Shown here: positions 1 to 64,000 of the stretch, in pieces
How positions within the stretch are numbered: the first letter of the stretch is position 1
How the letters are laid out: every line of letters begins with the position of its first letter
Sequence record: MK327931.1
DNA length: 64,000 nt
From: Escherichia phage vB_EcoM_G17
Strand: one strand, 5' to 3'
The notes under the pieces: generated by a model
The model's database searches: none
Told to the model about the DNA's origin: nothing
What the model saw: the letters and a program-made list of their open reading frames with translations, nothing else
Program-made: the position numbers and the translations under genes

Positions 1-152
1 AGGTTACCCGCCCTTTAGCCCCCTACGCATTTTGCCATAGTCCAATCCCTTTTATTTCAAAAAAGTCAAGGGATTACCTATGCATTTTTTTAACGCATAA
101 TTTTAAAAACGCCTTGACTTTTTTCTGAATCAGTACTAGATCCCTTTACGCA

Positions 153-362
153 TTAATCCTTCGTTACGCTAACGATTATCTGTGTATCCCCGTAGTCCTG
201 CCATACTTCCACGCCATCGGTCGCCCTGGTTAGTCGTGCTGTCATCTGCTTAATGGTCTTAGGCTTTAGTGGAACCTGTTGCAGTACTGTACGCATAGCA
301 TCATTGACGTTATCATGTACGCCTGCAATAGTACCTAGAACGCTGTATACTGTATAGAACAT
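153..362 (-). CDS. hypothetical protein (69 aa)
   Basis: Track ORF; ATG at 362 preceded by SD AGGAGGG with 8 nt spacer on minus strand. Confidence 0.55.
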   Translation of the reverse strand: MFYTVYSVLGTIAGVHDNVNDAMRTVLQQVPLKPKTIKQMTARLTRATDGVEVWQDYGDTQIIVSVTKD

Positions 363-430
363 ATGTATGCCCTCCTGATATAGTTAAGGCCGCTACAAGG
401 CGGCCTATGATGTTTGGTGATGTGTAACGC

Positions 431-832
431 TTACAGTCCTAAGATAGTGCGTGCTTCGTTACGTTCCGTACACAGCTGCATGATGTGAGCAAGTAAGTCC
501 TTGCTAATGTATCCGGTGTTCATAGCTTCACGAATAGATACATCATACGCACCGAACCCCGTGCGAACGATACGCACATCATTCAGGTTAGTATTATAGA
601 TACCGCCGAGATCAACGGCTTCGAATACTACATCAACAGAATATTCATTGTTGCCATCGTGGAAGTTTTCCAGTGCAATAGTATTGGATACCGCCCAACG
701 TTTGCAGTTTCCAATGATGCGGCACTGTTCCGGTTGGATAGTACCATTACTTACAGCGTACTCCAGTGCATCTTTACCAAAAGTCCGAGCCAGTACTAAA
801 ACGTCAGCGAAGGAATTGATTGAGAAGGTCAT
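431..832 (-). CDS. hypothetical protein (133 aa)
   Basis: Track ORF 431..865 trimmed to internal ATG at 832, which has AAGGAG SD; upstream consensus promoter plus hairpin. Confidence 0.6.
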   Translation of the reverse strand: MTFSINSFADVLVLARTFGKDALEYAVSNGTIQPEQCRIIGNCKRWAVSNTIALENFHDGNNEYSVDVVFEAVDLGGIYNTNLNDVRIVRTGFGAYDVSIREAMNTGYISKDLLAHIMQLCTERNEARTILGL

Positions 833-921
833 GATAAAACTCCTTAATTTAGGAGGGAGAACCATTTCCCCCTCTCTATGTAAAACATTATACTTGATTC
901 TAAGTACTATGCAAGTACTTT

Positions 922-1254
922 TTACATTTTAATACCTGGATTCAGGTAGCGGTGAGATCCATATTCTGGATCGGTTTCGGTCCAGTACTGTAAATCGATA
1001 GTACCTTTCGCGTTAATCTTGTCTACCAGCTTATTCATCTTAGTGTATACTACGTCAGCATCGATGCGTTTAAAGCCAGTAGCTTTAGTGAAGTAGTAGT
1101 GATTTGCTTCACTATCATTAAGGATATACCGAGCACCGTTTGCAGTCTGTGCGATAATGATTGAGTATTCTACTTCCCGATCCAGACCGTCGATGAATAC
1201 AGATGAAACATTGGTACGGATGAAAGCTTTAACGATAGCGATTGAAGTACTCAT
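922..1254 (-). CDS. hypothetical protein (110 aa)
   Basis: Track ORF; SD AGGAGA 6 nt upstream; TTGACA promoter upstream. Confidence 0.6.
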   Translation of the reverse strand: MSTSIAIVKAFIRTNVSSVFIDGLDREVEYSIIIAQTANGARYILNDSEANHYYFTKATGFKRIDADVVYTKMNKLVDKINAKGTIDLQYWTETDPEYGSHRYLNPGIKM

Positions 1255-1500
1255 TTTGAATCTCCTAACTTTGTGGGCCGTCGCACCATTGCCGCCCTAC
1301 GAGATACATTATTGCAGTACTGATATACTTTGTCAATACTTTTTTTATTAATAGTTTTCACCCCACCAGCAGATAGTTACTCACCGTTATTAACTATATA
1401 TTTTAGATACACTCCTGCACCCAGTGGGCTAGTTTTTGTCTATGCGTATATAATAGCAAAGGGACTGACCGGAGTCAATCCCTTTTTTTATTCTTTTTTG

Positions 1501-1701
1501 TTAGATGATTCTCCAATCTTCTACGATCATGGTAAGATAACGGACCATCGATTCAAGTGATTCGAATTCCCGATAGTCTGCCGCTCCACCAGCGGTACAA
1601 GTACAGCCGATTAAACCATTTTGTAATTCCTTAATCTGTACATCGATAAGGTTGGCTTTAGCTTCTTTCAGTACTTCAACCAGGGCGATAGCGATAGACA
1701 T
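1501..1701 (-). CDS. hypothetical protein (66 aa)
   Basis: Track ORF; GGAG SD; promoter/hairpin module upstream. Confidence 0.55.
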   Translation of the reverse strand: MSIAIALVEVLKEAKANLIDVQIKELQNGLIGCTCTAGGAADYREFESLESMVRYLTMIVEDWRII

Positions 1702-1790
1702 AATGTTTTACTCCAAACTATTGACGGGAGAACTATTCCCCCGCTCTATGTAAAACATTATACATTACTGGTTAGTACTGTCAAATAGTT

Positions 1791-2048
1791 TTATGAAATA
1801 TCTTCGATGTAGTCGGCCCATTTCATTTTTTCAGTACTGTCAATGGCTACCGGATTATTTGGATCAAACCATTCACCATTCCCGCAATACATACCCACGG
1901 CAACGGTTTTATATCCATCCTGTGCAGTACTCCACGACATAGCACGATAGATATGGCCTTTAACTGGTTGCAATACTGGTAATGTTTTATGGTCTTCTAC
2001 GTAGGCCATAGCTTGAGGATTTACCCGATATTGTGTGAACTGTTCCAT
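1791..2048 (-). CDS. hypothetical protein (85 aa)
   Basis: Track ORF in early-gene series. Confidence 0.55.
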   Translation of the reverse strand: MEQFTQYRVNPQAMAYVEDHKTLPVLQPVKGHIYRAMSWSTAQDGYKTVAVGMYCGNGEWFDPNNPVAIDSTEKMKWADYIEDIS

Positions 2049-2124
2049 TATGTTTCCCCTTGTAGTTAGTAAAGTTATTACATCAGTACTATCAAGCTAT
2101 GTCAATAGTACTGAAATAAAACTT

Positions 2125-2349
2125 TTAGATTAGATTATTGATGCCGTTGATGGTAGACTCGCTTTCTTCTTTCTCCCATTGGCGGTAGTACTTCCATGCT
2201 TCATGATATGTGGCGATTAGTTCATCTTTTTGATCCTGAGTACATGCCAGTACTGAATCACGGTGAGCGGTTTTATAGATAGAATCGAATGATTTCTTCT
2301 CTTCTGCCAGGTTAGCTACTTCCCGCATCAGTTCATCAAAGTTAGCCAT
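2125..2349 (-). CDS. hypothetical protein (74 aa)
   Basis: Track ORF; promoter/hairpin module upstream (2350-2440). Confidence 0.55.
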   Translation of the reverse strand: MANFDELMREVANLAEEKKSFDSIYKTAHRDSVLACTQDQKDELIATYHEAWKYYRQWEKEESESTINGINNLI

Positions 2350-2416
2350 TTTATTACTCCTTTTAGTGGGGGAGGATATCTCCCCCTATGCAAAACATTA
2401 TACTTTGTTTTAGTTA

Positions 2417-2680
2417 TTATGCAAGTACTTTTTTCATATAAAGATTATATTCTACACCGCCGTAACCTTCTACGATGATATGTTTTGCGTTATCACGTTT
2501 GCACATAGTGAAACCGTTGTTGATGTGTTCTGCATTTTCCAGGGCGACATCACCGATAGCGGCACATACGGCACTAATAACAGTATTCCGCAAAGTACTG
2601 GTATCATTAGCGGTCATAGTAGTTTGCAGTACTACGTTGTCGTATACGTGTGCATTGATAGTGATTTCGATAGTGTTCAT
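2417..2680 (-). CDS. hypothetical protein (87 aa)
   Basis: Track ORF; SD AGGAGA; promoter TTGCAT-N16-TATAAT upstream. Confidence 0.6.
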   Translation of the reverse strand: MNTIEITINAHVYDNVVLQTTMTANDTSTLRNTVISAVCAAIGDVALENAEHINNGFTMCKRDNAKHIIVEGYGGVEYNLYMKKVLA

Positions 2681-2698
2681 GGTGTATCTCCTGGACTG

Positions 2699-2759
2699 GC
2701 GGGAGAACTATTCCCCCGCTCTATGTAAAACATTATACGTTAATCTAACTACAATGCAA
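2699..2759 (-). promoter_or_regulatory. sigma70-type promoter (-35 TTGCAT at 2754-2759 rc, -10 TATAAT at 2732-2737 rc) plus 5'UTR hairpin (2699-2719)
   Basis: Read directly: rc of atgcaa and attata with 16 nt spacer; imperfect inverted repeat GCGGGAGAA/TTCCCCCGC between -10 and RBS. Confidence 0.6.
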
Positions 2760-2766
2760 GTACTTT

Positions 2767-2958
2767 TTAAATTTTATTTCCGATATAGTCCGGTCTATTC
2801 TTTTCGGTCATACGCTTTGCTAATGTTTGCATATGGCTTATTGCGTTTAATGTGTCTTCCTCCAGGGATGAATCAACATAATCAGGATCATTCTTCACCT
2901 TGCAATGATTATGATAGCGTAGTACTGCCAGTACTTTTTTAACTTCTTCTACTGTCAT
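2767..2958 (-). CDS. hypothetical protein (63 aa)
   Basis: Track ORF; start overlaps stop of next gene (ATGA). Confidence 0.5.
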   Translation of the reverse strand: MTVEEVKKVLAVLRYHNHCKVKNDPDYVDSSLEEDTLNAISHMQTLAKRMTEKNRPDYIGNKI

Positions 2959-3227
2959 AATAAGTACCCCACTTCGTTAGCTTTCAGGTTAGTATCAATC
3001 ATCAGTGGATTTTTGTAGTTCACAAAACGATTAGTTTTCTCGATAGCGAATCCCATATAATCCAGCTTACTAACAGTACATTCATTCTTAAAAACTTCTT
3101 TCGCTGCATCGATGGCTGATTGCATGGATAACCGACCATCTAAATTAATGTTTCCAAATGATCCACCAGCAGAAGTAGGATTACCGTTCATATCTTTAAT
3201 GATCATAGTAGCGGAGTAGCTGGACAT
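2955..3227 (-). CDS. hypothetical protein (90 aa)
   Basis: Track ORF; promoter/hairpin upstream. Confidence 0.55.
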   Translation of the reverse strand: MSSYSATMIIKDMNGNPTSAGGSFGNINLDGRLSMQSAIDAAKEVFKNECTVSKLDYMGFAIEKTNRFVNYKNPLMIDTNLKANEVGYLL

Positions 3228-3314
3228 AATTTTGTTTCCTTTTAGTATCGGGGAGAACTATTCTCCCCTTGATGTAAACTATTATACAGTACTGATATAC
3301 TTTGTCAAATACTT

Positions 3315-3722
3315 TTATTCGCCCATATAGATTAAGTTATCATCGCCTACATAGGGATCGCAAACGTTGATTTCTTCGCAGTACTTCGTGAATACATCGC
3401 CATAGTGACCTAAACCACGATCCCAAAAACCAGTTCCGTGACCTTCGCGGGTAAGGAACAGATCATGACCAGCTTGCTCATAACCGTAATCAATAAACAT
3501 ACCGCGAACTACTTCCAGATCATTACCGTGTTTCTCAATGAAGCGAGAACATGCAATCACCGCCGCTTGACGTGCTTCATCAGATAACTCATAATCTTCC
3601 AGGTAATCGCCGTTATCATTATGTACAGTACTGAATTGCATAGCTTCAATGTAAGCTACAACCATTGCAGCATGATTTTTATCGTTAGTGATGTTCCGAG
3701 CGAGATTAGTAGTAGTAGACAT
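3315..3722 (-). CDS. hypothetical protein (135 aa)
   Basis: Track ORF; promoter/hairpin upstream. Confidence 0.6.
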   Translation of the reverse strand: MSTTTNLARNITNDKNHAAMVVAYIEAMQFSTVHNDNGDYLEDYELSDEARQAAVIACSRFIEKHGNDLEVVRGMFIDYGYEQAGHDLFLTREGHGTGFWDRGLGHYGDVFTKYCEEINVCDPYVGDDNLIYMGE

Positions 3723-3805
3723 GATTTTATTCCTTATTGTATTGGGGAGAACTATTCTCCCCTTGATGTAAACTATTATACAGTACTGATATACTTTGTC
3801 AATAC

Positions 3806-4027
3806 TTAATTACGTTTAAAATGATATGTGCCTTTATCATCCTGTACGCCCCACACTGATTTACCATCAACACCAGTGAAACCGGATTGTAATTCAATAT
3901 GGAAACCATTATTATCAACTACAAAAACTTTTTTATTTTCATCCCGATAACATTGATATTCTGAATCAACATTAAAGGCCGCATCATTCAGAAGATTGGA
4001 AGCGTAAATGCAAGTCATTGTAGTCAT
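3806..4027 (-). CDS. hypothetical protein (73 aa)
   Basis: Track ORF 3806..4102 trimmed to ATG at 4027 (MTTMTC) with AAGGA SD; the longer form would start inside the hairpin/promoter. Confidence 0.55.
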   Translation of the reverse strand: MTTMTCIYASNLLNDAAFNVDSEYQCYRDENKKVFVVDNNGFHIELQSGFTGVDGKSVWGVQDDKGTYHFKRN

Positions 4028-4248
4028 GATTTTATTCCTTATTACCAGGGAGAACCATTTCCCCCTCTCTATGTAAAACATTATACTTGATTCTAAGTAC
4101 AATGCAAGTACTTTTTATCAAATAGTTTTCAGTACTGAATACTTATATAATAGATACACTTCCGCACCCTATGGGTCAGTGAGTTATCTCTCAATGAATA
4201 TATAATAGCAAAGGGACTGACCGGAGTCAATCCCTTTTTTAATCTTTT

Positions 4249-4833
4249 TTATCGTGTTACCTTACTTGCTTCTACATCACGCTTTTTATAGTACTGATTC
4301 CAGATATTGCGGGTTAAACCGTAATCAAGTACTTTAATAAGGCCATTACGATCCTGGCCGATATTCTGTTTTCTGATATCTCTTATCGTTAGTGTTGATA
4401 ATGTATCATCAACGTGTTGTAGTGCATCAGCAAAGCGGTGCTGGCGTTCAATGGCATTACGTTTAATATTGTACTTTAATTCATTGCACGCGTTTACGTG
4501 CTTTACACTGCCTTTACTTGCAGTACTCAACCGATCCATAACGATAAACATATTATCAGGATCGCATAAATGCATATGCACCTTTGCAAAGTACTGTTTC
4601 AATTGAGGGCGGTCATAATCTAAAAAATTCCATACCTTACATTCAGTTTCATTTTGTTCTACACCCGCATCACAATTCGCGACCTTGATCACTAACCGAT
4701 CATTTAAAGCGAATACAATACGGGAAGAACCCGCACCGATGATCTCCAGACCAGCTAACCGACAAGCTGAAAGGATCTCTTTGTTGGTTTCCATTTCTGA
4801 CAGGGTACGGATGAATTTAGTATAATTACGCAT
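4249..4833 (-). CDS. minimal protein-kinase-like protein (about 194 aa)
   Basis: Motifs in translation: glycine loop IGAGSSRIVF, VIKVA lysine, catalytic-loop-like RDIRKQNIG, DFG-like IKVLDYG; start trimmed to ATG 4833 with AAGGAGA SD. Confidence 0.55.
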   Translation of the reverse strand: MRNYTKFIRTLSEMETNKEILSACRLAGLEIIGAGSSRIVFALNDRLVIKVANCDAGVEQNETECKVWNFLDYDRPQLKQYFAKVHMHLCDPDNMFIVMDRLSTASKGSVKHVNACNELKYNIKRNAIERQHRFADALQHVDDTLSTLTIRDIRKQNIGQDRNGLIKVLDYGLTRNIWNQYYKKRDVEASKVTR

Positions 4834-4864
4834 TGCATGTTCTCCTTGAGTTAATGAAACTATC

Positions 4865-5107
4865 TTACAGTACTTTACTATCAATGGCAACTACTTTTTT
4901 AACATTAACGGCGTGGATCACCTCCTTAGTGTTTTTAGTACTGAATACTTTCGCCGCCCCATTCACGACCGTGATACGATAGCGACCATTAACATCAACC
5001 ATATTAATAAAGTCCGGCGTGCTGAATGGTGTTGTTTTACATTTGAGTACTGTTAACAATTCCACCAGCGATGTAGTTTCTTTGATACGTTTTTCTAAAG
5101 TAATCAT
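4865..5107 (-). CDS. hypothetical protein (80 aa)
   Basis: Track ORF; GGGGA SD; upstream region nearly identical to that of 5166..5384. Confidence 0.55.
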   Translation of the reverse strand: MITLEKRIKETTSLVELLTVLKCKTTPFSTPDFINMVDVNGRYRITVVNGAAKVFSTKNTKEVIHAVNVKKVVAIDSKVL

Positions 5108-5165
5108 TTTGTTTTTCCCCGTGTTGGTATGTACATATAGTACTAAAACATTTGAGTACTGTCAA

Positions 5166-5384
5166 TTAGATAATATTATATTTCTTAAAATAAAATGCGT
5201 CCTGTGTTGGTTGATACTCAATGCCATTGCCGTTATTGACTTCAACTAATAAACCTTTGTCAATAAGTTTTTTAATAGTACGATACCCTTGTTGAAAATT
5301 GGTAAAATGTGAATCATTACGAAAGGTATAACCGTGCTTAACTGCTTCATCAATAGTTTTCTTTTCGATTTTAGATAATTTCAT
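5166..5384 (-). CDS. hypothetical protein (72 aa)
   Basis: Track ORF 5166..5441 trimmed to ATG 5384 (MKLSKIEKK) with GGGAGA SD. Confidence 0.5.
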   Translation of the reverse strand: MKLSKIEKKTIDEAVKHGYTFRNDSHFTNFQQGYRTIKKLIDKGLLVEVNNGNGIEYQPTQDAFYFKKYNII

Positions 5385-5437
5385 TTTGTTTCTCCCGTGT
5401 TGGTATATGTACATAGTACTAAAACATTTGAGTACTG

Positions 5438-5692
5438 TCAACGTGATATTAGTTTTATTTTCTTATTATATTGTTGGTGTTCATATAGGTTTATCTTTCC
5501 TGTGTTCTCAATTACTATTCTGTTGTTAGTGTCCACATCGATTACACGCAGTTTCCCGTTGCTTAACTTCCTTGGTAATAGGTTACCATTAATAAACTCA
5601 TTAGCAAGCTGTACGGCCTTTGTGATGATTCTCTTCGGTGCTTTATAGTGTACCCGTAAGATGTTATCTTTATATAGTTGAACCTTAATCAT
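5438..5692 (-). CDS. hypothetical protein (84 aa)
   Basis: Track ORF; hairpin GGCGGGA-N5-TCCCGCC plus T-run just upstream. Confidence 0.5.
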   Translation of the reverse strand: MIKVQLYKDNILRVHYKAPKRIITKAVQLANEFINGNLLPRKLSNGKLRVIDVDTNNRIVIENTGKINLYEHQQYNKKIKLISR

Positions 5693-5753
5693 TTTGTTTG
5701 TCCTATAAAAAAGGCGGGAACTGATCCCGCCGTGTTGTTAGTACTGCAAGTTA

Positions 5754-6149
5754 TTAGATAACCTGGCGGCGTTTACTGAATACTGTTACACGATTACCCT
5801 TACGGTCGTGTCGGATCTCTTTCTGGTTGCGAATCAGTTCACTTGGACGCTTAAGGTTTGCCAGGTGATCCGCGTGAGTCCATGCGGTGTGGTTTACCTG
5901 TACTTTGATATCAGAATCAGCGATAAACTCATCTTGTGCGTCAAGTATTGCCGCCAGCATATCCGCTCGTTTTAGTTCTGCTGCTGTCAGTACTGGCTCA
6001 GGTGAATTCACAATATCAGAGATTTCTTTGAACTGTACGGCCCAGCGTTGACCTTTCGGTGCATCTTTGCCCATGTCTTTAAATGCTGCTCCTTCCTCGC
6101 GTGCAACAATACGGGCAGCTTCACGGGTAGCGTAGAATTTAGTAATCAT
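5754..6149 (-). CDS. hypothetical protein, paralog of 17936..18202
   Basis: Shared N-terminal FATRE(A/Q)ARI and C-terminal DRKGNRVTV motifs with 17936..18202; start trimmed to MITKFY (AGGA SD). Confidence 0.6.
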   Translation of the reverse strand: MITKFYATREAARIVAREEGAAFKDMGKDAPKGQRWAVQFKEISDIVNSPEPVLTAAELKRADMLAAILDAQDEFIADSDIKVQVNHTAWTHADHLANLKRPSELIRNQKEIRHDRKGNRVTVFSKRRQVI

Positions 6150-6244
6150 GGTATACATCCTATTAGTTGAGATAGTACTACAAGTTAGAGTCTATTATAA
6201 AGTACTATCTGGGCAATGTCAAATAGTACTTTAAATGGATTCTA

Positions 6245-6568
6245 TTACATGTCTTTCTTACGTTTTACATCGTAGTATCGAACTGTAATTTCTTTGTTGA
6301 TCTCTTCCTCGATGCGGTGAATAACTTTTTCTTTCGGGTTGAAACCTATAACGGTTTCTTTAATGATCTCCAAGCCCGTGTATTCGCCTTGTGTACCGTA
6401 ACCGTATGTAAAGGTTTCGTGTCCCAGGTCTTCCCAGCGGTCGCCAATTAACGCTGACACGTAGCAAGAGTGGTAAGTATTGCCGTTCCGATCAGTCCAG
6501 CGATTAACTTTAATGTCAAAGGAGGTTACAATTTTCAGTTCTACTTTCTGGGTAAGGATCATAGCCAT
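6245..6568 (-). CDS. hypothetical protein, paralog of 12363..12686
   Basis: Both share RWTD..GNTYHSC.VS and FTYGY motifs and end VKRKKD(M/L). Confidence 0.6.
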   Translation of the reverse strand: MAMILTQKVELKIVTSFDIKVNRWTDRNGNTYHSCYVSALIGDRWEDLGHETFTYGYGTQGEYTGLEIIKETVIGFNPKEKVIHRIEEEINKEITVRYYDVKRKKDM

Positions 6569-6591
6569 TTTTATTTCTCTCTCTTTGTTAG

Positions 6592-6652
6592 GAGGGGAAC
6601 CATTCCCCTCGCTTGATGTAAACTATTATACAGTACTAAGATACTTTGTCAA
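6592..6652 (-). promoter_or_regulatory. consensus sigma70 promoter (TTGACA 6647-6652 rc, TATAAT 6625-6630 rc, 16 nt spacer) plus 5'UTR hairpin GAGGGGAA/TTCCCCTC (6592-6610)
   Basis: Read directly; representative of about 35 similar modules on the minus strand. Confidence 0.65.
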
Positions 6653-6655
6653 TAC

Positions 6656-6838
6656 TTATTTTTTGGAAAGTTTACGCATTAATTCTACGCTTTCTTGTGA
6701 ACGTTTTGCTACCTGGCAAGCTGTATGGGCAGTAAACATTTTTGTATAGTCTGACGCTTTGCCACCAAACCGAGCGGCACGTTCACGGGCACTTGGAACT
6801 AATACTATTTCTTTCTTGCAGATAGTGCACTTAGCCAT
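6656..6838 (-). CDS. hypothetical small protein (60 aa)
   Basis: Track ORF 6656..6883 trimmed to ATG 6838 (MAKCTICKK); the longer form would read through the upstream hairpin. Confidence 0.5.
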   Translation of the reverse strand: MAKCTICKKEIVLVPSARERAARFGGKASDYTKMFTAHTACQVAKRSQESVELMRKLSKK

Positions 6839-6926
6839 TTTTATTTCTCTCTCTTTGTTAGGAGGGGAACCGTTTCCCCTCACTTGATGTAAACTATTAT
6901 ACAGTACTAAGATACTTTATCAATAC

Positions 6927-7202
6927 TTAAGTATTGTAAATGTCGTGAATAGTGATAAAGTTTTTACGACCGTAAACCTGCAAATCAATATCAATGTAGT
7001 GCTTATCTAGTACATCCTCGACGCTTAACGCGGTGTCGTGGATATCTTCGTAGAATTGAGGATCTACAATCTTGCTTAAGTCATCCGGCGTTAACTTATC
7101 GTTAAGCCATTGAACCGCCTGGATATCTGCTTCACGTTTCCAGTCTTCCAGGTTAGTAGTCAGTACTTGTTCGATTTCGTTAGCTGTCAGTAGAATCCGC
7201 AT
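6927..7202 (-). CDS. hypothetical protein (91 aa)
   Basis: Track ORF. Confidence 0.55.
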   Translation of the reverse strand: MRILLTANEIEQVLTTNLEDWKREADIQAVQWLNDKLTPDDLSKIVDPQFYEDIHDTALSVEDVLDKHYIDIDLQVYGRKNFITIHDIYNT

Positions 7203-7517
7203 TTTTATGTTTCCTTATCAGTGGTTGATGTAAGTATTATACTCGTTTACTTTCTATTGTCAAACTATTTTATCAGGGGAGTTTTTCGTATGTCTTACTC
7301 CTGGACTACTTAACAGGGTTACTTATTTCGTTCCCCGTCCTGATGTAAAACATTATACTTGATTCTAAGTACAATGCAAGTACTTTTTTAAAAATAGTTT
7401 TCAGTACTAGCCACCAGCAAACAATAGATACATTTATGCACCCTGTGGGCTGATTTGTTTCTATGCGTATATAATAGCAAAGGGACTGACCGGAGTCAAT
7501 CCCTTTTTCAAATATTT

Positions 7518-7667
7518 TTAAACTTCTTTCGGGTTGCGATAGGTGATAGCGTTCGGGTACATTTGTTTAATGTTATTCCATGCCTGGTTAACATTATAAC
7601 CACTTGAGCGAATCAGTTGGTTACTACCGACACCTTGAAACACTACTTCGAATAAGAATTCTTTCAT
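7518..7667 (-). CDS. hypothetical small protein (49 aa)
   Basis: Hand-translated ORF below track cutoff (MKEFLFEVVFQGV...); start overlaps stop of upstream gene (ATGA). Confidence 0.35.
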   Translation of the reverse strand: MKEFLFEVVFQGVGSNQLIRSSGYNVNQAWNNIKQMYPNAITYRNPKEV

Positions 7668-7837
7668 GCTTTCACCTCGCTATCTGCTTTACCTTTACGC
7701 CAGGACATTACTAATTGTTCGCGTTGCCATAAGTCGAGTGATACAAAAAGTTTTGCGGTATCACTTTTAGGATACTCGCCAGTAGTACCTAACCGATAAA
7801 ACAGATCTTTCAGTACTGATAATTCTACTTGAATCAT
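7664..7837 (-). CDS. hypothetical small protein (57 aa)
   Basis: Hand-translated ORF (MIQVELSVLKDLFYRLG...); ATGA overlaps on both sides. Confidence 0.35.
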   Translation of the reverse strand: MIQVELSVLKDLFYRLGTTGEYPKSDTAKLFVSLDLWQREQLVMSWRKGKADSEVKA

Positions 7838-7926
7838 TTTATTACTCCTGATTGCGTTAATACTTCTACTATTGCATGAATGATCATAAGTACAGCTAAC
7901 ACAATAATCATCGGATTCATTTGCAT
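7834..7926 (-). CDS. hypothetical hydrophobic peptide (30 aa)
   Basis: Hand-translated (MQMNPMIIVLAVLMIIHAIVEV...); AAGGAG SD 8 nt upstream. Confidence 0.3.
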   Translation of the reverse strand: MQMNPMIIVLAVLMIIHAIVEVLTQSGVIK

Positions 7927-7943
7927 AAGCTGTACTCCTTATA

Positions 7944-8156
7944 TTAATCTTTCAGCCAATGATCTTGAATGAATTTTTCACCGTATCCCTGTTTCATGGA
8001 TTCTAACAGGCGTTCGCGGTGAGCGGCGGCATATTGCTCAGTACTATGCGTTACGCCAGGCTGATAACGTGATACCCCATCCGGTCCGATGTATTGTACA
8101 TCCCACGGTTTTTCGTTAGTATCAGACCATTTACGAACGATTAGTTGACCTTGCAT
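7944..8156 (-). CDS. hypothetical protein (70 aa)
   Basis: Track ORF; promoter/hairpin upstream. Confidence 0.55.
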   Translation of the reverse strand: MQGQLIVRKWSDTNEKPWDVQYIGPDGVSRYQPGVTHSTEQYAAAHRERLLESMKQGYGEKFIQDHWLKD

Positions 8157-8239
8157 TTTTCTTTCCTCTCAGTGGGGAGAATCATTTCTCCCCTTCATGT
8201 AACTTATTATACAGTACTAGATTATCTTGTCAATAGTTT

Positions 8240-8563
8240 TTATTCACCTTGTTTGAATTTAGTTTTCTCCATTGATTCCATGATTGCAACCAATACGCTG
8301 TGGATCTCGCTTAACGCGGAATCACTGAAAGCATTAATGAATAGTCGATCATTCTCGCGAATATTTTTAATGTACTTTTCAGCAGTAGTTGCGAATTCAT
8401 TCAACGGTAGATCAAATGCTTTATCCCATGATGGATGGCGTAATTGTAACAGTACTGGATTATCACGATCACCAGGGGAAAACGTACCAGTGATGAAACA
8501 TACGCCCGGAATACTTTCGAACTGGCAACGGACTTCCTTTGTGATAGTAGTATGAATGTACAT
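8240..8563 (-). CDS. hypothetical protein (107 aa)
   Basis: Track ORF. Confidence 0.55.
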   Translation of the reverse strand: MYIHTTITKEVRCQFESIPGVCFITGTFSPGDRDNPVLLQLRHPSWDKAFDLPLNEFATTAEKYIKNIRENDRLFINAFSDSALSEIHSVLVAIMESMEKTKFKQGE

Positions 8564-8590
8564 TTATTGTTATCCTCTATTAAATTAATA

Positions 8591-8779
8591 TTACAGTTTA
8601 TGAATCAATTCTTTATCTAAGCGATAGCGTACATTATTAATAGTAACGGCATTGTTTTTAATGCTACGCTGTACAGGTCCACCAGCAATAACAAATGTTG
8701 CTTTATTACCCCGAACAATGATAGCACTTCCAGGATTACCGAAATCATCTTGTACTAAAATACTTGATAAGTTTTCCAT
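8591..8779 (-). CDS. hypothetical protein (62 aa)
   Basis: Track ORF 8591..8785; second ATG (MENLS) has better SD spacing. Confidence 0.5.
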   Translation of the reverse strand: MENLSSILVQDDFGNPGSAIIVRGNKATFVIAGGPVQRSIKNNAVTINNVRYRLDKELIHKL

Positions 8780-8860
8780 TTTCATTTCCTCTTAGTAGGG
8801 GAAGATGTTTCCCCTTGATGTAAGTACTATAACACTACTGGATAGTACTGTCAATACTTT

Positions 8861-9118
8861 TTATCTCATAGATCTATGCCAACAATTACGCGGGGGACGT
8901 TTAAAAGTACTATCATGATCCTCCTGGCAAGTTATGCAGTACTTACATCCCTTAACAGCCTGGCGGCGATTCTCAGGGATTTTATCGCCACAGTCGAGGC
9001 AATGTATCAGTGATTCTATTTGTGCGTTAATTTGCTTTCTAGCGTGGTTTACGGCGGCCTGAATCACTGCGTTAATCTCGTCTTGTTCGGCCCCGTCTTT
9101 CGCGAATCCTACAGCCAT
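8861..9118 (-). CDS. TraR/DksA-family C4 zinc-finger protein
   Basis: Motif CLDCGDKIPENRRQAVKGCKYCITCQ matches the C-x2-C-G-x2-IPE-x-RR...C-x2-CQ signature of the TraR/DksA family. Confidence 0.65.
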   Translation of the reverse strand: MAVGFAKDGAEQDEINAVIQAAVNHARKQINAQIESLIHCLDCGDKIPENRRQAVKGCKYCITCQEDHDSTFKRPPRNCWHRSMR

Positions 9119-9315
9119 TATTTTAACCTTTTTCTATCATTAATTAATGCTTTCAGTACTATACTAATAACTTGCAATGATTCATCAATGACTATAAAAT
9201 TATTTTCTTTCATTAGATGATAGTTACCATTGATATTATATTCTAACGAGTACTGTTTACGTTTAATTTTTGATAATGTTTCTATTTGTTTTTGTACTGA
9301 TTTCATGCTAATCAT
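9118..9315 (-). CDS. hypothetical protein (65 aa)
   Basis: Track ORF; start shares a base with stop of upstream gene. Confidence 0.5.
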   Translation of the reverse strand: MISMKSVQKQIETLSKIKRKQYSLEYNINGNYHLMKENNFIVIDESLQVISIVLKALINDRKRLK

Positions 9316-9420
9316 TGTTAAACGTCCTGTAACGCATTCTAACGAGATAAACGGTTTAGTACTGGCATTGTATAGGGTAATGAATTAAAGCCCACCAGCG
9401 TTAACCAGTGGGCTATAATC

Positions 9421-9564
9421 TTACATCTTGCGGATAATCTTAACAGTATCTTTCACCGATTTACCGTCTTGCTGGCATTGCTCGATCATTGCGTATTGTT
9501 CTGCGGTCAGATCCTCGCCAGTTTTTGCCAGTACTGCGTCGATGAATGAATCCAGTGCGATCAT
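9421..9564 (-). CDS. hypothetical small protein (47 aa)
   Basis: Hand-translated (MIALDSFIDAVLAKTGEDL...); SD AAGAGAGA; promoter module upstream. Confidence 0.4.
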   Translation of the reverse strand: MIALDSFIDAVLAKTGEDLTAEQYAMIEQCQQDGKSVKDTVKIIRKM

Positions 9565-9663
9565 TTTATTTCTCTCTTAGGTTAAGTTAACTACTGTTTA
9601 TAAAACTTATTATACAGTACTATCAAACGTTGTCAATATATTTAATAGTACTGGTAATATATT

Positions 9664-9843
9664 TTAGCGGTAATCGTCGTATGCTTTATTCACCTGGCGA
9701 ATGTAACTTTCAAAGGCTTCGTCTACCGTTTCATACTCCCGAACATAATCACCATAGGAAACTACATACATACCTTTTTGATCTTCAAACGTCATGATGA
9801 TAGAATCCAGACCAACGATTTCAGTTTTTGCGATGATAGCCAT
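9664..9843 (-). CDS. hypothetical small protein (59 aa)
   Basis: Hand-translated (MAIIAKTEIVGLDSI...); promoter module upstream at about 9850-9910. Confidence 0.4.
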   Translation of the reverse strand: MAIIAKTEIVGLDSIIMTFEDQKGMYVVSYGDYVREYETVDEAFESYIRQVNKAYDDYR

Positions 9844-9936
9844 TTTTTTAATTCCTTAGTAGTGTAGTTGATAAAACTTATTATGCCAGTACTATCAATC
9901 ATTGTCAATAGCTTTGATAGTACTGTGATAATATTT

Positions 9937-10149
9937 TTAGTTAATGATAGTCAGTGTAAAATTGTAATCACCACAGCGATATAGCACGTTATTCCCAAAT
10001 GTTCCAACTAATCGCACATCACACAAAACGCCGGTTTTTTCTTTTACTTCCTTGATACTTGTAACTCCTGTAATATCTTTATTAAAGTATTCATGATCTG
10101 AAAATAAAACTTGTTTTGCATTTTTTAATTTCGACCGGATATTAGCCAT
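9937..10149 (-). CDS. hypothetical protein (70 aa)
   Basis: Track ORF; promoter/hairpin upstream. Confidence 0.55.
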   Translation of the reverse strand: MANIRSKLKNAKQVLFSDHEYFNKDITGVTSIKEVKEKTGVLCDVRLVGTFGNNVLYRCGDYNFTLTIIN

Positions 10150-10244
10150 TTTGTTTTCTCTCTGTTAGTGGGGAGAAGTTTTTCTCCCCTTGATGTAAAC
10201 TATTATACAGTACTATAATCTATTGTCAAACTATTTTTTTTATA

Positions 10245-10586
10245 TTATTCGAAATCTTCTGGACCGGACTGATAATCATCTTCACCGTATGCACTTTCTA
10301 ACTTCTCGCCAGTGTGGTCATCAGTTAGTGAGTCATCCTCATAGTTCACGTCTACGCCAGTGATGTAAAACTGGCTATCGTCTGGATCATTGAAATTAAT
10401 TTTCTGTATGTTTACAATAACTGTATTGATGCCCAGGACACCGCCATCAGCCGTTACAAAGTACTGATATTTTTCACAACCGCCTGAATTGAAACCGTAA
10501 TTAATTTCGGCCCGACCATCATTTAAACGCAGTGCCTGAGCGATGATTTCATTTTCAAAGTTAGATTGAGCAATTGAGATAGTCAT
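10245..10586 (-). CDS. hypothetical acidic protein (113 aa)
   Basis: Track ORF; promoter/hairpin upstream. Confidence 0.6.
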   Translation of the reverse strand: MTISIAQSNFENEIIAQALRLNDGRAEINYGFNSGGCEKYQYFVTADGGVLGINTVIVNIQKINFNDPDDSQFYITGVDVNYEDDSLTDDHTGEKLESAYGEDDYQSGPEDFE

Positions 10587-10796
10587 GATTTGTTTCCTTA
10601 TTACCAGGGGAAACCGTTTCCCCTTTCGATGTAAAACATTATACGCTTATTGAGATAGTTTGCAAGTACTTTTTAAAAATAGTTTTCAGTACTCAAACAT
10701 TATACAATAGATACACTCCTGCACCCTGTGGGCTAGTGAGCTATCTCTCAATGAATATATAATAGCAAAATGGCTGACCGAAGTCAACCACTTTTT

Positions 10797-10934
10797 TCAT
10801 TTATTTTTAGCTTTTAGAATCGCCGCCTTTCGTGTCATTCCTTGTTTGATGTACTCCTTTACTTTCGCTTTTTTAGCGTTTACCTTGTCTGCTTTCGTTT
10901 TAGGAGTACTGTAAATTATACCGTTAGGATTCAT
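10797..10934 (-). CDS. hypothetical lysine-rich small protein (45 aa)
   Basis: Hand-translated; TAAATG junction with upstream small ORF. Confidence 0.3.
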   Translation of the reverse strand: MNPNGIIYSTPKTKADKVNAKKAKVKEYIKQGMTRKAAILKAKNK

Positions 10935-11024
10935 TTAAATCACCATAAAGAATAGATAGGTTACTAACAACGCCGCGATCAATGCACCGACCAGGGCCGA
11001 ACTATAGTAAGCTAATGTTTTCAT
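10935..11024 (-). CDS. hypothetical membrane peptide (29 aa)
   Basis: Hand-translated (MKTLAYYSSALVGALIAALLV...); hydrophobic. Confidence 0.3.
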   Translation of the reverse strand: MKTLAYYSSALVGALIAALLVTYLFFMVI

Positions 11025-11173
11025 TTTTTAGCCTGAAAATAATGTTTAATTTGTGCGGCGGTCAATGCACAATTACGCAGGAAGTTTTCTGTATAACTGC
11101 GGCGAGTACTGAAAGAGAATTGACCTTTGCCGTTGCCGATAGTAACATCAAACCGAGCGTTGTATTGTTTCAT
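11021..11173 (-). CDS. hypothetical small protein (50 aa)
   Basis: Hand-translated (MKQYNARFDVTIGNGKG...); promoter/hairpin upstream. Confidence 0.35.
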   Translation of the reverse strand: MKQYNARFDVTIGNGKGQFSFSTRRSYTENFLRNCALTAAQIKHYFQAKK

Positions 11174-11257
11174 TTTGATTCTCCTTGTATCAGGGGAGAA
11201 CCATTTCCCCCCCCTCTATGTAAACAATTATACAGTACTGGAAACTAATTGCAAGTA

Positions 11258-11404
11258 CTATTTTTTAGATTTACGCAAACTTTCTACCATCTCAGGAGTA
11301 AGGCCCGGCGGGTAGGAAACCACTTCATCCACAAAACGCAAAGGGAATACCCCAGCGAAAGGTGAACGTGCTTTCTTGTTAGTACTCTTTTTTGATGCTT
11401 TCAT
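11258..11404 (-). CDS. hypothetical basic small protein (48 aa)
   Basis: Hand-translated (MKASKKSTNKKARSPF...); AAGGA SD; promoter/hairpin upstream. Confidence 0.35.
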   Translation of the reverse strand: MKASKKSTNKKARSPFAGVFPLRFVDEVVSYPPGLTPEMVESLRKSKK

Positions 11405-11473
11405 TTCATATTCCTTAATTAGTGGGGAGAATCATTTCTCCCCTTCATGTAAAACATTATACAGTACTGAAAA

Positions 11474-11683
11474 CTAATTGCAAGTACTATTTGAAAGTAA
11501 ATGCTCATACGCTGCATTAACTACGTTTTCAATAACCGACTGTACAGAAAGATCCCCCACGTCCCGGCTATAGTAGAAATCGCTTACAGTGGTGTCATCG
11601 TATGCAAATACTTTACCAGGTACGGCATCAATCACATACATATTAACCTTTAAGATGTCGATCTTATCCTGTACAGTAAGCAT
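11474..11683 (-). CDS. hypothetical protein (69 aa)
   Basis: Track ORF. Confidence 0.5.
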   Translation of the reverse strand: MLTVQDKIDILKVNMYVIDAVPGKVFAYDDTTVSDFYYSRDVGDLSVQSVIENVVNAAYEHLLSNSTCN

Positions 11684-11688
11684 ATTAA

Positions 11689-11961
11689 TTAACCTTTTAA
11701 GTACTGGCTTAAGTAGTCTTGTTGATCTTCGGTGATTGCAGCCATCTTCCCTAGTACTGGATTGATGATATAATCCCCTGTAACGTCCTGTAACGCATTC
11801 TCAGGCGGTTTAACGGCTGGGGTAGCCATAGCCATTGCCTGGACTTGTTCGACGCTGTAACGCTCATAAAGGCGGCATTCTTCCGGTGTTAACATAGCAT
11901 CAGTACGCTTCATCGGTTTAATGATGCTTTCGATCTCATTCAGTACTTGATTAACGTTCAT
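11689..11961 (-). CDS. hypothetical protein (90 aa)
   Basis: Track ORF. Confidence 0.55.
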   Translation of the reverse strand: MNVNQVLNEIESIIKPMKRTDAMLTPEECRLYERYSVEQVQAMAMATPAVKPPENALQDVTGDYIINPVLGKMAAITEDQQDYLSQYLKG

Positions 11962-12012
11962 GGTATAATCCCCAATATAAGCGGCCTGAATCGACCGCTA
12001 ACGATGTTTTGA

Positions 12013-12282
12013 TTAATAGGTGTATGGTTGACGTTCAAACAATGATTGCACGTTGTACGCCCCACTAATGGGCTTTGCTGGTAAATCAATTTTATATTGT
12101 TCACGCTTAAAGATAATAAAACGGCAATTGTTTTTTACATCAAAATTGATTGAACGTTCCAGGAGTTTTCCATCGTGTACAAATACAAGATAACCGCTTG
12201 CTACTTGTTTTGTAGTACTGGTTGCAACCATAGACCGACGAACATGCGTACCTGCATCGATTAAAGTACTGATATTTTTCAT
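12013..12282 (-). CDS. hypothetical protein (89 aa)
   Basis: Track ORF. Confidence 0.55.
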   Translation of the reverse strand: MKNISTLIDAGTHVRRSMVATSTTKQVASGYLVFVHDGKLLERSINFDVKNNCRFIIFKREQYKIDLPAKPISGAYNVQSLFERQPYTY

Positions 12283-12362
12283 TATACGATCCTCTTAAGT
12301 TAATTTAATTTCTTTCCCCTATGCAGACACTATATCAAAGTATCTGCATAAAGTAAAGCTAA

Positions 12363-12686
12363 TTAAAGATCTTTTTTGCGTTTAACATTCTGTACAGTAC
12401 AATGCAACGGGATATTAAGATCATTGCACACACGAGTAAGGGAGGTTTCATCAGTATTAAGCCCGTCTACTGATTCCTTTAAGAGAGATAACGCCGTTTG
12501 TTGATATGCATCTTCATAGCCATAAGTAAATGATTCAACCGCCAGATCATTCAAACCGTTATCCAGTTCAACGCTTACATGACAAGAATGATAAGTATTG
12601 CCATATGAATCAGTCCAACGTTTACCGTCAACATTGATTGCACGGATTGCAGCCAGGGAAACGGTGTTAATGATAGTTTTAGCCAT
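12363..12686 (-). CDS. hypothetical protein, paralog of 6245..6568
   Basis: Shared motifs with 6245..6568 (RWTD..GNTYHSC, FTYGY, C-terminal VKRKKD). Confidence 0.6.
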   Translation of the reverse strand: MAKTIINTVSLAAIRAINVDGKRWTDSYGNTYHSCHVSVELDNGLNDLAVESFTYGYEDAYQQTALSLLKESVDGLNTDETSLTRVCNDLNIPLHCTVQNVKRKKDL

Positions 12687-12775
12687 TTTTGTATTCCTTA
12701 AATTAATATGTTGTCTTGATAAAATCTATTATGCCAGTACTATCAAACTATGTCAATAGTACTGTGATAATATTT

Positions 12776-12919
12776 TTACTTACTTTTTGCTTTCTTTGCT
12801 GCTTCCACCTGGTCGGCCCATTCTTTACCCCATACTTGTAAATTATAATGGTACTGGCAAAGAGCAACGCCCCGCTTTAAACCCGTAATAGATTTCTGAC
12901 CACATTGACAAGTTTTCAT
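12776..12919 (-). CDS. hypothetical small Cys-containing protein (47 aa)
   Basis: Hand-translated (MKTCQCGQKS...CQYHY...); possible zinc ribbon. Confidence 0.35.
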   Translation of the reverse strand: MKTCQCGQKSITGLKRGVALCQYHYNLQVWGKEWADQVEAAKKAKSK

Positions 12920-13005
12920 TTTAGTTTCCTTGTAGTGGGGAGAACCATTTCTCCCCTTGATGTAATGTATTATACTTTATTCGATTTACTTTGCAAGTAC
13001 TTTTT

Positions 13006-13233
13006 TTAATTTAATTCATCCAGGCAAAGGATACGCTCAACGCCCAAATCAGTTAAACTAATCGACGGCACTTGATAGGTTTCAATGTATGCTACACTTG
13101 CCCACTGACCGAACTCATTAACGGCCCAGGTATTCATTGCATTTTGCAATTCCGCACCTTCCTTGTTGGTAATTACAGCAACAGTAGAAGAATTACCAGT
13201 AGTACCAGATACGCGAGTGATTACGATAGCCAT
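13006..13233 (-). CDS. hypothetical protein (75 aa)
   Basis: Track ORF. Confidence 0.55.
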   Translation of the reverse strand: MAIVITRVSGTTGNSSTVAVITNKEGAELQNAMNTWAVNEFGQWASVAYIETYQVPSISLTDLGVERILCLDELN

Positions 13234-13302
13234 TTTTTAATTCCTATTCAGTAGTTGATGTATGTATTATGTCAGTACTTAAAACTATTGTCAAACTATT
13301 TT

Positions 13303-13455
13303 TTAAAGTTTATCAATGATTGATGCCGTTTCATTGATAGTCTTGCCGTGTTTTGCACACGCGATAACTGCTTTAAATTCCTTTGATGACCAATCTTTCT
13401 TGCTGCATACTGACATTACTTGTAAAGTAAAACAATCCAGTTCATAAGTATTCAT
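13303..13455 (-). CDS. hypothetical small protein (50 aa)
   Basis: Hand-translated (MNTYELDCFTLQVMSVCSKKDW...); GAGGA SD. Confidence 0.35.
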   Translation of the reverse strand: MNTYELDCFTLQVMSVCSKKDWSSKEFKAVIACAKHGKTINETASIIDKL

Positions 13456-13669
13456 CTTTAAATCCTCAGTTAGTTAAGGTGTCTCGCCTTGATGTAATTA
13501 ATTATACGCTAATCTCTTAATCGTGCAAGTACTTTTTATTACTTTTTGCAAAATACTTTAAACGCTCTCAATCGCATTCTAACGACCTTAACTCCACCAG
13601 CTAGGGCGATGTATCAGATAATCAGTTTAATGCGTTAGGCGGTGCTAGTGGACTGGAATACTATAGACA

Positions 13670-13697
13670 CAAAAAAGCCCACTGTTTAAGGTGGGCT
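13670..13697 (-). terminator. Rho-independent terminator (AGCCCAC-N8-GTGGGCT plus T-run on minus strand)
   Basis: Perfect 7 bp inverted repeat followed by run of T on minus strand, immediately downstream of gene 13719..14201. Confidence 0.6.
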
Positions 13698-13718
13698 AGT
13701 GATTCAGTACTTTAATTT

Positions 13719-14201
13719 TTATGCTTCAACTTTGCGATGAGCTTCGATCCATTCCTCGCGAGTCATACCGCTTTCTTTGATAGCGTCCAGTACTACCGCA
13801 ATGCAGTTACCGCGTACAGGAATCAAATGTTCTTCCCCGTTATCAAGTACTACCGCTACACGTTCCTGAATCCATTTTTTAGGCTTAGATTCCGGCTTAT
13901 CTTCACCATACTTAACCGCCAGGGCTTTATGTGCCATTTCCACAACCACTTCCAGATCCAATCCAGACACTGCCGCCTGAATACTTTCAATTGTTGCTTG
14001 TAGTTCTGCTTCACGGGCTTTTTTCTGTTCTTCCAGTTCTGCTACCTTTTTGGCTTGCAGTTCTTTCGCAGTACTGTACGCAATGTTAAAATTGTTGCGT
14101 ACCGCTTTCATGGTATCGCTATCCAGTTCAGCCAGGATTTCTGCCGCTACGTTAGTTTCATTTGCTACCAGTGCTTTGATGAATGATTTTACATTAGCCA
14201 T
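13719..14201 (-). CDS. hypothetical protein (160 aa)
   Basis: Track ORF 13719..14216 trimmed to ATG 14201 (MANVKSF) with GAGGA SD. Confidence 0.6.
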   Translation of the reverse strand: MANVKSFIKALVANETNVAAEILAELDSDTMKAVRNNFNIAYSTAKELQAKKVAELEEQKKAREAELQATIESIQAAVSGLDLEVVVEMAHKALAVKYGEDKPESKPKKWIQERVAVVLDNGEEHLIPVRGNCIAVVLDAIKESGMTREEWIEAHRKVEA

Positions 14202-14400
14202 TTTATAAATCCTCAATTAAAGTTTAGTTTACGTTAGATAGTGTATCAAAGTTTTCTCGACGTGTCCAGTTTTTCGTTCGACTTACTGGCGGTCTACTTA
14301 GTGCTCCCCGTCTTGATGTAATACATTCTACGCTTTTCTGTGGTAATGTCAACTACTTTTTTAAAACTATTTTTAAAGTATCTCAGTACTACGATACTAC

Positions 14401-14433
14401 AAAAACAAAAAAGCCCACTGTTTAAGGTGGGCT
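14401..14433 (-). terminator. Rho-independent terminator, second copy of AGCCCAC/GTGGGCT hairpin
   Basis: Same hairpin as 13670..13697 followed by T-run on minus strand, after gene 14451..14750. Confidence 0.6.
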
Positions 14434-14450
14434 AGTGATTCAGTACTAGA

Positions 14451-14750
14451 TTATAAACAGTTAATTACTCCGGTGTGCGTTACTTTCTCAGTATCCATAA
14501 CCGTGACCGATCCACGCTTAGTACTGGCATCATAATAAATTGTGGTGCTACCGTTTTCGTCTTCTTCATGGAACGGGCCGTTTTTAAATGCTTCCGGCTG
14601 GATCTCTAAATCCTTTAATACAATCTCGCCAGTTCTTTCATCGGTCATTGCAACAGTGCACTGAATGAATTTTTCATTACTTACATCTAATGACGCATTA
14701 ACAGCGAAAGAGGAAACAGATAAAGCCAGGGCGATGATTGCAATTTTCAT
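14451..14750 (-). CDS. hypothetical secreted protein (N-terminal signal peptide)
   Basis: N-terminus MKIAIIALALSVSSFAVNAS is signal-peptide-like. Confidence 0.55.
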   Translation of the reverse strand: MKIAIIALALSVSSFAVNASLDVSNEKFIQCTVAMTDERTGEIVLKDLEIQPEAFKNGPFHEEDENGSTTIYYDASTKRGSVTVMDTEKVTHTGVINCL

Positions 14751-14834
14751 TTGATTATCCTTAGTTACCAGGGGGAACCGCTCCCCCTTGCTATGTAAAA
14801 TATTATACAGTACTAAAAACTAATTGCAAGTACT

Positions 14835-15071
14835 TTATGATTTTTTATAAAACATTTCGGCAGTGATATTTTTACCCGTTGGCTGTACTTTATCCAGAAT
14901 TTTTTGATGCCCTGGCCGTCCAAATGAATATGATCCGTAAACCGTAAACCAGTAGTTACCCTCAGTGTTTACATGTACAGCACAATAGGGAACGCCCCGC
15001 GATTCATCACTAGTAAAGTGTGCTACCGTTCCCGTTACATTCGAAGTCGTTGATTTGATTTGTTCAAGCAT
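14835..15071 (-). CDS. hypothetical protein (78 aa)
   Basis: Track ORF. Confidence 0.55.
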   Translation of the reverse strand: MLEQIKSTTSNVTGTVAHFTSDESRGVPYCAVHVNTEGNYWFTVYGSYSFGRPGHQKILDKVQPTGKNITAEMFYKKS

Positions 15072-15313
15072 TTTCTTATTCCTTAGTTACCAGGGGAACC
15101 GCTCCCCTATGCAAAACATTATACGCGTTTAAAAACTAATAGCAAGTATTTTAATAAAAAGTATTTGGAAAATAATTGTTGACAAGTGCATCCAGTACTG
15201 GCATAATTACTACATCAAGACGAAACAGTCACTAACCCACCGGGTGCATAGATCCGTCTATTAAATGATTCAGTACTGAAAAAGTAACGGGGAGTTATTA
15301 TCTCCCCGCGTTG

Positions 15314-15535
15314 TTATTTTGTAAGGTATAAACAGAAGTCACCTTTATTTGCTACGCCGCCAGTGTAACGCGATGAATAGTTAGAAATATCTTGTACTTC
15401 TGCTATTACCAGTGTATCATCATTCATTTCGTCGCAGAAGCAAACGGCTGGATCTTTTACGCCGATATTGTCGGCATGTTCCCGCATAGATTTAACCAGT
15501 GCTTCCAGTTGAGAAAGAGTAGTGATATTAGCCAT
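15314..15535 (-). CDS. hypothetical protein (73 aa)
   Basis: Track ORF 15314..15565 trimmed to MANITTL (GAGGA SD). Confidence 0.55.
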   Translation of the reverse strand: MANITTLSQLEALVKSMREHADNIGVKDPAVCFCDEMNDDTLVIAEVQDISNYSSRYTGGVANKGDFCLYLTK

Positions 15536-15621
15536 TGTATTTTCCTCATTACCAGGGAGAACCATTTCTCCCCTCTATGTAAACTATTATACAGTACTGA
15601 AAACTAATTGCAAGTACTTTT

Positions 15622-15825
15622 TTAATTTAATTGCTTTAAAACATACTCAAAGACACCACGCACATCATTGATCATCGCCTGGCGGTTAGCAGGTAACGCA
15701 TCAGGATCGCCACTATCCCAGGCATTGATAAAACTCCCCAAATCATGATAGATTTTATTCTGTAAGCCGATTAACTGTAATTCTTTTTCTTCAAGCTCTT
15801 TGATGCGGTCGATTAAATCACTCAT
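15622..15825 (-). CDS. hypothetical protein (67 aa)
   Basis: Track ORF 15622..15861 trimmed to MSDLIDR (GAGGA SD). Confidence 0.5.
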   Translation of the reverse strand: MSDLIDRIKELEEKELQLIGLQNKIYHDLGSFINAWDSGDPDALPANRQAMINDVRGVFEYVLKQLN

Positions 15826-15842
15826 TAGATAATCCTCAGTAC

Positions 15843-16127
15843 TTAACTGTAAGATCCGCAACGGTCGCAGTAGTGCCCGTCCTCGTCATCGTCAACGAAT
15901 TGACCGACGAAATGATCTACTTTCGCTTTCAGGTTATTATAATCGTTTTCTACTTCATTTAAACGCTTCTGGTAGTATTCCAGTGCTTTAAGATATGCCG
16001 CATCAGCAGTTTTCTCCTGCATAGCTAAATTCATGCCACGCGTTTCATCGTACAGCCAAAAACCATCGGTGCACTGGCTAATAGATAATGACTTGCTTAG
16101 TACTGTATAGTTAATTACTTTACCCAT
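15843..16127 (-). CDS. hypothetical protein (94 aa)
   Basis: Track ORF; same RBS context as 15622..15825. Confidence 0.55.
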   Translation of the reverse strand: MGKVINYTVLSKSLSISQCTDGFWLYDETRGMNLAMQEKTADAAYLKALEYYQKRLNEVENDYNNLKAKVDHFVGQFVDDDEDGHYCDRCGSYS

Positions 16128-16219
16128 TAGATAATCCTCAGTAAAGGCGGGAACTATTCCCCGCCTCGATATAAAGTATTATACGTTAATCTAACTACAA
16201 TGCAAGTACTTTTTAAATT

Positions 16220-16486
16220 TTATAATCCTTTTACTGCATCAGGTGCGACTACTCCATCAATGTATTGAACATCGTTTTCAACTTCACGGGCGGCATCATT
16301 CAGCAGATCAAAATTAAATTCCATTTCTTCCAGATCATCGAAATCAGGCTCATAACCATTAATTGTTGAATAAGTCCAAGTACCTTTTTCATAAGTTACG
16401 ACACTTACATCAGGGAAGAAATCTTGCACATGATCCATCGCATCCCGAACCAATTGATGTGCAGTTGTGATATTTAAAGTTTTCAT
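16220..16486 (-). CDS. hypothetical protein (88 aa)
   Basis: Track ORF. Confidence 0.55.
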   Translation of the reverse strand: MKTLNITTAHQLVRDAMDHVQDFFPDVSVVTYEKGTWTYSTINGYEPDFDDLEEMEFNFDLLNDAAREVENDVQYIDGVVAPDAVKGL

Positions 16487-16579
16487 TTTGTTGCCCTTTT
16501 AGTGTGAGCGGGGAACCACTCCCCGCCTCGATGTAAAGTATTATACGCTTTTAAACTTAGTTTGCAAGTACTTTTTAAA

Positions 16580-17191
16580 TTAATATGCGATTGATTCTAC
16601 TACGTCATCAATAACATTGAATTGATATTCGTTACCCTCAATCAGTGCCGTAATGTTTTCAGTAGTGAATTGATCCTCATATGCATTCTCTAAATCACGG
16701 TACAACTTGCGGGATAATTCACGAATAGTTTCAGTGAGTAGTTCCTCAAGCTCATTAACTAACGTTTCTTGTTTTGCGGTTAAATCAGTGTAAGCCGATT
16801 CAATGTACCCGCTTACAGTATTCTCATGCGAGTAGTGGGAGTGAGAACGCTTTACACTCATCGCCAAATCATCTTCATTCAGCAGGTGACGGATTGAGCG
16901 ATACTTAGTTAATGCTCTTACCTTGCGTAAAAACTTCACTGCGTCAACGTGGTCAGTACTGATTGATGCACCGTCACCCTGGGACCAAAAACCACTGAAT
17001 TGTATTTCAGCTTCATTAATGCCATATTCCGGTAGTACTGTTTCTTTATAGTATTCAATTTCACTTTCAGAAAAATAATTGTCGTTTGAGTTTTTTTCAC
17101 GTTCCCGAACCAGTTCGATAGCTGACGTTTTTTGTTCTGCGTTCAATTCAGAAAAATCCATAACGAAAGTAGTAGTAGTGATAGTTTTCAT
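16580..17191 (-). CDS. hypothetical protein (203 aa)
   Basis: Track ORF; tandem promoters and structured leader upstream (17200-17400). Confidence 0.65.
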   Translation of the reverse strand: MKTITTTTFVMDFSELNAEQKTSAIELVREREKNSNDNYFSESEIEYYKETVLPEYGINEAEIQFSGFWSQGDGASISTDHVDAVKFLRKVRALTKYRSIRHLLNEDDLAMSVKRSHSHYSHENTVSGYIESAYTDLTAKQETLVNELEELLTETIRELSRKLYRDLENAYEDQFTTENITALIEGNEYQFNVIDDVVESIAY

Positions 17192-17617
17192 TTTGTAACC
17201 CTCATTCAGTAGTTGATGTAAGTATTATACGCTTTTAAAAACATTTGTCAAACTATTTTATCAGGGGAGTTTTTCGTGTGCCTTACTCCTGGGCTACTTA
17301 ACGGGAAGTTACTTATTTCGTTCCCCGTCCTGATGTAAAACATTATACGCCTTTAAACATAGTTTGCAAGTACTTTTTAAAAATAGTTTTCAGTACTGAA
17401 TATTTAAAAAAGTATTGACAGCATTATCAAGTACTGGCATAATATACCCCATGACAACAGCTAACCCACCGGGTGCACAATTGTAACTATACTAAACTAC
17501 TTTTTCTATAGATACACTCCCGCACCCTATGGGCTACGGCTTATCTGCCAATGAATACATTATGCCAGTACTGACAAAATAAGTCAATACCGGCAATTGT
17601 AAAGATTTGTAAACTGC

Positions 17618-17848
17618 TTATACTGCAATCGCGTCCAGGCTATAATAATAATAAGTGCCGTATTGGTGTACTTTATTACCTTTTATTTCAGTACTGAATG
17701 AATCCGAACGGTTTGCATATGATGTTAATTTAAAGTACTTTGATTTGCTGATACGTTGCCATACACCGCAGATCCGCTGTAAGTAAGTAGTTTTATTCGT
17801 GGTAGTATCTTTTACAGTTTTAACTTCAGTCATATACATATTAGTCAT
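17618..17848 (-). CDS. hypothetical protein (76 aa)
   Basis: Track ORF; GGAG SD. Confidence 0.5.
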   Translation of the reverse strand: MTNMYMTEVKTVKDTTTNKTTYLQRICGVWQRISKSKYFKLTSYANRSDSFSTEIKGNKVHQYGTYYYYSLDAIAV

Positions 17849-17935
17849 TTTTATTACTCCAGGTTATAGGCGGGAAGAGTTCCCGCTCTCGATGTAAAAC
17901 ATTATACGCCATTAAACATAGTTTGCAAGTACTTT

Positions 17936-18202
17936 TTATTCAAGTACTGCAATCTTTTTAGTACGGTACACGGTCACGCGGTTGCCCTTTCGGTCGAGCT
18001 TTATTTCTACCACTCGACGCGATACACTATCAGGACTTTTCAACGCCGCTAACCAGTACTGTAATGATCTGGCGGTACTACGCTTTATAATGGCCCAACG
18101 TTTACCACGTTCCGATTGTACGCCCATATCTTTAAACGTTGCCCCGTCCTGGCGTGCGGCGATCCGAGCTTGTTCACGCGTCGCAAAATACTTAATATTC
18201 AT
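17936..18202 (-). CDS. hypothetical protein, paralog of 5754..6149
   Basis: Shares KYFATREQARIAARQDGATFKDMG and DRKGNRVTV motifs with 5754..6149; start trimmed to MNIKYF. Confidence 0.55.
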   Translation of the reverse strand: MNIKYFATREQARIAARQDGATFKDMGVQSERGKRWAIIKRSTARSLQYWLAALKSPDSVSRRVVEIKLDRKGNRVTVYRTKKIAVLE

Positions 18203-18287
18203 GCTGTTGCCCTTATCGTTGGTGTATGAATAAAACACTATTATAAAGTACTATCGCAAAAAATGATAGTACTTTAAATAAATTCTA

Positions 18288-18527
18288 TTACATTCCAACC
18301 ATTGCAGCACGGATCGCAGTAGTGCTATATTTGAATCCGTCCGGCGTTTTATCTTGTCCAGTCTGTTCTAAAAATAACATCATATGACGGGCCGCATCAT
18401 TACGATTAGTATTGGCGGCAATAAAGTCCTGGGCCAACCGGTATAATGATTCATCGTTATTAATCCAAAGGCTTACATTCCAATGAGTTTTGTTTTTGTG
18501 ACCTAAGAACATTTTTGATTTAGCCAT
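18288..18527 (-). CDS. hypothetical protein (79 aa)
   Basis: Track ORF 18288..18566 trimmed to MAKSKMF. Confidence 0.5.
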   Translation of the reverse strand: MAKSKMFLGHKNKTHWNVSLWINNDESLYRLAQDFIAANTNRNDAARHMMLFLEQTGQDKTPDGFKYSTTAIRAAMVGM

Positions 18528-18620
18528 TTTTTTAATCCTCTTATATAGTGGGGAACTATTCCCCACCTGATGTAAAACATTATACGCTTTTAAACATAGT
18601 TTGCAAGTACTTTATTAAAC

Positions 18621-18983
18621 TTATTCGTAAATTTTGCCACTGTCAGCCCATACCAGGAAACGAGGCATATTATCCCATGCATCTTGTTTTAAATTTAAAC
18701 CGTGTAATACTTCTGTACTTTCCATTCCTGGTACTGGTTTACTATACACCGCGAAATTTTCGCCCATATACTGATAAACCATCGTCAAATCACTGGCGAT
18801 CATCTTATGGATCATCGCATCAAGCATCACGGTAGCGGCGTATTGTTCACGCTTAAGCGGCAACATTGTAATAAGTTCCCGATAAGCTGAAATGTGAATT
18901 TTTACCGTTTCAGCCGGAAGACCTTTCATCTCTTCACGGAAGTTGACCAGGTTAGAAATAATTTTATTGATTTGGGTCGCCAT
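18621..18983 (-). CDS. hypothetical protein (120 aa)
   Basis: Track ORF 18621..19040 trimmed to MATQINK (AAGAGA SD). Confidence 0.55.
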   Translation of the reverse strand: MATQINKIISNLVNFREEMKGLPAETVKIHISAYRELITMLPLKREQYAATVMLDAMIHKMIASDLTMVYQYMGENFAVYSKPVPGMESTEVLHGLNLKQDAWDNMPRFLVWADSGKIYE

Positions 18984-19764
18984 CGTATTAATCTCTTTTA
19001 AAGTGTAGCGGGAAGTGTTCCCGCTCTCGATGTAAAACATTATACGCCTTTAAACATAGTTTGCAAGTACTTTCTACATGTACTTTTAAAATAGTTTTCT
19101 TTCTATATAGGGGAACTATCATTCAGTACTATTATTCAGTACTGAATCAACCAAATCACTACTACACCCCATAAAACGGCCTCAGACGCATTCTAACGCA
19201 TTAATACACCTAAGCTATACATTTGCACCATTCCAATCATTCCAGGGCTTTACGGGCCGTTTAAACGCGTTAAATTATTTTCAATTATTTTGTTTTTAGC
19301 TATTGACTCAGTACAGAAAAAGCGTATAATTACTACATAGACGCGAGAAAGCGGAAACCCCAGAGGGTGCGGAATTACGCCCAAAATTCAAGATATAAAA
19401 AAAGGATACACTCCCGCACCCTAGCAGGTAAACGCACTTTCTCAGTACTGAAATATAGTACCATAGTCCGGCCCAGGATAGCAAGCAAATTAATTAAAAC
19501 TTTTTTGCTTCCAGGGTATTGCTTTATTTTTTCAGTACTGTATAATAGTTCCATCAAGTCGAGAAAGACTCAAGCCCACCGGGTGCATAGTTACGCCCAA
19601 AATTCAGTACTGAAAAAATTTTTAAAAATATCCGTCCAGGCCGTTGACATTGCCCCCAGTTTATAAGATAATGATTCCAGATTCAGAAAAATCTAACTCC
19701 AGATACTGCGGGGAAACTATCCCCACGCGGTAGGGGAACTATTGGAAAAAACAAAATAAAATTT

Positions 19765-19880
19765 TGATTTAGCCGTCTATACTTCCAGACGTGTAACCAT
19801 CTAGCCGTTTAGCCGTCCAAACGTCTAGCCATCCAGAAATCTAGCCGTCTAGATGGATAGCCATCTTTACTTCCAGACTT
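19765..19880. repeat. iteron cluster: six copies of TAGCC(G/A)T and two of CTTCCAGAC
   Basis: Read directly: tagccgtc at about 19770, 19802, 19809, 19825 (tagccatc), 19841, 19857; no ORF. Confidence 0.6.
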
Positions 19881-20868
19881 CTGGAGGGCTAGACATATCT
19901 ACGCCCAAAATCCATCCAGGGTAACTACACCCAAAATCCGTCAGTACTATACCATAGATCTATCTTTTGAAAGGGAGTATTCAGTACTGCCATCATAGCC
20001 CTCACTATGTTACCCTAGGAGGATGAAGACCATCATGTAGTACTGAATACTGTTAGAGGGAATCCACCAGCACAAGCTGGTGGTATAATGCTTTAGATTA
20101 AAATCAGTACTGACACCATTCTGTTAATATCAGTACTGTTATTACGATTTTCATATGAGGTTCAAAAAGATGTACCACCACAGGAGGAACTATCTTTTCT
20201 GTACTGTCTCACGACAGGAGGTAGAGTAAATGAATTGTTCGCAGCAACTCATCACCCCTTGAAGCTATGTAGAACATTATACAGTACTGAATCATAATGT
20301 CAATAGCTTTCTTTCATTATTCAGTACTGATATTCTTGAGAACTACCCGACTACAAACATCATTATATCCCACAAATCATAAACGTCCCAACGTAAATTT
20401 CAACTTTCGAAGATCCAACTTTTATTTCATAGGTACTCCAAAATTTTTAGGATCGAGATTTAGGATGGAGTACTAACCAACTTTTTGCTGGAGCCTCAAG
20501 GGGTAATTGAATTTTACCCCGAAGGGTAAAAGGGTAATTGTAATTAAGGTGAAAGTAATAATTCAGTACTAATCATTGCGTGATTACTTTTGATTACATT
20601 TGATGTAATTTGCAAAATGGAAAAGGAGCTTGGAAACTACAAAGTACGGCAGACTTCCTCTGCCTACTTAGTGGCATATCAGTACTGAATCATTCACACA
20701 CATTTCCGTGCATTCTTGTCTATACTAATCAGTACTGAATCATATATAATCATTCTGTGATTCTACGGTGCTCATATAAATGTTTATATATGATTACTTA
20801 TGACTACCTATGATTACGGGGTTTAGCCTGGGGAGAATCCTAGTGATCGCATTTGTCCAGGCTGAATT

Positions 20869-20891
20869 TTAACATATGCAACATATGTTAA
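20869..20891. promoter_or_regulatory. perfect palindrome TTAACATATG-caa-CATATGTTAA (candidate dimeric-protein binding site)
   Basis: 10 bp arms, perfect inverted repeat, in non-coding DNA downstream of the small-protein operon. Confidence 0.45.
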
Positions 20892-20933
20892 AGCCTGTAT
20901 AATGCTTCCACTACGGAGCTTCCCCTAGCTATA

Positions 20934-21125
20934 TTACTTCCTATATATAATCATTAAGATATAGTAGTACTGATTATACTGTACATTCTCTTTAATATTA
21001 TAAGGGTCTATAGCAATCTCGGTACATCTATTAAATGCATATCTATTAAATGCCAGTGGAATTATAGATCTAATCCATACTTGTTCATTTTCTTTTAGTT
21101 TACTTATATAGAAGTTTTTATACAT
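20934..21125 (-). CDS. MHKEYY-family small protein (member 1)
   Basis: 63 aa; N-terminus MYKNFY, C-terminus LMIIYRK. Confidence 0.6.
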   Translation of the reverse strand: MYKNFYISKLKENEQVWIRSIIPLAFNRYAFNRCTEIAIDPYNIKENVQYNQYYYILMIIYRK

Positions 21126-21140
21126 AGTATTCTCTATTAA

Positions 21141-21323
21141 TTAATATGATAGTACTAGTGTTAGTACTGAGCACAATTGTTCTTTGTAGTTCTTAGGGTA
21201 TATAGAATCTTTTATGCACTCATTGAAGTGCCATAGGTATAATCTTGGGTCGCATTCTTTATATATTCTTACGGGGACGAATGTTAGTTTTCTTATATAG
21301 AATTCTTTATGTTCTTTATTCAT
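21141..21323 (-). CDS. MHKEYY-family small protein (member 2)
   Basis: 60 aa; MNKEHKEFY...FNECI. Confidence 0.6.
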   Translation of the reverse strand: MNKEHKEFYIRKLTFVPVRIYKECDPRLYLWHFNECIKDSIYPKNYKEQLCSVLTLVLSY

Positions 21324-21328
21324 ATTAG

Positions 21329-21514
21329 TTAGTGTCTGTATATAAGTAATAGTAAGAATACGTACTGCACATCTTCATCTTTAGTATTGAGTACTGTACG
21401 TATTGCGTCATGGAACAAGAATATAGTACTTGGGTCATGAAAATTTAAAGGGGTTCTGGGTACGGCATGTTTGTAGTTCCCTTTAACAAATTGTGTGTAG
21501 TATTCTCTATGCAT
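21329..21514 (-). CDS. MHKEYY-family small protein (member 3)
   Basis: 61 aa; MHREYY...LLLLIYRH. Confidence 0.6.
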   Translation of the reverse strand: MHREYYTQFVKGNYKHAVPRTPLNFHDPSTIFLFHDAIRTVLNTKDEDVQYVFLLLLIYRH

Positions 21515-21515
21515 A

Positions 21516-21701
21516 TTAGTACCTATATATTAGGGCGAGAATGTAGTACAATTCATATGGAATGTAATTTGGGGTGATCGCACACTGTGTATGGTAAATG
21601 AATTGTTCGGTATTTTTCTTATCCTTGATATCTATTGGGATTAGTGGTATAAGCATTTGGGAGTTTAGATCCAGATGGCTTAAGTAGAATTCTTTATGCA
21701 T
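21516..21701 (-). CDS. MHKEYY-family small protein (member 4)
   Basis: 61 aa; MHKEFY...ILALIYRY. Confidence 0.6.
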   Translation of the reverse strand: MHKEFYLSHLDLNSQMLIPLIPIDIKDKKNTEQFIYHTQCAITPNYIPYELYYILALIYRY

Positions 21702-21710
21702 ATTGTTCTC

Positions 21711-21899
21711 TTAGAATACGAAAGCTAGGTACAGGGTATGATACAGTACTCGATGGTAGCTGTCAAAATCTAGTATACATGCTTTAGTGCACATAGTAAA
21801 ATACACTTTATCATTTTGTGCATTGATACCGCGAGGTTTATCTAATAGATTAGTTCTGAGGTACATTGGGAAATATTTTGTGTAGTATTCTTTATGCAT
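21711..21899 (-). CDS. MHKEYY-family small protein (member 5)
   Basis: Track ORF 21711..21944 trimmed to internal MHKEYY start. Confidence 0.55.
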   Translation of the reverse strand: MHKEYYTKYFPMYLRTNLLDKPRGINAQNDKVYFTMCTKACILDFDSYHRVLYHTLYLAFVF

Positions 21900-21900
21900 G

Positions 21901-22083
21901 TTAGTACCTGAATATAAGTAGGATAGTGTTATATAGCTGGTCATAACTACTACTATTTTCTATACTTCGTTCTATGCAGTTATTGAATCCCAGTACTGCC
22001 AAATCGTTATCCAGAGGGACTTTATATCTGGCGTAGTGTACAAAAATGCTGGGGAGAAATTGTGTGTAGTATTCTTTGTGCAT
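21901..22083 (-). CDS. MHKEYY-family small protein (member 6)
   Basis: 60 aa; MHKEYYTQF...FNNCI...LLIFRY. Confidence 0.6.
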   Translation of the reverse strand: MHKEYYTQFLPSIFVHYARYKVPLDNDLAVLGFNNCIERSIENSSSYDQLYNTILLIFRY

Positions 22084-22084
22084 A

Positions 22085-22276
22085 TTAGTACCTATATATT
22101 AGTAAAAGGATGTGATACAGTACTCGATTATAGTCTTCAATATATATCGAGGATTTAGTGCACTGAATGAAGTAGTCTTTTTCGTAGTTTTTTTCTATAC
22201 CCAATGGTTCTGTTGGTACAAGGTGTTGGAGATACATTGGGAGTTTCTCTATGTAGTATTCTTTGTGGTTATTCAT
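22085..22276 (-). CDS. MHKEYY-family small protein (member 7)
   Basis: 63 aa; MNNHKEYY...LLLIYRY. Confidence 0.6.
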   Translation of the reverse strand: MNNHKEYYIEKLPMYLQHLVPTEPLGIEKNYEKDYFIQCTKSSIYIEDYNRVLYHILLLIYRY

Positions 22277-22277
22277 A

Positions 22278-22460
22278 TTAGTACCTGAATGTTAGCATTA
22301 CTACGTAGTACAGCATATATGGATTATCATCGTATATGAGCGTGTACTTAGTACATTGTTGGAACATTATCTTTGCGTGATCTTTTATTCCTATTGGTTC
22401 TGTTGGTATATGGTGCTGGAGATGCATAGGGATTTTATCCCTGTAGTATTCTTTGTGCAT
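22278..22460 (-). CDS. MHKEYY-family small protein (member 8)
   Basis: 60 aa; MHKEYYRDK...FQQCTK...MLTFRY. Confidence 0.6.
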   Translation of the reverse strand: MHKEYYRDKIPMHLQHHIPTEPIGIKDHAKIMFQQCTKYTLIYDDNPYMLYYVVMLTFRY

Positions 22461-22470
22461 GTTGTTCTCT

Positions 22471-22653
22471 TTAGTACTTATATATTAGGAGTAAAATGTT
22501 ATAGTACTGGTTCATTGCGTCATCATTTTCTATAGCACGTTTTACGCTATTCATGTAGTTAGATCGAGCGGCACGAGTTATGAGAAGAACTTTGTATGCA
22601 GCAAAGTATTTTTGCTGCACGGGTAGTTTAGAGATATAGTATTCTTTATACAT
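22471..22653 (-). CDS. MHKEYY-family small protein (member 9)
   Basis: Track ORF 22471..22716 trimmed to MYKEYYISKLP; start overlaps stop of the 223 aa gene (ATGTATAA). Confidence 0.55.
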   Translation of the reverse strand: MYKEYYISKLPVQQKYFAAYKVLLITRAARSNYMNSVKRAIENDDAMNQYYNILLLIYKY

Positions 22654-23317
22654 AGTTTGTAATATACGTAATGAGGTGATGCATTTTCTTATTAGTACTG
22701 ATAATTTCCTGTACATGTTTTGTCAGATTGTACGCGTTTTTATAGAGTACTGGATTATCGATTACAGTACTGTACATGAATAGTTCTTCTTCCTGTAGTT
22801 CTTTGTGTTCTAGTTCTTTGAGGAAATCTACAATTGATTTAGTTTCTTCTGAACGTTGTGCTTGCCAGAAGTGCATATTCTCGTGTACTTTTTCTGCATC
22901 AGTAGAGTATATGCCACCCATTTGGAATTGTGCTGTATTGACATCGTGGGAGGTGTTACAATTCCCGAAGAAGTATGTATTCCCGAAGTATAGCATTAAA
23001 GTGCACGGGGTATTATCCAACTGCATATTGATGATGAAGGATGCGTTCTTTAGTACCTTTGTGCTCGTATTAGTACTCAATACTTTTAAATCAGTATTAT
23101 AGATATTCATATAATGAACAGCTATATTATTTTTCTTCATGTACAATTCAAGGTTCTTTGATACGTTAACTCCATTTGTACTGGATTTTTCCTTTTTATT
23201 TCGTTTCTTTAGTACATTCGGGTGATACGTATATGCAGATGTAACTGATTCTGCCTGAATACTATTGAGGTACTTAAAGTGCTTAAGGTATTGTTTGCTG
23301 TGTGCATTAAGTTTCAT
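22646..23317 (-). CDS. hypothetical protein (223 aa) embedded in the small-protein operon
   Basis: Track lists it as +, but the stop (rc tta at 22646-22648) and ATG (rc cat at 23315-23317) are on the minus strand; AAGGAAA SD upstream. Confidence 0.6.
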   Translation of the reverse strand: MKLNAHSKQYLKHFKYLNSIQAESVTSAYTYHPNVLKKRNKKEKSSTNGVNVSKNLELYMKKNNIAVHYMNIYNTDLKVLSTNTSTKVLKNASFIINMQLDNTPCTLMLYFGNTYFFGNCNTSHDVNTAQFQMGGIYSTDAEKVHENMHFWQAQRSEETKSIVDFLKELEHKELQEEELFMYSTVIDNPVLYKNAYNLTKHVQEIISTNKKMHHLITYITNYV

Positions 23318-23327
23318 TTGGTTTCCT

Positions 23328-23507
23328 TTATATAGATGCCAGGGCGAGGATTTCCCTGTAGGGATTATCTTGTGTTAGTACAGCATAAATGCAGCTATTG
23401 AGATTAATATTTTTAGTACTTTTTGTTCCTAGTTTGTAGTACTTCACGAAGGTGTCGTACATGAAACGGTCTTTTATGGTTATACGTTCTCTATAGAATT
23501 GTTGCAT
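23328..23507 (-). CDS. MHKEYY-family small protein (member 10, 59 aa)
   Basis: Hand-translated (MQQFYRERITIKDRF...ILALASI), below track cutoff. Confidence 0.4.
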   Translation of the reverse strand: MQQFYRERITIKDRFMYDTFVKYYKLGTKSTKNINLNSCIYAVLTQDNPYREILALASI

Positions 23508-23515
23508 AGTATTCC

Positions 23516-23698
23516 TTAAATAGCGATTAGTTTCATTACTTCTCTGTATGTGTACTTTTCGTTTTGTGCATCTCTTGTGACGACATATAGGAAGGTGTGT
23601 TTATCTTTTTTGTTCCCGCAATTGTAGAAAATATTGAACTTATTGAAGTTGAATCTTTCGGCGTGTTGTAGTTTAGTTAAATAGAATTCTATGTTCAT
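23516..23698 (-). CDS. MHKEYY-family small protein (member 11)
   Basis: 60 aa; MNIEFYLTKL...MKLIAI. Confidence 0.55.
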   Translation of the reverse strand: MNIEFYLTKLQHAERFNFNKFNIFYNCGNKKDKHTFLYVVTRDAQNEKYTYREVMKLIAI

Positions 23699-23706
23699 TT
23701 TCTTCC

Positions 23707-23892
23707 TTACATTTCAATAAGTTTAAGTACTGCTCGGTACGTGTACTTAGTTGTTAGTGCTTCTTTAATAGAAATGCAGAAGTAATGTTGTTTGTCTCTT
23801 ATACTGCCGCGTTTGTAGTACCACACATGGGAGTTGTGACTGTACTTGTCTCTGTCGGATAGTTGTTGGTAGTAGTAGCTTATATGATTCAT
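23707..23892 (-). CDS. MHKEYY-family small protein (member 12)
   Basis: 61 aa; MNHISYYYQQL...LKLIEM. Confidence 0.55.
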   Translation of the reverse strand: MNHISYYYQQLSDRDKYSHNSHVWYYKRGSIRDKQHYFCISIKEALTTKYTYRAVLKLIEM

Positions 23893-24101
23893 TATAATGT
23901 AATTAGCCTTACTATATTAAAGTACTCGGTCCCTGGTGTACCTTGTAGTATATTACGCACGACATTTTTTTGGTGCTGGATGATTGCTGAAGGTGCGGTT
24001 CTTTTTAGTTTTTTTAAAGTACTGAATTCTTGTTTAAGTATGAACTGTACATCTTTAGGGAGAATATCTATGTAGTACTGATGAATGTTTGTAGTTTTCA
24101 T
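23892..24101 (-). CDS. MHKEYY-family small protein (member 13)
   Basis: 69 aa; MKTTNIHQYYIDILP...VRLITL. Confidence 0.55.
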   Translation of the reverse strand: MKTTNIHQYYIDILPKDVQFILKQEFSTLKKLKRTAPSAIIQHQKNVVRNILQGTPGTEYFNIVRLITL

Positions 24102-24111
24102 ATAGCACCTT

Positions 24112-24306
24112 TTAGAACTTAAAGATGAGGTTCAGGATAGAGCGGTACTTAGTTTCAGGGAACTGATGTTCTATTGCATAACGTGTCGCCATCCTGAAAT
24201 CGTAATTGTAATATAGATTATCCTTTCTCATAGGTGGTGCTAAAGAGAATGATAGCTGGTCTTGCTTGTGTAGTTTACTACCATAGAAATCTTTATGATT
24301 ATTCAT
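24112..24306 (-). CDS. MHKEYY-family small protein (member 14)
   Basis: 64 aa; MNNHKDFY...LNLIFKF; start overlaps upstream stop (ATGAATAA). Confidence 0.55.
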   Translation of the reverse strand: MNNHKDFYGSKLHKQDQLSFSLAPPMRKDNLYYNYDFRMATRYAIEHQFPETKYRSILNLIFKF

Positions 24307-24508
24307 AGAAGTAGATTAGTCCTATTAAACCTGAGTACATAATATTTTTGTTATTGCATTCGATTGCTTCTAGAGTACTACGTATACAATTATTAAAGCA
24401 ATCTCTACCGAAGTGAGTATTGGTACTTACAGGTGATACACTCCTTAGAAACAATTGTTCTTCGTTGCTAAGGTATTTGGTGTAGAATTCTTTATGTTCA
24501 GTATTCAT
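24299..24508 (-). CDS. MHKEYY-family small protein (member 15)
   Basis: 69 aa; MNTEHKEFY...FNNCIRS...LIGLIYFYE. Confidence 0.55.
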   Translation of the reverse strand: MNTEHKEFYTKYLSNEEQLFLRSVSPVSTNTHFGRDCFNNCIRSTLEAIECNNKNIMYSGLIGLIYFYE

Positions 24509-24509
24509 A

Positions 24510-24713
24510 TTAGTACTCGATTAAAAGGGCAAGGATATAATAGTATTGCATACTTTCTGCCCCTTGTAAAGCATTTCTTATGATATTACTCCTGTACGAG
24601 TTCAGGAGTTTAGGACAACGTTTGTAGTGTATAAAAGTATTTTGTGTATACAGTAGGCTTTCTCGTAGACCTTTTGTTGGTAGTGCATCGATGTAGTACT
24701 GTTCAATGTTCAT
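24510..24713 (-). CDS. MHKEYY-family small protein (member 16)
   Basis: 67 aa; MNIEQYYIDALP...LALLIEY. Confidence 0.55.
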   Translation of the reverse strand: MNIEQYYIDALPTKGLRESLLYTQNTFIHYKRCPKLLNSYRSNIIRNALQGAESMQYYYILALLIEY

Positions 24714-24937
24714 ATAGATAGCAGTACTAAGATTTTTGATAATTGTTTATTGCTATCCCCGCAGATGTTGCTGTGTAAAATACTCACAATGAGGGTATCA
24801 ATTGCATTGTTCATCATAAGGGTGCATCTTGGACTATTATAATTTTTTAGCTCAATTAGCCACGAACTATCCGAGAGAAATTCCCCGTACTCTAGTTCAT
24901 TTAGAGTATTGAGGTAGTACTTAAGAGTATTTGTCAT
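24710..24937 (-). CDS. MHKEYY-family small protein (member 17, first gene of operon)
   Basis: 75 aa; MTNTLKYYLNTL; AAGGAG SD; promoter TTGACA-N17-TACTAT upstream on minus strand. Confidence 0.55.
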   Translation of the reverse strand: MTNTLKYYLNTLNELEYGEFLSDSSWLIELKNYNSPRCTLMMNNAIDTLIVSILHSNICGDSNKQLSKILVLLSI

Positions 24938-25039
24938 GTGTAGTTCTCCTTATATTCCTTCTATAGTACACCAGTACTGAAAGGATGTCAAGGGTTTTCT
25001 TTATGGGGTAAATATGATATAATGAATAAGGAGGGATTT
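24938..25039. promoter_or_regulatory. divergent promoter region between the small-protein operon (minus) and the MLPF/RCC1-like array (plus)
   Basis: Minus: TTGACA-N17-TACTAT then AAGGAG; plus: TATAAT at about 25016 then AAGGAGGG and ATG at 25040. Confidence 0.55.
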
Positions 25040-26176
25040 ATGTTACCTTTTGTTAGAATGTTAAATTATGGGAACGTAGCACCAGAAAAACTAAAAGTTC
25101 GTGATATTGTTGCAGGTGCTAATTCATTATTACTAATAACCGAGGATAATGAATTATGGGTGCGTGGTAATAATTCGTATGGCAAATTAGGTATAGGAAC
25201 TGATACTATAGTGAATGTAACCGAGTGGACTAAAGTTAGAGATGATGTTAAGTTTGCTTGTGCTAGTAATTTAGTATGCGTTGTATTAACTGTAGATAAT
25301 AAAATTTTCTACTGTGGTGATGAATGGTTTGAATCTGGTGGTTCGACAAGTTCTAAAGTTGTTACATGGAAAGATGTTACGACACAATTTAGTGCAGTGA
25401 ATCTAAGCACAGTACGTGAAATGAAAATGACTTCTTATTGTGTAGGATTACTTACAAATGATAATAGATTATATGCTAAAGGATATGATAATAACCAATC
25501 ATTTGGTGGTTCAACAAGCAAAGTTAATGCTGTATTAGTTGCGTCAAATGTTTCAAAATTCTACACTTCTCTATCTGGTACTATATATTCTAGTACTACT
25601 GGTGGTTACTACCGCTGTGGTATAAGCAATACTGGAGCATTGGGTACTAGCACAAATTTAACTTCTTATAATTTGTACTCTGCTCCCGAATTTGCATCCG
25701 AATGTGCAGTTGGTATGTCAACATTAAACTCTGGTATATTATATTATGATACTAATGGTAGCACTAGATATGTTATAGCAGGTCAAAATAGATATTATCA
25801 ACTAGGTAATTCTTCTTCAAATACCACAAACGTATATTCGTATACAGAATTAACCGGATATAGAGGCAGGTTTAGGGATTTGTGGAGTGATATGAATAAC
25901 TCTGTTCTTTCTTTTGCTATAAGCACAGATGGCAATACTTTATATTATGCTGGTACTAACACTACACTATCTTCTGGTGACCCTGGTGTTGAATATTCAT
26001 CTACATTTAAAGAAGTACCACACGGGTTTAATGATATAACAAAGGCGGCATCGTTAGCCTATCTATCTATAGTGCAAGATTCAACGGGATGGTATTATTC
26101 TGGAAATGCAACTACGTTATATGGTTTGCCATCGAGTGATGAATTTATACCATTACCATTACCAACAATAATTTAA
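25040..26176 (+). CDS. MLPF-family RCC1-like repeat protein R1
   Basis: N-terminus MLPFVRMLNYGNVAP; repeated G-x-N-x-(Y/G)-(G/Q)-LG-x-G motifs (NNSYGKLGIGT, QNRYYQLGNSS); start trimmed from 25022 to the ATG with AAGGAGGG SD. Confidence 0.7.
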   Translation: MLPFVRMLNYGNVAPEKLKVRDIVAGANSLLLITEDNELWVRGNNSYGKLGIGTDTIVNVTEWTKVRDDVKFACASNLVCVVLTVDNKIFYCGDEWFESGGSTSSKVVTWKDVTTQFSAVNLSTVREMKMTSYCVGLLTNDNRLYAKGYDNNQSFGGSTSKVNAVLVASNVSKFYTSLSGTIYSSTTGGYYRCGISNTGALGTSTNLTSYNLYSAPEFASECAVGMSTLNSGILYYDTNGSTRYVIAGQNRYYQLGNSSSNTTNVYSYTELTGYRGRFRDLWSDMNNSVLSFAISTDGNTLYYAGTNTTLSSGDPGVEYSSTFKEVPHGFNDITKAASLAYLSIVQDSTGWYYSGNATTLYGLPSSDEFIPLPLPTII

Positions 26177-26182
26177 ATACAG

Positions 26183-26211
26183 GCCAGTACTTGATACTGG
26201 CTTTTCTTTTT
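26183..26211 (+). terminator. Rho-independent terminator after R1 (GCCAGTA-N5-TACTGGC plus T-run)
   Basis: Inverted repeat followed by ttttctttttt; next promoter -10 TATAAT at 26226-26231. Confidence 0.6.
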
Positions 26212-26247
26212 TGTATTAAATATAGTATAATGAATAAGGAGGGAAAT

Positions 26248-27450
26248 ATGTTACCTTTTGGAAGAATGGTTAAGTACGCAAATATTGCACCAGGTCCAGA
26301 ACCTGTAGAGTTCTCAGATGTTTTACAACAACATTATACAAACTGTATGTATCTCCATAACCCAACTAATACTTTATATGGTTATGGTAGTAATAACTTT
26401 TACCAATTTGGTCTTGGGAATTCAGCAGCAGTTTCGTCATTTACAGTACTTGCAAGGAACTGTGCAGCCTTTTGGCTTGGTGTTCAAGGTTCATTGATGA
26501 TTGATTTGGATAATAAAATATACTACACTGGGTCGGTTGGTGCATTTTCTGATTATGGAGATGCAACACCTGTTAATGGTTATTTGACAACATGGACTGA
26601 TGTTACTGTTGCATTTAATAAAATAGGTGTTATGGCTAATATGATCAAGAGTGTATATATAGGTGAAAGTACTAGAATATTATTAACCGATGGTAGAGTA
26701 ATTGCGTGTGGAAGAAATACTAATGGTGAATGTGGCTCTGGTAATAAAAATTCCATCCCTACACTCACAGTTATGACTAATATGGGTGAAGTTACACATA
26801 TGGCATGTTCATTACAAGGAACGCACTATATCAAATCAAATAAAGATGCATGGTTTTGTGGTAAGGATAACTTTGGTGAAAGTGGATGTGGTGGTAGTTT
26901 TGTTGTATATTTGAACAAATTCGTGATTAGTAATGTAGAACATATTAGTACTACATACGATGTTACTTGGTGGTTTACTACTGGTGGGCCTGTATATTAT
27001 AGCGGGGCTAACAGTTCTGGACAAGCTGGTAATGGTACGACTACATCGGTAAATCAGCTAACACCAATTAGGAACACATCGGTCACGGTTGATGTAAGTA
27101 AGTACAGTACTTTTATTTGTCCAAGTAATATGGGAAATGCATCAATTGGTGCACCTATGGCACAATACGCACCATATGTTAGAAGTAGTGGTGCTAACTC
27201 ATATGGTCAAGAAGGTAATGGAACTAATACATTAGTTAGAACTTGGAATATTTTTAATCTTAGTGCAATAAGTGGTGGTTATGACAATGTTCTTATGGCA
27301 TCTAAAGATTGGAGCAGAACCATAATAATTACTAAAGATTATAAATTATATGCATGTGGTGGCTGGAATGGTAGTGGTGGTAGATTACCTGATGGCACTT
27401 ATAGTATTACTACACTAACATTAATGCCAACGCAGTTATGGCAACAATAG
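26248..27450 (+). CDS. MLPF-family RCC1-like repeat protein R2
   Basis: MLPFGRMVKYANIAP; motifs SNNFYQFGLGN, RNTNGECGSGN, ANSYGQEGNGT; start trimmed from 26191. Confidence 0.7.
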   Translation: MLPFGRMVKYANIAPGPEPVEFSDVLQQHYTNCMYLHNPTNTLYGYGSNNFYQFGLGNSAAVSSFTVLARNCAAFWLGVQGSLMIDLDNKIYYTGSVGAFSDYGDATPVNGYLTTWTDVTVAFNKIGVMANMIKSVYIGESTRILLTDGRVIACGRNTNGECGSGNKNSIPTLTVMTNMGEVTHMACSLQGTHYIKSNKDAWFCGKDNFGESGCGGSFVVYLNKFVISNVEHISTTYDVTWWFTTGGPVYYSGANSSGQAGNGTTTSVNQLTPIRNTSVTVDVSKYSTFICPSNMGNASIGAPMAQYAPYVRSSGANSYGQEGNGTNTLVRTWNIFNLSAISGGYDNVLMASKDWSRTIIITKDYKLYACGGWNGSGGRLPDGTYSITTLTLMPTQLWQQ

Positions 27451-27458
27451 GAGGGAAT

Positions 27459-28568
27459 ATGTTACCTTTTGGAAGAATGATTAGGTATGGAAATATTGTC
27501 CCTGGTCCTAAAAAAATAATTAAAGTTGGTGCTTCTACCCAAGGCCAATTCTTATTGACTGATTCACATGATTTATATTACATAGGTAGAAATCAAGGTG
27601 GTGAATCTGGAAATGGTAATACCAACACGGTGTCTTCGTGGACATTAGTAAGTGCAGATGTTTCTAATTTTTTCGTGGGTGATCGTACACTTGTTATTAT
27701 TAAAAATGATAATACGATATGGACATCAGGTCAAACGTACTGGTTCTCATCTTCTACAACTACTTCTTACAGTACTGTATTAGTTGAAAGAACTAATTGG
27801 TTTACCAATGCTATACCAGTAAGTGAAATTGCTAATATTGTATGCACAAATGGTTTAATATTTGTACTTAGCACTAATTCAGTACTCTATGGTGCAGGAG
27901 ATAATGGATATCGTGGTTCTTTGGGTATTGGTTCATCATCAATTTACACATTAACTCAATGTGCTACGAACGTTCGTAAAGTAATGACCAATGCGAATGA
28001 TAGTATGTATCTTACATTAGATAATAAGCTATATAGTTCTGGATGGAATAGTAGTGGGCAGCATGGTACGGGGAACCAAACACAAATTAACACTTGGGGA
28101 TTGCGTAGTTCTGGTGTAATCGATGCAGCCATTGGTGGTAATGCATTAAATTACTATAATGGTACATCATATTTCGTATGTGGTCAAACTCCAAACTTTC
28201 TTAGTTCAGGTACGACTACATTCCGTGCAGTTCCTTTAAGTACTTTGCCTAATAGTTCTCCATTGTTTATGACGAATTCACCTGCCTTAAATACTGCTAC
28301 ACAAATGGTAATTACTAGTACATATCAGAAGGGTGTTGGGGCGAACCGTGGTTTGGGATTAAACAATTCTCAAACTGGTGCTATATATAGTGCTACCAAT
28401 TTACAATTACCCGTTGAAGTTAGTGAGATTAGGGATGTTCTTTTTAGTGATGGTTTGACATCGATATTAACCAAAAATGGAGACGTGTATAGTACTGGAT
28501 CGTATTACGCCATTCCAGGTGCAATCGAGGATGTTGCAGTCTTTACTAAAATTGATTTACCAAAATAA
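27459..28568 (+). CDS. MLPF-family RCC1-like repeat protein R3
   Basis: MLPFGRMIRYGNIVP; motifs RNQGGESGNGN, DNGYRGSLGIG, WNSSGQHGTGN; no terminator between R2 and R3 (co-transcribed). Confidence 0.7.
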   Translation: MLPFGRMIRYGNIVPGPKKIIKVGASTQGQFLLTDSHDLYYIGRNQGGESGNGNTNTVSSWTLVSADVSNFFVGDRTLVIIKNDNTIWTSGQTYWFSSSTTTSYSTVLVERTNWFTNAIPVSEIANIVCTNGLIFVLSTNSVLYGAGDNGYRGSLGIGSSSIYTLTQCATNVRKVMTNANDSMYLTLDNKLYSSGWNSSGQHGTGNQTQINTWGLRSSGVIDAAIGGNALNYYNGTSYFVCGQTPNFLSSGTTTFRAVPLSTLPNSSPLFMTNSPALNTATQMVITSTYQKGVGANRGLGLNNSQTGAIYSATNLQLPVEVSEIRDVLFSDGLTSILTKNGDVYSTGSYYAIPGAIEDVAVFTKIDLPK

Positions 28569-28574
28569 CATAAT

Positions 28575-28604
28575 GCCAGTACTCTGTACTGGCTTTCTTA
28601 TTTG
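28575..28604 (+). terminator. Rho-independent terminator after R3
   Basis: GCCAGTAC-tct-GTACTGGC then T-rich tract. Confidence 0.6.
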
Positions 28605-28638
28605 TATTAAATATAGTATAATGAATAAAGGAGGGAAT

Positions 28639-29808
28639 ATGTTACCTTTTGGAAGAATGATTAAGTACGGAAATATTGCACCTGCTAAACCAAATATTAA
28701 AAAAATACTTGCTAACAACTATAATGTTGCTGTTTTAACAAACAGTGGTGATTTATATGTGCGTGGTGAGAATGCAAATGGTCTTTTGGGTTTAGGTCAC
28801 AAAAATACTGTTACTACATGGACTTATAGTACTTCTGGTGTTCAAGATTTTTGGATGGGAGCCACGACGATAGTTCTTAAGAAAAGCAATGATGAAATAT
28901 GGTACAGTGGAAGTTCAACAACTGTTGGTATGAAAGGGGCAGCAGTATCAATATGGACTTCTGCTATGCCAACATTCGATACATTAACATTACCAATATT
29001 AGATATAGCAGTTAGTTATCAGACTACAAGTGTGTTACTGTCAGACCAAACAATATGGAGTACTGGAGTGGGGTCAGATGGTCAGTTGGGTGATGGGACA
29101 ACAACTAACAATATTGCTGGTAAATTCGTCAAAAGTACTGTTCCGGCCGCAGCAAATCAATTACCTGTTAAATTGTTTGCAAGTAATTTAATGCACGGTT
29201 ATGTTACAAACCAAGGATGGCTATTTTATACAGGAAGAGTAAATGCAGTTACAAGTTCAGGAAGTAAGTTATATACTATATATTATGGTGCTCCTACCAG
29301 CTTAAGAAATACAATTAATATCAAGTACTACACGGAGAATGGTACTTCAATGGCAATGGCAATTGGTACTGATCCAAATGGAAAAACCATCATCGCAAAT
29401 GGCGGTTCGAGAATATTTGGTGCACAAGCAGATGGGACAAATGGTTCTCTCAATGATTATAGAGCATTTGAGGTTCAAACTGCTTCACTAATGCCACCCG
29501 GTGATGTAGTAAGCATTGCTAACAATACTTCATATTATAACCAAGTTATTGCTACAACAGATGGTATATATTGTTGCGGCTACAATCAATCTTCAGAAGC
29601 TGGTATGTTAGGTATTGGTACATCTACCAATGCATTGGTATATACCAAAGCAATCGTGCCTGATGGGTTTGATTATAGTAAGTCGCAGATGGCAGGTGGG
29701 TATAACCGAACTTATATAACTGATGGTAATTTTGTATATAGCACAGGGACAAATGTCACATATGGTGGCGTTAGTAGCTTAGAATTTGTATTAGATTCAC
29801 CAGTTTAA
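28639..29808 (+). CDS. MLPF-family RCC1-like repeat protein R4
   Basis: MLPFGRMIKYGNIAP; motifs ENANGLLGLGH, VGSDGQLGDGT, YNQSSEAGMLGIGT; start trimmed from 28477. Confidence 0.7.
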   Translation: MLPFGRMIKYGNIAPAKPNIKKILANNYNVAVLTNSGDLYVRGENANGLLGLGHKNTVTTWTYSTSGVQDFWMGATTIVLKKSNDEIWYSGSSTTVGMKGAAVSIWTSAMPTFDTLTLPILDIAVSYQTTSVLLSDQTIWSTGVGSDGQLGDGTTTNNIAGKFVKSTVPAAANQLPVKLFASNLMHGYVTNQGWLFYTGRVNAVTSSGSKLYTIYYGAPTSLRNTINIKYYTENGTSMAMAIGTDPNGKTIIANGGSRIFGAQADGTNGSLNDYRAFEVQTASLMPPGDVVSIANNTSYYNQVIATTDGIYCCGYNQSSEAGMLGIGTSTNALVYTKAIVPDGFDYSKSQMAGGYNRTYITDGNFVYSTGTNVTYGGVSSLEFVLDSPV

Positions 29809-29814
29809 ATATAT

Positions 29815-29845
29815 GCCAGTACTCTGTACTGGCATTCTTATTTGT
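29815..29845 (+). terminator. Rho-independent terminator after R4
   Basis: GCCAGTAC-tct-GTACTGGC then attcttatttg. Confidence 0.55.
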
Positions 29846-29879
29846 ATTAAATATAGTATAATGAATAAAGGAGGGAAAT

Positions 29880-31028
29880 ATGTTACCTTTTGCAAGAATG
29901 ATGAATTATGGGAATATTGCCCCTGGTAAGGATAGGCGTTTTAAAATATATTCAAGTGATTCTATGTATCTTCATGATACTTATACTAATAAGTTGTATG
30001 CATCTTCTGCGACGAATTGGGGTACTGGAACAGGTGTAGCATCGAGTAAATTTATTCTTTGTGCAGAGAATGTTAAACGAGTTCTATTGGAAGATAACAG
30101 TAGTAGTTGTCAATTGTATGAAGAGAAAGGTACTGGAAAAGTTTTTATCACTGGTAACACGAAGGCATTCACTGGTGTAACTGATACAAAAACTTTGTGG
30201 ACGGACTGTACTACGTGGATAACATCAGGTGGTATTAATGTTTCTGATATAAAATACATGAGTAGTTTTAATGATATGAAGGTGAATTTGATAACAAACG
30301 ATGGTACGTTGTATTGTTGTGGAGTTAACAATAACTCGAACCTATCATCATTTGGTGATGGTACAAACATTAATTCTTTTAACACATTCAAAAGGGTAGA
30401 TACTATAACTTCGGTTAAAAAGGCAGTTGGTAACATATACCTAAAAGAAGATAATACTTTATGGGGTTGTGGTTTTAACTATTACTATCAGTTAGGTACA
30501 GGTAATCAAACTTCTATTACTGGGGTGACGATGATTGCTTCGGATGTTATAGATTTTGATGTAAGTTATCAAAGTACATTTTTTATTAAATCGGATAATA
30601 ATTTGTACGCTTGTGGTAAACAGTTCGGTGCACAATACGGGAACGAATTTGGCACAGGTGGTACTTCTTCATCTACCGATATACAATACAAAACTCCGAC
30701 ATTATTGAGTTCAGGAGTTTATACTCTATATACTTGTGTTAGTAACATGGCATCACATATAGCTAAAGGTGATGAAGTTCTATACGCATCTGGGTCGAAT
30801 GGATTTGGTCAATTAGGTGTTGGTAATAATATTAATCAGTACTCATATACTCCTTCGTATACTTCGTTTAATAGTTCGTGTAATTTGGTACGCACTCCAT
30901 CTGGTTCACTTATACTTACGGACACTGAGCAATTATATTATTGTGGGTATGCTATGGTAGTAATGGGGGGAATTGCTGGACAAAACATTCTTAGTTATAC
31001 AGAAGTTGATATGTCATTTATACAATGA
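29880..31028 (+). CDS. MLPF-family RCC1-like repeat protein R5
   Basis: MLPFARMMNYGNIAP; motifs FNYYYQLGTGN, SNGFGQLGVGN. Confidence 0.7.
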   Translation: MLPFARMMNYGNIAPGKDRRFKIYSSDSMYLHDTYTNKLYASSATNWGTGTGVASSKFILCAENVKRVLLEDNSSSCQLYEEKGTGKVFITGNTKAFTGVTDTKTLWTDCTTWITSGGINVSDIKYMSSFNDMKVNLITNDGTLYCCGVNNNSNLSSFGDGTNINSFNTFKRVDTITSVKKAVGNIYLKEDNTLWGCGFNYYYQLGTGNQTSITGVTMIASDVIDFDVSYQSTFFIKSDNNLYACGKQFGAQYGNEFGTGGTSSSTDIQYKTPTLLSSGVYTLYTCVSNMASHIAKGDEVLYASGSNGFGQLGVGNNINQYSYTPSYTSFNSSCNLVRTPSGSLILTDTEQLYYCGYAMVVMGGIAGQNILSYTEVDMSFIQ

Positions 31029-31034
31029 TTTAAT

Positions 31035-31063
31035 GCCAGTACACTGTACTGGCTTTCTTATTT
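31035..31063 (+). terminator. Rho-independent terminator after R5
   Basis: GCCAGTAC-act-GTACTGGC then T-rich tract. Confidence 0.6.
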
Positions 31064-31099
31064 GTATTAAATATAGTATAATGAATAAAGGAGGAATTT

Positions 31100-32242
31100 A
31101 TGTTACCTTTTGCAAGAATGATGAATTATGGGAATATTGCACCAGAACCAAAACCTCTATTTAAAAATAGATTACAAGCAAATTATAATACTCGTTTTTA
31201 TTTGCATGTTAATGGTGACTTGTACTGGTATGGTTCATCTTCATTTGGACAAGGTGGTAATGGTTCATTACAATCATCCACCGTATGGACCCGTGTGAAT
31301 AATAATATTGAACGTTACTGGGGTGGTGTTCTTGGTTCCATTGCCATTAAGAATGATGGAACTATTTGGTTCACAGGTGCTAGTATAGTAATGCCACAAA
31401 TCGGAACAAATACAAATGGGGTTTGGATTGATGTAACCCAGTACTTCACTGATTTTGGTGTCAGTGCTGATGATATTGATGGTATTGCTGTTGGGCAGAA
31501 TTTGCGTGTATTTTTAAAAAATGGAAAATGGTTCTACTGTGGTACTGGCGAAGCTGGTGTATTTGGTAACGCGTCAACAGCTAATGTCACATCGTTCAGA
31601 TACAGCACTATAGAAAATGTTAAAAGTTATGGCTGTTCTTTGCTCAGTACTGGGTTAGTACTTGATGATGGCTCCTATTGGTATGCAGGAAATACTGTTG
31701 CTCCTGGTAGTACAAAAACATCAAATATATTAAGTTTTACAAAAGACAATACGATCACCAATGCTATACAAGCTGTAAATACATACCGTACTTCATATAT
31801 ATTTCTTAATGATGGTTCAGTGAAGGTTGCTTCACCAAATGCATATGGTCAAGCTGGTGTAGGTACAGTATCAGCAGTACCAATGAGTACATTAATTCCC
31901 AATTTATCATTCCAAGGTGAAATAGAGTTGGTGGGTGGTTTATCCAACAACGAAGGGAATGGATGTGTTGTTAAAAATAATAATAAGTTATATACTTGTG
32001 GTCGAAATACCTATGGTCTATGTGGTGTTAATCAAACATCCGAAAATATACTAACTTTCACCGAAATGGTTCTTGATGCATTAGAAGGAAGACGAATTTC
32101 AGGCTTCGTAAATGATAATTTCTATTCAATGATAATTGATGAAAATAACAATTTGTATATGTGTGGTTTGGCTGAACTTGGAAATGTTCCAGTCAATAGA
32201 GTTCCAACAAGGGTTCCTGATTCACTTCTACCGTGGAAATAA
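31100..32242 (+). CDS. MLPF-family RCC1-like repeat protein R6
   Basis: MLPFARMMNYGNIAP; motifs SSSFGQGGNGS, PNAYGQAGVGT, RNTYGLCGVN. Confidence 0.7.
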   Translation: MLPFARMMNYGNIAPEPKPLFKNRLQANYNTRFYLHVNGDLYWYGSSSFGQGGNGSLQSSTVWTRVNNNIERYWGGVLGSIAIKNDGTIWFTGASIVMPQIGTNTNGVWIDVTQYFTDFGVSADDIDGIAVGQNLRVFLKNGKWFYCGTGEAGVFGNASTANVTSFRYSTIENVKSYGCSLLSTGLVLDDGSYWYAGNTVAPGSTKTSNILSFTKDNTITNAIQAVNTYRTSYIFLNDGSVKVASPNAYGQAGVGTVSAVPMSTLIPNLSFQGEIELVGGLSNNEGNGCVVKNNNKLYTCGRNTYGLCGVNQTSENILTFTEMVLDALEGRRISGFVNDNFYSMIIDENNNLYMCGLAELGNVPVNRVPTRVPDSLLPWK

Positions 32243-32248
32243 TATAAT

Positions 32249-32278
32249 GCCAGTATCAAGTACTGGCATTTCTTTTTG
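32249..32278 (+). terminator. Rho-independent terminator after R6
   Basis: GCCAGTA-tcaag-TACTGGC then T-rich tract. Confidence 0.6.
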
Positions 32279-32312
32279 ATTAAATATAGTATAACAAATA
32301 AAGGAGGGAATT

Positions 32313-33500
32313 ATGTTACCTTTTGCAAGAATGATGAATTATGGGAATATTGCCCCAGTACCACTTCAAATTAAGAAAATAATCCCAACTGATTTAGATG
32401 TTGTGGTTCTGTATACGGATGGTCAACTATATGCACGTGGGAATAATAGTTTTGGGAAATTCGGTAGAGGAAACAACACTGCATTAAAATCATGGACATT
32501 AATTAGAGAAAACGTTAACGATTGCTGGCTTACACAAGGAACTTTATTAGTAAAAGACAATGACTCAAATTATTATTACTGTGGATATGGTAGTCATATT
32601 GGTTTATCAACTAGTACTACTACGTTTTTAAGTTATAACCAATATATTCAAAATTTGTACACACAAAGTTCAAGTACTTCAATTAAACAGATGTATGGAG
32701 GTACTACGTGGTTTACTTTCTTAATGGACAATAATACAATATGGAGTACAGGGTGGAACAGTGCTAGACAATTCGCCGATGGAACGGGAACTACTTATGA
32801 AATAACCGATGGTTCATTTGTAAAAGCGGTCACACCTAATGTTGATATTGCACAAATACAGTCAACAAATAACTGTGTATTGTTGTTTGATAAACAAAAT
32901 AATTTATATATTGGTGGTGTTACATCCGGTATAAGTTCCGCGACTACATGGACTTCATATAATCAATATACTTTATATCAACCAAATACAACATACACAA
33001 AAACGTTACAATACACAGGATGCTCAACTGGTGCAGTAAGTGCTTTAGTTGAAAATCCAAATACAGGAGCACGTCAGTTCCTTGTCGGTGGGTTAGCTAA
33101 TAATGGGGCATGGGGAAATAACACTACATCTAGCTCTGTTAATGGAGTTTTAGGAAATAACAGTACGACGTTACCACCCGGTACTTTGTATTCAATTCAT
33201 ACTGGATACCCACCACAATCTAGTATACTAATTACGAGTACTGGTGTATATGCAACTGGTTTAAATGCCAGTAGTTATGCTGGTTCATTGGGTATTGGTA
33301 CTAGTGCAACTGTTGGTAAGTTTACTGCATGTCCAATGCCTACACAAATAACATATTCTATGTATGATAAAATAAAAATATATAGAGGTTCATATCGTAC
33401 ATTTCTAACTGATATGAAAAATATATATTCAACCGGAACTTATGATGATGGTGGTCCTAGTACAACTAGATATGTACTAGATACACCCCGACAATTATAA
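32313..33500 (+). CDS. MLPF-family RCC1-like repeat protein R7
   Basis: MLPFARMMNYGNIAP; motifs NNSFGKFGRGN, NASSYAGSLGIGT. Confidence 0.7.
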   Translation: MLPFARMMNYGNIAPVPLQIKKIIPTDLDVVVLYTDGQLYARGNNSFGKFGRGNNTALKSWTLIRENVNDCWLTQGTLLVKDNDSNYYYCGYGSHIGLSTSTTTFLSYNQYIQNLYTQSSSTSIKQMYGGTTWFTFLMDNNTIWSTGWNSARQFADGTGTTYEITDGSFVKAVTPNVDIAQIQSTNNCVLLFDKQNNLYIGGVTSGISSATTWTSYNQYTLYQPNTTYTKTLQYTGCSTGAVSALVENPNTGARQFLVGGLANNGAWGNNTTSSSVNGVLGNNSTTLPPGTLYSIHTGYPPQSSILITSTGVYATGLNASSYAGSLGIGTSATVGKFTACPMPTQITYSMYDKIKIYRGSYRTFLTDMKNIYSTGTYDDGGPSTTRYVLDTPRQL

Positions 33501-33507
33501 TATAATA

Positions 33508-33537
33508 GCCAGTACTCAGTACTGGCTTTTCTTTTTG
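33508..33537 (+). terminator. Rho-independent terminator after R7
   Basis: GCCAGTAC-tca-GTACTGGC then ttttctttttg. Confidence 0.6.
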
Positions 33538-33572
33538 TATTAAATATATTATAATGAATAAAGGAGGGAATT

Positions 33573-34310
33573 ATGTTACCTTTTGGAAGAATGATTAAGT
33601 ACGGGAATGAAATTGAATATAAGCCACATGGTGAACAATTAATCACGACAATAGGAACAACACAATTTACAGTTCCTGCTGGCGTTACCGAAATATCAGT
33701 ATGTGTTATTTCGCCGGGTGGTCAACGTGGTGCTGGCGGCGGCTTATCGTGGCGTAATAATATTCCGGTTACTAGTGGTGAGTACTTAAGTGTTTCTCTT
33801 ACGCATACCAACACTACTACACCAGTTGAAAACGGTTTATATCGTGGAACTGAAAAACTATGTGTTAGCTTCACTGGTGCATATACGGTTGGTGGACTAG
33901 GTGGAAAAGCTGCTAACGCTATTAATGATGGTGGTGGTAATGGTGGCAATACTGGTGTAAGTGGTGGTGCAGTCATTGGTGGTGGTGCTGGTGGCTACAC
34001 AGGTAAAGGTGGTAACGGAGATGCAATCACTGGTGAAAATGGTGCTGGCGGCGGCGGGGGCGGTGGTACATTCTATAATACCTCGTTCATTGGTACGGGT
34101 GGTGGTACTGGTATCATTGTTCAAGGTGCTAATGGTATTGGTGGTAGCTACGGTGGTTCATATAATGGTGGTGCTGGTAGTGGTGGTGCTGGTAAGATGT
34201 ATGGTGGTGGTGGTAGTATATGGGATAATTCTTCTTATACGGCTGCTGGTGGTGGTGCTGTGCGAATAATATGGGGAAATGGGAGATATTATCCTAACAA
34301 TTCAGTATAA
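33573..34310 (+). CDS. MLPF-family glycine-rich protein R8 (245 aa)
   Basis: Same promoter/RBS cassette and N-terminus MLPFGRMIKYGN, but body is Gly-rich (GGAGGYTGKGGNGDAITGENGAGGGGGGG...). Confidence 0.65.
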   Translation: MLPFGRMIKYGNEIEYKPHGEQLITTIGTTQFTVPAGVTEISVCVISPGGQRGAGGGLSWRNNIPVTSGEYLSVSLTHTNTTTPVENGLYRGTEKLCVSFTGAYTVGGLGGKAANAINDGGGNGGNTGVSGGAVIGGGAGGYTGKGGNGDAITGENGAGGGGGGGTFYNTSFIGTGGGTGIIVQGANGIGGSYGGSYNGGAGSGGAGKMYGGGGSIWDNSSYTAAGGGAVRIIWGNGRYYPNNSV

Positions 34311-34317
34311 AATATAG

Positions 34318-34347
34318 GCCAGTACAGAGTACTGGCTTTTCTTTTTG
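34318..34347 (+). terminator. Rho-independent terminator after R8
   Basis: GCCAGTAC-aga-GTACTGGC then ttttctttttg. Confidence 0.6.
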
Positions 34348-34380
34348 ATTAAATATAGTATAATGAATAAAGGAGGAAAT

Positions 34381-43883: not shown

Positions 43884-43916
43884 ATTATAGCAAAAAGGGC
43901 TGACCGAAGTCAACCC
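43884..43916 (-). promoter_or_regulatory. hybrid terminator/promoter cassette: hairpin GGGTTGAC-ttcg-GTCAGCCC plus T-run whose stem carries -35 TTGACT; -10 TATAAT at 43884-43889 (rc)
   Basis: Read on minus strand; 18 nt spacer; one of about 13 copies of the ctgaccgaagtcaacc element. Confidence 0.6.
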
Positions 43917-43923
43917 TTTTGTT

Positions 43924-45042
43924 TTAGATAATTTGTACTTCACCATAGATCTGCACGATTTGCTTTCCTGGATTCTCTTCAATGAGTTTAAGGAAAGATT
44001 TCAATGCTCCAATATGGTCTTCATAATACGCAATACGAATGAAGTTATATCCATTTTTTATTGCGTATTCTGTTTTGATTTTATCGTGTTTTTTCCTCAT
44101 AAGTCCGTTTCCCCATCCTGATTCACGTTCTTCAAAGTGATTACTACCATCATATTCAAATAACGTATTAATATCACGAATATAAAAATCATATGGAAGT
44201 TTTGATTTATTTTTTAAATCAGGAAATGTTTTCTCTCTTTCAGTAACAAACATTCCTCTCAAAAACTCTTTACAATCATTATGACCAAATGAGTGTGTTT
44301 CTAATTGGGAACAACATCCACACTTTTGTGCTTGTTTACTAGTAAACGCATAATAGTCTTGATTACACTCGTGTCCTTTATCACATATATATTTTACATA
44401 ATAACGACCATTTGATTTCTTGTAAACTTCTTTTAATGTATATCCTAGTTCATTACAGCGTGTGTTAGCAATTGTTTCACGCATTTCAGGTGTTATAAAA
44501 TATCTAACGTTCATTGATGTTTTTGTAATTATATCATTTATTCTTCGTGGTTGTGTAAATCCATCGGAATATGTGAATTTAATATATGACATTATCCCAT
44601 TGTCTAAATGTTCATTTTCATATATATAGCATCCTCTTTCCTCAAGAGAACCCAATTTGGTTACATAGTAATAATAATTTTCATCTGTATAGGTAAATGA
44701 TGGCTTGAATTTATTGTTTGTTATTTTTTCAAGCTTTGTTTTTAAACCAGTTATTTTATAATTATCATACAATACCCCATTATACATAATCAGTAAATTG
44801 TTATTACTATTTCCGTTTTTACCAAACTCACGTGATGATTTAACTGATAATCCAATAATAGTAATATTGTCAATATCTTTGTTTTTTAATTTTGCTTCTA
44901 TGTCATCAACATGATCCTTAGCAGTGAGTCCTTTTGAAACCCTTTTTATATCTTCAGGCTTCATCCATTCAAAACGCATACCAAGTTCTTCATGAAAATA
45001 AACTTTTTCACCATCTTCATTTAAATAATACTGTTCAAACAT
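43924..45042 (-). CDS. putative endonuclease (DUF559/Vsr-like C-terminal motif) in AT-rich island
   Basis: C-terminal FEYDGSNHF...D..K...G.NFIRI resembles the E-x-DG-x-x-H...R/K...G-x-V-R pattern of DUF559-type endonucleases; strongly AT-rich. Confidence 0.45.
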   Translation of the reverse strand: MFEQYYLNEDGEKVYFHEELGMRFEWMKPEDIKRVSKGLTAKDHVDDIEAKLKNKDIDNITIIGLSVKSSREFGKNGNSNNNLLIMYNGVLYDNYKITGLKTKLEKITNNKFKPSFTYTDENYYYYVTKLGSLEERGCYIYENEHLDNGIMSYIKFTYSDGFTQPRRINDIITKTSMNVRYFITPEMRETIANTRCNELGYTLKEVYKKSNGRYYVKYICDKGHECNQDYYAFTSKQAQKCGCCSQLETHSFGHNDCKEFLRGMFVTEREKTFPDLKNKSKLPYDFYIRDINTLFEYDGSNHFEERESGWGNGLMRKKHDKIKTEYAIKNGYNFIRIAYYEDHIGALKSFLKLIEENPGKQIVQIYGEVQII

Positions 45043-45271
45043 TACTTAATACTCCTTTCCAGTACTGAACCCGTCCAGCACCATTAATCTTAGCTTTAAT
45101 CTTATCTTTTTCGACAAGACCTTCTTTGAAATCGATGGAAGTATTATCGCACTGAATTACATCTAAGTCAAGTACTTCTTGTGTACTTAATGAAGTATTA
45201 TCTGCAATTTGTTGTAAAGTAATTACATCAGTACCGAAGAATTCAGCTAATCGTATAAAAGATAGTTTCAT
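45035..45271 (-). CDS. hypothetical protein (78 aa)
   Basis: Track ORF; 8-nt overlap with downstream gene. Confidence 0.5.
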   Translation of the reverse strand: MKLSFIRLAEFFGTDVITLQQIADNTSLSTQEVLDLDVIQCDNTSIDFKEGLVEKDKIKAKINGAGRVQYWKGVLSNV

Positions 45272-45336
45272 TTGTTACCTCTTGTGTTGATGAAATAATT
45301 ATAGCAAAAAGGGCTGACCGAAGTCAACCCTTTATG

Positions 45337-45696
45337 TTATTCTAATTCACTCATAGTACTAATAGTTAATCCCATTTCTTCTGCAATGTTGCATAACATA
45401 CCAACTGCATTACGAAGAATATCAGTGTTGTCCACCGATAATGATGAGTTTTCATTTACAGTTGAAGACTCAATGTAGTACTCAAAATAACGAGAAGTTG
45501 AACGCACAACTTTAACACCTTCATAGTTCTGTAGTTCAGAGTTGATACGCTCGATGAGCGAATCTTCCAGTACTCGATAGTCACCATTCATTCCACGTTT
45601 CCATCCATCAGCAGGACGGAAATAAAAAGTTTTTGTACGTTGAATTGTTGAGATTGTTAGTGGGTTGTATTCTGCGATTTCACTTAAAGATGCCAT
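45337..45696 (-). CDS. hypothetical protein (119 aa)
   Basis: Track ORF; terminator/promoter cassette at 45300-45333. Confidence 0.55.
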   Translation of the reverse strand: MASLSEIAEYNPLTISTIQRTKTFYFRPADGWKRGMNGDYRVLEDSLIERINSELQNYEGVKVVRSTSRYFEYYIESSTVNENSSLSVDNTDILRNAVGMLCNIAEEMGLTISTMSELE

Positions 45697-45802
45697 GTTG
45701 TATTCCTCATTTGGTGATGTACATAATACAGAAAGATAGAACAGGTGTCAATGTTTATATATCAAATATCCAAATACTTTGGTGTATCACATACTACATC
45801 AA

Positions 45803-45997
45803 CTAATCCTCGCTGAAGACAACAAGAAGGAATGACACGAACAATGCCGCATAACAAGGAGCTATCTTCATGTACCACGGGACTTCATAATACCATGTAC
45901 CTAATTCATCCCACGAAAAGAGTATACTCAAACCGAAGCCGATTAGCGATAGTACAATAAAAGAAATCCAGAAACGCGTTGAATATACTAATAACAT
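45803..45997 (-). CDS. small membrane protein (64 aa)
   Basis: Hydrophobic (FWISFIVLSLIGFGLSILF...). Confidence 0.5.
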   Translation of the reverse strand: MLLVYSTRFWISFIVLSLIGFGLSILFSWDELGTWYYEVPWYMKIAPCYAALFVSFLLVVFSED

Positions 45998-46035
45998 GTT
46001 ATGTTCCTTTGTGTAACCGAAGTCAACCCTTTCCT

Positions 46036-46551
46036 TTAATAATTATTCATTTCATCTTTGATTTGTTCTTCAATTTCGTCGAACATATCAGTACTAGATT
46101 CGTTCTTACTACTTACGTTCTGCATATCTTTAACGTACTGTGGACATTCAACATCAGTAAACTTATACCACGTAGGCTTCATCTGGAGCTTCTCAATCAA
46201 ACGATCACGAGACATTTTAATCTCTGACTCCGTTGGTACGTAGTCATTACAAAACTCAGTAGGGAAGCCGCTAATGTCGTTTACTTCAGTGTTTTGAATC
46301 TTCATACCACGACGCAGACATTCGTTGACAATATCAATATGACGCTTCTGTAAGTACAATAACTTGTCGTAAAAGAATGTCACATGACCTGAACCTAACA
46401 GATAAGTACTATTAATTTTGAAATCACGTACACGCTTACGTGCTTGAACGTGTTTTTGTACAGCACCAAATACACGTGGGAGTTCACGATATTCAGCCAT
46501 CAGATGTTGGTCAGCAAGTTCTTTAACGTGTACTAAGTTAATGCGTGTCAT
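46036..46551 (-). CDS. denV: pyrimidine-dimer DNA glycosylase (T4 endonuclease V-like)
   Basis: Long colinear identity to T4 DenV as recalled from memory: [30 protein letters not shown]...KRVRDFKI....[12 protein letters not shown]...KR.I......CL.RG..I..T.V.DIS..P.EF..DY.P.E..I......RL.EK....PTWYK. Confidence 0.85.
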
Positions 46552-46618
46552 GTATTCATCCTCTCGTCTTGATGAAATAATTATAGCAAAAAGGGCTGAC
46601 CGAAGTCAACCCTTTTCT

Positions 46619-46888
46619 TTATTCAATGATCCCCAACTTCACAATCTCATACCCGTCCAGATAGCCGTAGGAACACTCAGGTGTTTCATAAGATGAACCA
46701 TCATGGATGCCCTGGCATTGACTTTTGGAATTCTCAAGCAATCGTTGCAGTACTGATACGTCATCAAGAACGTAATACAAGTTAGCATATAGGTCAGTTA
46801 CAATACAGTACTCCAACATATCAAATGTATCAATCGAAATTTCAACCTTAGCAAATCGTTTCTTTTCTTTATTATACAGTGCGTACAT
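46619..46888 (-). CDS. hypothetical protein (89 aa)
   Basis: Track ORF 46619..46906 trimmed to MYALYNK, placing the ATG just after the stop of the upstream kinase-like gene. Confidence 0.45.
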   Translation of the reverse strand: MYALYNKEKKRFAKVEISIDTFDMLEYCIVTDLYANLYYVLDDVSVLQRLLENSKSQCQGIHDGSSYETPECSYGYLDGYEIVKLGIIE

Positions 46889-46889
46889 A

Positions 46890-47261
46890 TTAATCTCCAT
46901 AATCAAGTTTAACTAACTTACCACCCAGATACCCAAAGTTTTCTGGCTTCGCATCTGAATAGAAGAAGTCAGTACTTAACTCTGAATTCAATGCTAAAGC
47001 ACACAACTCCACCCAAAATAAACCCCTATGTTGAACTGGCTTACAACGTTTCTGTACAGTTACTAGTCCAGTACATGATGACCACAACGTAGGACAGATA
47101 CTACTATCACTACGATTGGAGTACTGCATCCACGAACGTTCATTGAGGTTAGCTATCATCCCTGTTAAGAATAGCTTCCAACTTTTAAAGGTTGGAATCT
47201 TGATAGCATATTCCCCAATGAGGATAACAGTTCGTGTTGCACCTTTCAAATCTATATTCAT
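46890..47261 (-). CDS. minimal protein-kinase-like protein, paralog of 4249..4833
   Basis: VILIGEYAIKIP (lysine), SDAKPENFG (catalytic-loop-like), KLVKLDYGD (DFG-like); LST...D.K.(Q/E)N.G....G(L/K)(I/L)VK(V/L)LDYG shared with 4249..4833. Confidence 0.5.
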   Translation of the reverse strand: MNIDLKGATRTVILIGEYAIKIPTFKSWKLFLTGMIANLNERSWMQYSNRSDSSICPTLWSSCTGLVTVQKRCKPVQHRGLFWVELCALALNSELSTDFFYSDAKPENFGYLGGKLVKLDYGD

Positions 47262-47269
47262 ATTTTTAA

Positions 47270-47521
47270 TTAGAAGAACACAAACCAAGTCCAGAACAAA
47301 TTCCACATTACAAATAAAGACATAGTGGTTTTATGTACAATATCAGCAGTACTGGTCCATCCTCCACCGTGTCCTATTCCATTTATGAATAGAACTAAGA
47401 ACAAGATACCATTTACTACAATAGTACATACTAAGTACACAAATACATTCCATGCAAGTCCAGGGGATACTAAAGTAAATGGTAAAACTATTAGTAGTAT
47501 TAGAACTAATAATATTTTCAT
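47270..47521 (-). CDS. small membrane protein (83 aa)
   Basis: Hydrophobic. Confidence 0.5.
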   Translation of the reverse strand: MKILLVLILLIVLPFTLVSPGLAWNVFVYLVCTIVVNGILFLVLFINGIGHGGGWTSTADIVHKTTMSLFVMWNLFWTWFVFF

Positions 47522-47560
47522 TTATCGCCTCACTTAATTAACGTGACATATCACGTAATA

Positions 47561-47737
47561 TTAGTACGAATCAGATTCCCAGTACTCGATTGCTTCTTTC
47601 AGCAATTCTTTAGCACGTTGTTTTGCAATGCGAGCGGGGAACTGATATGTGTACATTAACTGACGCTTCACTTCATTCAGTGAAAGCTGTTCATGGTACA
47701 GTGCATCCATCAGTCGATTACGAGTACGTAGTTTCAT
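47561..47737 (-). CDS. hypothetical small protein (58 aa)
   Basis: Hand-translated (MKLRTRNRLMDALYHEQ...); AAGGA SD. Confidence 0.4.
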   Translation of the reverse strand: MKLRTRNRLMDALYHEQLSLNEVKRQLMYTYQFPARIAKQRAKELLKEAIEYWESDSY

Positions 47738-47748
47738 ATAAGTTATCC

Positions 47749-48303
47749 TTATTTCAAAGAATCATAGTAAGCAGTGTCAAAGATTGGAGTCATAATAACA
47801 TAGTCAATACGGTCAATGTAAGTTGAACTCCACATTTCTGGTTTGTCATATAACTGACGCTCGCGTTCATTCATACGAGTCAGTACTTCTTCCAATTTAC
47901 TACGTGAATCCATCAATGTATTACTCGAACCATAAGTGAAGTACTCAGTCCAATGATATTCATATTCAGTACTGATAGATTGAATAGTACCATCTTTGAA
48001 ATGAGCTAAGGCATAACCTTTCTCTACAAAGTTATCAGGTGGAAGAACACCATCTGGATTAGTTTTCAATGCTTGTGCTAACTTTTCTTTAATTTCATTT
48101 AACGTGCATACTGAACGAATGTTCTTCAGGTTTGATACTTGAAAATCACTGTACTTTCCAAAGAAAAAGACACGCCAATCTTTAGGTTCATTATCAGATA
48201 CGGTAGCATCAGGGTGATGGGCGAGTAAACGAAGAAGGCCAGCTTTGTGACCGTTAATGTAGATTTCATGGATGTGGTTAGCAGTTTTCTTAAAAGTAAT
48301 CAT
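47749..48303 (-). CDS. hypothetical protein (184 aa)
   Basis: Track ORF; consensus promoter plus hairpin GGGATGA-N5-TCATCCC upstream (48305-48380). Confidence 0.6.
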   Translation of the reverse strand: MITFKKTANHIHEIYINGHKAGLLRLLAHHPDATVSDNEPKDWRVFFFGKYSDFQVSNLKNIRSVCTLNEIKEKLAQALKTNPDGVLPPDNFVEKGYALAHFKDGTIQSISTEYEYHWTEYFTYGSSNTLMDSRSKLEEVLTRMNERERQLYDKPEMWSSTYIDRIDYVIMTPIFDTAYYDSLK

Positions 48304-48379
48304 GGTAGTTCCTCGATTGTAGGGATGAGAAGTTCATCCCCTTGATAAGCATTATACAGTACTGAATGTGTTTGTCAAC

Positions 48380-48760
48380 TCAAAATAAATTCATTTCATG
48401 TGCGTATTGTGGTTCAAGATAAGATAAGTTTTTGAAACTGTCTTTCAATTCTGCATCATCTACGTACACAGTACCAGGTACATTCCCCATAGTGAAGCCA
48501 ACCCAAACAGTCATGTTTCCAGTTCCTAAGCGGGGCATTGATAGCGTCCCGTCAGGTGAAACATCAAACGCTACACTAAAGTCATCCGTTACAACTTCCG
48601 AACCATTTTCCAGAATAATACAACCACGTTCTTTAAGCTTCTGAATGTGGATAGAAGCCTCTACTGCACGTTTAAAGTTATAGTAAGACTCTTTATCCTC
48701 AAACATAGATTGTTTAACCAGACGCTTGTTTAGCTCGGTTACTTTGTACATTTGTCGCAT
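48380..48760 (-). CDS. hypothetical protein (126 aa)
   Basis: Track ORF 48380..48775 trimmed to MRQMYK (TAATG junction). Confidence 0.55.
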   Translation of the reverse strand: MRQMYKVTELNKRLVKQSMFEDKESYYNFKRAVEASIHIQKLKERGCIILENGSEVVTDDFSVAFDVSPDGTLSMPRLGTGNMTVWVGFTMGNVPGTVYVDDAELKDSFKNLSYLEPQYAHEMNLF

Positions 48761-49014
48761 TACTTCAACTCCCACAGTTGTAGAATTTCATAAGAGCCTG
48801 GTGGTGCTGGATTGATAATCTCAGGGTATTCAGTACTGTTAGGATTACCACCAGCATTGAACTCAGCAAGTAATAATTCGAGTTCATTCCTATCATGTAC
48901 AACAAACACGCAATATCCAGTTCCTTCTTCAAGAACTGTAGTTGACCCCGCACAATCCCATACGGTATCAATACATAATAATTCTTTAGTGTTTTTATTA
49001 CGCAACGCAAACAT
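48760..49014 (-). CDS. hypothetical protein (84 aa)
   Basis: Track ORF. Confidence 0.5.
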   Translation of the reverse strand: MFALRNKNTKELLCIDTVWDCAGSTTVLEEGTGYCVFVVHDRNELELLLAEFNAGGNPNSTEYPEIINPAPPGSYEILQLWELK

Positions 49015-49023
49015 ATTTGTCTC

Positions 49024-49368
49024 CTATCGATTCGGCATATTCTTTCGTAGTCGCAAGAGAAATTCAACCACTGACCATGTTGTAATGAAGGCAATATAAG
49101 TTGCAAGGAATCCAGTAAGAATAAATGCAACCAGCGTACTACCATTTGGGGAATCAGTTTTAATGCCGATGACACCATCGGCTACAGTGAAACATGTAGC
49201 CATTAATGTGTAACCTACGTACAACACAAAGAAAAACTCATTCTCCATTGAAGGATAGAAACGGTTAAACACTTTATAAAATTTAAAGTACAGTAGGATT
49301 ATACCAACAAAGGCATAGAATGTAAACAGTGTTGTTATAATATATGAGATTAGGTTCAAATTATACAT
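49024..49368 (-). CDS. small membrane protein, paralog of 49370..49717 and 49721..50059
   Basis: Shared motif (Y/F)FK(F/Y)(Y/K)..FNR(F/M)YP; hydrophobic; start trimmed to MYNLNL. Confidence 0.55.
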   Translation of the reverse strand: MYNLNLISYIITTLFTFYAFVGIILLYFKFYKVFNRFYPSMENEFFFVLYVGYTLMATCFTVADGVIGIKTDSPNGSTLVAFILTGFLATYIAFITTWSVVEFLLRLRKNMPNR

Positions 49369-49369
49369 A

Positions 49370-49717
49370 TCAACGCTCCGGTAGATTATCACGTAATGTT
49401 TTAATTCGATGATACATTTTCATACCAATATTACCAAAGATACCATATCCAAGTACTAAAATGTATGCGATAAGCATAGTAATAATTACTATAGTACCAA
49501 AACTATAATGTACACTACTGATACCCATTGTAGTTTCAACGATTATTTGAGAAACTGAAAGAATCAAAAGTACAACTACAATTGGATGATTTGGGTACAT
49601 TCGGTTGAACAACGTTTTGTACTTAAAGAAGCACAGTACTCCACCAAATAAGAAGTAAACAATGTAAATGCAAGCAACAGCATAGGCAAACATGTTAGTG
49701 TAATAAATCATTACCAA
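49370..49717 (-). CDS. small membrane protein, paralog
   Basis: FFKYKTLFNRMYP motif; hydrophobic. Confidence 0.55.
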   Translation of the reverse strand: MVMIYYTNMFAYAVACIYIVYFLFGGVLCFFKYKTLFNRMYPNHPIVVVLLILSVSQIIVETTMGISSVHYSFGTIVIITMLIAYILVLGYGIFGNIGMKMYHRIKTLRDNLPER

Positions 49718-49720
49718 TCC

Positions 49721-50059
49721 TTACTTTTCAGGGATATTAGAACGCCATATATCAATGCGATGAACTAGTCCAAAGAACAACCATACTGGAACGGCAGCTA
49801 TCATAACAACAAATGAAAACCCAGTCAAGACCGATACCAGATTTAATTCATCAGTACTATACCCACATATCAGTACTTCTAATATTCCCCACGTACATGC
49901 ACAAAACATCAAGAATGAAATTGGGGCATCATAGTAGATACGTTCATATAAAGTAGTGTATCGGAAGAATGCAATAATGTAGCAAAACATATAATACACC
50001 CAAACCAAAGATACTACATAAAATGATACTTTGTTTATTAATTCAAAATATTGTTCCAT
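49721..50059 (-). CDS. small membrane protein, paralog
   Basis: FFRYTTLYERIYY motif; hydrophobic. Confidence 0.55.
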   Translation of the reverse strand: MEQYFELINKVSFYVVSLVWVYYMFCYIIAFFRYTTLYERIYYDAPISFLMFCACTWGILEVLICGYSTDELNLVSVLTGFSFVVMIAAVPVWLFFGLVHRIDIWRSNIPEK

Positions 50060-50061
50060 TT

Positions 50062-50343
50062 TTACCCCAATATATATTCAGAGAGTAATGTATTAGCTTC
50101 ATCTTTGTTCTTAAGGTAATACATGTAATATAGATTCGGTTCACCATCTTTAGCACTCAAATCGAAGTACTTTAAACTATGTACTTTCATAGTAAAAACA
50201 AATAATGACTTAAAACCAATCTCACCGTACTTAATAAACAGTTCATCCAAATGAATGTAACTTTTTGATTTGGATAATTCTTTAACGTCTGCATCAATTT
50301 CAGATAAAAGATGCTTACCTATTAAGTTTTCAAATGAACGCAT
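50062..50343 (-). CDS. hypothetical protein (93 aa)
   Basis: Track ORF. Confidence 0.5.
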   Translation of the reverse strand: MRSFENLIGKHLLSEIDADVKELSKSKSYIHLDELFIKYGEIGFKSLFVFTMKVHSLKYFDLSAKDGEPNLYYMYYLKNKDEANTLLSEYILG

Positions 50344-50404
50344 GATTTTATCCTTTACCGCAATTTTTATGGTTTATTAAGAATACATCAGAACATCAGT
50401 TCTG

Positions 50405-51046
50405 TCAATAAAAAACTGGATCTTCTTCAGTAATTGGTATTTCTCTACGCACATCACACGAAAGAGGATCAGTAATGAATACATTCCCATCTTTATCCAT
50501 CATCACATTACTTGAATGAATGTCTGGTACAAAACGCCCGTGAAACTCTTTCATGATGTTAGCAGCGACCGTTGCAATAGCAATCTCTTCAGAATTTCCA
50601 CGCATATCATTCACTGAAGTTGCGTACTGACCAGCATGTGCATACGAATACAAATCTCCAATTTTAGTACTAACAAAGTCATCATAATTATTTTTTTGTT
50701 TAATTATAGGATAGTACTTGTCCATCTCATACCATCCAAAGTTTCCTTGTTCGTTTGCACTGTAGATCACAGGAAGAAACTTGGTTCCTGCGTTTTCAAT
50801 GCAGTACTTTGCATAAGCACGAAAACCATCCCAGCGTGAAGTGGTTACTTTAAATGCACTTCCAGGATAGTTTTTATGTTCAACTACTACAGAGTACATC
50901 CCCATTCCAAGCAAAGTAAGTCCAGCAGCTTTAACTTGTGGAAAGATTACGCGTTCAGCATAAGGAATATCAAACTCCATCGCACAACGAGTTTTTGATG
51001 GACGCAAAATGTCAATTAAAGTTTTGAATATTTCTTGCTTAGTCAT
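50405..51046 (-). CDS. protein-kinase-like fold protein (213 aa)
   Basis: LLGMGMYSVVV (Gly-rich loop), AFKV lysine, PDIHSSNVMMDKDGNVFITDP (D-x-H-x-x-N then D); start trimmed to MTKQEIF because upstream ATGs lie in the predicted -10 box. Confidence 0.5.
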   Translation of the reverse strand: MTKQEIFKTLIDILRPSKTRCAMEFDIPYAERVIFPQVKAAGLTLLGMGMYSVVVEHKNYPGSAFKVTTSRWDGFRAYAKYCIENAGTKFLPVIYSANEQGNFGWYEMDKYYPIIKQKNNYDDFVSTKIGDLYSYAHAGQYATSVNDMRGNSEEIAIATVAANIMKEFHGRFVPDIHSSNVMMDKDGNVFITDPLSCDVRREIPITEEDPVFY

Positions 51047-51115
51047 TACTTTATCCTCTGTAGTTAATACCAACATCATAACAAAAAAGGCTGACCGAAG
51101 TCAACCCTTTTATTA

Positions 51116-51535
51116 TCATTTACAGTTTTCTATAACTATTGCACGTTTTAGTATTTTACTTTCATAAACATACTTAAGATGACCTTCTTCACGAATACGA
51201 TTGAACACATATCCTAGTTTATCTTTTAGTACTGAAGCGGTATCAATGTCAAGATTAACTTCAACCCCTCCTGTTAATTTAACTTTATATGTAAAGCTAA
51301 AAGCATCACCAGATTCAACCAATGGGACTACTTGTTCATACGTATTCAACATAACTCGTTCATCATTAACTAAATTATATATTACTATATCACAAGTTTT
51401 TACCCCAATTTCCTCTAAGGTAGGAGCATTGTCTACTATAACATCTTTTACTGTATTAGCAACCTGTTTAGCATCTGCTGCATATACATTAAAACTAAAA
51501 AGTACTAAAATAATACTTAAAAAAATCTTTTTCAT
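51116..51535 (-). CDS. secreted protein (signal peptide), 139 aa
   Basis: N-terminus MKKIFLSIILVLFSFNVYAADAK. Confidence 0.55.
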   Translation of the reverse strand: MKKIFLSIILVLFSFNVYAADAKQVANTVKDVIVDNAPTLEEIGVKTCDIVIYNLVNDERVMLNTYEQVVPLVESGDAFSFTYKVKLTGGVEVNLDIDTASVLKDKLGYVFNRIREEGHLKYVYESKILKRAIVIENCK

Positions 51536-51544
51536 TATATATCC

Positions 51545-51874
51545 TTATTTTATTTTACACGTCATATCGGGTTGTGCTGGTTTATTATTTTTAAACGGAT
51601 TAGGTTTTTTATCTTTCTTTTTATCTTTTAAAGGTTTTTTGTCTTCTTTTTTATCTTTATCTTTGTCTTTTTTATTTTTATCAGGTTCAGAGGGAGTATT
51701 ACATTGTGCTGGGGGTTGATTAGTTGGAGTACAGCTATTGTCTGATGGGAGTATTACTTCTTTACAATTGTAAAATAGTAAACTTTTATTTGTGGTTAAA
51801 TTATGAAAACGATAGTTACGTTCATTATTATAATAAATTGTTTTAGTACTTTCAATGTCATTACACATTGCCAC
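51545..51874 (-). CDS. hypothetical protein with Lys/Asp-rich C-terminal tract
   Basis: Track ORF; KNKKDKDKDKKEDKKPLKDKKKDKK low-complexity tail. Confidence 0.45.
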   Translation of the reverse strand: MAMCNDIESTKTIYYNNERNYRFHNLTTNKSLLFYNCKEVILPSDNSCTPTNQPPAQCNTPSEPDKNKKDKDKDKKEDKKPLKDKKKDKKPNPFKNNKPAQPDMTCKIK

Positions 51875-51878
51875 GGAA

Positions 51879-52130
51879 TCACCGAAACTCTTTTTCTATT
51901 CCCATTACATCAGTCTTACGCTCAGATAGTATACCTGAAGTATATGAATCTTTGTTGTCAAACGCATTAAATCCAATAGTTCTGTCGGTGTCGTGTATTA
52001 TTCCTTTTGTGTATGAGGTAGTATAGAACTCCCCATTTCTGAAATCCTGCCTTGCTACGGAGCAATGATAATCTGCACCATAAGCAGTACTGGAAAATAA
52101 TACAATTCCAAATATAATATATTTTTTCAT
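51879..52130 (-). CDS. secreted protein (signal peptide), 83 aa
   Basis: Track ORF 51879..52205 trimmed to MKKYIIFGIVLFSSTAYGADY; GAGGGA SD. Confidence 0.5.
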   Translation of the reverse strand: MKKYIIFGIVLFSSTAYGADYHCSVARQDFRNGEFYTTSYTKGIIHDTDRTIGFNAFDNKDSYTSGILSERKTDVMGIEKEFR

Positions 52131-52201
52131 TGTAATCCCTCTTCTTAATTCCTCTTTTGTATTTACAAAAAAAGGCTGACCGAAGTCAACCTTTAGTTTT
52201 A

Positions 52202-53746
52202 TCATTTACCGTATTTGCTCATGATGTCCTTTTCCCAATGAGTTACGTTACCGTTATCGTAATCTTTAAAGGAATTATCAAGAGTAGTTAATGCATATTC
52301 GTATGCTTCAGGTGATTCAATGTCAACATCATCAGCACCATTTACTAAATCAGTCCATGCTTTTTGTAGTTTACGAGCATTTTTACCAACATTACTTTTA
52401 ATCCAACTAATGTTTTTGTTGATACTCTTATTATCAGCACCAGCTTTTTTACCAATATCGGATATCCACATCATTAGCTTTTGGAGTTCATGAATGGAGT
52501 TGTCGTTCATTTCACGATCTTTAGCCAATTCTGCTTCCATGCCATCAGTATCAGTACCATCTTTAGAACCTACATCAATTCCATGTTTAGCTAATAGTTT
52601 ACCAAGTTCAAAGAATGCTGCCTCAGCAGGGAAGTCATAACCTTTGTCTTTGTAGTTGTTCCATGCACTATCAAACTCATCTACAAATCGGTTGGCATAA
52701 TCTGGATTGTCCACGAGAGCTTTGTACACTGCCATTGCATGTTCAAATCCTTCTTTGTCAGAACCAAACTCTCCCATTTCTGGACGATGAATGTAACCAT
52801 CCATATCAACAGTATCAGGTAAATCATCATGAGATGTTTCAGCATCTTTCTGGTCAACTGCACCTTCTTCATCTGCACGAACTAAGTAACCATCTTTTGA
52901 TACTTTCTCACCATGTTCAGCTTCATACTTTTTCATAGTATTGAATGCAGAATTCATAACAGTGATGAATCGAGACTTCTCACCTGGTGAGTAAGAATCT
53001 AATGCTGCTTTAATAGCATCATGTACTAATTGAATCTTATCATCTTTGCCTTCAAGACGATTTTCTAACTTAGCAAGAACATTCTTAACTTGCTGGGCGT
53101 TAGCACGGTCTTCTTTACCTATACGGTTAACAGTATGGAGGATGCTTTCAAGACTTGCTTCTTCAGCAGTCGCTTCTTCTTGTCCTTCAAGTGCACGCAT
53201 GATAGTACTGAATACTTCAGTTGGTTCAGTACTGGTATTTCCACTCATTGCATCAAGTACAGCTTGTGCTTTGACTTTTAATTCTTCTTTAGGTACAGAT
53301 TGCAATTCTTTCACAATACCTTGGATAAGTTGTGGTTTATTAGCAAAAATCTTACCTAACTTATCAGACAATTCTTTGACAGGGTTAACCGCCTTTGGTG
53401 CTTCTTGTTTTGGTTCTTCTTTCGCAGGAGAAGACTTTTCTTTTTCTTCACGTTCCATATCAGCTAGGCGTTGTTTTTGTGTAGCATTAAGAAGTCCCAA
53501 TGAATTAACATAACGTAGCTTTTCTAGCTCAGTCATGTTCTCAGTACTCTTAACTTCACCTGCTTCTGCGTTTGCTTTACCAGCTAGACCAGTTCCTTGG
53601 TTACGTGATCCACGTGAACCTTGACCTGCTTGATAACTATTTGGTCGGCGGTTGCGTTCACTCCATTTATCCGAGTGACCAGCCATGTTACCACCATTTT
53701 TATCAGTAAAATTACTTGGCATTTGATTTCTCTCCATAGATTTCAT
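52202..53746 (-). CDS. large charged hypothetical protein (about 506-514 aa)
   Basis: Longest ORF in window; Lys/Glu/Asp-rich; start ambiguous (53746 or 53722); shares motifs with 53992..54375. Confidence 0.65.
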   Translation of the reverse strand: MKSMERNQMPSNFTDKNGGNMAGHSDKWSERNRRPNSYQAGQGSRGSRNQGTGLAGKANAEAGEVKSTENMTELEKLRYVNSLGLLNATQKQRLADMEREEKEKSSPAKEEPKQEAPKAVNPVKELSDKLGKIFANKPQLIQGIVKELQSVPKEELKVKAQAVLDAMSGNTSTEPTEVFSTIMRALEGQEEATAEEASLESILHTVNRIGKEDRANAQQVKNVLAKLENRLEGKDDKIQLVHDAIKAALDSYSPGEKSRFITVMNSAFNTMKKYEAEHGEKVSKDGYLVRADEEGAVDQKDAETSHDDLPDTVDMDGYIHRPEMGEFGSDKEGFEHAMAVYKALVDNPDYANRFVDEFDSAWNNYKDKGYDFPAEAAFFELGKLLAKHGIDVGSKDGTDTDGMEAELAKDREMNDNSIHELQKLMMWISDIGKKAGADNKSINKNISWIKSNVGKNARKLQKAWTDLVNGADDVDIESPEAYEYALTTLDNSFKDYDNGNVTHWEKDIMSKYGK

Positions 53747-53808
53747 TTTTTCTCTATGTCTATATTTATAGTATAAAGAAAAGGCTGACCGAAGTCAACC
53801 TTATTTTG

Positions 53809-53922
53809 TTACTTAGATTGTTCTTGTGCAGGTGGATTTACTTTTTGATCCACTACATAGAATACACCACCAACCAGTACTGCGGCGATGAGTGCAGCAA
53901 CTACAAATTTCAAACCTTGCAT
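53809..53922 (-). CDS. hypothetical membrane peptide (37 aa)
   Basis: Hand-translated (MQGLKFVVAALIAAVLVGGVFYVV...). Confidence 0.3.
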   Translation of the reverse strand: MQGLKFVVAALIAAVLVGGVFYVVDQKVNPPAQEQSK

Positions 53923-53991
53923 ATATGATACCTCAGTTATATTGAGAAGTTATGATACAACAAAGGGCTGACCTTAGTCAACCCCTTTTTA

Positions 53992-54375
53992 TTACTTCTT
54001 GAACTTATGTTTTTCACTTTCGATTGCATTCACGATTTCATCATGAATTTTACGAAGATTGTGAGTTTTCTTGAGAGAATCATGCAATGCACGGAATGCA
54101 GAGTGTACAGTTGCTTTAAAGTGCTCTTTAGGAGTTACTTTAAGTTTCTCGATAATATCACGTACATAGATTGGGTGATCTTCAAACACACGGTTTAGCT
54201 CGTGGCCTAGAGACTCTAGACTAAACGCTTTTTCACGTGAAGGACGATCATGTGCAAGACTTTGGTCAGGTTTTAGAAGACCTAGTGAATCTAGATATTT
54301 GTGCTTATGTGCATTGTCTAGACCAGAAATATCAACATCATGGGATGGATCTTTCTTATTCCATTTATCAACCAT
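53992..54375 (-). CDS. hypothetical protein (127 aa), related to N-terminal part of 52202..53746
   Basis: KYLDSLGLL and LKVTPKEHFKA resemble YVNSLGLL and LQSVPKEELKV in the large protein. Confidence 0.5.
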   Translation of the reverse strand: MVDKWNKKDPSHDVDISGLDNAHKHKYLDSLGLLKPDQSLAHDRPSREKAFSLESLGHELNRVFEDHPIYVRDIIEKLKVTPKEHFKATVHSAFRALHDSLKKTHNLRKIHDEIVNAIESEKHKFKK

Positions 54376-54490
54376 TTTTATAACTCCTATAAGAGATAAA
54401 TTTTACTATAATATTTATAGTTCCTGTGTCATTTATATGAACTGACATAGAAAATTATATCATATTAAAAATGGTTGTCCCAAAGTTAAA

Positions 54491-54934
54491 TCAGTACTGA
54501 TCAAGTTCAGATGTAAAAATGAATGCATCCATGTCTTCCAACGTAAGTTTTAAGTCTGGTACGTACTTAAGAATAACGCACTCTGGCTTCTTAATAGCAG
54601 CTTGATAAGCAGCAATGGCAAGGGATTCCAACTGCTGTGCTGTATAATTTTTACGTTCTGCATTAAAAACTTTGTTTTTGATATCACCACCTGGGAGTTT
54701 TTCAAACTCACGCATAACTGCGGTAAGAACATCGTCAGCAGTGTTACTATATACCCATTGGGGTAATTGCATTACATTATAAATCACACCACTATCATCC
54801 ATCAAAGAGATCCATTTATATCCATCACTCGCACTAAACAAACGCCCTTTTAGTACTGTGTTATTAGTTAAATTTACAAATGCAAAAATATCTTGTTCGT
54901 TAAGTTCAATACTATTAACATTTACCCAACTCAT
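54491..54934 (-). CDS. hypothetical protein (147 aa)
   Basis: Track ORF 54491..54964 trimmed to MSWVNVNS (GGGGA SD). Confidence 0.55.
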   Translation of the reverse strand: MSWVNVNSIELNEQDIFAFVNLTNNTVLKGRLFSASDGYKWISLMDDSGVIYNVMQLPQWVYSNTADDVLTAVMREFEKLPGGDIKNKVFNAERKNYTAQQLESLAIAAYQAAIKKPECVILKYVPDLKLTLEDMDAFIFTSELDQY

Positions 54935-54947
54935 TACGATTCCCCAT

Positions 54948-55520
54948 TCATAAATCACGAACAATATTCATTAAACACAATTTAGGTTTTATAGCATTCA
55001 ACACCCATATGCATTCTTTGTAAGTAGCTATTATATCATCTAAATGCTCAGTTACAATGCTTTCTTGAAAATATTCTTCATCATTGAGCTTTGCTAATTT
55101 AGTAACATCACACGTAGGCACTATAGGTCTGGATTGTACACCCATTCCATTATTGATATTAGTGAAATGTACAAAATGGTACTTCACAACACCTTTATCT
55201 AGATTTACTATACATGACAAGTTTTCCAACTCAGTTAGTTCTTTACTACAAGTAACATTAATGAAACCAGTATTATAGGCTCTATAATCATCTACTGATA
55301 TCTCAAAATCATTACGCTGAAATATAAGTGAAATGAGTTTGTCCAGTGGTTTTACATTCATATATTTTAATGAATTTACGTATGATACTTCAATCTTAGA
55401 TGAAATTATTTTTTTACTAAGTGCAGTCAATTCTTTATTAGATTTACCTGTTAATACTATAGGTTTAAACCTAGAACTCTTATTTTTCTTTGATACTTTA
55501 AAACGACCTTTACGATTCAT
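54948..55520 (-). CDS. hypothetical protein (190 aa)
   Basis: Track ORF 54948..55544 trimmed to MNRKGRF (GAGGA SD). Confidence 0.55.
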   Translation of the reverse strand: MNRKGRFKVSKKNKSSRFKPIVLTGKSNKELTALSKKIISSKIEVSYVNSLKYMNVKPLDKLISLIFQRNDFEISVDDYRAYNTGFINVTCSKELTELENLSCIVNLDKGVVKYHFVHFTNINNGMGVQSRPIVPTCDVTKLAKLNDEEYFQESIVTEHLDDIIATYKECIWVLNAIKPKLCLMNIVRDL

Positions 55521-55527
55521 ATTTTCC

Positions 55528-55749
55528 TCAATTAATAATTTCACATTTAACGTGTGGTTTATATAACATAATTAACCCATTTTTAAGTACAATGATTGTT
55601 CCTCGGTCAGTAATAGAAACGTTTTTAATTATACTTTTTTTATATGTTTCAACATATTTCTCTTCGTAATTTATACATTTAACATATTCTTTTTGTTTAG
55701 CACTTACAACAGTACTGAATAATATCAGTACAAGTACTATATATTTCAT
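55528..55749 (-). CDS. secreted protein (signal peptide), 73 aa
   Basis: MKYIVLVLILFSTVVSAKQ. Confidence 0.5.
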   Translation of the reverse strand: MKYIVLVLILFSTVVSAKQKEYVKCINYEEKYVETYKKSIIKNVSITDRGTIIVLKNGLIMLYKPHVKCEIIN

Positions 55750-55801
55750 TACTATACCTTATAAACAAAAAGGAATTCATTTAAGAATTCCTATTTTACA
55801 A

Positions 55802-56095
55802 TCATTTATCTAACATACCATTGTGTAAACGTTCATATACTTCAGTTCGACGCAAATTCACAATATCTTCTGCGTATTTTAATGTAAATGCCCATGCTTT
55901 TGGATGTACGTTAAGCTTCATACGAATTCGATTTTTCATCAACTCTCCACTTAAACGAATAAATTCGTGTACACCACGACTACCGTATTCAGTAATTAAA
56001 TCATTAATGTACATATCACGAAGAGTTTCATCTGCACATTCTTTAACCATTTCTACGTCAGCGACGATGCTTTCATTAACTGAAGTACTGATCAT
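55802..56095 (-). CDS. hypothetical protein (97 aa)
   Basis: Track ORF. Confidence 0.5.
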   Translation of the reverse strand: MISTSVNESIVADVEMVKECADETLRDMYINDLITEYGSRGVHEFIRLSGELMKNRIRMKLNVHPKAWAFTLKYAEDIVNLRRTEVYERLHNGMLDK

Positions 56096-56106
56096 TTTAA
56101 TTTACC

Positions 56107-56373
56107 TTATTTAAATTCGACTGTAATTTTATCACCTTCAACTACGAACTTACAGTTGTAGCGACGTGCCATATCCATGTACATATGCTCAGAGTACCAG
56201 GGAACATCAATAATCGGATGCTCTGCGTATTGTAGAACTTCACGGTCGCCAACTGTAGTGATGACGAAAGAAATGTTCATCTCTCGTAAAAACAGTTCAG
56301 CACCAGGAGAACGATTAATAAATTCAGTATCATTACGTAAAGTAAATCCATTATATTGTAATTTAAGCTTCAT
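56107..56373 (-). CDS. hypothetical protein (88 aa)
   Basis: Track ORF. Confidence 0.5.
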   Translation of the reverse strand: MKLKLQYNGFTLRNDTEFINRSPGAELFLREMNISFVITTVGDREVLQYAEHPIIDVPWYSEHMYMDMARRYNCKFVVEGDKITVEFK

Positions 56374-56387
56374 ATGTTATCCTCTAT

Positions 56388-56732
56388 TCAATACCATTCT
56401 TTAAAACCATTAAGTTCGGCTATGTGAGTAATTATAACACATATAACATTCAGGTCAAGTATAATTTGATCATAATTTAATTTTATACGATCATCATTAT
56501 ATGCCCTAAAGACTACATCGTAATCAAAGAAATTTGCGTTTTCATCATTCATTGAAACGATTCGGTATCTACGTCTTCCATCTGTATTGAATATTGTTAA
56601 ACACTGTTGAAACTTTCTCATTAACTGTTTAGATAGGATATTATAATATTCAATATCTTTTTGTGAATTACGTGGGTCATCAGGAAGATAGAATGAAACA
56701 AATTTCTTTAATTCTATTTGAGTTTTATCCAT
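56388..56732 (-). CDS. hypothetical protein (114 aa)
   Basis: Track ORF. Confidence 0.5.
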   Translation of the reverse strand: MDKTQIELKKFVSFYLPDDPRNSQKDIEYYNILSKQLMRKFQQCLTIFNTDGRRRYRIVSMNDENANFFDYDVVFRAYNDDRIKLNYDQIILDLNVICVIITHIAELNGFKEWY

Positions 56733-57165
56733 ATATTACCTCATGTGTTTCTCTTTTACTTTGTCGGAACTCATCCTTTGCTTCCTTAACTGACATGATA
56801 CGAACTAATTTAGCACTACCGCAATAGTACTGAACCTGATTACGACCAATGTCTACATGGTGGTCTGGAACTTCATATACAGATATAGCAAACCCAGCAC
56901 GATGCAATTTACCTAAGTCCATAGTGAAGAATCTGAACAAATCTTTCAAACTTTGACAGCCAAATACCCATCCACTTTTGATTGAATAGATCCCATCCTC
57001 AGTTGGTTCAGGTTGGAATTGAGAAGGTGTAGTCATGAGCATACGGTCAAATCCATTTTTAGTACTGTATCTGGTTGAATACCGTGCAAACGGACCTACA
57101 GTTCGTGCAGGATCTAAGTTAGGTTCAATGTAACTAAATTTAAGTTCAAAACGATATACATACAT
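56725..57165 (-). CDS. hypothetical protein (146 aa)
   Basis: Track ORF; terminator/promoter cassette upstream (57205-57232). Confidence 0.55.
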   Translation of the reverse strand: MYVYRFELKFSYIEPNLDPARTVGPFARYSTRYSTKNGFDRMLMTTPSQFQPEPTEDGIYSIKSGWVFGCQSLKDLFRFFTMDLGKLHRAGFAISVYEVPDHHVDIGRNQVQYYCGSAKLVRIMSVKEAKDEFRQSKRETHEVIYG

Positions 57166-57219
57166 AATTAAAATCCTCTAATTTATTAAGAGAATTATAA
57201 CAAAAAAGGCTGACCGAAG

Positions 57220-57411
57220 TCAACCTTTGTTTTGAAGTTCTTGAACTAATTGTCGTACTTCGTTAATATTTTTACACTGCTTTACAGTGAAGTAATCATA
57301 CTTACGACCATAGGTTCTTGGGTCATCACCTTCCATATACTGCTGCACATCAAAGATTTGTAAGTAGGGATGCTGCATAACACGAATATTATCACTTTGA
57401 TAAATCAACAT
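57220..57411 (-). CDS. hypothetical protein (63 aa)
   Basis: Track ORF 57220..57465 trimmed to MLIYQSD (AAGGA SD). Confidence 0.45.
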   Translation of the reverse strand: MLIYQSDNIRVMQHPYLQIFDVQQYMEGDDPRTYGRKYDYFTVKQCKNINEVRQLVQELQNKG

Positions 57412-57415
57412 AATA

Positions 57416-57766
57416 TCAATCCTTATATTTACACAAGCCACCAAAACTAGTTTCTTTAGCACCACGACGCATCATAACTAATTTAGCATATTGTGTGCCA
57501 TTACTATCTTCATATACATCTACTTCAATAAACGCTAAGAAGTTAGGGTCTGTGTCGTTAGAAAACTCAGTGAAGCTAATGTCGCCTACTGTATGCTCTT
57601 TAACAAACGTATATGATTGTCCATCAATATATACAATATCTCGATCGTCACTATCACCTTGATAGATATGTTTAATATTACCATCGGTACAAACTAAACC
57701 TTCCAATGGTTCAGCATATGACAATCCACACATTAACATACATACAAAAAATAAAATAATTTTCAT
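57416..57766 (-). CDS. secreted protein (signal peptide), 116 aa
   Basis: MKIILFFVCMLMCGLSYAEP. Confidence 0.55.
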   Translation of the reverse strand: MKIILFFVCMLMCGLSYAEPLEGLVCTDGNIKHIYQGDSDDRDIVYIDGQSYTFVKEHTVGDISFTEFSNDTDPNFLAFIEVDVYEDSNGTQYAKLVMMRRGAKETSFGGLCKYKD

Positions 57767-57768
57767 GA

Positions 57769-58146
57769 TTATTTTCCTCCAACGTTAAGTGATTTCTTGT
57801 ACTGATATTCTTTATAAGTACTATACCATATATCACCAACGTAAATCAAGTACCACGTAGCAGGATAAAGAGCCAATCCAGTACTGATATATACGAACTT
57901 TTGGTCAAGGACATCAAATACATACAGAAGGAAAGTTACTCCCATAATGCAAGAACAAATTAACCACAAGTTATAAGCAATCGAATCGCAAGCAAAAATA
58001 GAATCAAGCTTAGAAATTAGGACATATTTGTTTGTTAAAATGAAATGAATTACTGCAACTAAACAATATCCTGCCATAAAAATAGAAATTAAAAAAGACA
58101 GAATAATTGGAATATTCAACAACAAAAGTAAAATAGTGTTTACCAT
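57769..58146 (-). CDS. small membrane protein (125 aa)
   Basis: Hydrophobic. Confidence 0.55.
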   Translation of the reverse strand: MVNTILLLLLNIPIILSFLISIFMAGYCLVAVIHFILTNKYVLISKLDSIFACDSIAYNLWLICSCIMGVTFLLYVFDVLDQKFVYISTGLALYPATWYLIYVGDIWYSTYKEYQYKKSLNVGGK

Positions 58147-58157
58147 TTTTTTAAGTC

Positions 58158-58517
58158 CTATATTTCACAGTGTAAGTTCAATTTATCTATATCTAGGTCA
58201 CGGCGTACCGATGAGTCCAAGTAAATTACTATATAGATATCACCATTACCAGTTCTTGGGTCTACAATTAATATTACGTTTGCTAATGTACCAGAATCAT
58301 CTCTATAAGTCGAGATTTTTTTATTACCGATAATACTTTCTACTTTAAAACGATAAATCACACCATCAACAACTATATTTTTACCATTTCTAGGGTCGTT
58401 AGTCAATACATGCCACGTTCCCTTAGTACTACGACAATATGTTTCTGCTGCTGCACCATAACTAAAACATGAAAATAATGCACACACAAGTGCTATTAAT
58501 TTTATATAACTCTTCAT
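58158..58517 (-). CDS. secreted protein (signal peptide), 119 aa
   Basis: MKSYIKLIALVCALFSCFSYGAAAETYC. Confidence 0.55.
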   Translation of the reverse strand: MKSYIKLIALVCALFSCFSYGAAAETYCRSTKGTWHVLTNDPRNGKNIVVDGVIYRFKVESIIGNKKISTYRDDSGTLANVILIVDPRTGNGDIYIVIYLDSSVRRDLDIDKLNLHCEI

Positions 58518-58595
58518 AACAAACCTCTAACGAGAAATACTTCTGTACTATATATATGTACAGAAGTATTTAATACTATAGAGATATTTTCACTG

Positions 58596-58922
58596 TTACA
58601 TCTTATTCGTGAACTTGAATTTGATAATATCAATCCAAATTTTAACATTTCCTGCAAATAGTGCTTTGATTAGCCACATAATTGCAACAAAGTTCTCAAC
58701 TAAATCCAAAGTTTTAACTACTGCACCGAGTGGGAAGATAAAACTCAAAACCCATACAATTACTGAAACCACAACGACTGTATAGAAAATACGCACAATC
58801 GGTGAATCAAGCATAAACAACTCAGAGAACTCTTTTTTATCATTATCATCAGTAATAAAGCATTCGTAAACCAGAAGCCAAATCAGAATTAAAGACGGAA
58901 TTGAAATTAGTACTGATAGCAT
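58596..58922 (-). CDS. small membrane protein (108 aa)
   Basis: Hydrophobic; consensus promoter upstream (about 58960-59000). Confidence 0.55.
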   Translation of the reverse strand: MLSVLISIPSLILIWLLVYECFITDDNDKKEFSELFMLDSPIVRIFYTVVVVSVIVWVLSFIFPLGAVVKTLDLVENFVAIMWLIKALFAGNVKIWIDIIKFKFTNKM

Positions 58923-58979
58923 ATTTTTTACCTCAAGTTTAAGTGTTAAGTTTCAGACTACAGGAACCATTATACAGTA

Positions 58980-59222
58980 CTACGAACGTTTGTCAACATT
59001 TGTTTCTTCAATAAGCATAAGATAACTTAACACGAAGAGTAATACCGAAATAATATCAATAACTGTAAAGCTCACTGGAATGATAATAGACACCAGTACT
59101 AATGCCACGTTTAGCAAGAATACAGTAGTGAGATCTACCATCGTTCGTCTAGTGGCTAATGCCACTAGTGTAGGATAGAACATAAACAATAGTGCAACAA
59201 CAAAACTTAGTACTAGATACAT
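58980..59222 (-). CDS. small membrane protein (80 aa)
   Basis: Hydrophobic. Confidence 0.5.
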   Translation of the reverse strand: MYLVLSFVVALLFMFYPTLVALATRRTMVDLTTVFLLNVALVLVSIIIPVSFTVIDIISVLLFVLSYLMLIEETNVDKRS

Positions 59223-59875
59223 TTCTTTTTCACCTTAATAAAATTATAACACAAAACCACATCAACATCTGGTTCATCATACAAGTACTCAAAACGTTCT
59301 TTACTTCGTTTAGTACCGATATACTCACCATTCTTATGCCAACGCCATCCACCATCCTTTGGTTGTTCAGACTTAAGTACTGGGTGATAGCACAGGACAA
59401 TTTCTTCTGGACCTTCAATTAGGTTCTTGTACTTATTCATAATCTGTTCAAGCGTATCTGCTACACCATAAGATGGATGCATAAGATAAGACTCAGGACG
59501 TGGACGTCCACTTGGTAGAATATCATCAGTACTATTAAAGATAGCACGGAAGTCTTCAGATGTGTATAGACTTCCATCTTCATGGATCATTGGGTATTCA
59601 TCCACTACATCGTAATCAGTGAAGTGTTCAATTGCATGTCCAGGTCGATAACCTGCAAGGATACCTGCATGTTTAGTCTGGACAATAGTCATAACAGATG
59701 TATTGTTGTTTACAGTTGGATCATGAATTTCAGCCCAGAACGGATGATTTGGGTCAAAAGTTGCATTTACCAATGTACACTCACCAATGTAATCAAACAT
59801 AGTTTCCTTGAAGTTTAAAGAAACCCCACGTAATGCCCAGTCAGGTGAAGTGATGAAATTAAGATTAACTAACAT
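59213..59875 (-). CDS. hypothetical protein (about 220 aa)
   Basis: Track ORF 59213..59893 begins at a TTG codon; first ATG (MLVNLNF, 59875) has GAGGA SD. Confidence 0.55.
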   Translation of the reverse strand: MLVNLNFITSPDWALRGVSLNFKETMFDYIGECTLVNATFDPNHPFWAEIHDPTVNNNTSVMTIVQTKHAGILAGYRPGHAIEHFTDYDVVDEYPMIHEDGSLYTSEDFRAIFNSTDDILPSGRPRPESYLMHPSYGVADTLEQIMNKYKNLIEGPEEIVLCYHPVLKSEQPKDGGWRWHKNGEYIGTKRSKERFEYLYDEPDVDVVLCYNFIKVKKKCI

Positions 59876-59906
59876 AAGTATCCTCAGATGCAATTTTTTG
59901 ATGTGG

Positions 59907-60122
59907 TTATTGTATCAAAGATGTATCTATTTGTACAACATTTATTGTAACTATTTCGTACATATAGTCAGGTGCATTGAACTCAGCATACCACTCAATG
60001 ATCTCACAGGCAGCATCAACTTGGTTGTTCGCATTAACACGTCTTGCATAGGTACTAGACATTTTATATCTACCATTTACATACACGTTATATACACCAT
60101 GACACCACCACATCTTAGTCAT
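59907..60122 (-). CDS. hypothetical protein (71 aa)
   Basis: Track ORF. Confidence 0.5.
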   Translation of the reverse strand: MTKMWWCHGVYNVYVNGRYKMSSTYARRVNANNQVDAACEIIEWYAEFNAPDYMYEIVTINVVQIDTSLIQ

Positions 60123-60333
60123 TTATGCTAGGCCATACTTTGTATTGTAAGTTCTGGTATTGAAATTTACCAATTTCATTTTTCTTACGGAATGATTCAT
60201 CTACTTGAATTTCCGCATCGTACTGACCATCAGCCTGTACAACGTACTTAAATTCTTCTACGTGTGAAAAACGTTGACCTTCACCTTCTGGTTTATAGAC
60301 TTGTACTAAACCTTCAACTAGATATAAATTCAT
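60115..60333 (-). CDS. hypothetical protein (72 aa)
   Basis: Track ORF. Confidence 0.5.
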   Translation of the reverse strand: MNLYLVEGLVQVYKPEGEGQRFSHVEEFKYVVQADGQYDAEIQVDESFRKKNEIGKFQYQNLQYKVWPSIND

Positions 60334-60336
60334 TTA

Positions 60337-60558
60337 TCATTCCTCATCACTTTCAGTTAGCATAATGCTATGTACAGTTTCCACATAGCGGTGTGTTTTG
60401 GGTGTGTTATACTTTGTAATTTCATCAAACAATTTAAACAGTGCATCTACTTCACTAAGAGCACGAATGAATACATCCATCTTGGTGACTACTCTGGAAA
60501 ACCCGCGTATGTTATTAAATTCAGAGACGTGTTCATACACAACATAGTATCTATTCAT
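60337..60558 (-). CDS. hypothetical protein (73 aa)
   Basis: Track ORF. Confidence 0.5.
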   Translation of the reverse strand: MNRYYVVYEHVSEFNNIRGFSRVVTKMDVFIRALSEVDALFKLFDEITKYNTPKTHRYVETVHSIMLTESDEE

Positions 60559-61073
60559 ATATTAAAAAGTTCCATGAATTCATTGAATAAAGAAGTTCTA
60601 ATGCACATAACAAATTCAAAGTCAACATCGATGGTGTCAAGTAGTTTGAACAACTTTGGTACTAATGGATCATTCACCTCAAAGTTATGAATCAAACTTT
60701 GTTGAAACACATTTTCTTCAGTACTATAATCAATAACAAAATATTCAGCAATACCAGGTGGTGTGTAAACATCATATAAAATATGGCGGTGATGATTTGT
60801 TTTAGAACTAGGGGAATATATAAGTTCTATTTCATAAGATTTATCAGCACTGCGTGCGTAACAAACAATATCAGTACTTGTTATTTCTGAACCATCACTT
60901 CTCTCTGAAAAACAAACATCAGCATAGCGTTTTCCAGAGAGATTCAAAAGATCATGAGTTGTTTTACCATAACAGAAATCAGTTTCAATGCGTATCACAT
61001 CTTGATATTCAATTGGTCTTGTATCGCGGCGTTCACGATTAAACACTAATTTCAACAACTCATTAATATCCAT
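60555..61073 (-). CDS. hypothetical protein (172 aa)
   Basis: Track ORF. Confidence 0.6.
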   Translation of the reverse strand: MDINELLKLVFNRERRDTRPIEYQDVIRIETDFCYGKTTHDLLNLSGKRYADVCFSERSDGSEITSTDIVCYARSADKSYEIELIYSPSSKTNHHRHILYDVYTPPGIAEYFVIDYSTEENVFQQSLIHNFEVNDPLVPKLFKLLDTIDVDFEFVMCIRTSLFNEFMELFNI

Positions 61074-61273
61074 TACTTAGTCTCAATAACCTTTAGATTT
61101 ACAAAGTCACCTTTAACCTTCATACATTTGTATTCAGTGCGAGTTTCATCACCAGCATCACGAGGCCAATGAGTTGCAGAGTAACACTGATCAGGTGTTT
61201 TATATACACCTTCACCAACGGTGCGAGTGATTTCACCATTAGTTAGTACTACTGCAAGATATAAAGTAAACAT
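61073..61273 (-). CDS. hypothetical protein (66 aa)
   Basis: Track ORF. Confidence 0.5.
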   Translation of the reverse strand: MFTLYLAVVLTNGEITRTVGEGVYKTPDQCYSATHWPRDAGDETRTEYKCMKVKGDFVNLKVIETK

Positions 61274-61424
61274 ATTAGTCCTTAGAATAATTTATTAATA
61301 ATAATAGCACCCAAACCAAGTACTGCAATAATTGCAGATACCCACATTACCGCGTTCACTGCACCTGTGAGTTCTTTATCAAACTCTCGGCACTTCTTGC
61401 GGTAATCTTCCCACTCTTTGTTAT

Positions 61425-61640
61425 TCACACTACCACTCCTAATAGGTCGGTAGCTTTCTTGAGAACTACATCAATCGTTTCCAGTACTGCACCTTTGTGT
61501 TCAATTGATACAATATTATTATAAGTATCAAGGTCCAAGTACTCCATATATTCTGTTTTGAATACACGAACTTCAGTACTGGTGATTTTAATATCACAAC
61601 CTTTATCCCAAATAACCTGCATCATTTCATTGGTAGTCAT
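61425..61640 (-). CDS. hypothetical protein (71 aa)
   Basis: Track ORF. Confidence 0.5.
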   Translation of the reverse strand: MTTNEMMQVIWDKGCDIKITSTEVRVFKTEYMEYLDLDTYNNIVSIEHKGAVLETIDVVLKKATDLLGVVV

Positions 61641-61915
61641 TATTCAACCTTATCATAAACAAGTTTGTGTGTGCTTAGTACTTTGTTGTGATGTCCAGGG
61701 CATTCATATACATACAATCGCTCCTGACGTTTTTCCCAACCACCACAGATACGACCTGATTGTGTACATATTTCATACTCGTTAATAAAAGACTTGCCTG
61801 TGAATGTACAATCCTGACGAACTAAGTCTTTTGCACTAAACCTGCCGTCATCATTACATGCTGTAAGAAACATTGTACAGAATACAAAGACAACTGTCAA
61901 TAGTTTTTTAATCAT
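61640..61915 (-). CDS. putative lipoprotein (91 aa)
   Basis: MIKKLLTVVFVFCTMFLTAC: signal peptide ending in lipobox-like LTAC. Confidence 0.55.
   Translation of the reverse strand: MIKKLLTVVFVFCTMFLTACNDDGRFSAKDLVRQDCTFTGKSFINEYEICTQSGRICGGWEKRQERLYVYECPGHHNKVLSTHKLVYDKVE

Positions 61916-64000: not shown

What the first reader, a model, noticed from the sequence alone, without database searches (positions are those of the whole stretch)
17255..17350. Roughly 90 nt structured leader duplicated between tandem promoters
The segment TATTTTATCAGGGGAGTTTTTCGT(A/G)TG(T/C)CTTACTCCTGG(A/G)CTACTTAAC(A/G)GG(G/A)(T/A)(T/G)ACTTATTTCGTTCCCCGTCCTGATGTAAAACATTATAC occurs at 7240-7340 and 17255-17350 (a degenerate third copy at about 14250-14330). 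On the minus strand it lies between an upstream promoter (TTGCAA-N16-TATAAT) and a second promoter (TTGACA-N17-TATAAT) that precedes the gene, so promoter 1 would make an 80-90 nt RNA ending at promoter 2. It contains internal complementary stretches (ACGGGGAAC/GTTCCCCGT-like). This could be a small RNA or riboregulatory leader controlling the downstream genes (6927..7202 and 16580..17191).
Basis: seen in the sequence. Interest (0 to 1): 0.6.

Follow-up and report, generated by a model that had tools for sequence, protein, structure and literature searches.

The report
Conserved T7-type early leader RNA
The repeated ~85-base segment between two tandem early promoters of jumbo phage Sharanji is a copy of a structured leader RNA also found just downstream of promoter A1 in phage T7 and in hundreds of its relatives; I found no annotation or description of it, and its function is unknown.

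Summary
The window is Escherichia phage Sharanji (Asteriusvirus). On the minus strand, three copies (17336..17260, 7346..7272, and a shorter one at 14319..14245) each lie directly after a consensus sigma-70 promoter. Two are followed by a second promoter; none by a terminator.

The segment is not a private duplication. Its core is an invariant UAAGUAG followed by a 5-bp hairpin with a conserved 14-17 nt loop (AAGnCnnAyGAAAA). The same core occurs between promoters A1 and A2 of T7, in 485 T7-like phage records, in rV5-like phages and in other jumbo phages. It always lies 24-61 nt after an early promoter's -10 and precedes unrelated genes.

Covariation is strong. The hairpin stem has at least seven fully paired variants. 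T7-like phages add a pseudoknot with five covarying pairs. G.U pairs fit only the sense RNA. A model built from T7-like phages alone finds exactly these three window sites.

No Rfam family matches, and the open-access papers I could search describe nothing like it.

I infer a gene-independent leader RNA that acts through host machinery, possibly on the elongating RNA polymerase. A discrete 80-90 nt sRNA and gene-specific control are not supported.

The parts
17342..17369 (-). P1 of copy W17: TTGCAA-N16-TATAAT, preceded by the AAAAAGTAC A/T-rich upstream block
   Evidence: 10 of 12 consensus matches. Activity is inferred, not measured.
17260..17336 (-). Leader RNA element, copy W17. Closing helix AUCAGG 17334..17329 with CCUGAU 17265..17260. 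Hairpin 1 spans 17328..17301 (ACGGGG/UCCCGU). Linker UAAGUAGCCCA is 17300..17290. Hairpin 2 spans 17289..17266 (GGAGU, 14-nt loop AAGGCACACGAAAA, ACUCC).
   Evidence: Fold (-19.8 kcal/mol, z -1.78). Pair counts. The T7-only model R2 hits 17330..17256 at E 1.8e-4.
17224..17251 (-). P2 of copy W17: TTGACA-N16-TATAAT (12 of 12), 8 nt after the closing helix
16580..17191 (-). Downstream gene Sharanji gp097 (203 aa, PHROG 5162, function unknown)
7352..7379 (-). P1 of copy W07: TTGCAT-N16-TATAAT
7272..7346 (-). Leader RNA element, copy W07. Closing helix 7344..7339 with 7277..7272. Hairpin 1 spans 7338..7313 (ACGGGG/CCCUGU, with a G.U pair). UAAGUAG is 7312..7306. Hairpin 2 spans 7301..7278.
   Evidence: z -2.28. 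R2 hits 7340..7268 at E 7.7e-5.
7236..7263 (-). P2 of copy W07: TTGACA-N16-TATAAT
6927..7202 (-). Downstream gene gp070 (91 aa, PHROG 14947). In phage muut, P2 and the first ~70 nt of its homologue read here are nearly identical.
14325..14352 (-). P1 of copy W14: TTGACA-N16-TAGAAT
14245..14319 (-). Short form of the element (copy W14), with no hairpin 1. UAAGUAG is 14300..14294. Hairpin 2 spans 14289..14266 (CCAGU/ACUGG). Closing helix is GACG 14312..14309 with CGUC 14262..14259, plus a possible AUCAA 14317..14313 with UUGAU 14249..14245. No clear P2 follows.
   Evidence: R2 hits 14300..14265 at E 4.9e-5. A 35-nt core is 91% identical to T7-group phages.
13719..14201 (-). Downstream gene gp090 (160 aa, PHROG 27871); its 5' UTR contains copy W14

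Best explanation
The segment is one of three copies of a structured 5' leader RNA. It belongs to a family I could not find annotated or described. The prototype is the stretch between promoters A1 and A2 of phage T7.

Proposed mechanism: host sigma-70 RNA polymerase starts at P1 and makes this RNA as the first ~80 nt of the transcript. The RNA folds into a closing helix that encloses an optional hairpin 1, an invariant single-stranded UAAGUAG, and hairpin 2 with a conserved 14-nt loop. There is no terminator, so the transcript continues across P2 into the gene.

The module sits in front of unrelated genes in three unrelated phage groups whose only evident common denominators are enterobacterial hosts and consensus sigma-70-type early promoters. 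Its unpaired nucleotides are its best-conserved part. I therefore infer that it works in a gene-independent way through a host component. The most likely target is the elongating host RNA polymerase or the nascent early transcript, as with the HK022 put RNA (anti-pausing or antitermination, or protection of untranslated early RNA).

Shown here: the repeat, the consensus promoters, family membership and base-pair covariation. Inferred: transcription in Sharanji, and the mode of action.

My confidence by level: a real structured RNA family, about 0.85. A gene-independent element directed at host machinery, about 0.5. A put-like action on the polymerase specifically, about 0.25.
For: Repeat and context:
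- Three copies against 0 expected by chance.
- The promoters match consensus and there is no terminator.

Family:
- The core of copy W14 matches T7-group phages at the A1-A2 interval.
- A pattern scan of IMG/VR recovers about 40 T7-like contigs with the same layout.
- The T7 version occurs in 485 phage records, one copy each. The Sharanji version occurs in 44 records, including rV5-like and Justusliebigvirus phages.
- UAAGUAG lies 24-61 nt after an upstream -10 hexamer in 54 distinct sequences.

Structure:
- The four core pairs of hairpin 2 are paired in 29 of 29 sequences, with CG/GC, CG/GC/UA and UA/AU/UG exchanges. No shuffle out of 500 reaches the covariation score, and slid controls drop to 35-47% paired.
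- In T7-likes, 10 of 16 pairs show double changes. These include 5 of the 6 pairs of a pseudoknot between the hairpin 1 loop and the 6 nt after hairpin 2: GUCAA/UUGAC, GAUUAG/CUAAUC, GUCGGU/ACCGAC, GUCAUC/GAUGAC.
- G.U and U.G pairs (W07, 121Q, EJP2, L064, L069, L075) are valid only in the sense RNA.

Independent membership test: a model built only from T7-like phages finds exactly the three window copies (E 5e-5 to 2e-4; next best hit E 1.2) and aligns both hairpins in register.

Gene independence: the downstream genes differ.

Position: the copies lie in the early region near the left genome end, inside the 21.5-kb terminal repeat of vB_Ec-M-J. In T7 the element is 0.55 kb from the end.
Against: - There are no expression data for Sharanji. 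P1 activity and read-through are inferred from consensus.
- Predicted stability is modest: z -1.8 and -2.3 for the two long copies, and -0.84 for copy W14.
- Sharanji-type copies are at least 88% identical to each other. Support for their closing helix and hairpin 1 therefore rests on few events.
- Topology differs between classes. The closing helix is nested in Sharanji, while T7 has a pseudoknot. Hairpin 1 is missing in copy W14.
- Early-gene cassettes are exchanged between these phage groups. P2 and the start of the gene are nearly identical in muut and W07. Similarity alone therefore does not prove selection.
- In T7 the A-tract of the hairpin 2 loop also fits the proximal UP-element subsite of A2, so part of the conservation there could act at the DNA level.
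- Nothing here tests an effect on RNA polymerase.
- Older subscription literature on T7 could not be searched.
Confidence: 0.5

Rival explanations
1. A stand-alone small RNA. P1 makes a discrete ~85-nt RNA, either terminated or cut out before P2, which acts in trans on host or phage mRNAs or proteins.
For: The segment has its own strong promoter and is independent of the downstream gene. An A/U-rich single-stranded stretch follows the closing helix. From memory, the T7 A1 leader is released from the mRNA by RNase III at R0.3, so the T7 homologue does end up on a separate RNA.
Against: No terminator-like site or U-tract is present. In copy W14 the RNA necessarily runs into the gene. The large loop varies at four positions, which is unlike an antisense seed. 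No match to E. coli genomes was found at BLAST sensitivity.
Confidence: 0.15
2. A DNA-level feature or an evolutionary relic. The segment is left over from recombination between promoter cassettes (PeSL-type shuffling). It survives only as spacer or UP-element DNA for the tandem promoters and has no RNA function.
For: Hairpin 1 and the following GGAG...ACG look like a standard Sharanji cassette (hairpin, SD, ATG). One EJP2 copy has ATG at that place. In T7, ACGAAAAACAGGTA|TTGACA places the A-tract at -46..-42, where I recall the proximal UP subsite AAAAAARNR. Mosaic exchange between phages is evident.
Against: Compensatory changes occur in three helices, and the G.U pairs are sense-specific. 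The distance from the GAAA at the 3' end of the hairpin 2 loop to the next -35 varies from 7 to 42 nt, and there is no next promoter in copy W14 or in L048. The core is near-invariant across T7-like genera whose A1 initial transcribed regions differ.
Confidence: 0.12
3. A gene-specific riboregulatory leader that controls translation or stability of gp097, gp070 and gp090.
For: Copy W14 is the only 5' UTR of gp090. In the full W17 leader, the minimum-energy fold pairs GUAGCCC with the SD region GAGGGUUAC of gp097.
Against: That pairing is absent in W07. The downstream genes are unrelated (PHROGs 5162, 14947, 27871) and differ again in other phages. P2 lets the gene bypass the leader.
Confidence: 0.07

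Closest known systems
Phage T7 early leader between E. coli promoters A1 (nt 498) and A2 (nt 626), about nt 535-596
   Same: It is homologous. It has the same UAAGUAG linker and the same hairpin 2 with the AAGUCnnACGAAAA loop. A hairpin lies directly upstream, a helix forms directly after hairpin 2, and the whole lies just after a strong sigma-70 early promoter and before a second one.
   Different: In T7 the element starts at about +38, after a separate 5' hairpin. The segment after hairpin 2, which is the A2 -35 UUGACA, pairs with the hairpin 1 loop to form a pseudoknot. In Sharanji the element starts at +3 and that segment pairs with the 5' end, giving a nested three-way junction. I know of no function assigned to this stretch of T7.
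HK022 put RNA (putL/putR), a nascent RNA that makes host RNA polymerase resistant to pausing and termination (PMC9378689)
   Same: It is about 70-75 nt with two stem-loops, starts at +3 of an early sigma-70 promoter, needs no phage protein, and sits at the head of early transcription units.
   Different: No sequence or structure match was found. putL (AGACGAACGGCGCGUCUUUAAACC...) is unrelated by eye, and model R1 finds nothing in the two HK022 stretches fetched (22-33.5 kb; putL located in L079, putR not located) at E<=1. Antitermination activity and dependence on the beta' zinc-binding domain are untested.
PeSL cassettes (promoter-early stem-loops) of T4-type phages RB49 and phi1 (PMC2839356)
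   Same: These are repeated cassettes of a strong sigma-70-like promoter with an A/T-rich upstream region and a GGGG...CCCC stem-loop, placed in front of small orphan genes and thought to drive modular shuffling. That describes the ~45 ordinary early cassettes of this window, and hairpin 1 of the element.
   Different: In PeSLs the stem-loop is read as a terminator or attenuator. PeSLs have no UAAGUAG and no second hairpin with a conserved loop. They were described in a different phage family.
Lambda nut and rrn antitermination sites (boxB hairpin plus boxA)
   Same: The 3' half of hairpin 2 (GAAAAACAGGC) resembles boxB as I recall it (GCCCUGAAAAAGGGC). In contig L048 the element is followed about 17 nt later by a perfect boxA, CGCUCUUUAACAA. 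T7 carries the same boxA farther downstream, at about nt 813-825.
   Different: The loop is 14-17 nt, not a pentaloop. No boxA lies near the window copies. No N-like protein is implied.

Membership tests
   UAAGUAG is 39, 37 and 24 nt after the -10 hexamer in W17, W07 and W14. The range is 24-61 nt across 54 distinct family sequences.
   All three copies carry it. The stem covaries across the family.
   W17 and W07 have AUCAGG/CCUGAU at offset 0. W14 has GACG/CGUC. The T7 class has a pseudoknot at offset 2 with 5 covarying pairs. The topology differs: nested here, pseudoknot in T7.
   Model R2, built from 18 T7-like sequences only, gives E 4.9e-5, 7.7e-5 and 1.8e-4 for the three copies. The next best window hit has E 1.2.
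HK022 put antiterminator RNA | Sequence or structure homology to putL/putR | tested here: not met
   putL, located in L079, shows no similarity by eye. R1 gives no hit in the two HK022 stretches L079 and L080 at E<=1. No put model was available to run the reverse test.
HK022 put antiterminator RNA | Makes host RNA polymerase resistant to terminators and pauses through the beta' zinc-binding domain | not testable with these tools
   This needs in vitro transcription or genetics.
PeSL regulatory cassettes | Strong sigma-70-like promoter plus a GGGG..CCCC stem-loop, repeated in front of small orphan genes | tested here: met
   Repeat families with 24 or more copies; promoter and leader listing.
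PeSL regulatory cassettes | The stem-loop acts as a terminator, and the cassettes recombine into mini-circles | not testable with these tools
   The only indirect sign is the mosaic structure: muut combines a W17-like element with W07's P2 and gene.
Hfq-type trans-acting sRNA | Rho-independent terminator with a U-tail at the 3' end | tested here: not met
   No terminator-like site in 16400-17900. The sequence after the closing helix is AAAAUAGUUUGACA.
Riboswitch or gene-specific cis-regulatory leader | Consistent association with one gene family or pathway, plus an expression platform | tested here: not met
   The downstream genes are unrelated. There is no terminator and no conserved SD sequestration.
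Any Rfam family | Score at or near a family's gathering threshold | tested here: not met
   The whole window gives no match at gathering scores. For 17200-17400 the only hit is at E 3.9, 13.7 bits against a threshold of 40. T7 nt 400-930 gives no hit at E<=10.

The most novel reading that the evidence does not exclude
The T7 A1 leader and its homologues in jumbo and rV5-like phages encode a new class of compact, pseudoknotted nascent RNA. It would engage host machinery in the first seconds of infection. It could reprogram the elongating E. coli RNA polymerase as put does, but with an unrelated fold. Alternatively it could be a ligand-binding or self-processing RNA. Either way, a functional RNA would have gone unnoticed in one of the best-studied stretches of phage DNA.
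Probability: 0.25. Interest if true: 0.85.

Novelty: new variant of a known kind. Interest (0 to 1): 0.62.

Why it matters
Early leaders are the first RNA a phage makes, and host RNA polymerase makes them. An RNA fold conserved across T7-like podophages, rV5-like myophages and 350-kb jumbo phages, which appear to share only enterobacterial hosts, points to a common interaction with host machinery at the onset of infection.

The T7 copy lies in the A1 transcript, a standard template of transcription biochemistry. T7 genetics is easy. The hypothesis can therefore be tested directly with stem-swap mutants and in vitro elongation or termination assays.

If the element is functional, it should be annotated in hundreds of phage genomes. 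It would also matter for engineered T7 early regions and for phage-derived promoter parts.

If it turns out to be inert, it is still a clear marker of how early promoter cassettes move between unrelated phages.

Tried and rejected
- tRNA or tmRNA: none in the window.
- Rfam: no family matches.
- Opposite-strand RNA: the plus-strand folds are no better than shuffles (z -0.43 and -0.30), and the G.U pairs would become A.C mismatches.
- Mini-ORF: most copies have ACG where a start codon would sit. Only EJP2_5762 has ATG (MKNTPDKRIKKY), and the copy W14 lineage lacks the SD. Rejected as a coding feature.
- Host mimicry or antisense to host: no BLAST match of the Sharanji or T7 element to 5,426 E. 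coli genomes. This test is insensitive to seeds shorter than about 15 nt.
- boxA in the window: the only exact match (57595) lies on the plus strand inside a minus-strand ORF, so it is chance.
- Sigma-dependent pause element: UAAGUAG does not fit the AnnnT pattern by inspection.
- CsrA sites: the GGA motifs are lost in copy W14.
- Closing helix judged sequence by sequence: 5-7 bp helices are not significant against shuffles. Only the cross-species compensation is convincing.
- Metagenome and IMG/VR scans with the Sharanji-specific pattern added only near-identical Asteriusvirus contigs.
- Literature: the Sharanji paper does not discuss promoters. The CBB paper lists RpoD-like promoters only. 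Searching the literal T7 sequence finds it only as a promoter fragment.

Full report
WHAT THE WINDOW IS. The window is 100% identical to Escherichia phage Sharanji (OR545507.1), a 350-kb jumbo phage of genus Asteriusvirus. Window coordinate equals record coordinate minus 15777. Positions 1-20.3 kb carry about 45 short genes of unknown function, all on the minus strand. Nearly every gene has its own cassette. A cassette consists of an A/T-rich block, TTGCAA or TTGACA, a 16-17 nt spacer, TATAAT, the conserved start GTTTTACAT(C/A)GAG, a 7-8 bp G/C hairpin (GGGGAGAA-nnn-TTCTCCCC and compensated variants), an SD and ATG. In the relative vB_Ec-M-J this region lies inside the 21.5-kb direct terminal repeat and is read inward from the left end. 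The published Sharanji paper does not discuss promoters or RNAs.

THE OBSERVATION. The reported segment is real. A 30-nt degenerate core matches three times, all on the minus strand, against zero expected. A covariance-model scan of the whole window with filters off finds the same three sites and nothing else. BLAST finds no further place in the Sharanji genome. Copies W17 (17336..17260) and W07 (7346..7272) lie between a consensus P1 and a perfect P2. The P2 spacer is 16 nt, not 17. Copy W14 (14319..14245) is shorter, lacks one hairpin and has no convincing P2, so it is simply the 5' UTR of gp090. No terminator-like site occurs anywhere in 16400-17900. The real helices are AUCAGG/CCUGAU (closing), ACGGGG/CCCCGU-like (hairpin 1) and GGAGU/ACUCC (hairpin 2).

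RELATIVES. The W17 sequence occurs at 88-100% identity in 44 phage records. About 35 of these are Asteriusvirus. Seven are unrelated ~145-kb phages: A73, W70, outra, EmilieFrey, muut, A7_1 and A5-4. In every case it sits after a sigma-70-type promoter and before another promoter, but the downstream genes differ.

The decisive lead came from copy W14. Its core, TAAGTAGACCGCCAGTAAGTCGAACGAAAAACTGG, is 91% identical to Yersinia phage phiA1122, and 86% identical to coliphage 13a, at positions that fall between early promoters A1 and A2 as annotated in T7 and 13a.

T7 itself reads as follows. From A1 +1: AUCGAGAGGGAC...[CCGG GGUCAA CCGG]A-UAAGUAG-ACAG[CCUG AUAAGUCGCACGAAAAA CAGG]UA-UUGACA, where UUGACA is the A2 -35. 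A pattern scan of IMG/VR returned about 40 T7-like contigs with the same layout, plus other jumbo phages. BLAST with the T7 stretch finds it in 485 phage records with hosts that include Escherichia, Klebsiella, Salmonella, Yersinia, Enterobacter, Citrobacter, Shigella, Serratia and Aeromonas. Each record has one copy. The listed hits carry no RNA annotation; most have none, a few overlap hypothetical proteins, and the T3 record marks a -35 signal there.

Across 54 distinct sequences, UAAGUAG lies 24-61 nt after an upstream -10 hexamer. The next -35 lies 7-42 nt after the GAAA at the 3' end of the hairpin 2 loop, or is absent. In contig L048 the element is followed by a perfect boxA rather than by a promoter.

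IS IT AN RNA STRUCTURE? Yes, with good support.
- Hairpin 2 occurs as GCCUG/CAGGC, GCUUG/CAAGC, CCUGU/ACAGG, CCAGU/ACUGG, GGAGU/ACUCC, GGUGU/ACACC and CUUGU/ACAAG. Its four core pairs are paired in 29 of 29 distinct sequences. No shuffle out of 500 reaches the covariation score. Sliding the partner by 1-3 columns drops pairing from 92.5% to 35-47%.
- In 18 T7-like sequences, 10 of 16 pairs show changes on both sides. Hairpin 1 varies as CCGG/CCGG, CCAG/CUGG, CCAC/GUGG and CGGG/CCCG.
- Unexpectedly, the hairpin 1 loop pairs with the six bases that start 2 nt after hairpin 2: GUCAA/UUGAC in most, GAUUAG/CUAAUC in L028, GUCGGU/ACCGAC in L036 and GUCAUC/GAUGAC in L075. This makes a pseudoknot with five covarying pairs. 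In most T7-likes the 3' strand of that pseudoknot doubles as the A2 -35 hexamer.
- In Sharanji-type and short forms, the bases after hairpin 2 pair instead with the 5' end. Examples are AUCAGG/CCUGAU; UAUCAGGACG/UGUUCUGGUA in L042; CGGCG/UGCCG in Munch; UCAACGAAG/UUUCGUUGG in L041; and GACG/CGUC in W14.
- G.U and U.G pairs in several members are compatible only with the sense strand. The plus-strand folds are no better than shuffles.
- Predicted stability of the window copies is modest: z -1.8, -2.3 and -0.8.

MEMBERSHIP. A covariance model built only from T7-like phages, with no window sequence in it, finds exactly the three window copies (E 5e-5 to 2e-4; next hit E 1.2). It aligns hairpin 1, UAAGUAG and hairpin 2 in register. 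No Rfam family matches the window, the element or the T7 leader. Literal sequence searches of the open-access library find the T7 stretch only as a promoter or 'internalisation signal' fragment. I could not search older subscription papers.

WHAT IT DOES (inference). Four facts constrain the function.
1. The module is independent of the downstream gene.
2. It has no terminator, and in W14 it must be part of the mRNA.
3. It is shared by three phage groups whose only evident common denominators are enterobacterial hosts and consensus sigma-70-type early promoters.
4. Its best-conserved parts are unpaired nucleotides (UAAGUAG and the big loop), while its stems drift with compensation. This pattern fits recognition by a partner or a tertiary fold rather than antisense pairing.

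It also sits at the head of early transcription units near the genome end that, by analogy with T7, presumably enters the cell first. It follows strong terminators in A73, A7_1 and LTH01, and a terminator-like hairpin in W07.

The best-fitting known precedent is the HK022 put RNA. That is a ~70-nt two-hairpin nascent RNA that starts at +3 of an early promoter and binds the polymerase that made it (PMC9378689). There is no sequence or structure homology to put, so this is an analogy and not membership. Protection of untranslated early RNA, a link with boxA-type antitermination, a released decoy RNA, a ligand-binding RNA or a self-processing RNA are not excluded.

A purely DNA-level role, as an UP element of P2 or as a relic of cassette recombination of the PeSL type (PMC2839356), explains the origin of the segment and perhaps the T7 A-tract. 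It does not explain the covariation or the variable distance to P2.

VERDICT. The segment is a member of a widespread structured early-leader RNA family, apparently undescribed, whose prototype sits in the T7 A1 transcript. Its function is unknown. I put about 0.85 on a real structured RNA, about 0.5 on a gene-independent element directed at host machinery, and about 0.25 on a put-like action.

Noticed in passing
whole window 1-64000: The palindrome AGTACT occurs 282 times against about 22 expected from base composition, a 13-fold excess. The next most enriched palindromic hexamer is at 2.2-fold. Some copies sit in promoter contexts (AAAAAGTAC|TTGCAA, CAGTACTG|TATAAT) and some in terminator loops. 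The copies are far more numerous than promoters and have varied flanks.
   Followed up: partly
window 1396-1498, 4143-4250, 7417-7519, 10700-10796, 17501-17589, 19395-19430 (minus strand): A second repeated non-coding module. It starts with the hairpin AAAAAGGGATTGACTCCGGTCAGTCCCTTTGCTATTATAT, which also reads as TTGACT-N17-TATTAT. This is followed by a conserved AGCCCAYAGGGTGCRGGAGTGTATCTAT. It lies just upstream of the P1 of W07 and W17 and of two ordinary cassettes, and may be another leader or small RNA.
   Followed up: partly
window 17415-17443 (+) and 17587-17559 (-): Two near-consensus extended -10 promoters (TTGACA-N17-TGgCATAAT and TTGACT-N17-TGGCATAAT) face each other across about 115 bp of non-coding DNA inside the 17392-17617 gap between genes. 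They would make overlapping antisense transcripts.
   Followed up: no
window 1-20300, minus strand: About 45 early promoter cassettes share the initial transcribed sequence ACAUCGAGAG plus a GGGA.. hairpin with the T7 A1 start AUCGAGAGGGAC. The ordinary cassettes therefore also look T7 A1-like, and they resemble the PeSL cassettes of T4-type phages.
   Followed up: partly
window about 19400-21100: By comparison with vB_Ec-M-J (terminal repeat 1-21525, first gene at 1760), the physical left end of the genome should map near window 21.0 kb. The stretch 19.4-21 kb has no annotated genes (only short mechanical ORFs) and carries a promoter at 20303 that reads into non-coding sequence.
   Followed up: no
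window 25000-38000 (+): Eleven tandem ~1.2-kb paralogous genes. Most have the same TATAAT-SD-ATGTTACCTTTTG start, and at least seven of the junctions carry a GCCAGTACTnnGTACTGGC hairpin. Some homologues are annotated as RCC1-like in phage UE-S1.
   Followed up: no
window 43851-57234: A repeated hairpin, GGCTGACCGAAGTCAACC, with 8-9 copies lies after minus-strand genes. These are probably a shared terminator family, related to the one at 1432-10796.
   Followed up: no
L048 4050-4200 and L041 (IMG/VR contigs): A compact version of the T7 early leader: promoter, then the short-form element, then about 17 nt later a perfect boxA (CGCUCUUUAACAAUCUGG, identical to T7 nt ~813-830), all inside a ~500-nt non-coding region before the first gene.
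   Followed up: partly

What the first reader, a model, noticed from the sequence alone, without database searches (positions are those of the whole stretch)
19100..20930. 1.8 kb ORF-free region with iterons, palindromes and orphan promoters: candidate replication origin or non-coding RNA locus
No credible ORF is present, yet the region is dense in signals: (i) six TAGCC(G/A)T iterons plus two CTTCCAGAC repeats at 19765-19880; (ii) four copies of ACGCCCAAAAT(T/C)C (about 19375, 19590, 19900, 19915); (iii) plus-strand consensus promoters with no downstream ORF (TTGACT-N16-TATAAT at 19303-19330; TTGACA-N17-GATAAT at about 19643-19671); (iv) a minus-strand consensus promoter at about 20275-20305 reading into non-coding DNA; (v) perfect hairpins CCACCAGC-acaa-GCTGGTGG (about 20066-20086) and GGGGTAA-N7-TTACCCC (about 20500-20521); (vi) a 23 bp perfect palindrome at 20869-20891; (vii) about ten CAGTACTG sites; (viii) TATGA(T/C)TAC direct repeats near 20780-20815. 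This combination is typical of an origin or partition-like site and/or a cluster of small RNAs.
Basis: seen in the sequence. Interest (0 to 1): 0.75.

Follow-up and report, generated by a model that had tools for sequence, protein, structure and literature searches.

The report
Non-coding end module of phage terminal repeat
The gene-free 1.9 kb is the conserved control region at the inner end of a jumbo phage's 20.7-kb terminal repeat: it holds the physical end of the genome, early promoters, copies of an undescribed small structured RNA, and a 16-unit array of 8-bp repeats whose consensus matches the binding site of the host methionine repressor MetJ.

Summary
The window is Escherichia phage Sharanji (Asteriusvirus, a Rak2-like jumbo phage). 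It starts exactly at the left genome end, and window 1-20668 is the 20,668-bp direct terminal repeat (DTR).

The region is not a free-standing origin. It is the ORF-free module 19041-20933 that straddles the inner DTR boundary. Seven independently deposited relatives end at the same base, window 20668, and one of these ends was confirmed by restriction digests. Read outward from the repeat, both DTR boundaries share the junction CT|TAG.

The same module sits at the DTR end in at least four other lineages. It contains:
- Sigma-70 promoters pointing both ways.
- Two copies (of at least four in the DTR) of a ~100-nt structured RNA that has compensatory base changes and no Rfam match.
- A conserved promoter and hairpin leading into 16 in-phase octamers with consensus AGACGTCT, the E. 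coli MetJ "met box". In Klebsiella and Salmonella relatives, Fur-box-like repeats occupy that position instead.
- 10-bp-phased TGATTAC repeats on both sides of the cut.

The closest analogues are the T5 LTR untranslated (injection stop signal) region and the T7 genome ends. Origin function is neither shown nor excluded.

The parts
1..20668 (.). Direct terminal repeat (context): about 100 small, leftward early genes. The window starts at the left genome terminus.
   Evidence: WPEC3 record position 1 aligns to window position 1, and WPEC3's last base aligns to 20668. PhageTerm gave a Sharanji DTR of 20,668 bp (PMC11895373). The region occurs twice in the 366-384 kb records.
19041..20933 (.). ORF-free module straddling the inner DTR boundary: 1628 bp inside the repeat and 265 bp outside it.
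   Evidence: Nothing is annotated here in Sharanji. ORFs are not conserved. A comparable 1.3-1.8 kb gene-poor stretch lies at the DTR end in BF, CBB, XbC2, Muenster, pEa12 and Munch.
19303..19330 (+). Sigma-70 promoter of small RNA copy A (TTGACT-16-TATAAT).
   Evidence: The -35 and -10 hexamers are kept in all genera while the spacer varies.
19336..19435 (+). Structured small RNA, copy A. It has a 5' hairpin CGC-GAGAAA-GCG and a long-range helix GGGUGCGG/CCGCACCC that encloses ACGCCCAAAAUUC.
   Evidence: Covariance model score 98.5 bits. 77.8% of cells are paired, against 31-48% when partners are slid, and covariation is 0.24 against 0.12 in shuffles, with 0 of 500 shuffles reaching it. RNAalifold finds the same helices. 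Fold z-score is -3.5. Identity to Xanthomonas phage XbC2 is 88%.
19519..19547 (+). Sigma-70 promoter of copy B (TTGCTT, CAGTACTG in the spacer, TATAAT).
   Evidence: (family D2).
19552..19651 (+). Partial paralogue B of the small RNA. It keeps the 5' hairpin AGUC-GAGAAA-GACU and ACGCCCAAAAUUC but lacks the 3' arm.
   Evidence: 24.4 bits. 71% direct repeat of copy A (D2). Its fold is not better than shuffles, z -0.3.
19644..19672 (+). Sigma-70 promoter reading into the octamer array (TTGACA-17-GATAAT).
   Evidence: A promoter sits at the same position in BF, CBB, XbC2, pEa12 and Kaldavass (TTGCAT-17-TAATAT).
19708..19767 (+). Conserved hairpin (GC-GGGGA...UCCCC-ac-GC), then GGTAGGGGAACTATTGGAAAAAA and an A-tract, directly upstream of the array.
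   Evidence: The inner stem changes in a compensatory way: GGGGA/TCCCC in Sharanji, CTAG/CTAG in BF, CTGG/CCAG in CBB and XbC2. RaK2 has a hairpin and flank at the same position. Fold z-score is -3.5.
19771..19898 (.). 16 contiguous in-phase octamers with consensus AGACGTCT (met-box-like). Proposed protein-binding platform.
   Evidence: 15-16 in-phase octamers start about 770-805 nt from the genome end in BF, pEa12, CBB and XbC2, and the array is also present in Kaldavass. Arrays are also present in Yen9-04 and two metagenomic phage contigs (UViGs). Bona fide E. coli metB and metF operators score 6.0 and 5.2 of 8 per box in the same scan.
19901..19939 (+). Two further ACRCCCAAAATYC copies flanking the array on its right.
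   Evidence: TACACCCAAAATTC follows the array in BF, CBB and pEa12.
20276..20303 (-). Perfect sigma-70 promoter (12/12, CAGTACTG in the spacer) pointing leftward toward the early genes. It lies 365-392 nt from the genome end.
20427..20493 (.). Conserved block C (GGTACTCCAAAATTT plus ATTTAGGAT twice, 13 nt apart).
   Evidence: 82% identical in XbC2, where it lies 53 nt from that genome's end; a short match in BF. Detected by Tandem Repeats Finder with period 13.
20581..20614 (+). TGATTAC repeats with 10-bp phasing, 55-88 nt inside the cut site. Candidate terminase small-subunit (TerS) binding site.
   Evidence: (D3). vB_Ec-M-J carries one extra 10-bp unit.
20648..20668 (+). Terminal hairpin GGCAGA-cttcc-TCTGCC, overlapping GACTT (20652-20656), which lies exactly 12 nt before the last base of the genome.
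   Evidence: Seven records end at this base. GACTT-N12-end is shared by BF, CBB, XbC2 and Muenster.
20669..20690 (+). First bases outside the DTR: TAGTGGCATATCAGTACTGAAT. This is the outer half of the cut site.
   Evidence: Identical over 22 nt in Klebsiella phage Muenster. TAGYG-like sequence follows the cut at both DTR boundaries when each is read outward, in Asteriusvirus, CBB and Muenster.
20789..20817 (+). TATGATTAC repeats with 10-bp phasing, 121-149 nt outside the cut site.
20869..20891 (.). 23-bp palindrome inside the longer hairpin CAGGCT...AGCCTG, just downstream of the stop codon of gp102.

Best explanation
The stretch is the conserved non-coding module at the inner end of the long direct terminal repeat (DTR) of a Rak2-like jumbo phage. 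It is a composite of four kinds of element.

(1) Genome-end signals. Terminase cuts after window 20668. The cut lies 12 nt past a conserved GACTT, next to a small hairpin, and immediately before TAGTGG. The other DTR boundary carries the same CT|TAG junction in inverted orientation. This fits nicks on opposite strands at the two boundaries, followed by strand-displacement copying of the repeat, as proposed for T7. TGATTAC repeats with 10-bp phasing on both sides of the cut are the likeliest terminase-binding sites.

(2) Strong host-type promoters pointing both ways, used as soon as the DNA enters the cell.

(3) Two copies of a multi-copy, roughly 100-nt structured small RNA of unknown role.

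(4) A third promoter followed by a conserved hairpin and an array of 16 contiguous 8-bp repeats. The array is a docking platform for a repeat-binding protein, most plausibly of the ribbon-helix-helix (RHH) type. The host methionine repressor MetJ is the named candidate, because the array's consensus is its operator sequence.

Shown here: the location in the DTR, the terminus, conservation across genera, the promoters as sequence features, RNA covariation, and the periodicity and consensus of the array.

Inferred: the cutting mechanism, which protein binds which repeat, and any RNA function.
For: Identity and DTR:
- The window is 100% identical to Sharanji.
- Records of 366-384 kb carry the region twice.
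- The two WPEC3 DTR copies define boundaries at window 1 and 20668, matching the published 20,668-bp DTR.

Terminus:
- Seven records from different laboratories end at the same base.
- GACTT-N12-end is shared across four other phages in three genera.
- Both DTR boundaries read ...(C/A)T|TAG(Y)(R) when read outward, in three genera.

Conservation:
- Blocks 19324-19546 and 19725-19882 are found near the record ends of phages infecting Klebsiella, Erwinia, Serratia, Pectobacterium, Xanthomonas and Salmonella. Their positions relative to the genome end were measured for six of these phages.

RNA:
-.
- Among 27 distinct members, the innermost hairpin-1 pair is CG 12, AU 8, GC 4.
- Helix pair 54-157 is CG 11, GC 7.

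Array:
-.
- The upstream promoter and hairpin are conserved.
- In RaK2 the same flank leads into Fur-box-like repeats instead. This argues for an exchangeable protein-binding platform.

Comparators with the same layout: T5 and T7.
Against: - No experiment on this phage maps transcripts, protein binding or cleavage.
- The octamer array lies 770-900 bp from the cut, which is far for a terminase site.
- Half of the octamers carry C rather than A at box position 3. That position is A in 8 of the 9 E. coli boxes I scored.
- XbC2 keeps the array although its listed host, Xanthomonas, lacks MetJ (PMC4239095).
- No RHH-type protein or MetJ homologue was identified in the phage.
- Both strands of the RNA element fold well, because it is an inverted repeat. 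In the broad alignment, G.U pairs (35) do not outnumber A.C pairs (40). The transcribed strand therefore rests mainly on the conserved promoter.
- Within the genus, the region is no better conserved than the adjacent gene.
Confidence: 0.75

Rival explanations
1. Replication origin. The rightward promoters would make primer or R-loop transcripts, as at T4 oriF/oriG or the T7 primary origin. The repeat array would bind an initiator and the A-tract would melt.
For: - Three conserved promoters fire into non-coding DNA.
- An A-rich tract lies directly upstream of the array.
- The cumulative GC skew has a local minimum at 20-21 kb, although genes on both sides are on the minus strand.
- From memory: Rak2-like phages carry T4-type replication genes (PMC5259590).
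Against: - The units are contiguous 8-mers, not helically spaced iterons.
- No DnaA box lies in the region.
- No recognisable initiator gene is adjacent.
- Elsewhere in the window the skew simply follows gene direction.
- Only 64 of 350 kb could be examined.
- The array is swapped for a different repeat type in RaK2. That is easier to reconcile with a regulatory or host-factor platform than with a conserved initiator.
Confidence: 0.15
2. T5-like injection stop signal. The DTR would enter the cell first, and transfer would pause at this repeat-rich region, held by a host DNA-binding protein, until early proteins are made.
For: The layout matches T5:
- a long DTR filled with small early genes, most of them transcribed leftward in T5;
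- an untranslated, repeat-rich region at the inner end that spills over the boundary (T5: ORF-free 9158-10935 around the LTR end at 10219; 1.2-1.7 kb described; here 1628 + 265 bp);
- clusters of host-regulator-like boxes (DnaA boxes in T5; met-box-like repeats here; Fur-box-like repeats in RaK2).
Against: - No homologues of T5 A1, A2 or dmp are found in the DTR by tblastn.
- There are no DnaA boxes.
- It is unknown which end of these genomes enters first.
- Two-step transfer has never been reported for these contractile-tailed phages. That statement rests on my knowledge and was not tested.
Confidence: 0.1
3. Purely a regulatory and small-RNA island. On this view the genome end falls here only because it is the nearest gene-free DNA, and none of the internal repeats serve packaging.
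For: - The small RNA family also has copies elsewhere in the DTR, at 17457-17555 (minus strand) and 15213-15321 (plus strand).
- The array lies 770-900 bp from the cut.
Against: - The cut-site motif, GACTT-N12, the terminal hairpin and the phased TGATTAC repeats cluster within 150 bp of the end.
- The whole module keeps its position relative to the end in several genera.
Confidence: 0.08
4. Unannotated small protein genes. Several relatives annotate 5-8 'hypothetical proteins' in this stretch.
For: - ORFs of 99, 60, 59 and 58 aa exist. Relatives annotate some of them.
- A 20-aa ORF with a Shine-Dalgarno sequence follows the perfect leftward promoter.
Against: - Start codons and reading frames are lost in relatives, while the control gene gp101 stays intact.
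- Cross-genus conservation covers promoter and RNA blocks, not ORF bodies.
Confidence: 0.03

Closest known systems
Phage T5 left-terminal-repeat untranslated region ('Repeat Region 3' / injection stop signal)
   Same: - It is a large ORF-free, repeat- and palindrome-rich region at the inner end of a long exact terminal repeat that carries small early genes.
- It overruns the repeat boundary.
- It is better conserved across relatives than many of the repeat's genes.
- It carries clusters of host-regulator-type boxes.
   Different: - There is no sequence similarity.
- T5 has paired DnaA boxes and inverted 131-bp repeats. Here there are no DnaA boxes but an octamer array and small-RNA genes.
- No A1 or A2 homologues are found.
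- The DTR is twice as long, and the virion is a contractile-tailed jumbo phage.
Phage T7 genome ends (terminal repeat, short-repeat arrays SRL/SRR, promoters A0, phiOL, A1-A3)
   Same: - The first 925 bp of T7 are non-coding.
- They combine the repeat boundary, an array of about 12 short direct repeats (CCTAAAG), and promoters pointing both ways.
- The ends are exact and are generated from concatemers.
   Different: - The T7 repeat is 160 bp, and its array lies just outside it with irregular spacing.
- Here the array is strictly 8-bp periodic and lies inside a 20.7-kb repeat.
- T7 has no known small-RNA genes at its end. That statement rests on my knowledge.
E. coli MetJ operators (tandem met boxes, consensus AGACGTCT)
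   Same: - Both consist of contiguous 8-bp units without spacers.
- The consensus is identical.
- Per-box match is 5.9/8 here, against 6.0 at metB and 5.2 at metF.
   Different: - There are 16 boxes here instead of 2-5.
- The array is not at a methionine gene.
- Box position 3 is A or C at about equal frequency here, but A in 8 of the 9 E. coli boxes I scored.
- The array is conserved in a phage listed on a host without MetJ.
Centromere-like arrays bound by ribbon-helix-helix proteins (omega of pSM19035, ParG). Recalled from memory, not tested.
   Same: Both are runs of contiguous 7-8-bp repeats that serve as a cooperative protein-binding platform.
   Different: No partition ATPase or RHH gene is recognisable nearby, and this is a lytic phage.
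HK022 put RNAs (cis-acting, promoter-proximal two-stem RNAs that make RNA polymerase resistant to termination). Recalled from memory, offered as a lead only.
   Same: They are short structured RNAs encoded immediately downstream of early promoters, with more than one copy per genome.
   Different: No sequence or structure comparison was possible. Copy C ends at its own terminator, and copies A and B do not precede genes.

Membership tests
Exact long direct terminal repeat boundary (T5/T7/SPO1-type genome end) | The same sequence is present at both ends of the virion DNA. | tested here: met
   The region is present twice in nine records of 366-384 kb. WPEC3 copies are at 1-22503 and 361629-384131.
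Exact long direct terminal repeat boundary (T5/T7/SPO1-type genome end) | The boundary is fixed to the nucleotide across isolates. | tested here: met
   Seven records end at the base homologous to window 20668. Cut-site motifs are shared across genera.
Exact long direct terminal repeat boundary (T5/T7/SPO1-type genome end) | Physical ends are demonstrated experimentally. | not testable with these tools
   Taken from papers: PhageTerm for Sharanji (PMC11895373), and PhageTerm plus restriction digests for fEgEco12 (PMC13070987).
T5-type injection stop signal | Large untranslated repeat-rich region at the inner end of the terminal repeat. | tested here: met
   compared.
T5-type injection stop signal | Paired DnaA boxes in inverted repeats. 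| tested here: not met
   No TTWTNCACA in 19041-20933. There are 8 in the whole window against 13 expected.
T5-type injection stop signal | A1 and A2 genes present in the repeat. | tested here: not met
   tblastn of T5 dmp, A1 and A2 against the window gave nothing better than E = 2.5. Distant homologues would be missed by this search.
T5-type injection stop signal | Two-step DNA transfer. | not testable with these tools
   This needs infection experiments.
Iteron-type replication origin | Spaced iterons of roughly 17-22 bp bound by an adjacent initiator gene. | tested here: not met
   The units are contiguous 8-mers. Neighbouring genes have no recognisable function.
Iteron-type replication origin | AT-rich unwinding element and strand-composition switch. 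| tested here: inconclusive
   An A-tract at 19742-19767 lies beside the array. There is a local skew minimum at 20-21 kb, but only 64 kb of the genome is held.
MetJ operator | Tandem 8-bp boxes without spacers and with consensus AGACGTCT. | tested here: met
   The majority consensus is AGACGTCT in Sharanji, BF and pEa12, and AG(C/A)CGTCT in CBB, XbC2 and Kaldavass. The definition is taken from PMC4239095.
MetJ operator | Box quality comparable with proven operators. | tested here: met
   5.2-6.2 of 8 over any five boxes here, against 6.0 (metB, 4 boxes) and 5.2 (metF, 5 boxes) in the same scan.
MetJ operator | A at box position 3 (A in 8 of the 9 E. coli boxes scored). | tested here: inconclusive
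   Counts at position 3 are A 9 / C 7 in Sharanji, A 10 / C 6 in BF and A 8 / C 8 in CBB.
MetJ operator | Located at a promoter of the methionine regulon, with 2-5 boxes. | tested here: not met
   There are 16 boxes, about 100 nt downstream of a phage promoter, and no methionine gene.
MetJ operator | MetJ-SAM binding. | not testable with these tools
   This needs EMSA, footprinting or ChIP.
Known RNA families (Rfam 15, tRNA/tmRNA) | Match to a curated covariance model, or a tRNA prediction. | tested here: not met
   No tRNA or tmRNA in the window. The only Rfam hit is a chance-level plant miRNA match, E = 0.61.
Plasmid/phage partition site | Repeat array next to parA/parB-type genes. | tested here: not met
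   The array is present, but the flanking genes match only families of unknown function.

The most novel reading that the evidence does not exclude
The DTR-end module is a docking or sponge site for host metabolite-sensing repressors. On this reading, the 16-box array binds E. coli MetJ-SAM, and the position-equivalent Fur-box-like array in the Klebsiella and Salmonella relatives binds Fur. As the phage DNA multiplies it would titrate the repressor and switch on methionine/SAM synthesis (or iron uptake) for the phage. Alternatively, the bound repressor would let the phage read host metabolic state at its genome end. The module would also encode a new, multi-copy structured small RNA family specific to Rak2-like jumbo phages.
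Probability: 0.25. Interest if true: 0.85.

Novelty: new variant of a known kind. Interest (0 to 1): 0.62.

Why it matters
Long terminal repeats of about 20 kb are reported for a handful of these jumbo phages (fEgEco12, vB_Ec-M-J, CBB, Muenster, Sharanji). I found no description of what sits at their inner end. This analysis provides:
- A nucleotide-level cut-site motif shared across genera. It is useful for orienting and correctly annotating the many Rak2-like genomes deposited with arbitrary start points.
- A candidate new small RNA family with covariation support and two to four copies per DTR-end locus examined.
- A testable link between a phage genome end and host repressor operators: MetJ-like boxes in four lineages and Fur-like boxes in others. 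This parallels the unexplained DnaA boxes of T5.

If the host-repressor reading holds, it would be a new way for a lytic phage to rewire or sense host metabolism using DNA sites rather than proteins.

Tried and rejected
- tRNA/tmRNA scan of the window: none found.
- Rfam at permissive E-value over 18000-22000: only a chance-level miRNA hit.
- DnaA boxes: none in the region.
- MetJ homologue encoded by a phage: tblastn found only contaminating bacterial records.
- T5 dmp, A1 and A2 homologues in the DTR: none.
- Pfam and PHROGs on eight flanking genes: only families of unknown function.
- Conservation of the ORFs in the region: not conserved.
- Similarity of the RNA to E. coli genomes: none.
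- Conservation profile within the genus: too little divergence to show footprints, since the region is about as conserved as gp101.
- Using G.U versus A.C counts to fix the transcribed strand: suggestive in the 13-sequence alignment but not in the 27-member alignment (GU 35, AC 40).
- IMG/VR pattern scan: 3 of the 11 loci (L029, L030, L035) were GC-rich chance matches and were discarded.
- CAGTACTG as a region-specific signal: rejected, because the motif is genome-wide.
- Whole-genome GC skew: not computable, because only 64 kb is held.
Full report
**Identity of the window**

The region 19100-20930 is 100% identical to Escherichia phage Sharanji OR545507.1 (350 kb, Asteriusvirus, in the PBECO4/121Q/Rak2-like group of jumbo phages). 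In the 'near' search, 41 records hold a match and 34 of them hold at least 80% of the region. The listed full-length matches are about 89-97% identical. Window position equals record position minus 15777. Sharanji's record annotates nothing between gp101 (18621-19040, minus strand) and gp102 (20934-21125, minus strand).

**Check of the observation**

Three points need adjusting:
- The 'iterons' are part of a longer, strictly 8-bp periodic array.
- The fourth ACRCCCAAAATYC copy is at 19927, not about 19915.
- CAGTACTG is a genome-wide motif. There are 64 copies in the window against 0.9 expected. Only 14 of the 64 sit in the spacer of near-consensus sigma-70 promoters, with the layout AGTAyTTGACA-N8-CAGTACTG-TATAAT. 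The rest are scattered, many of them inside ORFs.

The ORFs in the stretch are not conserved. The 99-aa GTG ORF is frameshifted in EJP2. The 59-aa ORF has AAG in place of ATG in three relatives. The control gene gp101 stays intact in eight of the ten aligned genomes; one of the two exceptions, CMSTMSU, appears to carry sequencing errors.

**Where the region sits**

Records of 366-384 kb contain the region twice.

In WPEC3 the two copies belong to a terminal repeat at 1-22503 and 361629-384131. WPEC3 base 1 aligns to window base 1. WPEC3's last base aligns to window 20668.

The Sharanji paper reports a PhageTerm DTR of 20,668 bp (PMC11895373). Window 1-20668 is therefore the DTR.

Seven records from different laboratories (WPEC3, fEgEco12, vB_Ec-M-J, BF17, E9.1, CRJP21, ELP-22) all end at ...GGCAGACTTCCTCTGCCTACT, which corresponds to window 20668. 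The vB_Ec-M-J record annotates the DTR. The fEgEco12 ends were confirmed by restriction digests (PMC13070987).

The ORF-free stretch 19041-20933 thus straddles the inner DTR boundary, with 1628 bp inside and 265 bp outside. The same sequence up to 20668 also forms the extreme right end of the virion DNA.

**The cut site**

The right ends of Serratia phage BF, Pectobacterium phage CBB, Xanthomonas phage XbC2 and Klebsiella phage Muenster all carry GACTT followed by exactly 12 nt, as in Sharanji.

Using the internal junctions of WPEC3, CBB and Muenster, I read both DTR boundaries from inside the repeat outward. Both read ...(C/A)T|TAG(Y)(R):

| Boundary | Phage | Sequence |
|---|---|---|
| Right | Sharanji | CTACT\|TAGTGG |
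| Right | Muenster | GGACT\|TAGTGG |
| Right | CBB | GGATA\|TAGCGG |
| Left (bottom strand) | WPEC3 | AACCT\|TAGCGA |
| Left (bottom strand) | CBB | ACGCT\|TAGCGA |
| Left (bottom strand) | Muenster | AGGCT\|TAGCAC |

The 22 nt just outside the right cut (TAGTGGCATATCAGTACTGAAT) are identical in Sharanji and Muenster.

Inverted copies of one motif at the two boundaries are what one would expect if a single nuclease nicks opposite strands on either side of the one repeat copy in a concatemer, and the repeat is then duplicated by strand-displacement synthesis. That is the T7 model, recalled from established knowledge. The mechanism here is inferred, not shown.

Four of the window's twenty TGATTAC heptamers lie within 240 bp of the cut, two on each side, with 10-bp phasing. 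One relative carries an extra 10-bp unit. These are my candidates for small-terminase-subunit binding sites.

**The module is conserved beyond the genus**

A sensitive search found sub-blocks of the region near the record starts (the DTR ends) of other genera:
- Block A, about 19324-19546, in RaK2, K64-1, Muenster, XbC2, Kaldavass and Munch.
- Block B, 19725-19882, in Serratia BF, six Erwinia phages and CBB, about 690-860 nt from the record start, which for BF, pEa12 and CBB is the genome end.

XbC2 also keeps block C, 20427-20493. Each of these phages has 1.3-1.8 kb without credible genes at the DTR end.

**A structured small RNA family**

Block A begins at the -10 hexamer of the 19303-19330 promoter. 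The -35 and -10 hexamers are kept in all genera while the spacer varies.

The transcribed part has two structural elements:
- A 5' hairpin with a GAGAAA-type loop. Its stem changes in a compensatory way: CGC/GCG, CGA/UCG, CGG/CCG, GGAG/CUCC, GUC/GAC, GGC/GCC.
- A long-range helix (GGGUGCGG/CCGCACCC and extensions) around a variable apical region.

Support on a 13-sequence alignment:
- 77.8% of cells are paired, against 31-48% when the partners are slid.
- The covariation score is 0.24 against 0.12 in shuffles, and 0 of 500 shuffles reach it.
- RNAalifold recovers both helices independently.

A covariance model built from this alignment finds the following copies in the window:

| Copy | Coordinates | Strand | Bits | Note |
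|---|---|---|---|---|
| A | 19336-19435 | + | 98.5 | |
| D | 17555-17457 | - | 39 | Own promoter TTGACT-17-CATAAT |
| B | 19552-19651 | + | 24 | 5' half only |
| C | 15213-15321 | + | 12.6 | Weak match; ends in a textbook terminator |

The DTR-end loci examined in the other genera hold between one and four copies, most of them two to four.

Among 27 distinct members, the innermost pair of hairpin 1 is CG 12, AU 8, GC 4, and helix pair 54-157 is CG 11, GC 7. Single-sequence folds give z-scores of -3.5 for copy A and -6.5 for copy D.

The family has no Rfam match and no counterpart in 5,426 E. coli genomes.

Two caveats apply:
- The element is an inverted repeat, so both strands fold.
- G.U pairs do not outnumber A.C pairs in the broad alignment.

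The sense strand therefore rests on the conserved promoters. The function of the RNA is unknown. The motif ACRCCCAAAATYC lies in the apical region of copies A and B. It also occurs twice outside any RNA copy, next to the array, so it may be a DNA-level protein-binding site.

**The octamer array**

The promoter at 19644-19672 is conserved in position in BF, CBB, XbC2, pEa12 and Kaldavass. Downstream of it come, in order:
- A hairpin whose inner stem covaries: GGGGA/UCCCC, CUAG/CUAG, CUGG/CCAG.
- A conserved GGwAGGGGArCTAwTGGAAAA sequence.
- An A-tract.
- 16 contiguous octamers at 19771-19898.

The majority consensus, derived from the array itself, is AGACGTCT in Sharanji, BF and pEa12, and AG(C/A)CGTCT in CBB, XbC2 and Kaldavass. 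That is the consensus of the E. coli MetJ met box, which occurs as tandem 8-bp repeats (PMC4239095).

As a positive control I ran the same scan on the E. coli metJ-metB-metL-metF region. It picked out the known metB operator (mean 6.0 of 8 over 4 boxes) and the metF operator (5.2 of 8 over 5 boxes). The phage array scores 5.2-6.2 over any five boxes and 5.9 over sixteen.

Several facts argue against a simple MetJ assignment:
- Box position 3 is A or C at about equal frequency, whereas it is A in 8 of the 9 E. coli boxes I scored.
- There are 16 boxes and no methionine gene.
- XbC2 keeps the array although Xanthomonadales lack MetJ.
- No phage record encodes a MetJ homologue.

RaK2, Muenster and Munch lack the array. 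In RaK2, a hairpin and flank at the equivalent position lead into about 130 nt of Fur-box-like repeats. Fur-box-like sites number 8-9 per RaK2 or Muenster locus, each matching at least 14 of 19 consensus positions and the best matching 16 of 19. Shuffles of the RaK2 locus give 0.5. These repeats have 6-bp periodicity.

An array that is exchanged between lineages while its flanks are kept looks like a swappable protein-binding platform. Both versions resemble operators of host metabolite-sensing repressors, much as T5 carries DnaA boxes in the equivalent region. This is a lead, not a demonstration.

**Origin question**

There are no DnaA boxes, no helically spaced iterons, and no recognisable initiator gene nearby.

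The cumulative GC skew does turn at 20-21 kb, although the genes on both sides are on the minus strand. Elsewhere in the window the skew follows gene orientation. I cannot explain this turn, and I could not compute the whole-genome skew. An origin role remains possible but unsupported.

**Comparison with known systems**

T5's left terminal repeat (annotated 1-10219) carries small pre-early genes, most of them transcribed leftward. It has an ORF-free stretch at 9158-10935 that includes the annotated injection stop signal and overruns the repeat end. Davison describes that stretch as a nest of repeats, palindromes and DnaA boxes, conserved more strongly than many of the neighbouring genes.

T7's first 925 bp are non-coding. 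They combine the 160-bp repeat, about 12 CCTAAAG repeats, a leftward promoter A0, phiOL, and the promoters A1-A3.

The present module is of that kind in layout. It differs in all of its sequence elements, it is shared by a separate clade of jumbo phages, and it adds small-RNA genes and a periodic operator-like array. The papers on these phages that I could search report the DTRs but describe nothing about this region.

**Verdict**

The best-supported reading is a DTR-end control module that holds the genome terminus and cut-site signals, bidirectional early promoters, copies of a new small RNA family, and a protein-docking repeat array. I rate it as a new variant of a known kind of element, with moderately high interest.

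Noticed in passing
window 1-64000 (for example 3287, 3781, 11233, 15592, 20282, 48357, 63285): CAGTACTG occurs 64 times against 0.9 expected. Fourteen copies sit exactly between the -35 and -10 hexamers of near-consensus sigma-70 promoters (AGTAyTTGACA-N8-CAGTACTG-TATAAT-AGTTTACATCAAGGGGAGA). About 50 others are scattered, many inside ORFs. The palindrome may be the site of a phage DNA-binding or DNA-modifying protein.
   Followed up: partly
window 20000-25000: GC skew flips from negative to positive at the DTR boundary, although the genes at 20.9-24.9 kb are still on the minus strand. Everywhere else in the window the skew follows gene direction.
   Followed up: partly
L014 (RaK2) 1720-3100; L012 (Muenster) 1438-3100; L017 (Munch) 1259-2850: Klebsiella and Salmonella relatives lack the octamer array. 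Instead they carry 5-9 Fur-box-like sequences (up to 16 of 19 matches to GATAATGATAATCATTATC; 0.5 expected in shuffles of the RaK2 locus). Some lie in the apical regions of the small-RNA copies. Others form a 6-bp-periodic run at the position where the other genera have the octamers.
   Followed up: partly
window 17457-17555 (-) and 15213-15321 (+): Two further copies of the small RNA family lie outside the reported region, each in an intergenic gap of the DTR with its own sigma-70 promoter. The copy at 15213 ends in a classic GC hairpin plus U-run terminator.
   Followed up: partly
window 20160-20270 (-): The perfect leftward promoter is followed by a Shine-Dalgarno-preceded 20-codon ORF (MSCCEQFIYSTSCRETVQKR) and by two copies of CCUCCUGU(C/G)GUG, which resembles the anti-Shine-Dalgarno sequence. 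The ORF is not kept in EJP2, but the repeated motif is.
   Followed up: partly
window 20934-22460 (-): A tandem run of roughly 60-aa paralogous genes lies just outside the DTR. Both members tested match phrog_11711 (unknown function). WPEC3 has about twenty such genes in a row.
   Followed up: no
window 25022-39077 (+): About twelve consecutive paralogous genes of roughly 380 aa, annotated in WPEC3 as 'regulator of chromosome condensation' (RCC1/ATS1-like).
   Followed up: no
window 1-120 and L003 22300-22500: The window starts exactly at the left physical end of the genome (AGGTTACCCGCCC...), whereas the GenBank record of Sharanji starts 15,777 bp earlier. Many related records have arbitrary start points and could be re-oriented using the ...GCTA|AG (left) and CT|TAGYG (right) cut-site motifs.
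   Followed up: yes
L005 (vB_Ec-M-J) 80-100, homologous to window 20581: One relative carries an extra 10-bp TGATTACTTT unit in the phased repeat next to the terminus, a copy-number change of exactly one helical turn.
   Followed up: no

What the first reader, a model, noticed from the sequence alone, without database searches (positions are those of the whole stretch)
20934..24937. Operon of 17 tandem paralogous 58-75 aa proteins (MHKEYY family)
Seventeen back-to-back minus-strand genes encode small proteins with a shared architecture: N-terminal M(N/H)(K/R)E(Y/F)Y, a central F(N/Q)xC(I/T) motif in many, and a C-terminal hydrophobic tail (YY)ILLLIYR(Y/H/K). They are packed with 0-10 nt spacers or overlapping start/stop (ATGAATAA, ATGTATAA) and driven from one TTGACA-N17-TACTAT promoter at about 24960-24990. 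I do not recognise this family. The degree of tandem amplification and divergence resembles fast-evolving anti-defence or host-takeover gene families.
Basis: seen in the sequence. Interest (0 to 1): 0.85.

Follow-up and report, generated by a model that had tools for sequence, protein, structure and literature searches.

The report
Hypervariable small-protein gene array, jumbo coliphage
A giant E. coli virus carries one tightly packed operon of 17 tiny genes, 16 of which belong to a protein family found only in this virus genus; the block differs far more between related viruses than the DNA around it, so it probably acts on the host, but its function is untested.

Summary
The window is Escherichia phage Sharanji, an Asteriusvirus jumbo phage. 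The 17 small minus-strand ORFs (59-75 aa) exist at the stated coordinates.

- **Family:** Eleven ORFs form one clear family (phrog_11711, unknown function). Five more join it by profile-profile comparison. The first gene is not a demonstrable member.
- **Coding:** Conservation is at protein level, and dN/dS is about 0.35-0.4.
- **Fold:** AlphaFold gives a confident four-helix fold with no structural, Pfam or PDB relative.
- **Range:** The family occurs only in Asteriusvirus, and only in this array.
- **Operon:** A conserved sigma-70-type promoter precedes the block. The genes are translationally coupled, and the C-terminal Arg codon AGG doubles as the next gene's ribosome-binding site.
- **Turnover:** Copy number varies from 14 to 21 between phages. 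Against phage JNE01 the array is 25-61% identical, while flanking genes are 89-100% identical. The paralogs are old (median 26% identity), so this is not a recent amplification.

The best reading is an early, hypervariable cassette of small soluble binder proteins that acts on the host, in takeover or counter-defence. The function is inferred, not shown. It is a new member of a known kind, of moderate interest.

The parts
24963..24991 (-). Sigma-70-type promoter-like site TTGACA-N17-TACTAT with CAGTACTG in the spacer, followed by AAGGAG 7 nt before the m01 ATG
   Evidence: conserved in 6 related phages; a variant of a genome-wide promoter class. Transcription itself is not shown.
24710..24937 (-). 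m01, 75 aa, subfamily D; first gene of the operon; family membership unproven
   Evidence: annotated as gp105 in the record
24510..24713 (-). m02, 67 aa, subfamily B (MNIEQYYIDALP...NALQG...YYILALLIEY)
24299..24508 (-). m03, 69 aa, core subfamily A (phrog_11711)
24112..24306 (-). m04, 64 aa, core subfamily A
23892..24101 (-). m05, 69 aa, subfamily B; absent from 121Q, E9.1, SD15 and UE-S1
23707..23892 (-). m06, 61 aa, subfamily C (...YTYRAVLKLIEM)
23516..23698 (-). m07, 60 aa, subfamily C
23328..23507 (-). m08, 59 aa, subfamily C
22646..23317 (-). m09, 223-aa protein unrelated to the family (phrog_29152), at a fixed position in the array in every relative
   Evidence: AF2 pLDDT 56, no meaningful fold match; found only in Asteriusvirus
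22471..22653 (-). m10, 60 aa, core A (start at MYKEYY, not the upstream ATG of the 81-aa ORF); ortholog found only in 121Q and G17
22278..22460 (-). m11, 60 aa, core A
22085..22276 (-). m12, 63 aa, core A; the member modelled by AlphaFold2 (four helices, pLDDT 91.8)
21901..22083 (-). m13, 60 aa, core A
21711..21899 (-). m14, 62 aa, core A (start at MHKEYY, not the upstream ATG of the 77-aa ORF)
21738..21766 (-). Internal promoter-like site TTGACA-N17-TATCAT with AGTACTG next to the -10, inside the m14 codons for FDSYHRVLYH; possible secondary start for m15-m18
   Evidence: pattern only
21516..21701 (-). m15, 61 aa, core A
21329..21514 (-). m16, 61 aa, core A
21141..21323 (-). m17, 60 aa, core A
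20934..21125 (-). m18, 63 aa, core A; last gene of the array
   Evidence: annotated as gp102
19041..20933 (.). Conserved ORF-poor region bounding the array on its downstream side (88% identical to JNE01 up to 20874); likely recombination flank and transcript end

Best explanation
**Shown**
- The block is one translationally coupled operon of 18 genes in the jumbo coliphage Sharanji.
- Sixteen of its 17 small genes are old, diverged paralogs of a family restricted to the genus Asteriusvirus.
- These proteins are about 60 aa, soluble and four-helix. Their aromatic and hydrophobic core is conserved, and the loop and helix surfaces are variable.
- The coding part of the operon is a hypervariable cassette. 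It sits between a conserved promoter and a conserved non-coding region.
- Members are gained, lost and fused, and the cassette differs far more between phages than its flanks do.

**Inferred**
- The host RNA polymerase reads the operon early in infection from the sigma-70-type promoter.
- Ribosomes pass from gene to gene through start/stop overlaps, or through 1-nt gaps where the AGG Arg codon of the upstream gene serves as the Shine-Dalgarno element.
- Each paralog acts as a stand-alone small binder of a different host, or competitor, protein or variant. The shared N-terminal HKEYY helix and C-terminal LLLIY helix form the scaffold, and the variable surface gives specificity.
- The repertoire therefore serves host takeover or counter-defence and is tuned to the host strains each phage meets.
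For: **Anatomy**
- Gaps are -8 to +15 nt within Sharanji. Across eight phages, 57 of 59 non-redundant junctions fall in that range and two are 47 nt.
- The penultimate Arg codon is AGG in 33 of 42 cases, against 13% of Arg codons elsewhere (Fisher P 2e-18; the counts include orthologs and are not independent).
- No minus-strand terminator-like site lies inside the array.

**Family**
- Conservation is at protein level. dN/dS is 0.35-0.39.

**Fold**
- The model has pLDDT 91.8 and four helices.
- The core is conserved and the surface variable.
- No transmembrane segment is predicted: the maximum KD19 is 1.08.
- pI ranges from 5.0 to 10.0.

**Restriction**
- The family gives 66 clusters among 5.8 billion proteins.
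- It gives 32 hits at E <= 0.001 among 1.84 billion representatives, one of them an unrelated 531-aa repeat protein.
- It occurs in 35 of 50,697 phage records, all from Escherichia or Salmonella jumbo phages; every one of those records inspected is classified in or close to Asteriusvirus.
- There is no copy elsewhere in the 350-kb genome.

**Early timing**
- The promoter is conserved.
- Near-consensus sigma-70 sites number 100 on the coding strand and 11 on the other. They are concentrated in the small-ORF regions and rare in the structural region.
- The related phage CBB has RpoD-like promoters clustered over short ORFs, which its authors proposed to be early host-takeover genes (PMC5259590).

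**Hypervariability**
- A metagenomic chimera, P0007, joins an m12 N-terminal part to an m14 tail at the shared RVLYH stretch.

**Not virion-associated**
- None of the array genes is among the 62 virion proteins of phAPEC6 (PMC7247149).
Against: - No expression data exist for this or any Asteriusvirus, so both the timing and the single-operon claim rest on sequence patterns.
- No homology, fold match or experiment indicates a target or an activity.
- The higher synonymous divergence means that positive selection is not demonstrated.
- dN/dS below 1 and stable ortholog groups fit conserved housekeeping roles equally well.
- Part of the motif conservation may act at the mRNA level. Lys5 is always AAA and Glu6 always GAA, and the terminal AGG acts as a Shine-Dalgarno element.
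- Small proteins are easily missed by virion mass spectrometry.
- The same genome holds another 26-member small-protein array. Tandem expansion may therefore be a general habit of this genome rather than a sign of a particular function.
Confidence: 0.45

Rival explanations
1. The small proteins are partners (chaperones, adaptors or assembly factors) of the neighbouring, divergently transcribed array of about 12 RCC1-like beta-propeller proteins. Some of those proteins are virion components.
For: - The two arrays share an 84-bp intergenic region.
- Both are tandem paralog families whose content varies between phages. JNE01 lacks the first RCC1-like gene.
- RCC1-like gp549 and gp551 are virion-associated in phAPEC6.
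Against: - The RCC1-like genes next to the array are 82-96% identical between Sharanji and JNE01, while the small genes are 25-61% identical. The two arrays do not co-diverge.
- The numbers do not match: 12 against 17.
- The small-gene promoter is of the host sigma-70 type, whereas virion proteins are expected late.
- None of the small proteins was found in virions.
Confidence: 0.12
2. They are small nucleic-acid-binding regulators or nucleoid-associated proteins that shape the phage temporal programme. They might act, for example, at the heavily over-represented CAGTACTG palindrome found in many promoters, including their own.
For: - CAGTACTG occurs 199 times against 3.4 expected. In a promoter class it sits in the spacer between the -35 and -10 elements.
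- Eleven of the 17 members are basic, with pI of 8.8 or more.
- An expanded small zinc-ribbon family in phage G was proposed to be transcription factors or structural DNA binders (PMC7824862).
Against: - pI spans 5.0-10.0, and several members are acidic.
- There is no Pfam DNA-binding domain.
- One palindrome does not need 17 diverged binders, and hypervariable regulators of a conserved motif would be unexpected.
Confidence: 0.12
3. They take part in conflict between phages rather than with the host. They would act in superinfection exclusion or in inhibiting competing phages or mobile elements, each paralog aimed at a different competitor.
For: - The evolutionary signature is the same as for the main explanation: hypervariability, gene turnover and an early-type promoter.
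- Asteriusvirus genomes are often recovered inside E. coli assemblies (contig sizes and sources). This would give a setting for long co-residence with other elements.
Against: - There is no membrane anchor or signal peptide of the kind typical of many exclusion proteins.
- There is no direct evidence.
- The present data cannot separate this reading from the main one.
Confidence: 0.1
4. The array is largely dispensable cargo. Its paralogs would persist through weak selection and tandem-duplication dynamics that generally inflate jumbo-phage genomes, without a specific role for each copy.
For: - The genome carries other tandem families: 26 small genes at record 9571-15713, 12 RCC1-like genes and 5 MTHEEWM genes.
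- Tandem duplication has been proposed as a route of jumbo-phage genome growth (PMC7247149).
- Members are freely lost between close relatives.
Against: - All 35 genomes that carry the family keep an array in the same place and order.
- dN/dS is clearly below 1.
- The structural core is conserved across paralogs that are only about 26% identical.
- Reading frames and translational coupling are intact.
- Eight to ten ortholog groups are near-universal.
Confidence: 0.1

Closest known systems
Hyperplastic regions (HPRs) of T4-like phages, with PeSL (early promoter/stem-loop) mediated cassette shuffling (Arbiol et al. 2010, PMC2839356; Comeau et al. 2014, PMC4122927)
   Same: - A block of small genes of unknown function with early sigma-70-type promoters is embedded between conserved sequence.
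- It differs sharply between otherwise near-identical phages.
- The conserved regulatory flanks could serve as recombination points. Conserved DNA stops at 20874 and resumes at 24944.
- Asteriusvirus has T4-like capsid, portal and baseplate genes.
   Different: - The variable genes here are paralogs of one family, not unrelated ORFans.
- They share one promoter and are translationally coupled, rather than each carrying its own PeSL.
- No promoter-plus-stem-loop unit was found between the genes.
Lineage-specific expansion of a small zinc-ribbon protein (about 35 copies) in Bacillus phage G (Iyer et al. 2021, PMC7824862)
   Same: - A jumbo phage carries tens of copies of one very small protein family restricted to its own lineage.
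- The function is unknown and was only guessed from context.
   Different: - There is no zinc ribbon or metal-binding motif here. A single Cys is conserved in only 66% of members.
- The fold is all-helical.
- All copies sit in one operon.
Early host-takeover gene sets of large virulent phages, such as the T4 early ORFans (example: 55.2, a topoisomerase I inhibitor, PMC4396842). The SPO1 host-takeover module is cited from my own knowledge.
   Same: - The proteins are small, early and mostly orphan.
- Where studied, such proteins each bind and inhibit one host protein.
- They are often toxic when cloned.
   Different: - Those sets consist of unrelated proteins, whereas this one is a single diversified family.
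- No target or toxicity is known here.
Multigene families and 'genomic accordions' of large eukaryotic DNA viruses, such as the ASFV MGF families and the poxvirus K3L amplification (my own knowledge, not checked here)
   Same: - Tandem paralog families occur near variable genome regions.
- Copy number differs between isolates.
- They are linked to host range and immune evasion.
   Different: - Accordions are recent, near-identical copies, whereas the copies here share a median of 26% identity.
- The hosts, the proteins and the genome biology are all different.
The 26-member tandem family of 52-89 aa proteins in the same genome (record 9571-15713, LGTNYQE motif)
   Same: - It lies in the same genome arm and on the same strand.
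- Its proteins are of similar size, and the genes overlap in the same tight way.
   Different: - It is unrelated by profile comparison, with hhalign P 0.04-0.43.
- Its variability between phages was not examined.

Membership tests
phrog_11711 (PHROGs v4, unknown function) | Significant match to the family HMM over its full length | tested here: met
   All 11 core members (m03, m04, m10-m18) were checked. Nine were scanned against PHROGs and match at E 1.6e-6 to 5.7e-28 over 55-62 of 62 positions. m14 and m15 were not scanned but score 1e-23 to 1e-25 with the core HMM.
phrog_11711 (PHROGs v4, unknown function) | The same match for the other six small genes (m01, m02, m05-m08) | tested here: not met
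   They have no PHROG hit at E <= 0.01. m02/m05 and m06-m08 are linked to the core only by hhalign, with probability 92% and 95%. m01 is not linked.
T4-type hyperplastic region with PeSL-mediated shuffling | A variable gene block flanked by conserved sequence in close relatives | tested here: met
   Against JNE01 the flanks are 88-94% identical in DNA and the array shows only four short HSPs at about 72%. Proteins are 25-61% identical in the array and 89-100% in the flanks.
T4-type hyperplastic region with PeSL-mediated shuffling | A composite early-promoter plus stem-loop (PeSL) motif bordering each exchanged module | tested here: inconclusive
   One conserved promoter lies at the upstream edge. 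A repeated promoter class, TTGACA-N9-AGTACTG-TATAAT, is found in the neighbourhood. No such unit lies between the array genes, and no stem-loop is paired with the promoter.
Recent gene amplification ('genomic accordion') | Near-identical tandem copies | tested here: not met
   The 136 paralog pairs in Sharanji have a median identity of 26% and a maximum of 49%.
Anti-CRISPR / anti-defence locus | Sequence or fold similarity to a known anti-defence protein | tested here: not met
Anti-CRISPR / anti-defence locus | An associated helix-turn-helix regulator (aca-like) in the operon | tested here: not met
   None of the ten products scanned against Pfam, including the 223-aa protein, has an HTH or any other domain. 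Scanning 51 core-family members and orthologs, each on its own, gave the same result.
Anti-CRISPR / anti-defence locus | Demonstrated inhibition of a defence system | not testable with these tools
   This requires expressing members in strains that carry defence systems.
Small membrane proteins (holin, spanin or exclusion-type) | At least one hydrophobic segment long enough to span a membrane, or a signal peptide | tested here: not met
   The maximum Kyte-Doolittle 19-residue mean is 1.08, below the usual cut-off of 1.6. N-termini are polar. In the AF2 model the hydrophobic C-terminal stretch is helix 49-62, one of the four helices of the confident fold. No dedicated TM predictor was run.
Virion structural or internal proteins | Detection in purified particles | tested here: not met
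   The phAPEC6 virion table (62 proteins) has no entry between gp347 and gp549. The array genes, such as gp542c, fall in that interval. This evidence is weak, because small proteins are often missed.

The most novel reading that the evidence does not exclude
The array is a repertoire of a structurally new class of small four-helix inhibitor proteins. Each paralog would neutralise a different bacterial immune or housekeeping protein. The phage lineage would swap the whole repertoire as one cassette, between a conserved promoter and a conserved non-coding flank, to match the defence content of new hosts. A variant reading is that the paralogs hetero-oligomerise through their conserved terminal helices into combinatorial assemblies.
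Probability: 0.25. Interest if true: 0.8.

Novelty: new member of a known kind. Interest (0 to 1): 0.55.

Why it matters
- **A well-defined test case.** Jumbo phages carry hundreds of unknown small genes. This cassette is 4 kb and has sharp boundaries, one promoter and 16 related proteins with a confident predicted fold. It is also the most divergent stretch in an otherwise conserved neighbourhood.
- **An accessible system.** Sharanji infects E. coli K-12, so deleting or swapping the cassette and screening single members for toxicity, partners or defence inhibition is feasible. If the members are host-interaction factors, they would add a new protein fold to the known set.
- **A model for repertoire exchange.** They would also show how large virulent phages exchange whole effector repertoires.
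- **Annotation.** The Sharanji GenBank record annotates only 3 of the 17 small genes plus the 223-aa gene, and several other records show similar gaps.

Tried and rejected
**Searches that found no relative or gave no functional clue**
- Pfam, on single members and on all 51 aligned members, gave nothing consistent.
- PDB sequence search with the family profile and with the 223-aa protein gave nothing.
- Foldseek against BFVD returned only the family itself.
- The afdb50 library was unavailable.
- A profile search of 1.84 billion representative proteins gave 32 hits. One of them (P0082, 531 aa) is an unrelated low-complexity repeat protein.
- Rfam and tRNA scans of the window gave nothing above threshold.

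**Literature**
- The papers on Sharanji, fEgEco12, phAPEC6 and CBB, and two jumbo-phage overview papers, contain no description of this family.

**Ideas considered and rejected**
- The motifs as a codon-composition or DNA-repeat artefact.
- Recent amplification.
- Membrane proteins.
- Additional copies elsewhere in the genome.
- m01 as a secure member.

Full report
**Identity of the window.** Window 20500-25500 is 100% identical to Escherichia phage Sharanji (OR545507.1, 350,079 bp, genus Asteriusvirus). Window position equals record position minus 15,777. The stretch is 85-97% identical to 121Q, PBECO4, phAPEC6 and about 30 other jumbo coliphages and Salmonella phages. The Sharanji record annotates only four genes in the block: m01, m05, m09 and m18. 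The 121Q record annotates all of its copies as hypothetical proteins.

**The observation.** ORF listing and a chain-walking gene finder give the same 18 minus-strand genes between 24937 and 20934. Seventeen are 59-75 aa.
- Two ORFs (m10, m14) must start at their internal MYKEYY or MHKEYY methionine to fit the packing.
- Junctions within Sharanji run from -8 to +15 nt. The reported ATGAATAA and ATGTATAA overlaps are present.

**Are the genes paralogs?** All-vs-all phmmer, an HMM scan and clustering with orthologs from eight relatives give four groups.

| Group | Members | Link to core A |
|---|---|---|
| A (core) | m03, m04, m10-m18 | Defines phrog_11711 |
| B | m02, m05 | hhalign probability 92%, P 7e-7, full length |
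| C | m06-m08 | hhalign probability 95%, P 5e-8, full length |
| D | m01 | Not established |

- The A-B and A-C scores are 33-37. Column-shuffled controls give about 9 +/- 2, and an unrelated 26-member small-protein family from the same genome gives 8-14.
- Group D reaches only 18.9 against B (P 0.004), so m01 is a possible but unproven member.
- Among the 11 Sharanji core paralogs, conserved residues use several synonymous codons: Tyr TAC 7/TAT 4, Leu up to five codons, Pro three codons. The motifs are therefore protein-level constraints and not DNA repeats.
- Ortholog comparisons give dN/dS of about 0.35-0.39, so these are real genes under purifying selection.

**The protein.** AlphaFold2 on a 51-sequence alignment gives a confident model of m12, with pLDDT 91.8 and pTM 0.77. 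Its helices span residues 2-9, 14-17, 30-45 and 49-62.
- Conserved positions are HKEYY (4-8), L12, P24, F36, C39/T40, I44, L53/Y54, L57 and L59-Y61. The 18-29 loop and the other helix faces are highly variable.
- Tyr content is 11%, against 5% in long ORFs of the genome. pI ranges from 5.0 to 10.0.
- No segment is hydrophobic enough for a membrane span.

**Distribution.**
- The family gives 66 clusters among 5.8 billion proteins.
- It gives 32 hits among 1.84 billion representatives, one of them spurious.
- It occurs in 35 of 50,697 phage records, all Escherichia or Salmonella jumbo phages of the Asteriusvirus group.
- A six-frame HMM scan of the whole Sharanji genome finds no member outside the array.

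**Operon mechanics.** TTGACA-N17-TACTAT at 24991..24963 is conserved in six phages, and a strong AAGGAG follows it.
- Near-consensus sigma-70 sites are very asymmetric in this genome. There are 100 on the coding strand and 11 on the other, and they are enriched in the small-ORF regions.
- In the related phage CBB, RpoD-like promoters over short ORFs were proposed to mark early host-takeover genes (PMC5259590).
- No minus-strand terminator-like site lies inside the array. One internal promoter-like site lies in m14.
- Junctions fall into three classes: overlaps of -8, -4 or -1 nt, 1-nt gaps, and 7-15-nt spacers carrying TAAGGA- or GAG-type sites.
- At the 1-nt gaps, the upstream gene ends ...AGG TAC TAA, and its AGG lies 10 nt before the next ATG. 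The penultimate Arg is AGG in 33 of 42 cases, against 13% elsewhere (orthologs are counted, so the cases are not independent).
- Part of the 'IYRY' tail is therefore a ribosome-binding constraint.
- Transcription and translation themselves have not been shown.

**Evolution.** Copy number is 17 small genes in Sharanji. The count is 16 in 121Q, 20 in slurp01, 21 in E9.1, 20 in WPEC5, 15 in SD-15, 14 in UE-S1 and 16-17 in JNE01.
- The order D-B-A-A-(B)-C...-[223 aa]-A... is preserved in every genome examined.
- Eight close phages share 22 ortholog groups, of which 8-10 are universal.
- Paralogs within Sharanji have a median identity of 26% and a maximum of 49%, so the duplications are old.
- A metagenomic protein, P0007, is an m12 N-terminal part fused to an m14 tail at the shared RVLYH stretch. 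This is what unequal crossing-over would produce.
- The sharpest result is the comparison with JNE01 (OR670491), shown in the table below.

| Region | Protein identity to JNE01 | dS |
|---|---|---|
| Nearest flanking genes on both sides | 89-100% (further out, 74-82%) | 0.05-0.44 |
| Array genes | 25-61% | 0.6-2.9 |
| 223-aa gene | 40% | 2.9 |

- Conserved DNA stops at window 20874 and resumes at 24944, which matches the coding array exactly.
- Synonymous divergence is also about 7-fold higher in the array. The island is therefore better explained by birth-and-death of paralogs together with cassette exchange than by amino-acid-level positive selection alone.

**Interpretation.** The anatomy is secure. 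The function is an inference from context: an early-type promoter, small soluble proteins with a conserved core and variable surface, genus restriction, hypervariability with conserved flanks, and absence from the phAPEC6 virion proteome (PMC7247149).
- This set of features matches host-interaction repertoires, meaning takeover or counter-defence. It also matches the hyperplastic regions of T4-like phages (PMC4122927, PMC2839356).
- It differs from those regions in being a single paralog family in one coupled operon.
- The rivals cannot be excluded. They are partners of the neighbouring RCC1-like array, nucleic-acid-binding regulators, inter-phage competition and dispensable cargo. Each is listed with its tests.
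- The 223-aa protein gave no clue.

**Verdict.** It is a new, uncharacterised protein family within a known kind of phage genome feature: a lineage-specific multigene family in a hyperplastic early region. It is of moderate interest, mainly because the cassette is compact and hypervariable and sits in a phage that grows on E. coli K-12.

Noticed in passing
window 19041-20933: A 1.9-kb stretch has no credible ORF and is unannotated in Sharanji and 121Q, yet it is 88% conserved in JNE01. It holds a perfect consensus promoter (TTGACA-16-TATAAT, 20303..20276, minus strand) and two 79-nt direct repeats, each starting at a -10 element (19324-19402 and 19540-19618). It also holds an 8/16-bp periodic repeat array (about 19768-19895) and terminator-like hairpins. 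A candidate small RNA of about 170 nt (20270 to 20105, minus strand) folds with z = -2.96 and ends in a 14-bp hairpin. There is no Rfam match.
   Followed up: partly
whole window; e.g. 20276-20303, 17224-17251, 3775-3802, 24963-24991 (all minus strand): The palindrome CAGTACTG occurs 199 times in the genome against 3.4 expected, and AGTACT occurs 903 times against 119. In a recurrent promoter class it fills the spacer, as TTGACA-N9-AGTACTG-TATAAT. Twelve of the 31 perfect sigma-70 matches carry it at a fixed offset, and about 20 copies lie in window 1300-21800. Most sites are not in promoters. It could be an operator for a dimeric regulator, an extended -10 element, or a PeSL-like recombination motif.
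   Followed up: partly
window 25022-39077, plus strand: A tandem array of about 12 paralogous RCC1-like/WD40_RLD beta-propeller genes of about 380 aa is transcribed divergently from the small-gene operon. Two orthologs are virion-associated in phAPEC6. JNE01 lacks the first copy.
   Followed up: partly
L003 9571-15713 (Sharanji record coordinates, just left of the window): A second and larger tandem family has 26 overlapping minus-strand genes of 52-89 aa with a shared LGTNYQE-type motif. It is unrelated to the MHKEYY family by hhalign.
   Followed up: partly
window 20934-24937: The Sharanji GenBank record annotates only 4 of the 18 genes in this block (gp102-gp105). Several other Asteriusvirus records also show 'none' under tblastn matches to family members.
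   Followed up: yes
L004 about 16946-18719 (Sharanji record 96645-98418): Five paralogous genes of 54-60 aa, all starting MTHEEWM, are interspersed with tRNA genes.
   Followed up: no
window 18288-18527 and neighbours; L019 11457-11696 and 13498-13737: Small 79-aa proteins downstream of the array match Pfam DUF7249 and are present in two copies in JNE01. These flanking small genes are 67-100% identical between Sharanji and JNE01, in contrast to the array.
   Followed up: no
proteins P0007, P0042, P0056, P0061 (metagenomic and phage relatives): Family members in other genomes show micro-rearrangements. P0007 is an m12/m14 chimera. P0042 and P0061 carry short internal duplications (YNQYNQYYY), and P0056 carries LVLSLVLSY. 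This points to frequent slippage and unequal exchange within the array.
   Followed up: no

What the first reader, a model, noticed from the sequence alone, without database searches (positions are those of the whole stretch)
22646..23317. 223 aa gene embedded in the small-protein operon; strand in ORF track appears wrong
The 223 aa ORF (MKLNAHSKQYLKHFKYL...) is listed as plus, but its ATG (rc cat at 23315-23317) and stop (rc tta at 22646-22648) are on the minus strand, co-oriented with the operon. Its stop overlaps the start of the next family member (ATGTATAA). It is the only larger protein in the operon and could be the enzyme or effector that the small proteins accompany; I see no recognisable domain by eye.
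Basis: seen in the sequence. Interest (0 to 1): 0.6.

Follow-up and report, generated by a model that had tools for sequence, protein, structure and literature searches.

The report
Orphan early gene in jumbo phage
The 223-residue gene is real and on the minus strand, but it is an already-annotated protein of unknown function from the E. coli jumbo phage Sharanji: it belongs to a small phage-only family that sits beside a block of virion-protein genes, predates the small genes around it, and shows no sign of being an enzyme.

Summary
Window 22646-23317 (minus) encodes MKLNAHSKQY..., 223 aa, and its stop overlaps the next small gene's start (ATGTATAA). The window is Escherichia phage Sharanji (Asteriusvirus). 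The gene is Sharanji_gp103, equivalent to 121Q gp256 and phAPEC6 gp544c, all annotated 'hypothetical protein'.

No Pfam, PADLOC or PDB sequence match exists; only PHROG 29152 (unknown function) matches.

New here:
- gp103 has a remote paralog at 39535-40197 (minus) on the other flank of the RCC1-like gene array (hhalign 95.7%, E 9e-9).
- The family has 2-4 copies at these array junctions in Sharanji-like phages, phage EJP2, a metagenomic contig and Erwinia phage Hallingskeid.
- The last three lack the 60-aa small-protein family, so those genes are a later insertion around gp103.
- In those three a conserved sigma70-like promoter (TTGACA..CAGTACTG..TAyWAT) lies directly upstream of the family gene. 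In Sharanji the same promoter heads the 18-gene operon.
- Neither paralog's ortholog is in the phAPEC6 virion proteome, whereas the RCC1-like proteins are.

Best reading: an early, non-structural, protein-binding accessory factor. Function remains unproven and interest is modest.

The parts
22646..23317 (-). Sharanji_gp103 coding sequence (223 aa plus stop); family member 1
   Evidence: Translation; GenBank annotation; PHROG 29152 at E 1.8e-155; 22 homolog clusters of at least 65% identity; dN/dS 0.43-0.54.
23323..23328 (-). Ribosome-binding site AAGGAA, 5 nt upstream of the ATG, overlapping the stop codon of the upstream small gene
   Evidence: Read directly from the sequence.
22646..22653 (-). 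ATGTATAA stop/start overlap with the next small gene (translational coupling)
   Evidence: Sequence. The same 8-nt overlap appears in the E9.1 and WPEC5 annotations.
20934..24937 (-). 18-gene operon: 8 small genes, then gp103, then 9 small genes (small proteins 59-75 aa, one paralogous family)
   Evidence: ORFs; alignment A1; HMM hits at E 1e-13 to 1e-24 confined to this run. No strong minus-strand terminator-like site inside the run.
24963..24991 (-). Sigma70-like promoter TTGACA-tcctttCAGTACTGgtg-TACTAT heading the operon, 25 nt upstream of the first ATG
   Evidence: Promoter scan; sequence. An orthologous promoter is conserved in L005, EJP2 and Hallingskeid.
39535..40197 (-). Family member 2: a 220-aa remote paralog of gp103 (phAPEC6 gp011c, 121Q gp233) at the far end of the RCC1-like array
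   Evidence: hhalign A3 vs A4: 95.7%, E 8.9e-9, columns 3-197; controls; 34 phage records carry it.
25040..39077 (+). Array of RCC1-like (beta-propeller) paralogs flanked by the two family members; virion-associated in phAPEC6
   Evidence: ORFs; PHROG 4219; phAPEC6 virion proteome (PMC7247149).
25007..25021 (+). GGTAAATATGATATAAT, a conserved element upstream of the first RCC1-like gene and a candidate late-type promoter (inference)
   Evidence: GGTAAATA occurs once in the window; its complement is invariant in four lineages; it is also present in fENko-Kae01.

Best explanation
gp103 is a real, translated, non-structural phage protein that is expressed early, and it most likely acts by binding another protein rather than by catalysis.

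Shown:
- It is one of two paralogs in Sharanji (22646-23317 and 39535-40197). They belong to a family confined to a sub-group of Rak2-like jumbo phages, with 2-4 copies located at the two junctions between the plus-strand RCC1-like gene array and the surrounding minus-strand genes.
- In three other lineages a family member is the first gene behind a conserved sigma70-like promoter (TTGACA..CAGTACTG..TAyWAT). In Sharanji-like phages eight small genes have been interposed, so gp103 is now gene 9 of an 18-gene operon driven by that same promoter.

Inferred:
- Host RNA polymerase transcribes the operon early.
- The 26-kDa product stays in the cytoplasm.
- It uses a strongly constrained N-terminal helix (residues 5-18), a basic disordered tether (about residues 16-48; residues 1-62 have pI 10), a central alpha+beta sandwich with weak RWD/UBC-like resemblance, and a C-terminal helical region carrying the invariant acidic-aromatic motif (S/T)EEE(L/M)F(Q/M)Y(S/T) to bind a host or phage partner.
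- The paralogs have diversified for different partners, as in host take-over or anti-defence accessory proteins.
For: Real gene:
- Intact ORF with an RBS.
- 0 of 500 shuffles reach its length.
- Conserved in more than 20 phages with overall omega 0.45-0.5, and omega 0.07-0.16 for residues 1-33.

Family and paralogy:
- hhalign 95.7%, E 8.9e-9, end to end; 75% and E 2.5e-5 without the bridging sequences; shuffled and reversed controls at most 0.3%.
- EJP2 has three tandem copies plus one at the other end of the array.
- L005 has three tandem copies.
- Hallingskeid has two (E 1.6e-26 and 9.2e-24).
- The window holds exactly two.

Early expression:
- The promoter is conserved in four lineages and is promoter-proximal to the family gene in three.
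- It belongs to a class of about 12 near-consensus sigma70-like promoters in the window.
- In the related phage CBB, RpoD-like promoters in front of short hypothetical genes are interpreted as the early region (PMC5259590).

Non-structural:
- phAPEC6 gp544c and gp011c are absent from the 62-protein virion proteome, which does contain eight RCC1-like proteins (PMC7247149).

Fold:
- The AlphaFold model has pLDDT 76.5 and pTM 0.69, with residues 49-223 confident.

Non-enzymatic:
- No polar residue is conserved family-wide, and there is no Pfam hit.
Against: - No direct expression, localisation or interaction data exist for this gene.
- Early timing rests on promoter sequence and on analogy with CBB.
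- Absence from one virion proteome is negative evidence, because low-copy virion proteins can be missed.
- The conserved position next to the RCC1-like array could point to a function tied to those virion proteins rather than to the host.
- The Pro-Cys dipeptide (P104-C105) is conserved in about two thirds of members, so a sub-family-specific chemistry cannot be excluded.
Confidence: 0.38

Rival explanations
1. gp103-family proteins are dedicated, non-virion assembly factors (chaperones or attachment adaptors) for the neighbouring RCC1-like virion proteins, comparable to tail-fibre assembly proteins that are encoded next to their fibres and are absent from the particle.
For: - Family members sit at one or both ends of the RCC1-like array in four lineages, although the region is otherwise plastic.
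- RCC1-like proteins are virion-associated while gp544c and gp011c are not.
- In the same study the predicted tail-fibre assembly protein gp220 was likewise not detected in virions.
- Paralog number is above 1, as expected if partners have diversified.
Against: - The family genes are always on the opposite strand from the array and sit behind a sigma70-like (early-type) promoter. The array has its own conserved GGTAAATA element, so co-expression is not indicated.
- Munch, fENko-Kae01 and GAP32 have RCC1-like genes or arrays with no family member nearby.
- There are 2-4 family copies against 11-13 RCC1-like copies.
- All carriers are related phages, so the shared position may be a single inherited state rather than independent evidence.
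Confidence: 0.22
2. It is a nucleic-acid-binding regulator. The basic N-terminal region binds DNA or RNA at the divergent promoter region or the adjacent AGTACT-rich non-coding stretch and controls the early/late switch of the flanking units.
For: - Residues 1-62 have pI 10, with 13 K/R against 3 D/E, and paralogs are also basic there.
- Ancestrally the gene is directly divergent from the array across a conserved intergenic region of about 110 nt with two promoter-like elements.
- The palindrome CAGTACTG lies inside the promoter spacer, as an operator would.
Against: - No helix-turn-helix, ribbon-helix-helix, zinc-finger or other DNA-binding domain is detected by Pfam or fold search.
- The basic segment is predicted disordered and evolves fast.
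- CAGTACTG is part of a genome-wide promoter class (64 copies in the window), not specific to this locus.
- The second paralog is not next to such a promoter.
Confidence: 0.12
3. One reading: gp103 is an enzyme or effector that works with or on the roughly 60-aa small proteins, for example a modifying enzyme with an array of precursor peptides, or a toxin with small partners.
For: - Co-transcription in one operon and an 8-nt stop/start overlap with the next small gene, retained in E9.1 and WPEC5.
- gp103 stays embedded in the array in all Sharanji-like phages examined.
Against: - The family exists without small-family genes in EJP2 and L005, and none are annotated in Hallingskeid.
- No catalytic residues are conserved, and there are no enzyme-family hits.
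- Small-gene number and identity turn over rapidly around gp103.
- hhalign finds no relationship between gp103 and the small family.
Confidence: 0.06

Closest known systems
PHROG 29152 (phage protein family of unknown function); orthologs 121Q gp256, phAPEC6 gp544c, PBECO4 and other Asteriusvirus 'hypothetical proteins'
   Same: Full-length match at E 1.8e-155, with the same position and strand in every Sharanji-like genome examined.
   Different: Nothing differs: this is the same protein family. It carries no functional annotation. The link to the second subfamily (39535-40197), to the EJP2, L005 and Hallingskeid members and to the RCC1-array junctions was not found in the papers I searched.
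RWD / UBC-like (E2-fold) alpha+beta sandwich domains (kinetochore Knl1, Kre28, Spc25, Mcm21 and Csm1; GCN2, RNF25 and RWDD3 RWD domains; bacterial E2 BilB)
   Different: The scores are in the twilight zone and Foldseek finds nothing significant. There is no sequence-profile match to Pfam RWD or UQ_con. gp103 has extra strands (131-151), a basic N-terminal tether and a four-helix C-terminal extension. This is a resemblance of a predicted model, not membership.
Early 'host take-over' gene regions of Rak2-like jumbo phages (e.g. CBB_390-546), transcribed from RpoD-like promoters
   Same: A cluster of short hypothetical genes on one strand behind sigma70-like promoters with A-rich upstream elements, and a non-virion product.
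   Different: Timing has not been measured for any Asteriusvirus. The CAGTACTG spacer element of the promoters seen here is not mentioned in the passages I read.
Phage tail-fibre assembly or chaperone proteins encoded next to their fibre genes
   Same: Non-virion, encoded adjacent to virion surface-protein genes, and diversified in parallel.
   Different: Opposite strand and a different promoter type; no homology to any known chaperone family; not present beside all RCC1-like arrays.

Membership tests
PHROG 29152 / Asteriusvirus gp256-like proteins | Full-length profile match | tested here: met
   E 1.8e-155, residues 1-223 against profile positions 1-223; 65-88% identity to 21 full-length clusters.
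'Array-junction' family of about 220 aa, defined here (gp103 subfamily + 39535-40197 subfamily + EJP02_494/495/496/511 + three L005 copies + Hallingskeid CDS0070/0071) | Colinear profile-profile similarity over the whole length | tested here: met
   hhalign A3 vs A4: 95.7%, E 8.9e-9, 172 columns. Without the EJP2 bridge: 75%, E 2.5e-5, C-terminal 48 columns only. Shuffled and reversed controls: at most 0.3%.
'Array-junction' family of about 220 aa | N-terminal MK(L)xxxxKxYxxxFK motif and C-terminal (S/T)(E/D)E(E/K)(L/M/I)F(Q/M)(Y/L)(S/T) motif about 45 residues from the end | tested here: met
   Alignment A5: F180 invariant, Y10 and K15 at least 90% conserved. Both motifs are present in the Hallingskeid members.
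'Array-junction' family of about 220 aa | Location at an end of an RCC1-like gene array, on the opposite strand | tested here: met
   Sharanji, both ends; EJP2, both ends; L005; Hallingskeid. Not every RCC1-like array has one: Munch, fENko-Kae01 and GAP32 do not.
Small-protein family of the operon (alignment A1; PHROG 11711 for part of it) | Profile similarity to the 60-aa paralogs (MHKEYY... ...LLLIYRY) | tested here: not met
   hhalign probability 0.1-0.4% for gp103 alone, for A2, A3 or A4 against A1. The C-terminal tail resemblance I noticed by eye is not supported.
RWD domain (Pfam PF05773) / UBC E2 fold (PF00179) | Sequence-profile match | tested here: not met
   No Pfam family at E up to 10 for gp103. 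Neither family is among the hits for any of the 21 members at E up to 1.
RWD domain / UBC E2 fold | Alpha+beta sandwich fold (helix, four antiparallel strands, two or more helices) with a significant structural match | tested here: inconclusive
Catalytic E2 (UBC) enzymes | Conserved active-site cysteine after the fourth strand, with an HPN-type motif | tested here: not met
   C120 is invariant only among close orthologs and is replaced by A, Y or a gap in P0024, P0026 and P0027. There is no HPN motif and no family-wide Cys.
Known anti-phage defence or anti-defence proteins (PADLOC-DB) | Profile match | tested here: not met
   0 families at E up to 1.
Prefoldin (JGI's automatic name for homolog P0021) | Pfam prefoldin profile match | tested here: not met
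   The label appears. No prefoldin family is among the Pfam hits of any member. I treat the label as spurious.
Virion structural proteins of Asteriusvirus | Detection in purified particles by mass spectrometry | tested here: not met
   phAPEC6 gp544c and gp011c are not among the 62 virion proteins (Table 1 of PMC7247149). This is literature evidence from a 97-98% identical phage, not from Sharanji itself.

The most novel reading that the evidence does not exclude
The family is a non-catalytic E2/RWD-like decoy. Early in infection it would bind and block a host ubiquitin-like conjugation defence (Bil-type or CBASS Cap2-type E1-E2 machinery; such systems are known to attach ubiquitin-like proteins to phage tail proteins, which I state from my own knowledge and did not check in the paper library). 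That would protect the exposed RCC1-like virion fibres encoded next door, and it would explain both the E2-like model without an active-site cysteine and the persistent linkage to those genes.
Probability: 0.04. Interest if true: 0.75.

Novelty: new member of a known kind. Interest (0 to 1): 0.3.

Why it matters
About 80% of jumbo-phage genes have no assigned function, and this is one of them. The work turns an isolated 'hypothetical protein' into a defined family with recognisable motifs, a usable structure model, a conserved promoter and a conserved genomic address beside the RCC1-like virion-protein array. It also corrects the intuitive reading that the large gene is the 'enzyme' of the small-gene array: the small genes are the newcomers. 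If the family proves to be a host-targeting adaptor or an assembly factor for the unusual 'hairy' appendages of these phages, it would give a handle on either early take-over or fibre morphogenesis in non-nucleus-forming jumbo phages. As it stands, this is an ordinary orphan accessory gene, now better described.

Tried and rejected
1. The C-terminal tail of gp103 (…HHLITYITNYV) as a diverged copy of the small-protein family (…LLLIYKY). Rejected: hhalign probability at most 0.4%.
2. First AlphaFold run with close orthologs only (A2). pLDDT was 42.9, unusable. It was replaced by a run on the more diverse alignment A6, which gave pLDDT 76.5.
3. Pfam, PADLOC, NCBI-style names and PDB sequence searches, with the single sequence and with profiles. 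All empty.
4. An exhaustive HMM search of 1.84 billion representatives found only 8 proteins, all in the same lineage. The word-indexed search with the combined alignment added nothing new.
5. Rfam on 18500-25200 gave no hit.
6. Foldseek on AFDB50 was unavailable on the machine. Foldseek on PDB was not significant. BFVD gave one unnamed 199-aa match (A0A7L8G6Q1, E 3.3e-5) that I could not identify.
7. Single-sequence comparisons of the 39535-40197 ORF with gp103 relatives (BLASTP, HMMER) were not significant. Paralogy became significant only profile against profile.
8. Placing gp103 inside the 20,668-bp direct terminal repeat reported for Sharanji. The paper gives no coordinates, and the fENko-Kae01 boundary cannot be transferred because that phage lacks the operon. 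Left open.
9. Looking for family members beside the RCC1-like genes of Munch, fENko-Kae01 and GAP32. None found.

Full report
**Source and observation.** The window matches Escherichia phage Sharanji (OR545507.1, genus Asteriusvirus, 350 kb) at 100% identity over the 5 kb tested. Relatives 121Q, PBECO4, phAPEC6 and slurp01 are about 97% identical. The ATG is preceded by AAGGAA, and the stop overlaps the next small gene's ATG as ATGTATAA. None of 500 shuffles gives an ORF this long. GenBank already carries the gene on the minus strand as Sharanji_gp103, 121Q gp256 and phAPEC6 gp544c, all 'hypothetical protein'.

**The operon.** Window 20934-24937 (minus) holds 17 paralogous genes of 59-75 aa (alignment A1; HMM E 1e-13 to 1e-24, none elsewhere in the window). 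gp103 lies between the eighth and ninth of them. Copy number varies:
- 16 in 121Q
- 17 in Sharanji
- 18 in phAPEC6
- 20 in WPEC5
- 21 in E9.1
- 15 in TH47

gp103 is always embedded and always overlaps the next gene by 8 nt. The small gene just downstream is not orthologous between sub-lineages (dN 0.7-0.8).

**What gp103 is not.**
- No Pfam hit at E up to 10, no PADLOC hit and no PDB sequence relative, with either the single sequence or profiles.
- Only PHROG 29152, of unknown function.
- Not related to the small family (hhalign at most 0.4%).
- Homologs in 5.8 billion clustered proteins number 22, all at least 65% identical and all from contigs the size of these phages.
- An exhaustive profile search of 1.84 billion representatives added only four divergent full-length or partial relatives.

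**A family with an address.** One divergent relative (P0027) is 88% identical to EJP02_496 of phage EJP2. That gene is the last of three tandem genes of 206-225 aa abutting the far end of the RCC1-like array. The window has a 220-aa minus-strand ORF in the same place (39535-40197).
- Single-sequence comparisons were not significant.
- Profile against profile gives 95.7% probability and E 8.9e-9 over 172 colinear columns.
- Without the EJP2 bridging sequences the match is 75% and E 2.5e-5, limited to the C-terminal 48 columns.
- Shuffled and reversed controls give at most 0.3%.

EJP2 has a fourth copy (EJP02_511) at the other end of its array. A metagenomic contig (L005) has three tandem copies directly divergent from four RCC1-like genes. 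Erwinia phage Hallingskeid has two copies (E 1.6e-26 and 9.2e-24) in the same arrangement. The small-protein family gives no hit in the EJP2 or L005 loci, and no such array is annotated next to the Hallingskeid copies. Munch, fENko-Kae01 and GAP32 have RCC1-like genes but no family member nearby. The family therefore predates the small genes, and its linkage to the array is frequent but not universal.

**Regulation.** The intergenic region of about 110 nt between the array and the minus-strand unit is orthologous in the four lineages. On the minus-strand side it carries T(T/A)GACA-N6-9-CAGTACTG-N0-3-TA(C/T)(T/A)AT. This lies 30-44 nt upstream of the first family gene in L005, EJP2 and Hallingskeid, and 25 nt upstream of the first small gene in Sharanji. 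CAGTACTG is 24-fold over-represented in the window (64 copies with at most one mismatch to TCAGTACTGA, against 2.6 expected). In about 12 cases it forms the spacer of near-perfect TTGACA-N8-CAGTACTG-TATAAT promoters. In the related phage CBB, such RpoD-like promoters in front of short hypothetical genes are taken to mark the early region (PMC5259590). On the array side, GGTAAATA(TGATATAAT) is invariant across the four lineages, occurs once in the window, and is also present in fENko-Kae01. It resembles the T4-type late motif discussed for CBB. The inference is that gp103 is early and the array is late.

**Localisation.** In phAPEC6, eight RCC1-like proteins are in the 62-protein virion proteome. 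gp544c (gp103), gp011c (the paralog) and the small proteins are not (PMC7247149).

**Evolution.** Overall dN/dS is 0.43-0.54. Residues 1-33 are tightly constrained (0.07-0.16), the basic linker is fast-evolving, and the rest lies between 0.4 and 0.8; these are small-sample estimates. In the 'UNVERIFIED' record CMSTMSU the gene is fragmented.

**Structure.** With the diverse alignment A6 the AlphaFold model reaches pLDDT 76.5 and pTM 0.69. Its elements are:
- helix 5-18
- a disordered basic segment, residues 16-48 (residues 1-62 have pI 10)
- helix 54-62
- strands 66-72, 92-100, 103-110 and 113-118, plus a small extra sheet
- helices 157-169, 176-183, 189-206 and 212-222

**Conclusion.** gp103 is an ordinary but now better-defined orphan: an early, non-virion member of a family of about 220 aa tied to the RCC1-array junctions, most likely a protein-binding adaptor (confidence about 0.4).

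Noticed in passing
window, 64 sites; near-consensus copies at 1315, 3287, 3781, 11233, 11462, 15193, 15592, 17566, 20282, 48357, 63285; variant at 24972: The palindrome CAGTACTG (contains a ScaI site) is about 24-fold over-represented. In about 12 places it forms the spacer of a strongly conserved sigma70-like promoter, aaaaGTAyTTGACA-N8-CAGTACTG-TATAAT-...GGGGAGA. This is probably the early-promoter class of these phages; the palindrome could also be an operator.
   Followed up: partly
window 19040-20934: An ORF-poor stretch of 1.9 kb just downstream of the operon. It holds 13 CAGTACTG-type motifs, a 79-nt direct repeat (19324 and 19540), an array with 8-nt period (19768-19863, TCTAGCCG-like units) and a perfect TTGACA-16-TATAAT promoter at 20303-20276 (minus) that fires into non-coding DNA. 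The stretch is unannotated in Sharanji and 121Q, and equivalent ORF-poor stretches exist in L005, EJP2 and fENko-Kae01. No Rfam hit. It may be a non-coding RNA, a long leader or a terminal-repeat boundary region.
   Followed up: partly
window 20934-24937 versus OR545507.1 annotation: The Sharanji GenBank record annotates only 3 of the 17 small genes (gp102, gp104, gp105), whereas 121Q, E9.1 and WPEC5 annotate nearly all. Sharanji's count of 593 ORFs is therefore an underestimate in this region.
   Followed up: yes
window 25040-39077 (+); L013 7023-7655; L011 18578-19225: The 11-12 RCC1-like paralogs all begin with a conserved MLPFGRM(I/L)KYGNI motif. The same N-terminus heads non-RCC1 proteins next to the RCC1-like genes of GAP32 (GAP32_002) and Munch (CPT_Munch_534). 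This suggests a shared virion-attachment module with exchangeable distal domains, and hence that these 'DNA condensation proteins' may be the hairy surface fibres rather than DNA-packing proteins.
   Followed up: no
window 39083-39666 (+): After a terminator-like hairpin (GCCAGTGCCTTGTACTGGC followed by a T run, about 39085-39110) lies a decayed RCC1-like copy. It starts MLPFRRII and is broken by stops into fragments of 66 and 65 aa. Its 3' part overlaps the 3' end of the minus-strand paralog (39535-40197). In 121Q and PBECO4 an intact RCC1-like gene is annotated overlapping that paralog.
   Followed up: no
window 40976-43019 (-); L003 3431-5621; L012 18240-22763: A tandem array of paralogs of about 105-120 aa that look like multi-pass membrane proteins follows the second family member. 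This arrangement is conserved in EJP2, Hallingskeid, Munch and fENko-Kae01.
   Followed up: no
window 20000-25000: The plus-strand GC skew is positive (+0.06 to +0.19) across the small-gene operon although its genes are on the minus strand. Elsewhere, minus-strand gene blocks have negative skew. The operon's coding strand is unusually C-over-G and A-rich, in keeping with its Tyr/His/Asn/Ile/Lys-rich proteins.
   Followed up: no
L015 (fENko-Kae01) 1-6867; Sharanji paper PMC11895373: In fENko-Kae01 the annotated direct terminal repeat starts about 330 nt from the head of the RCC1-like array. Sharanji is reported to have a 20,668-bp terminal repeat, with no coordinates given. The gp103 operon may lie at or near a physical genome end.
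   Followed up: partly
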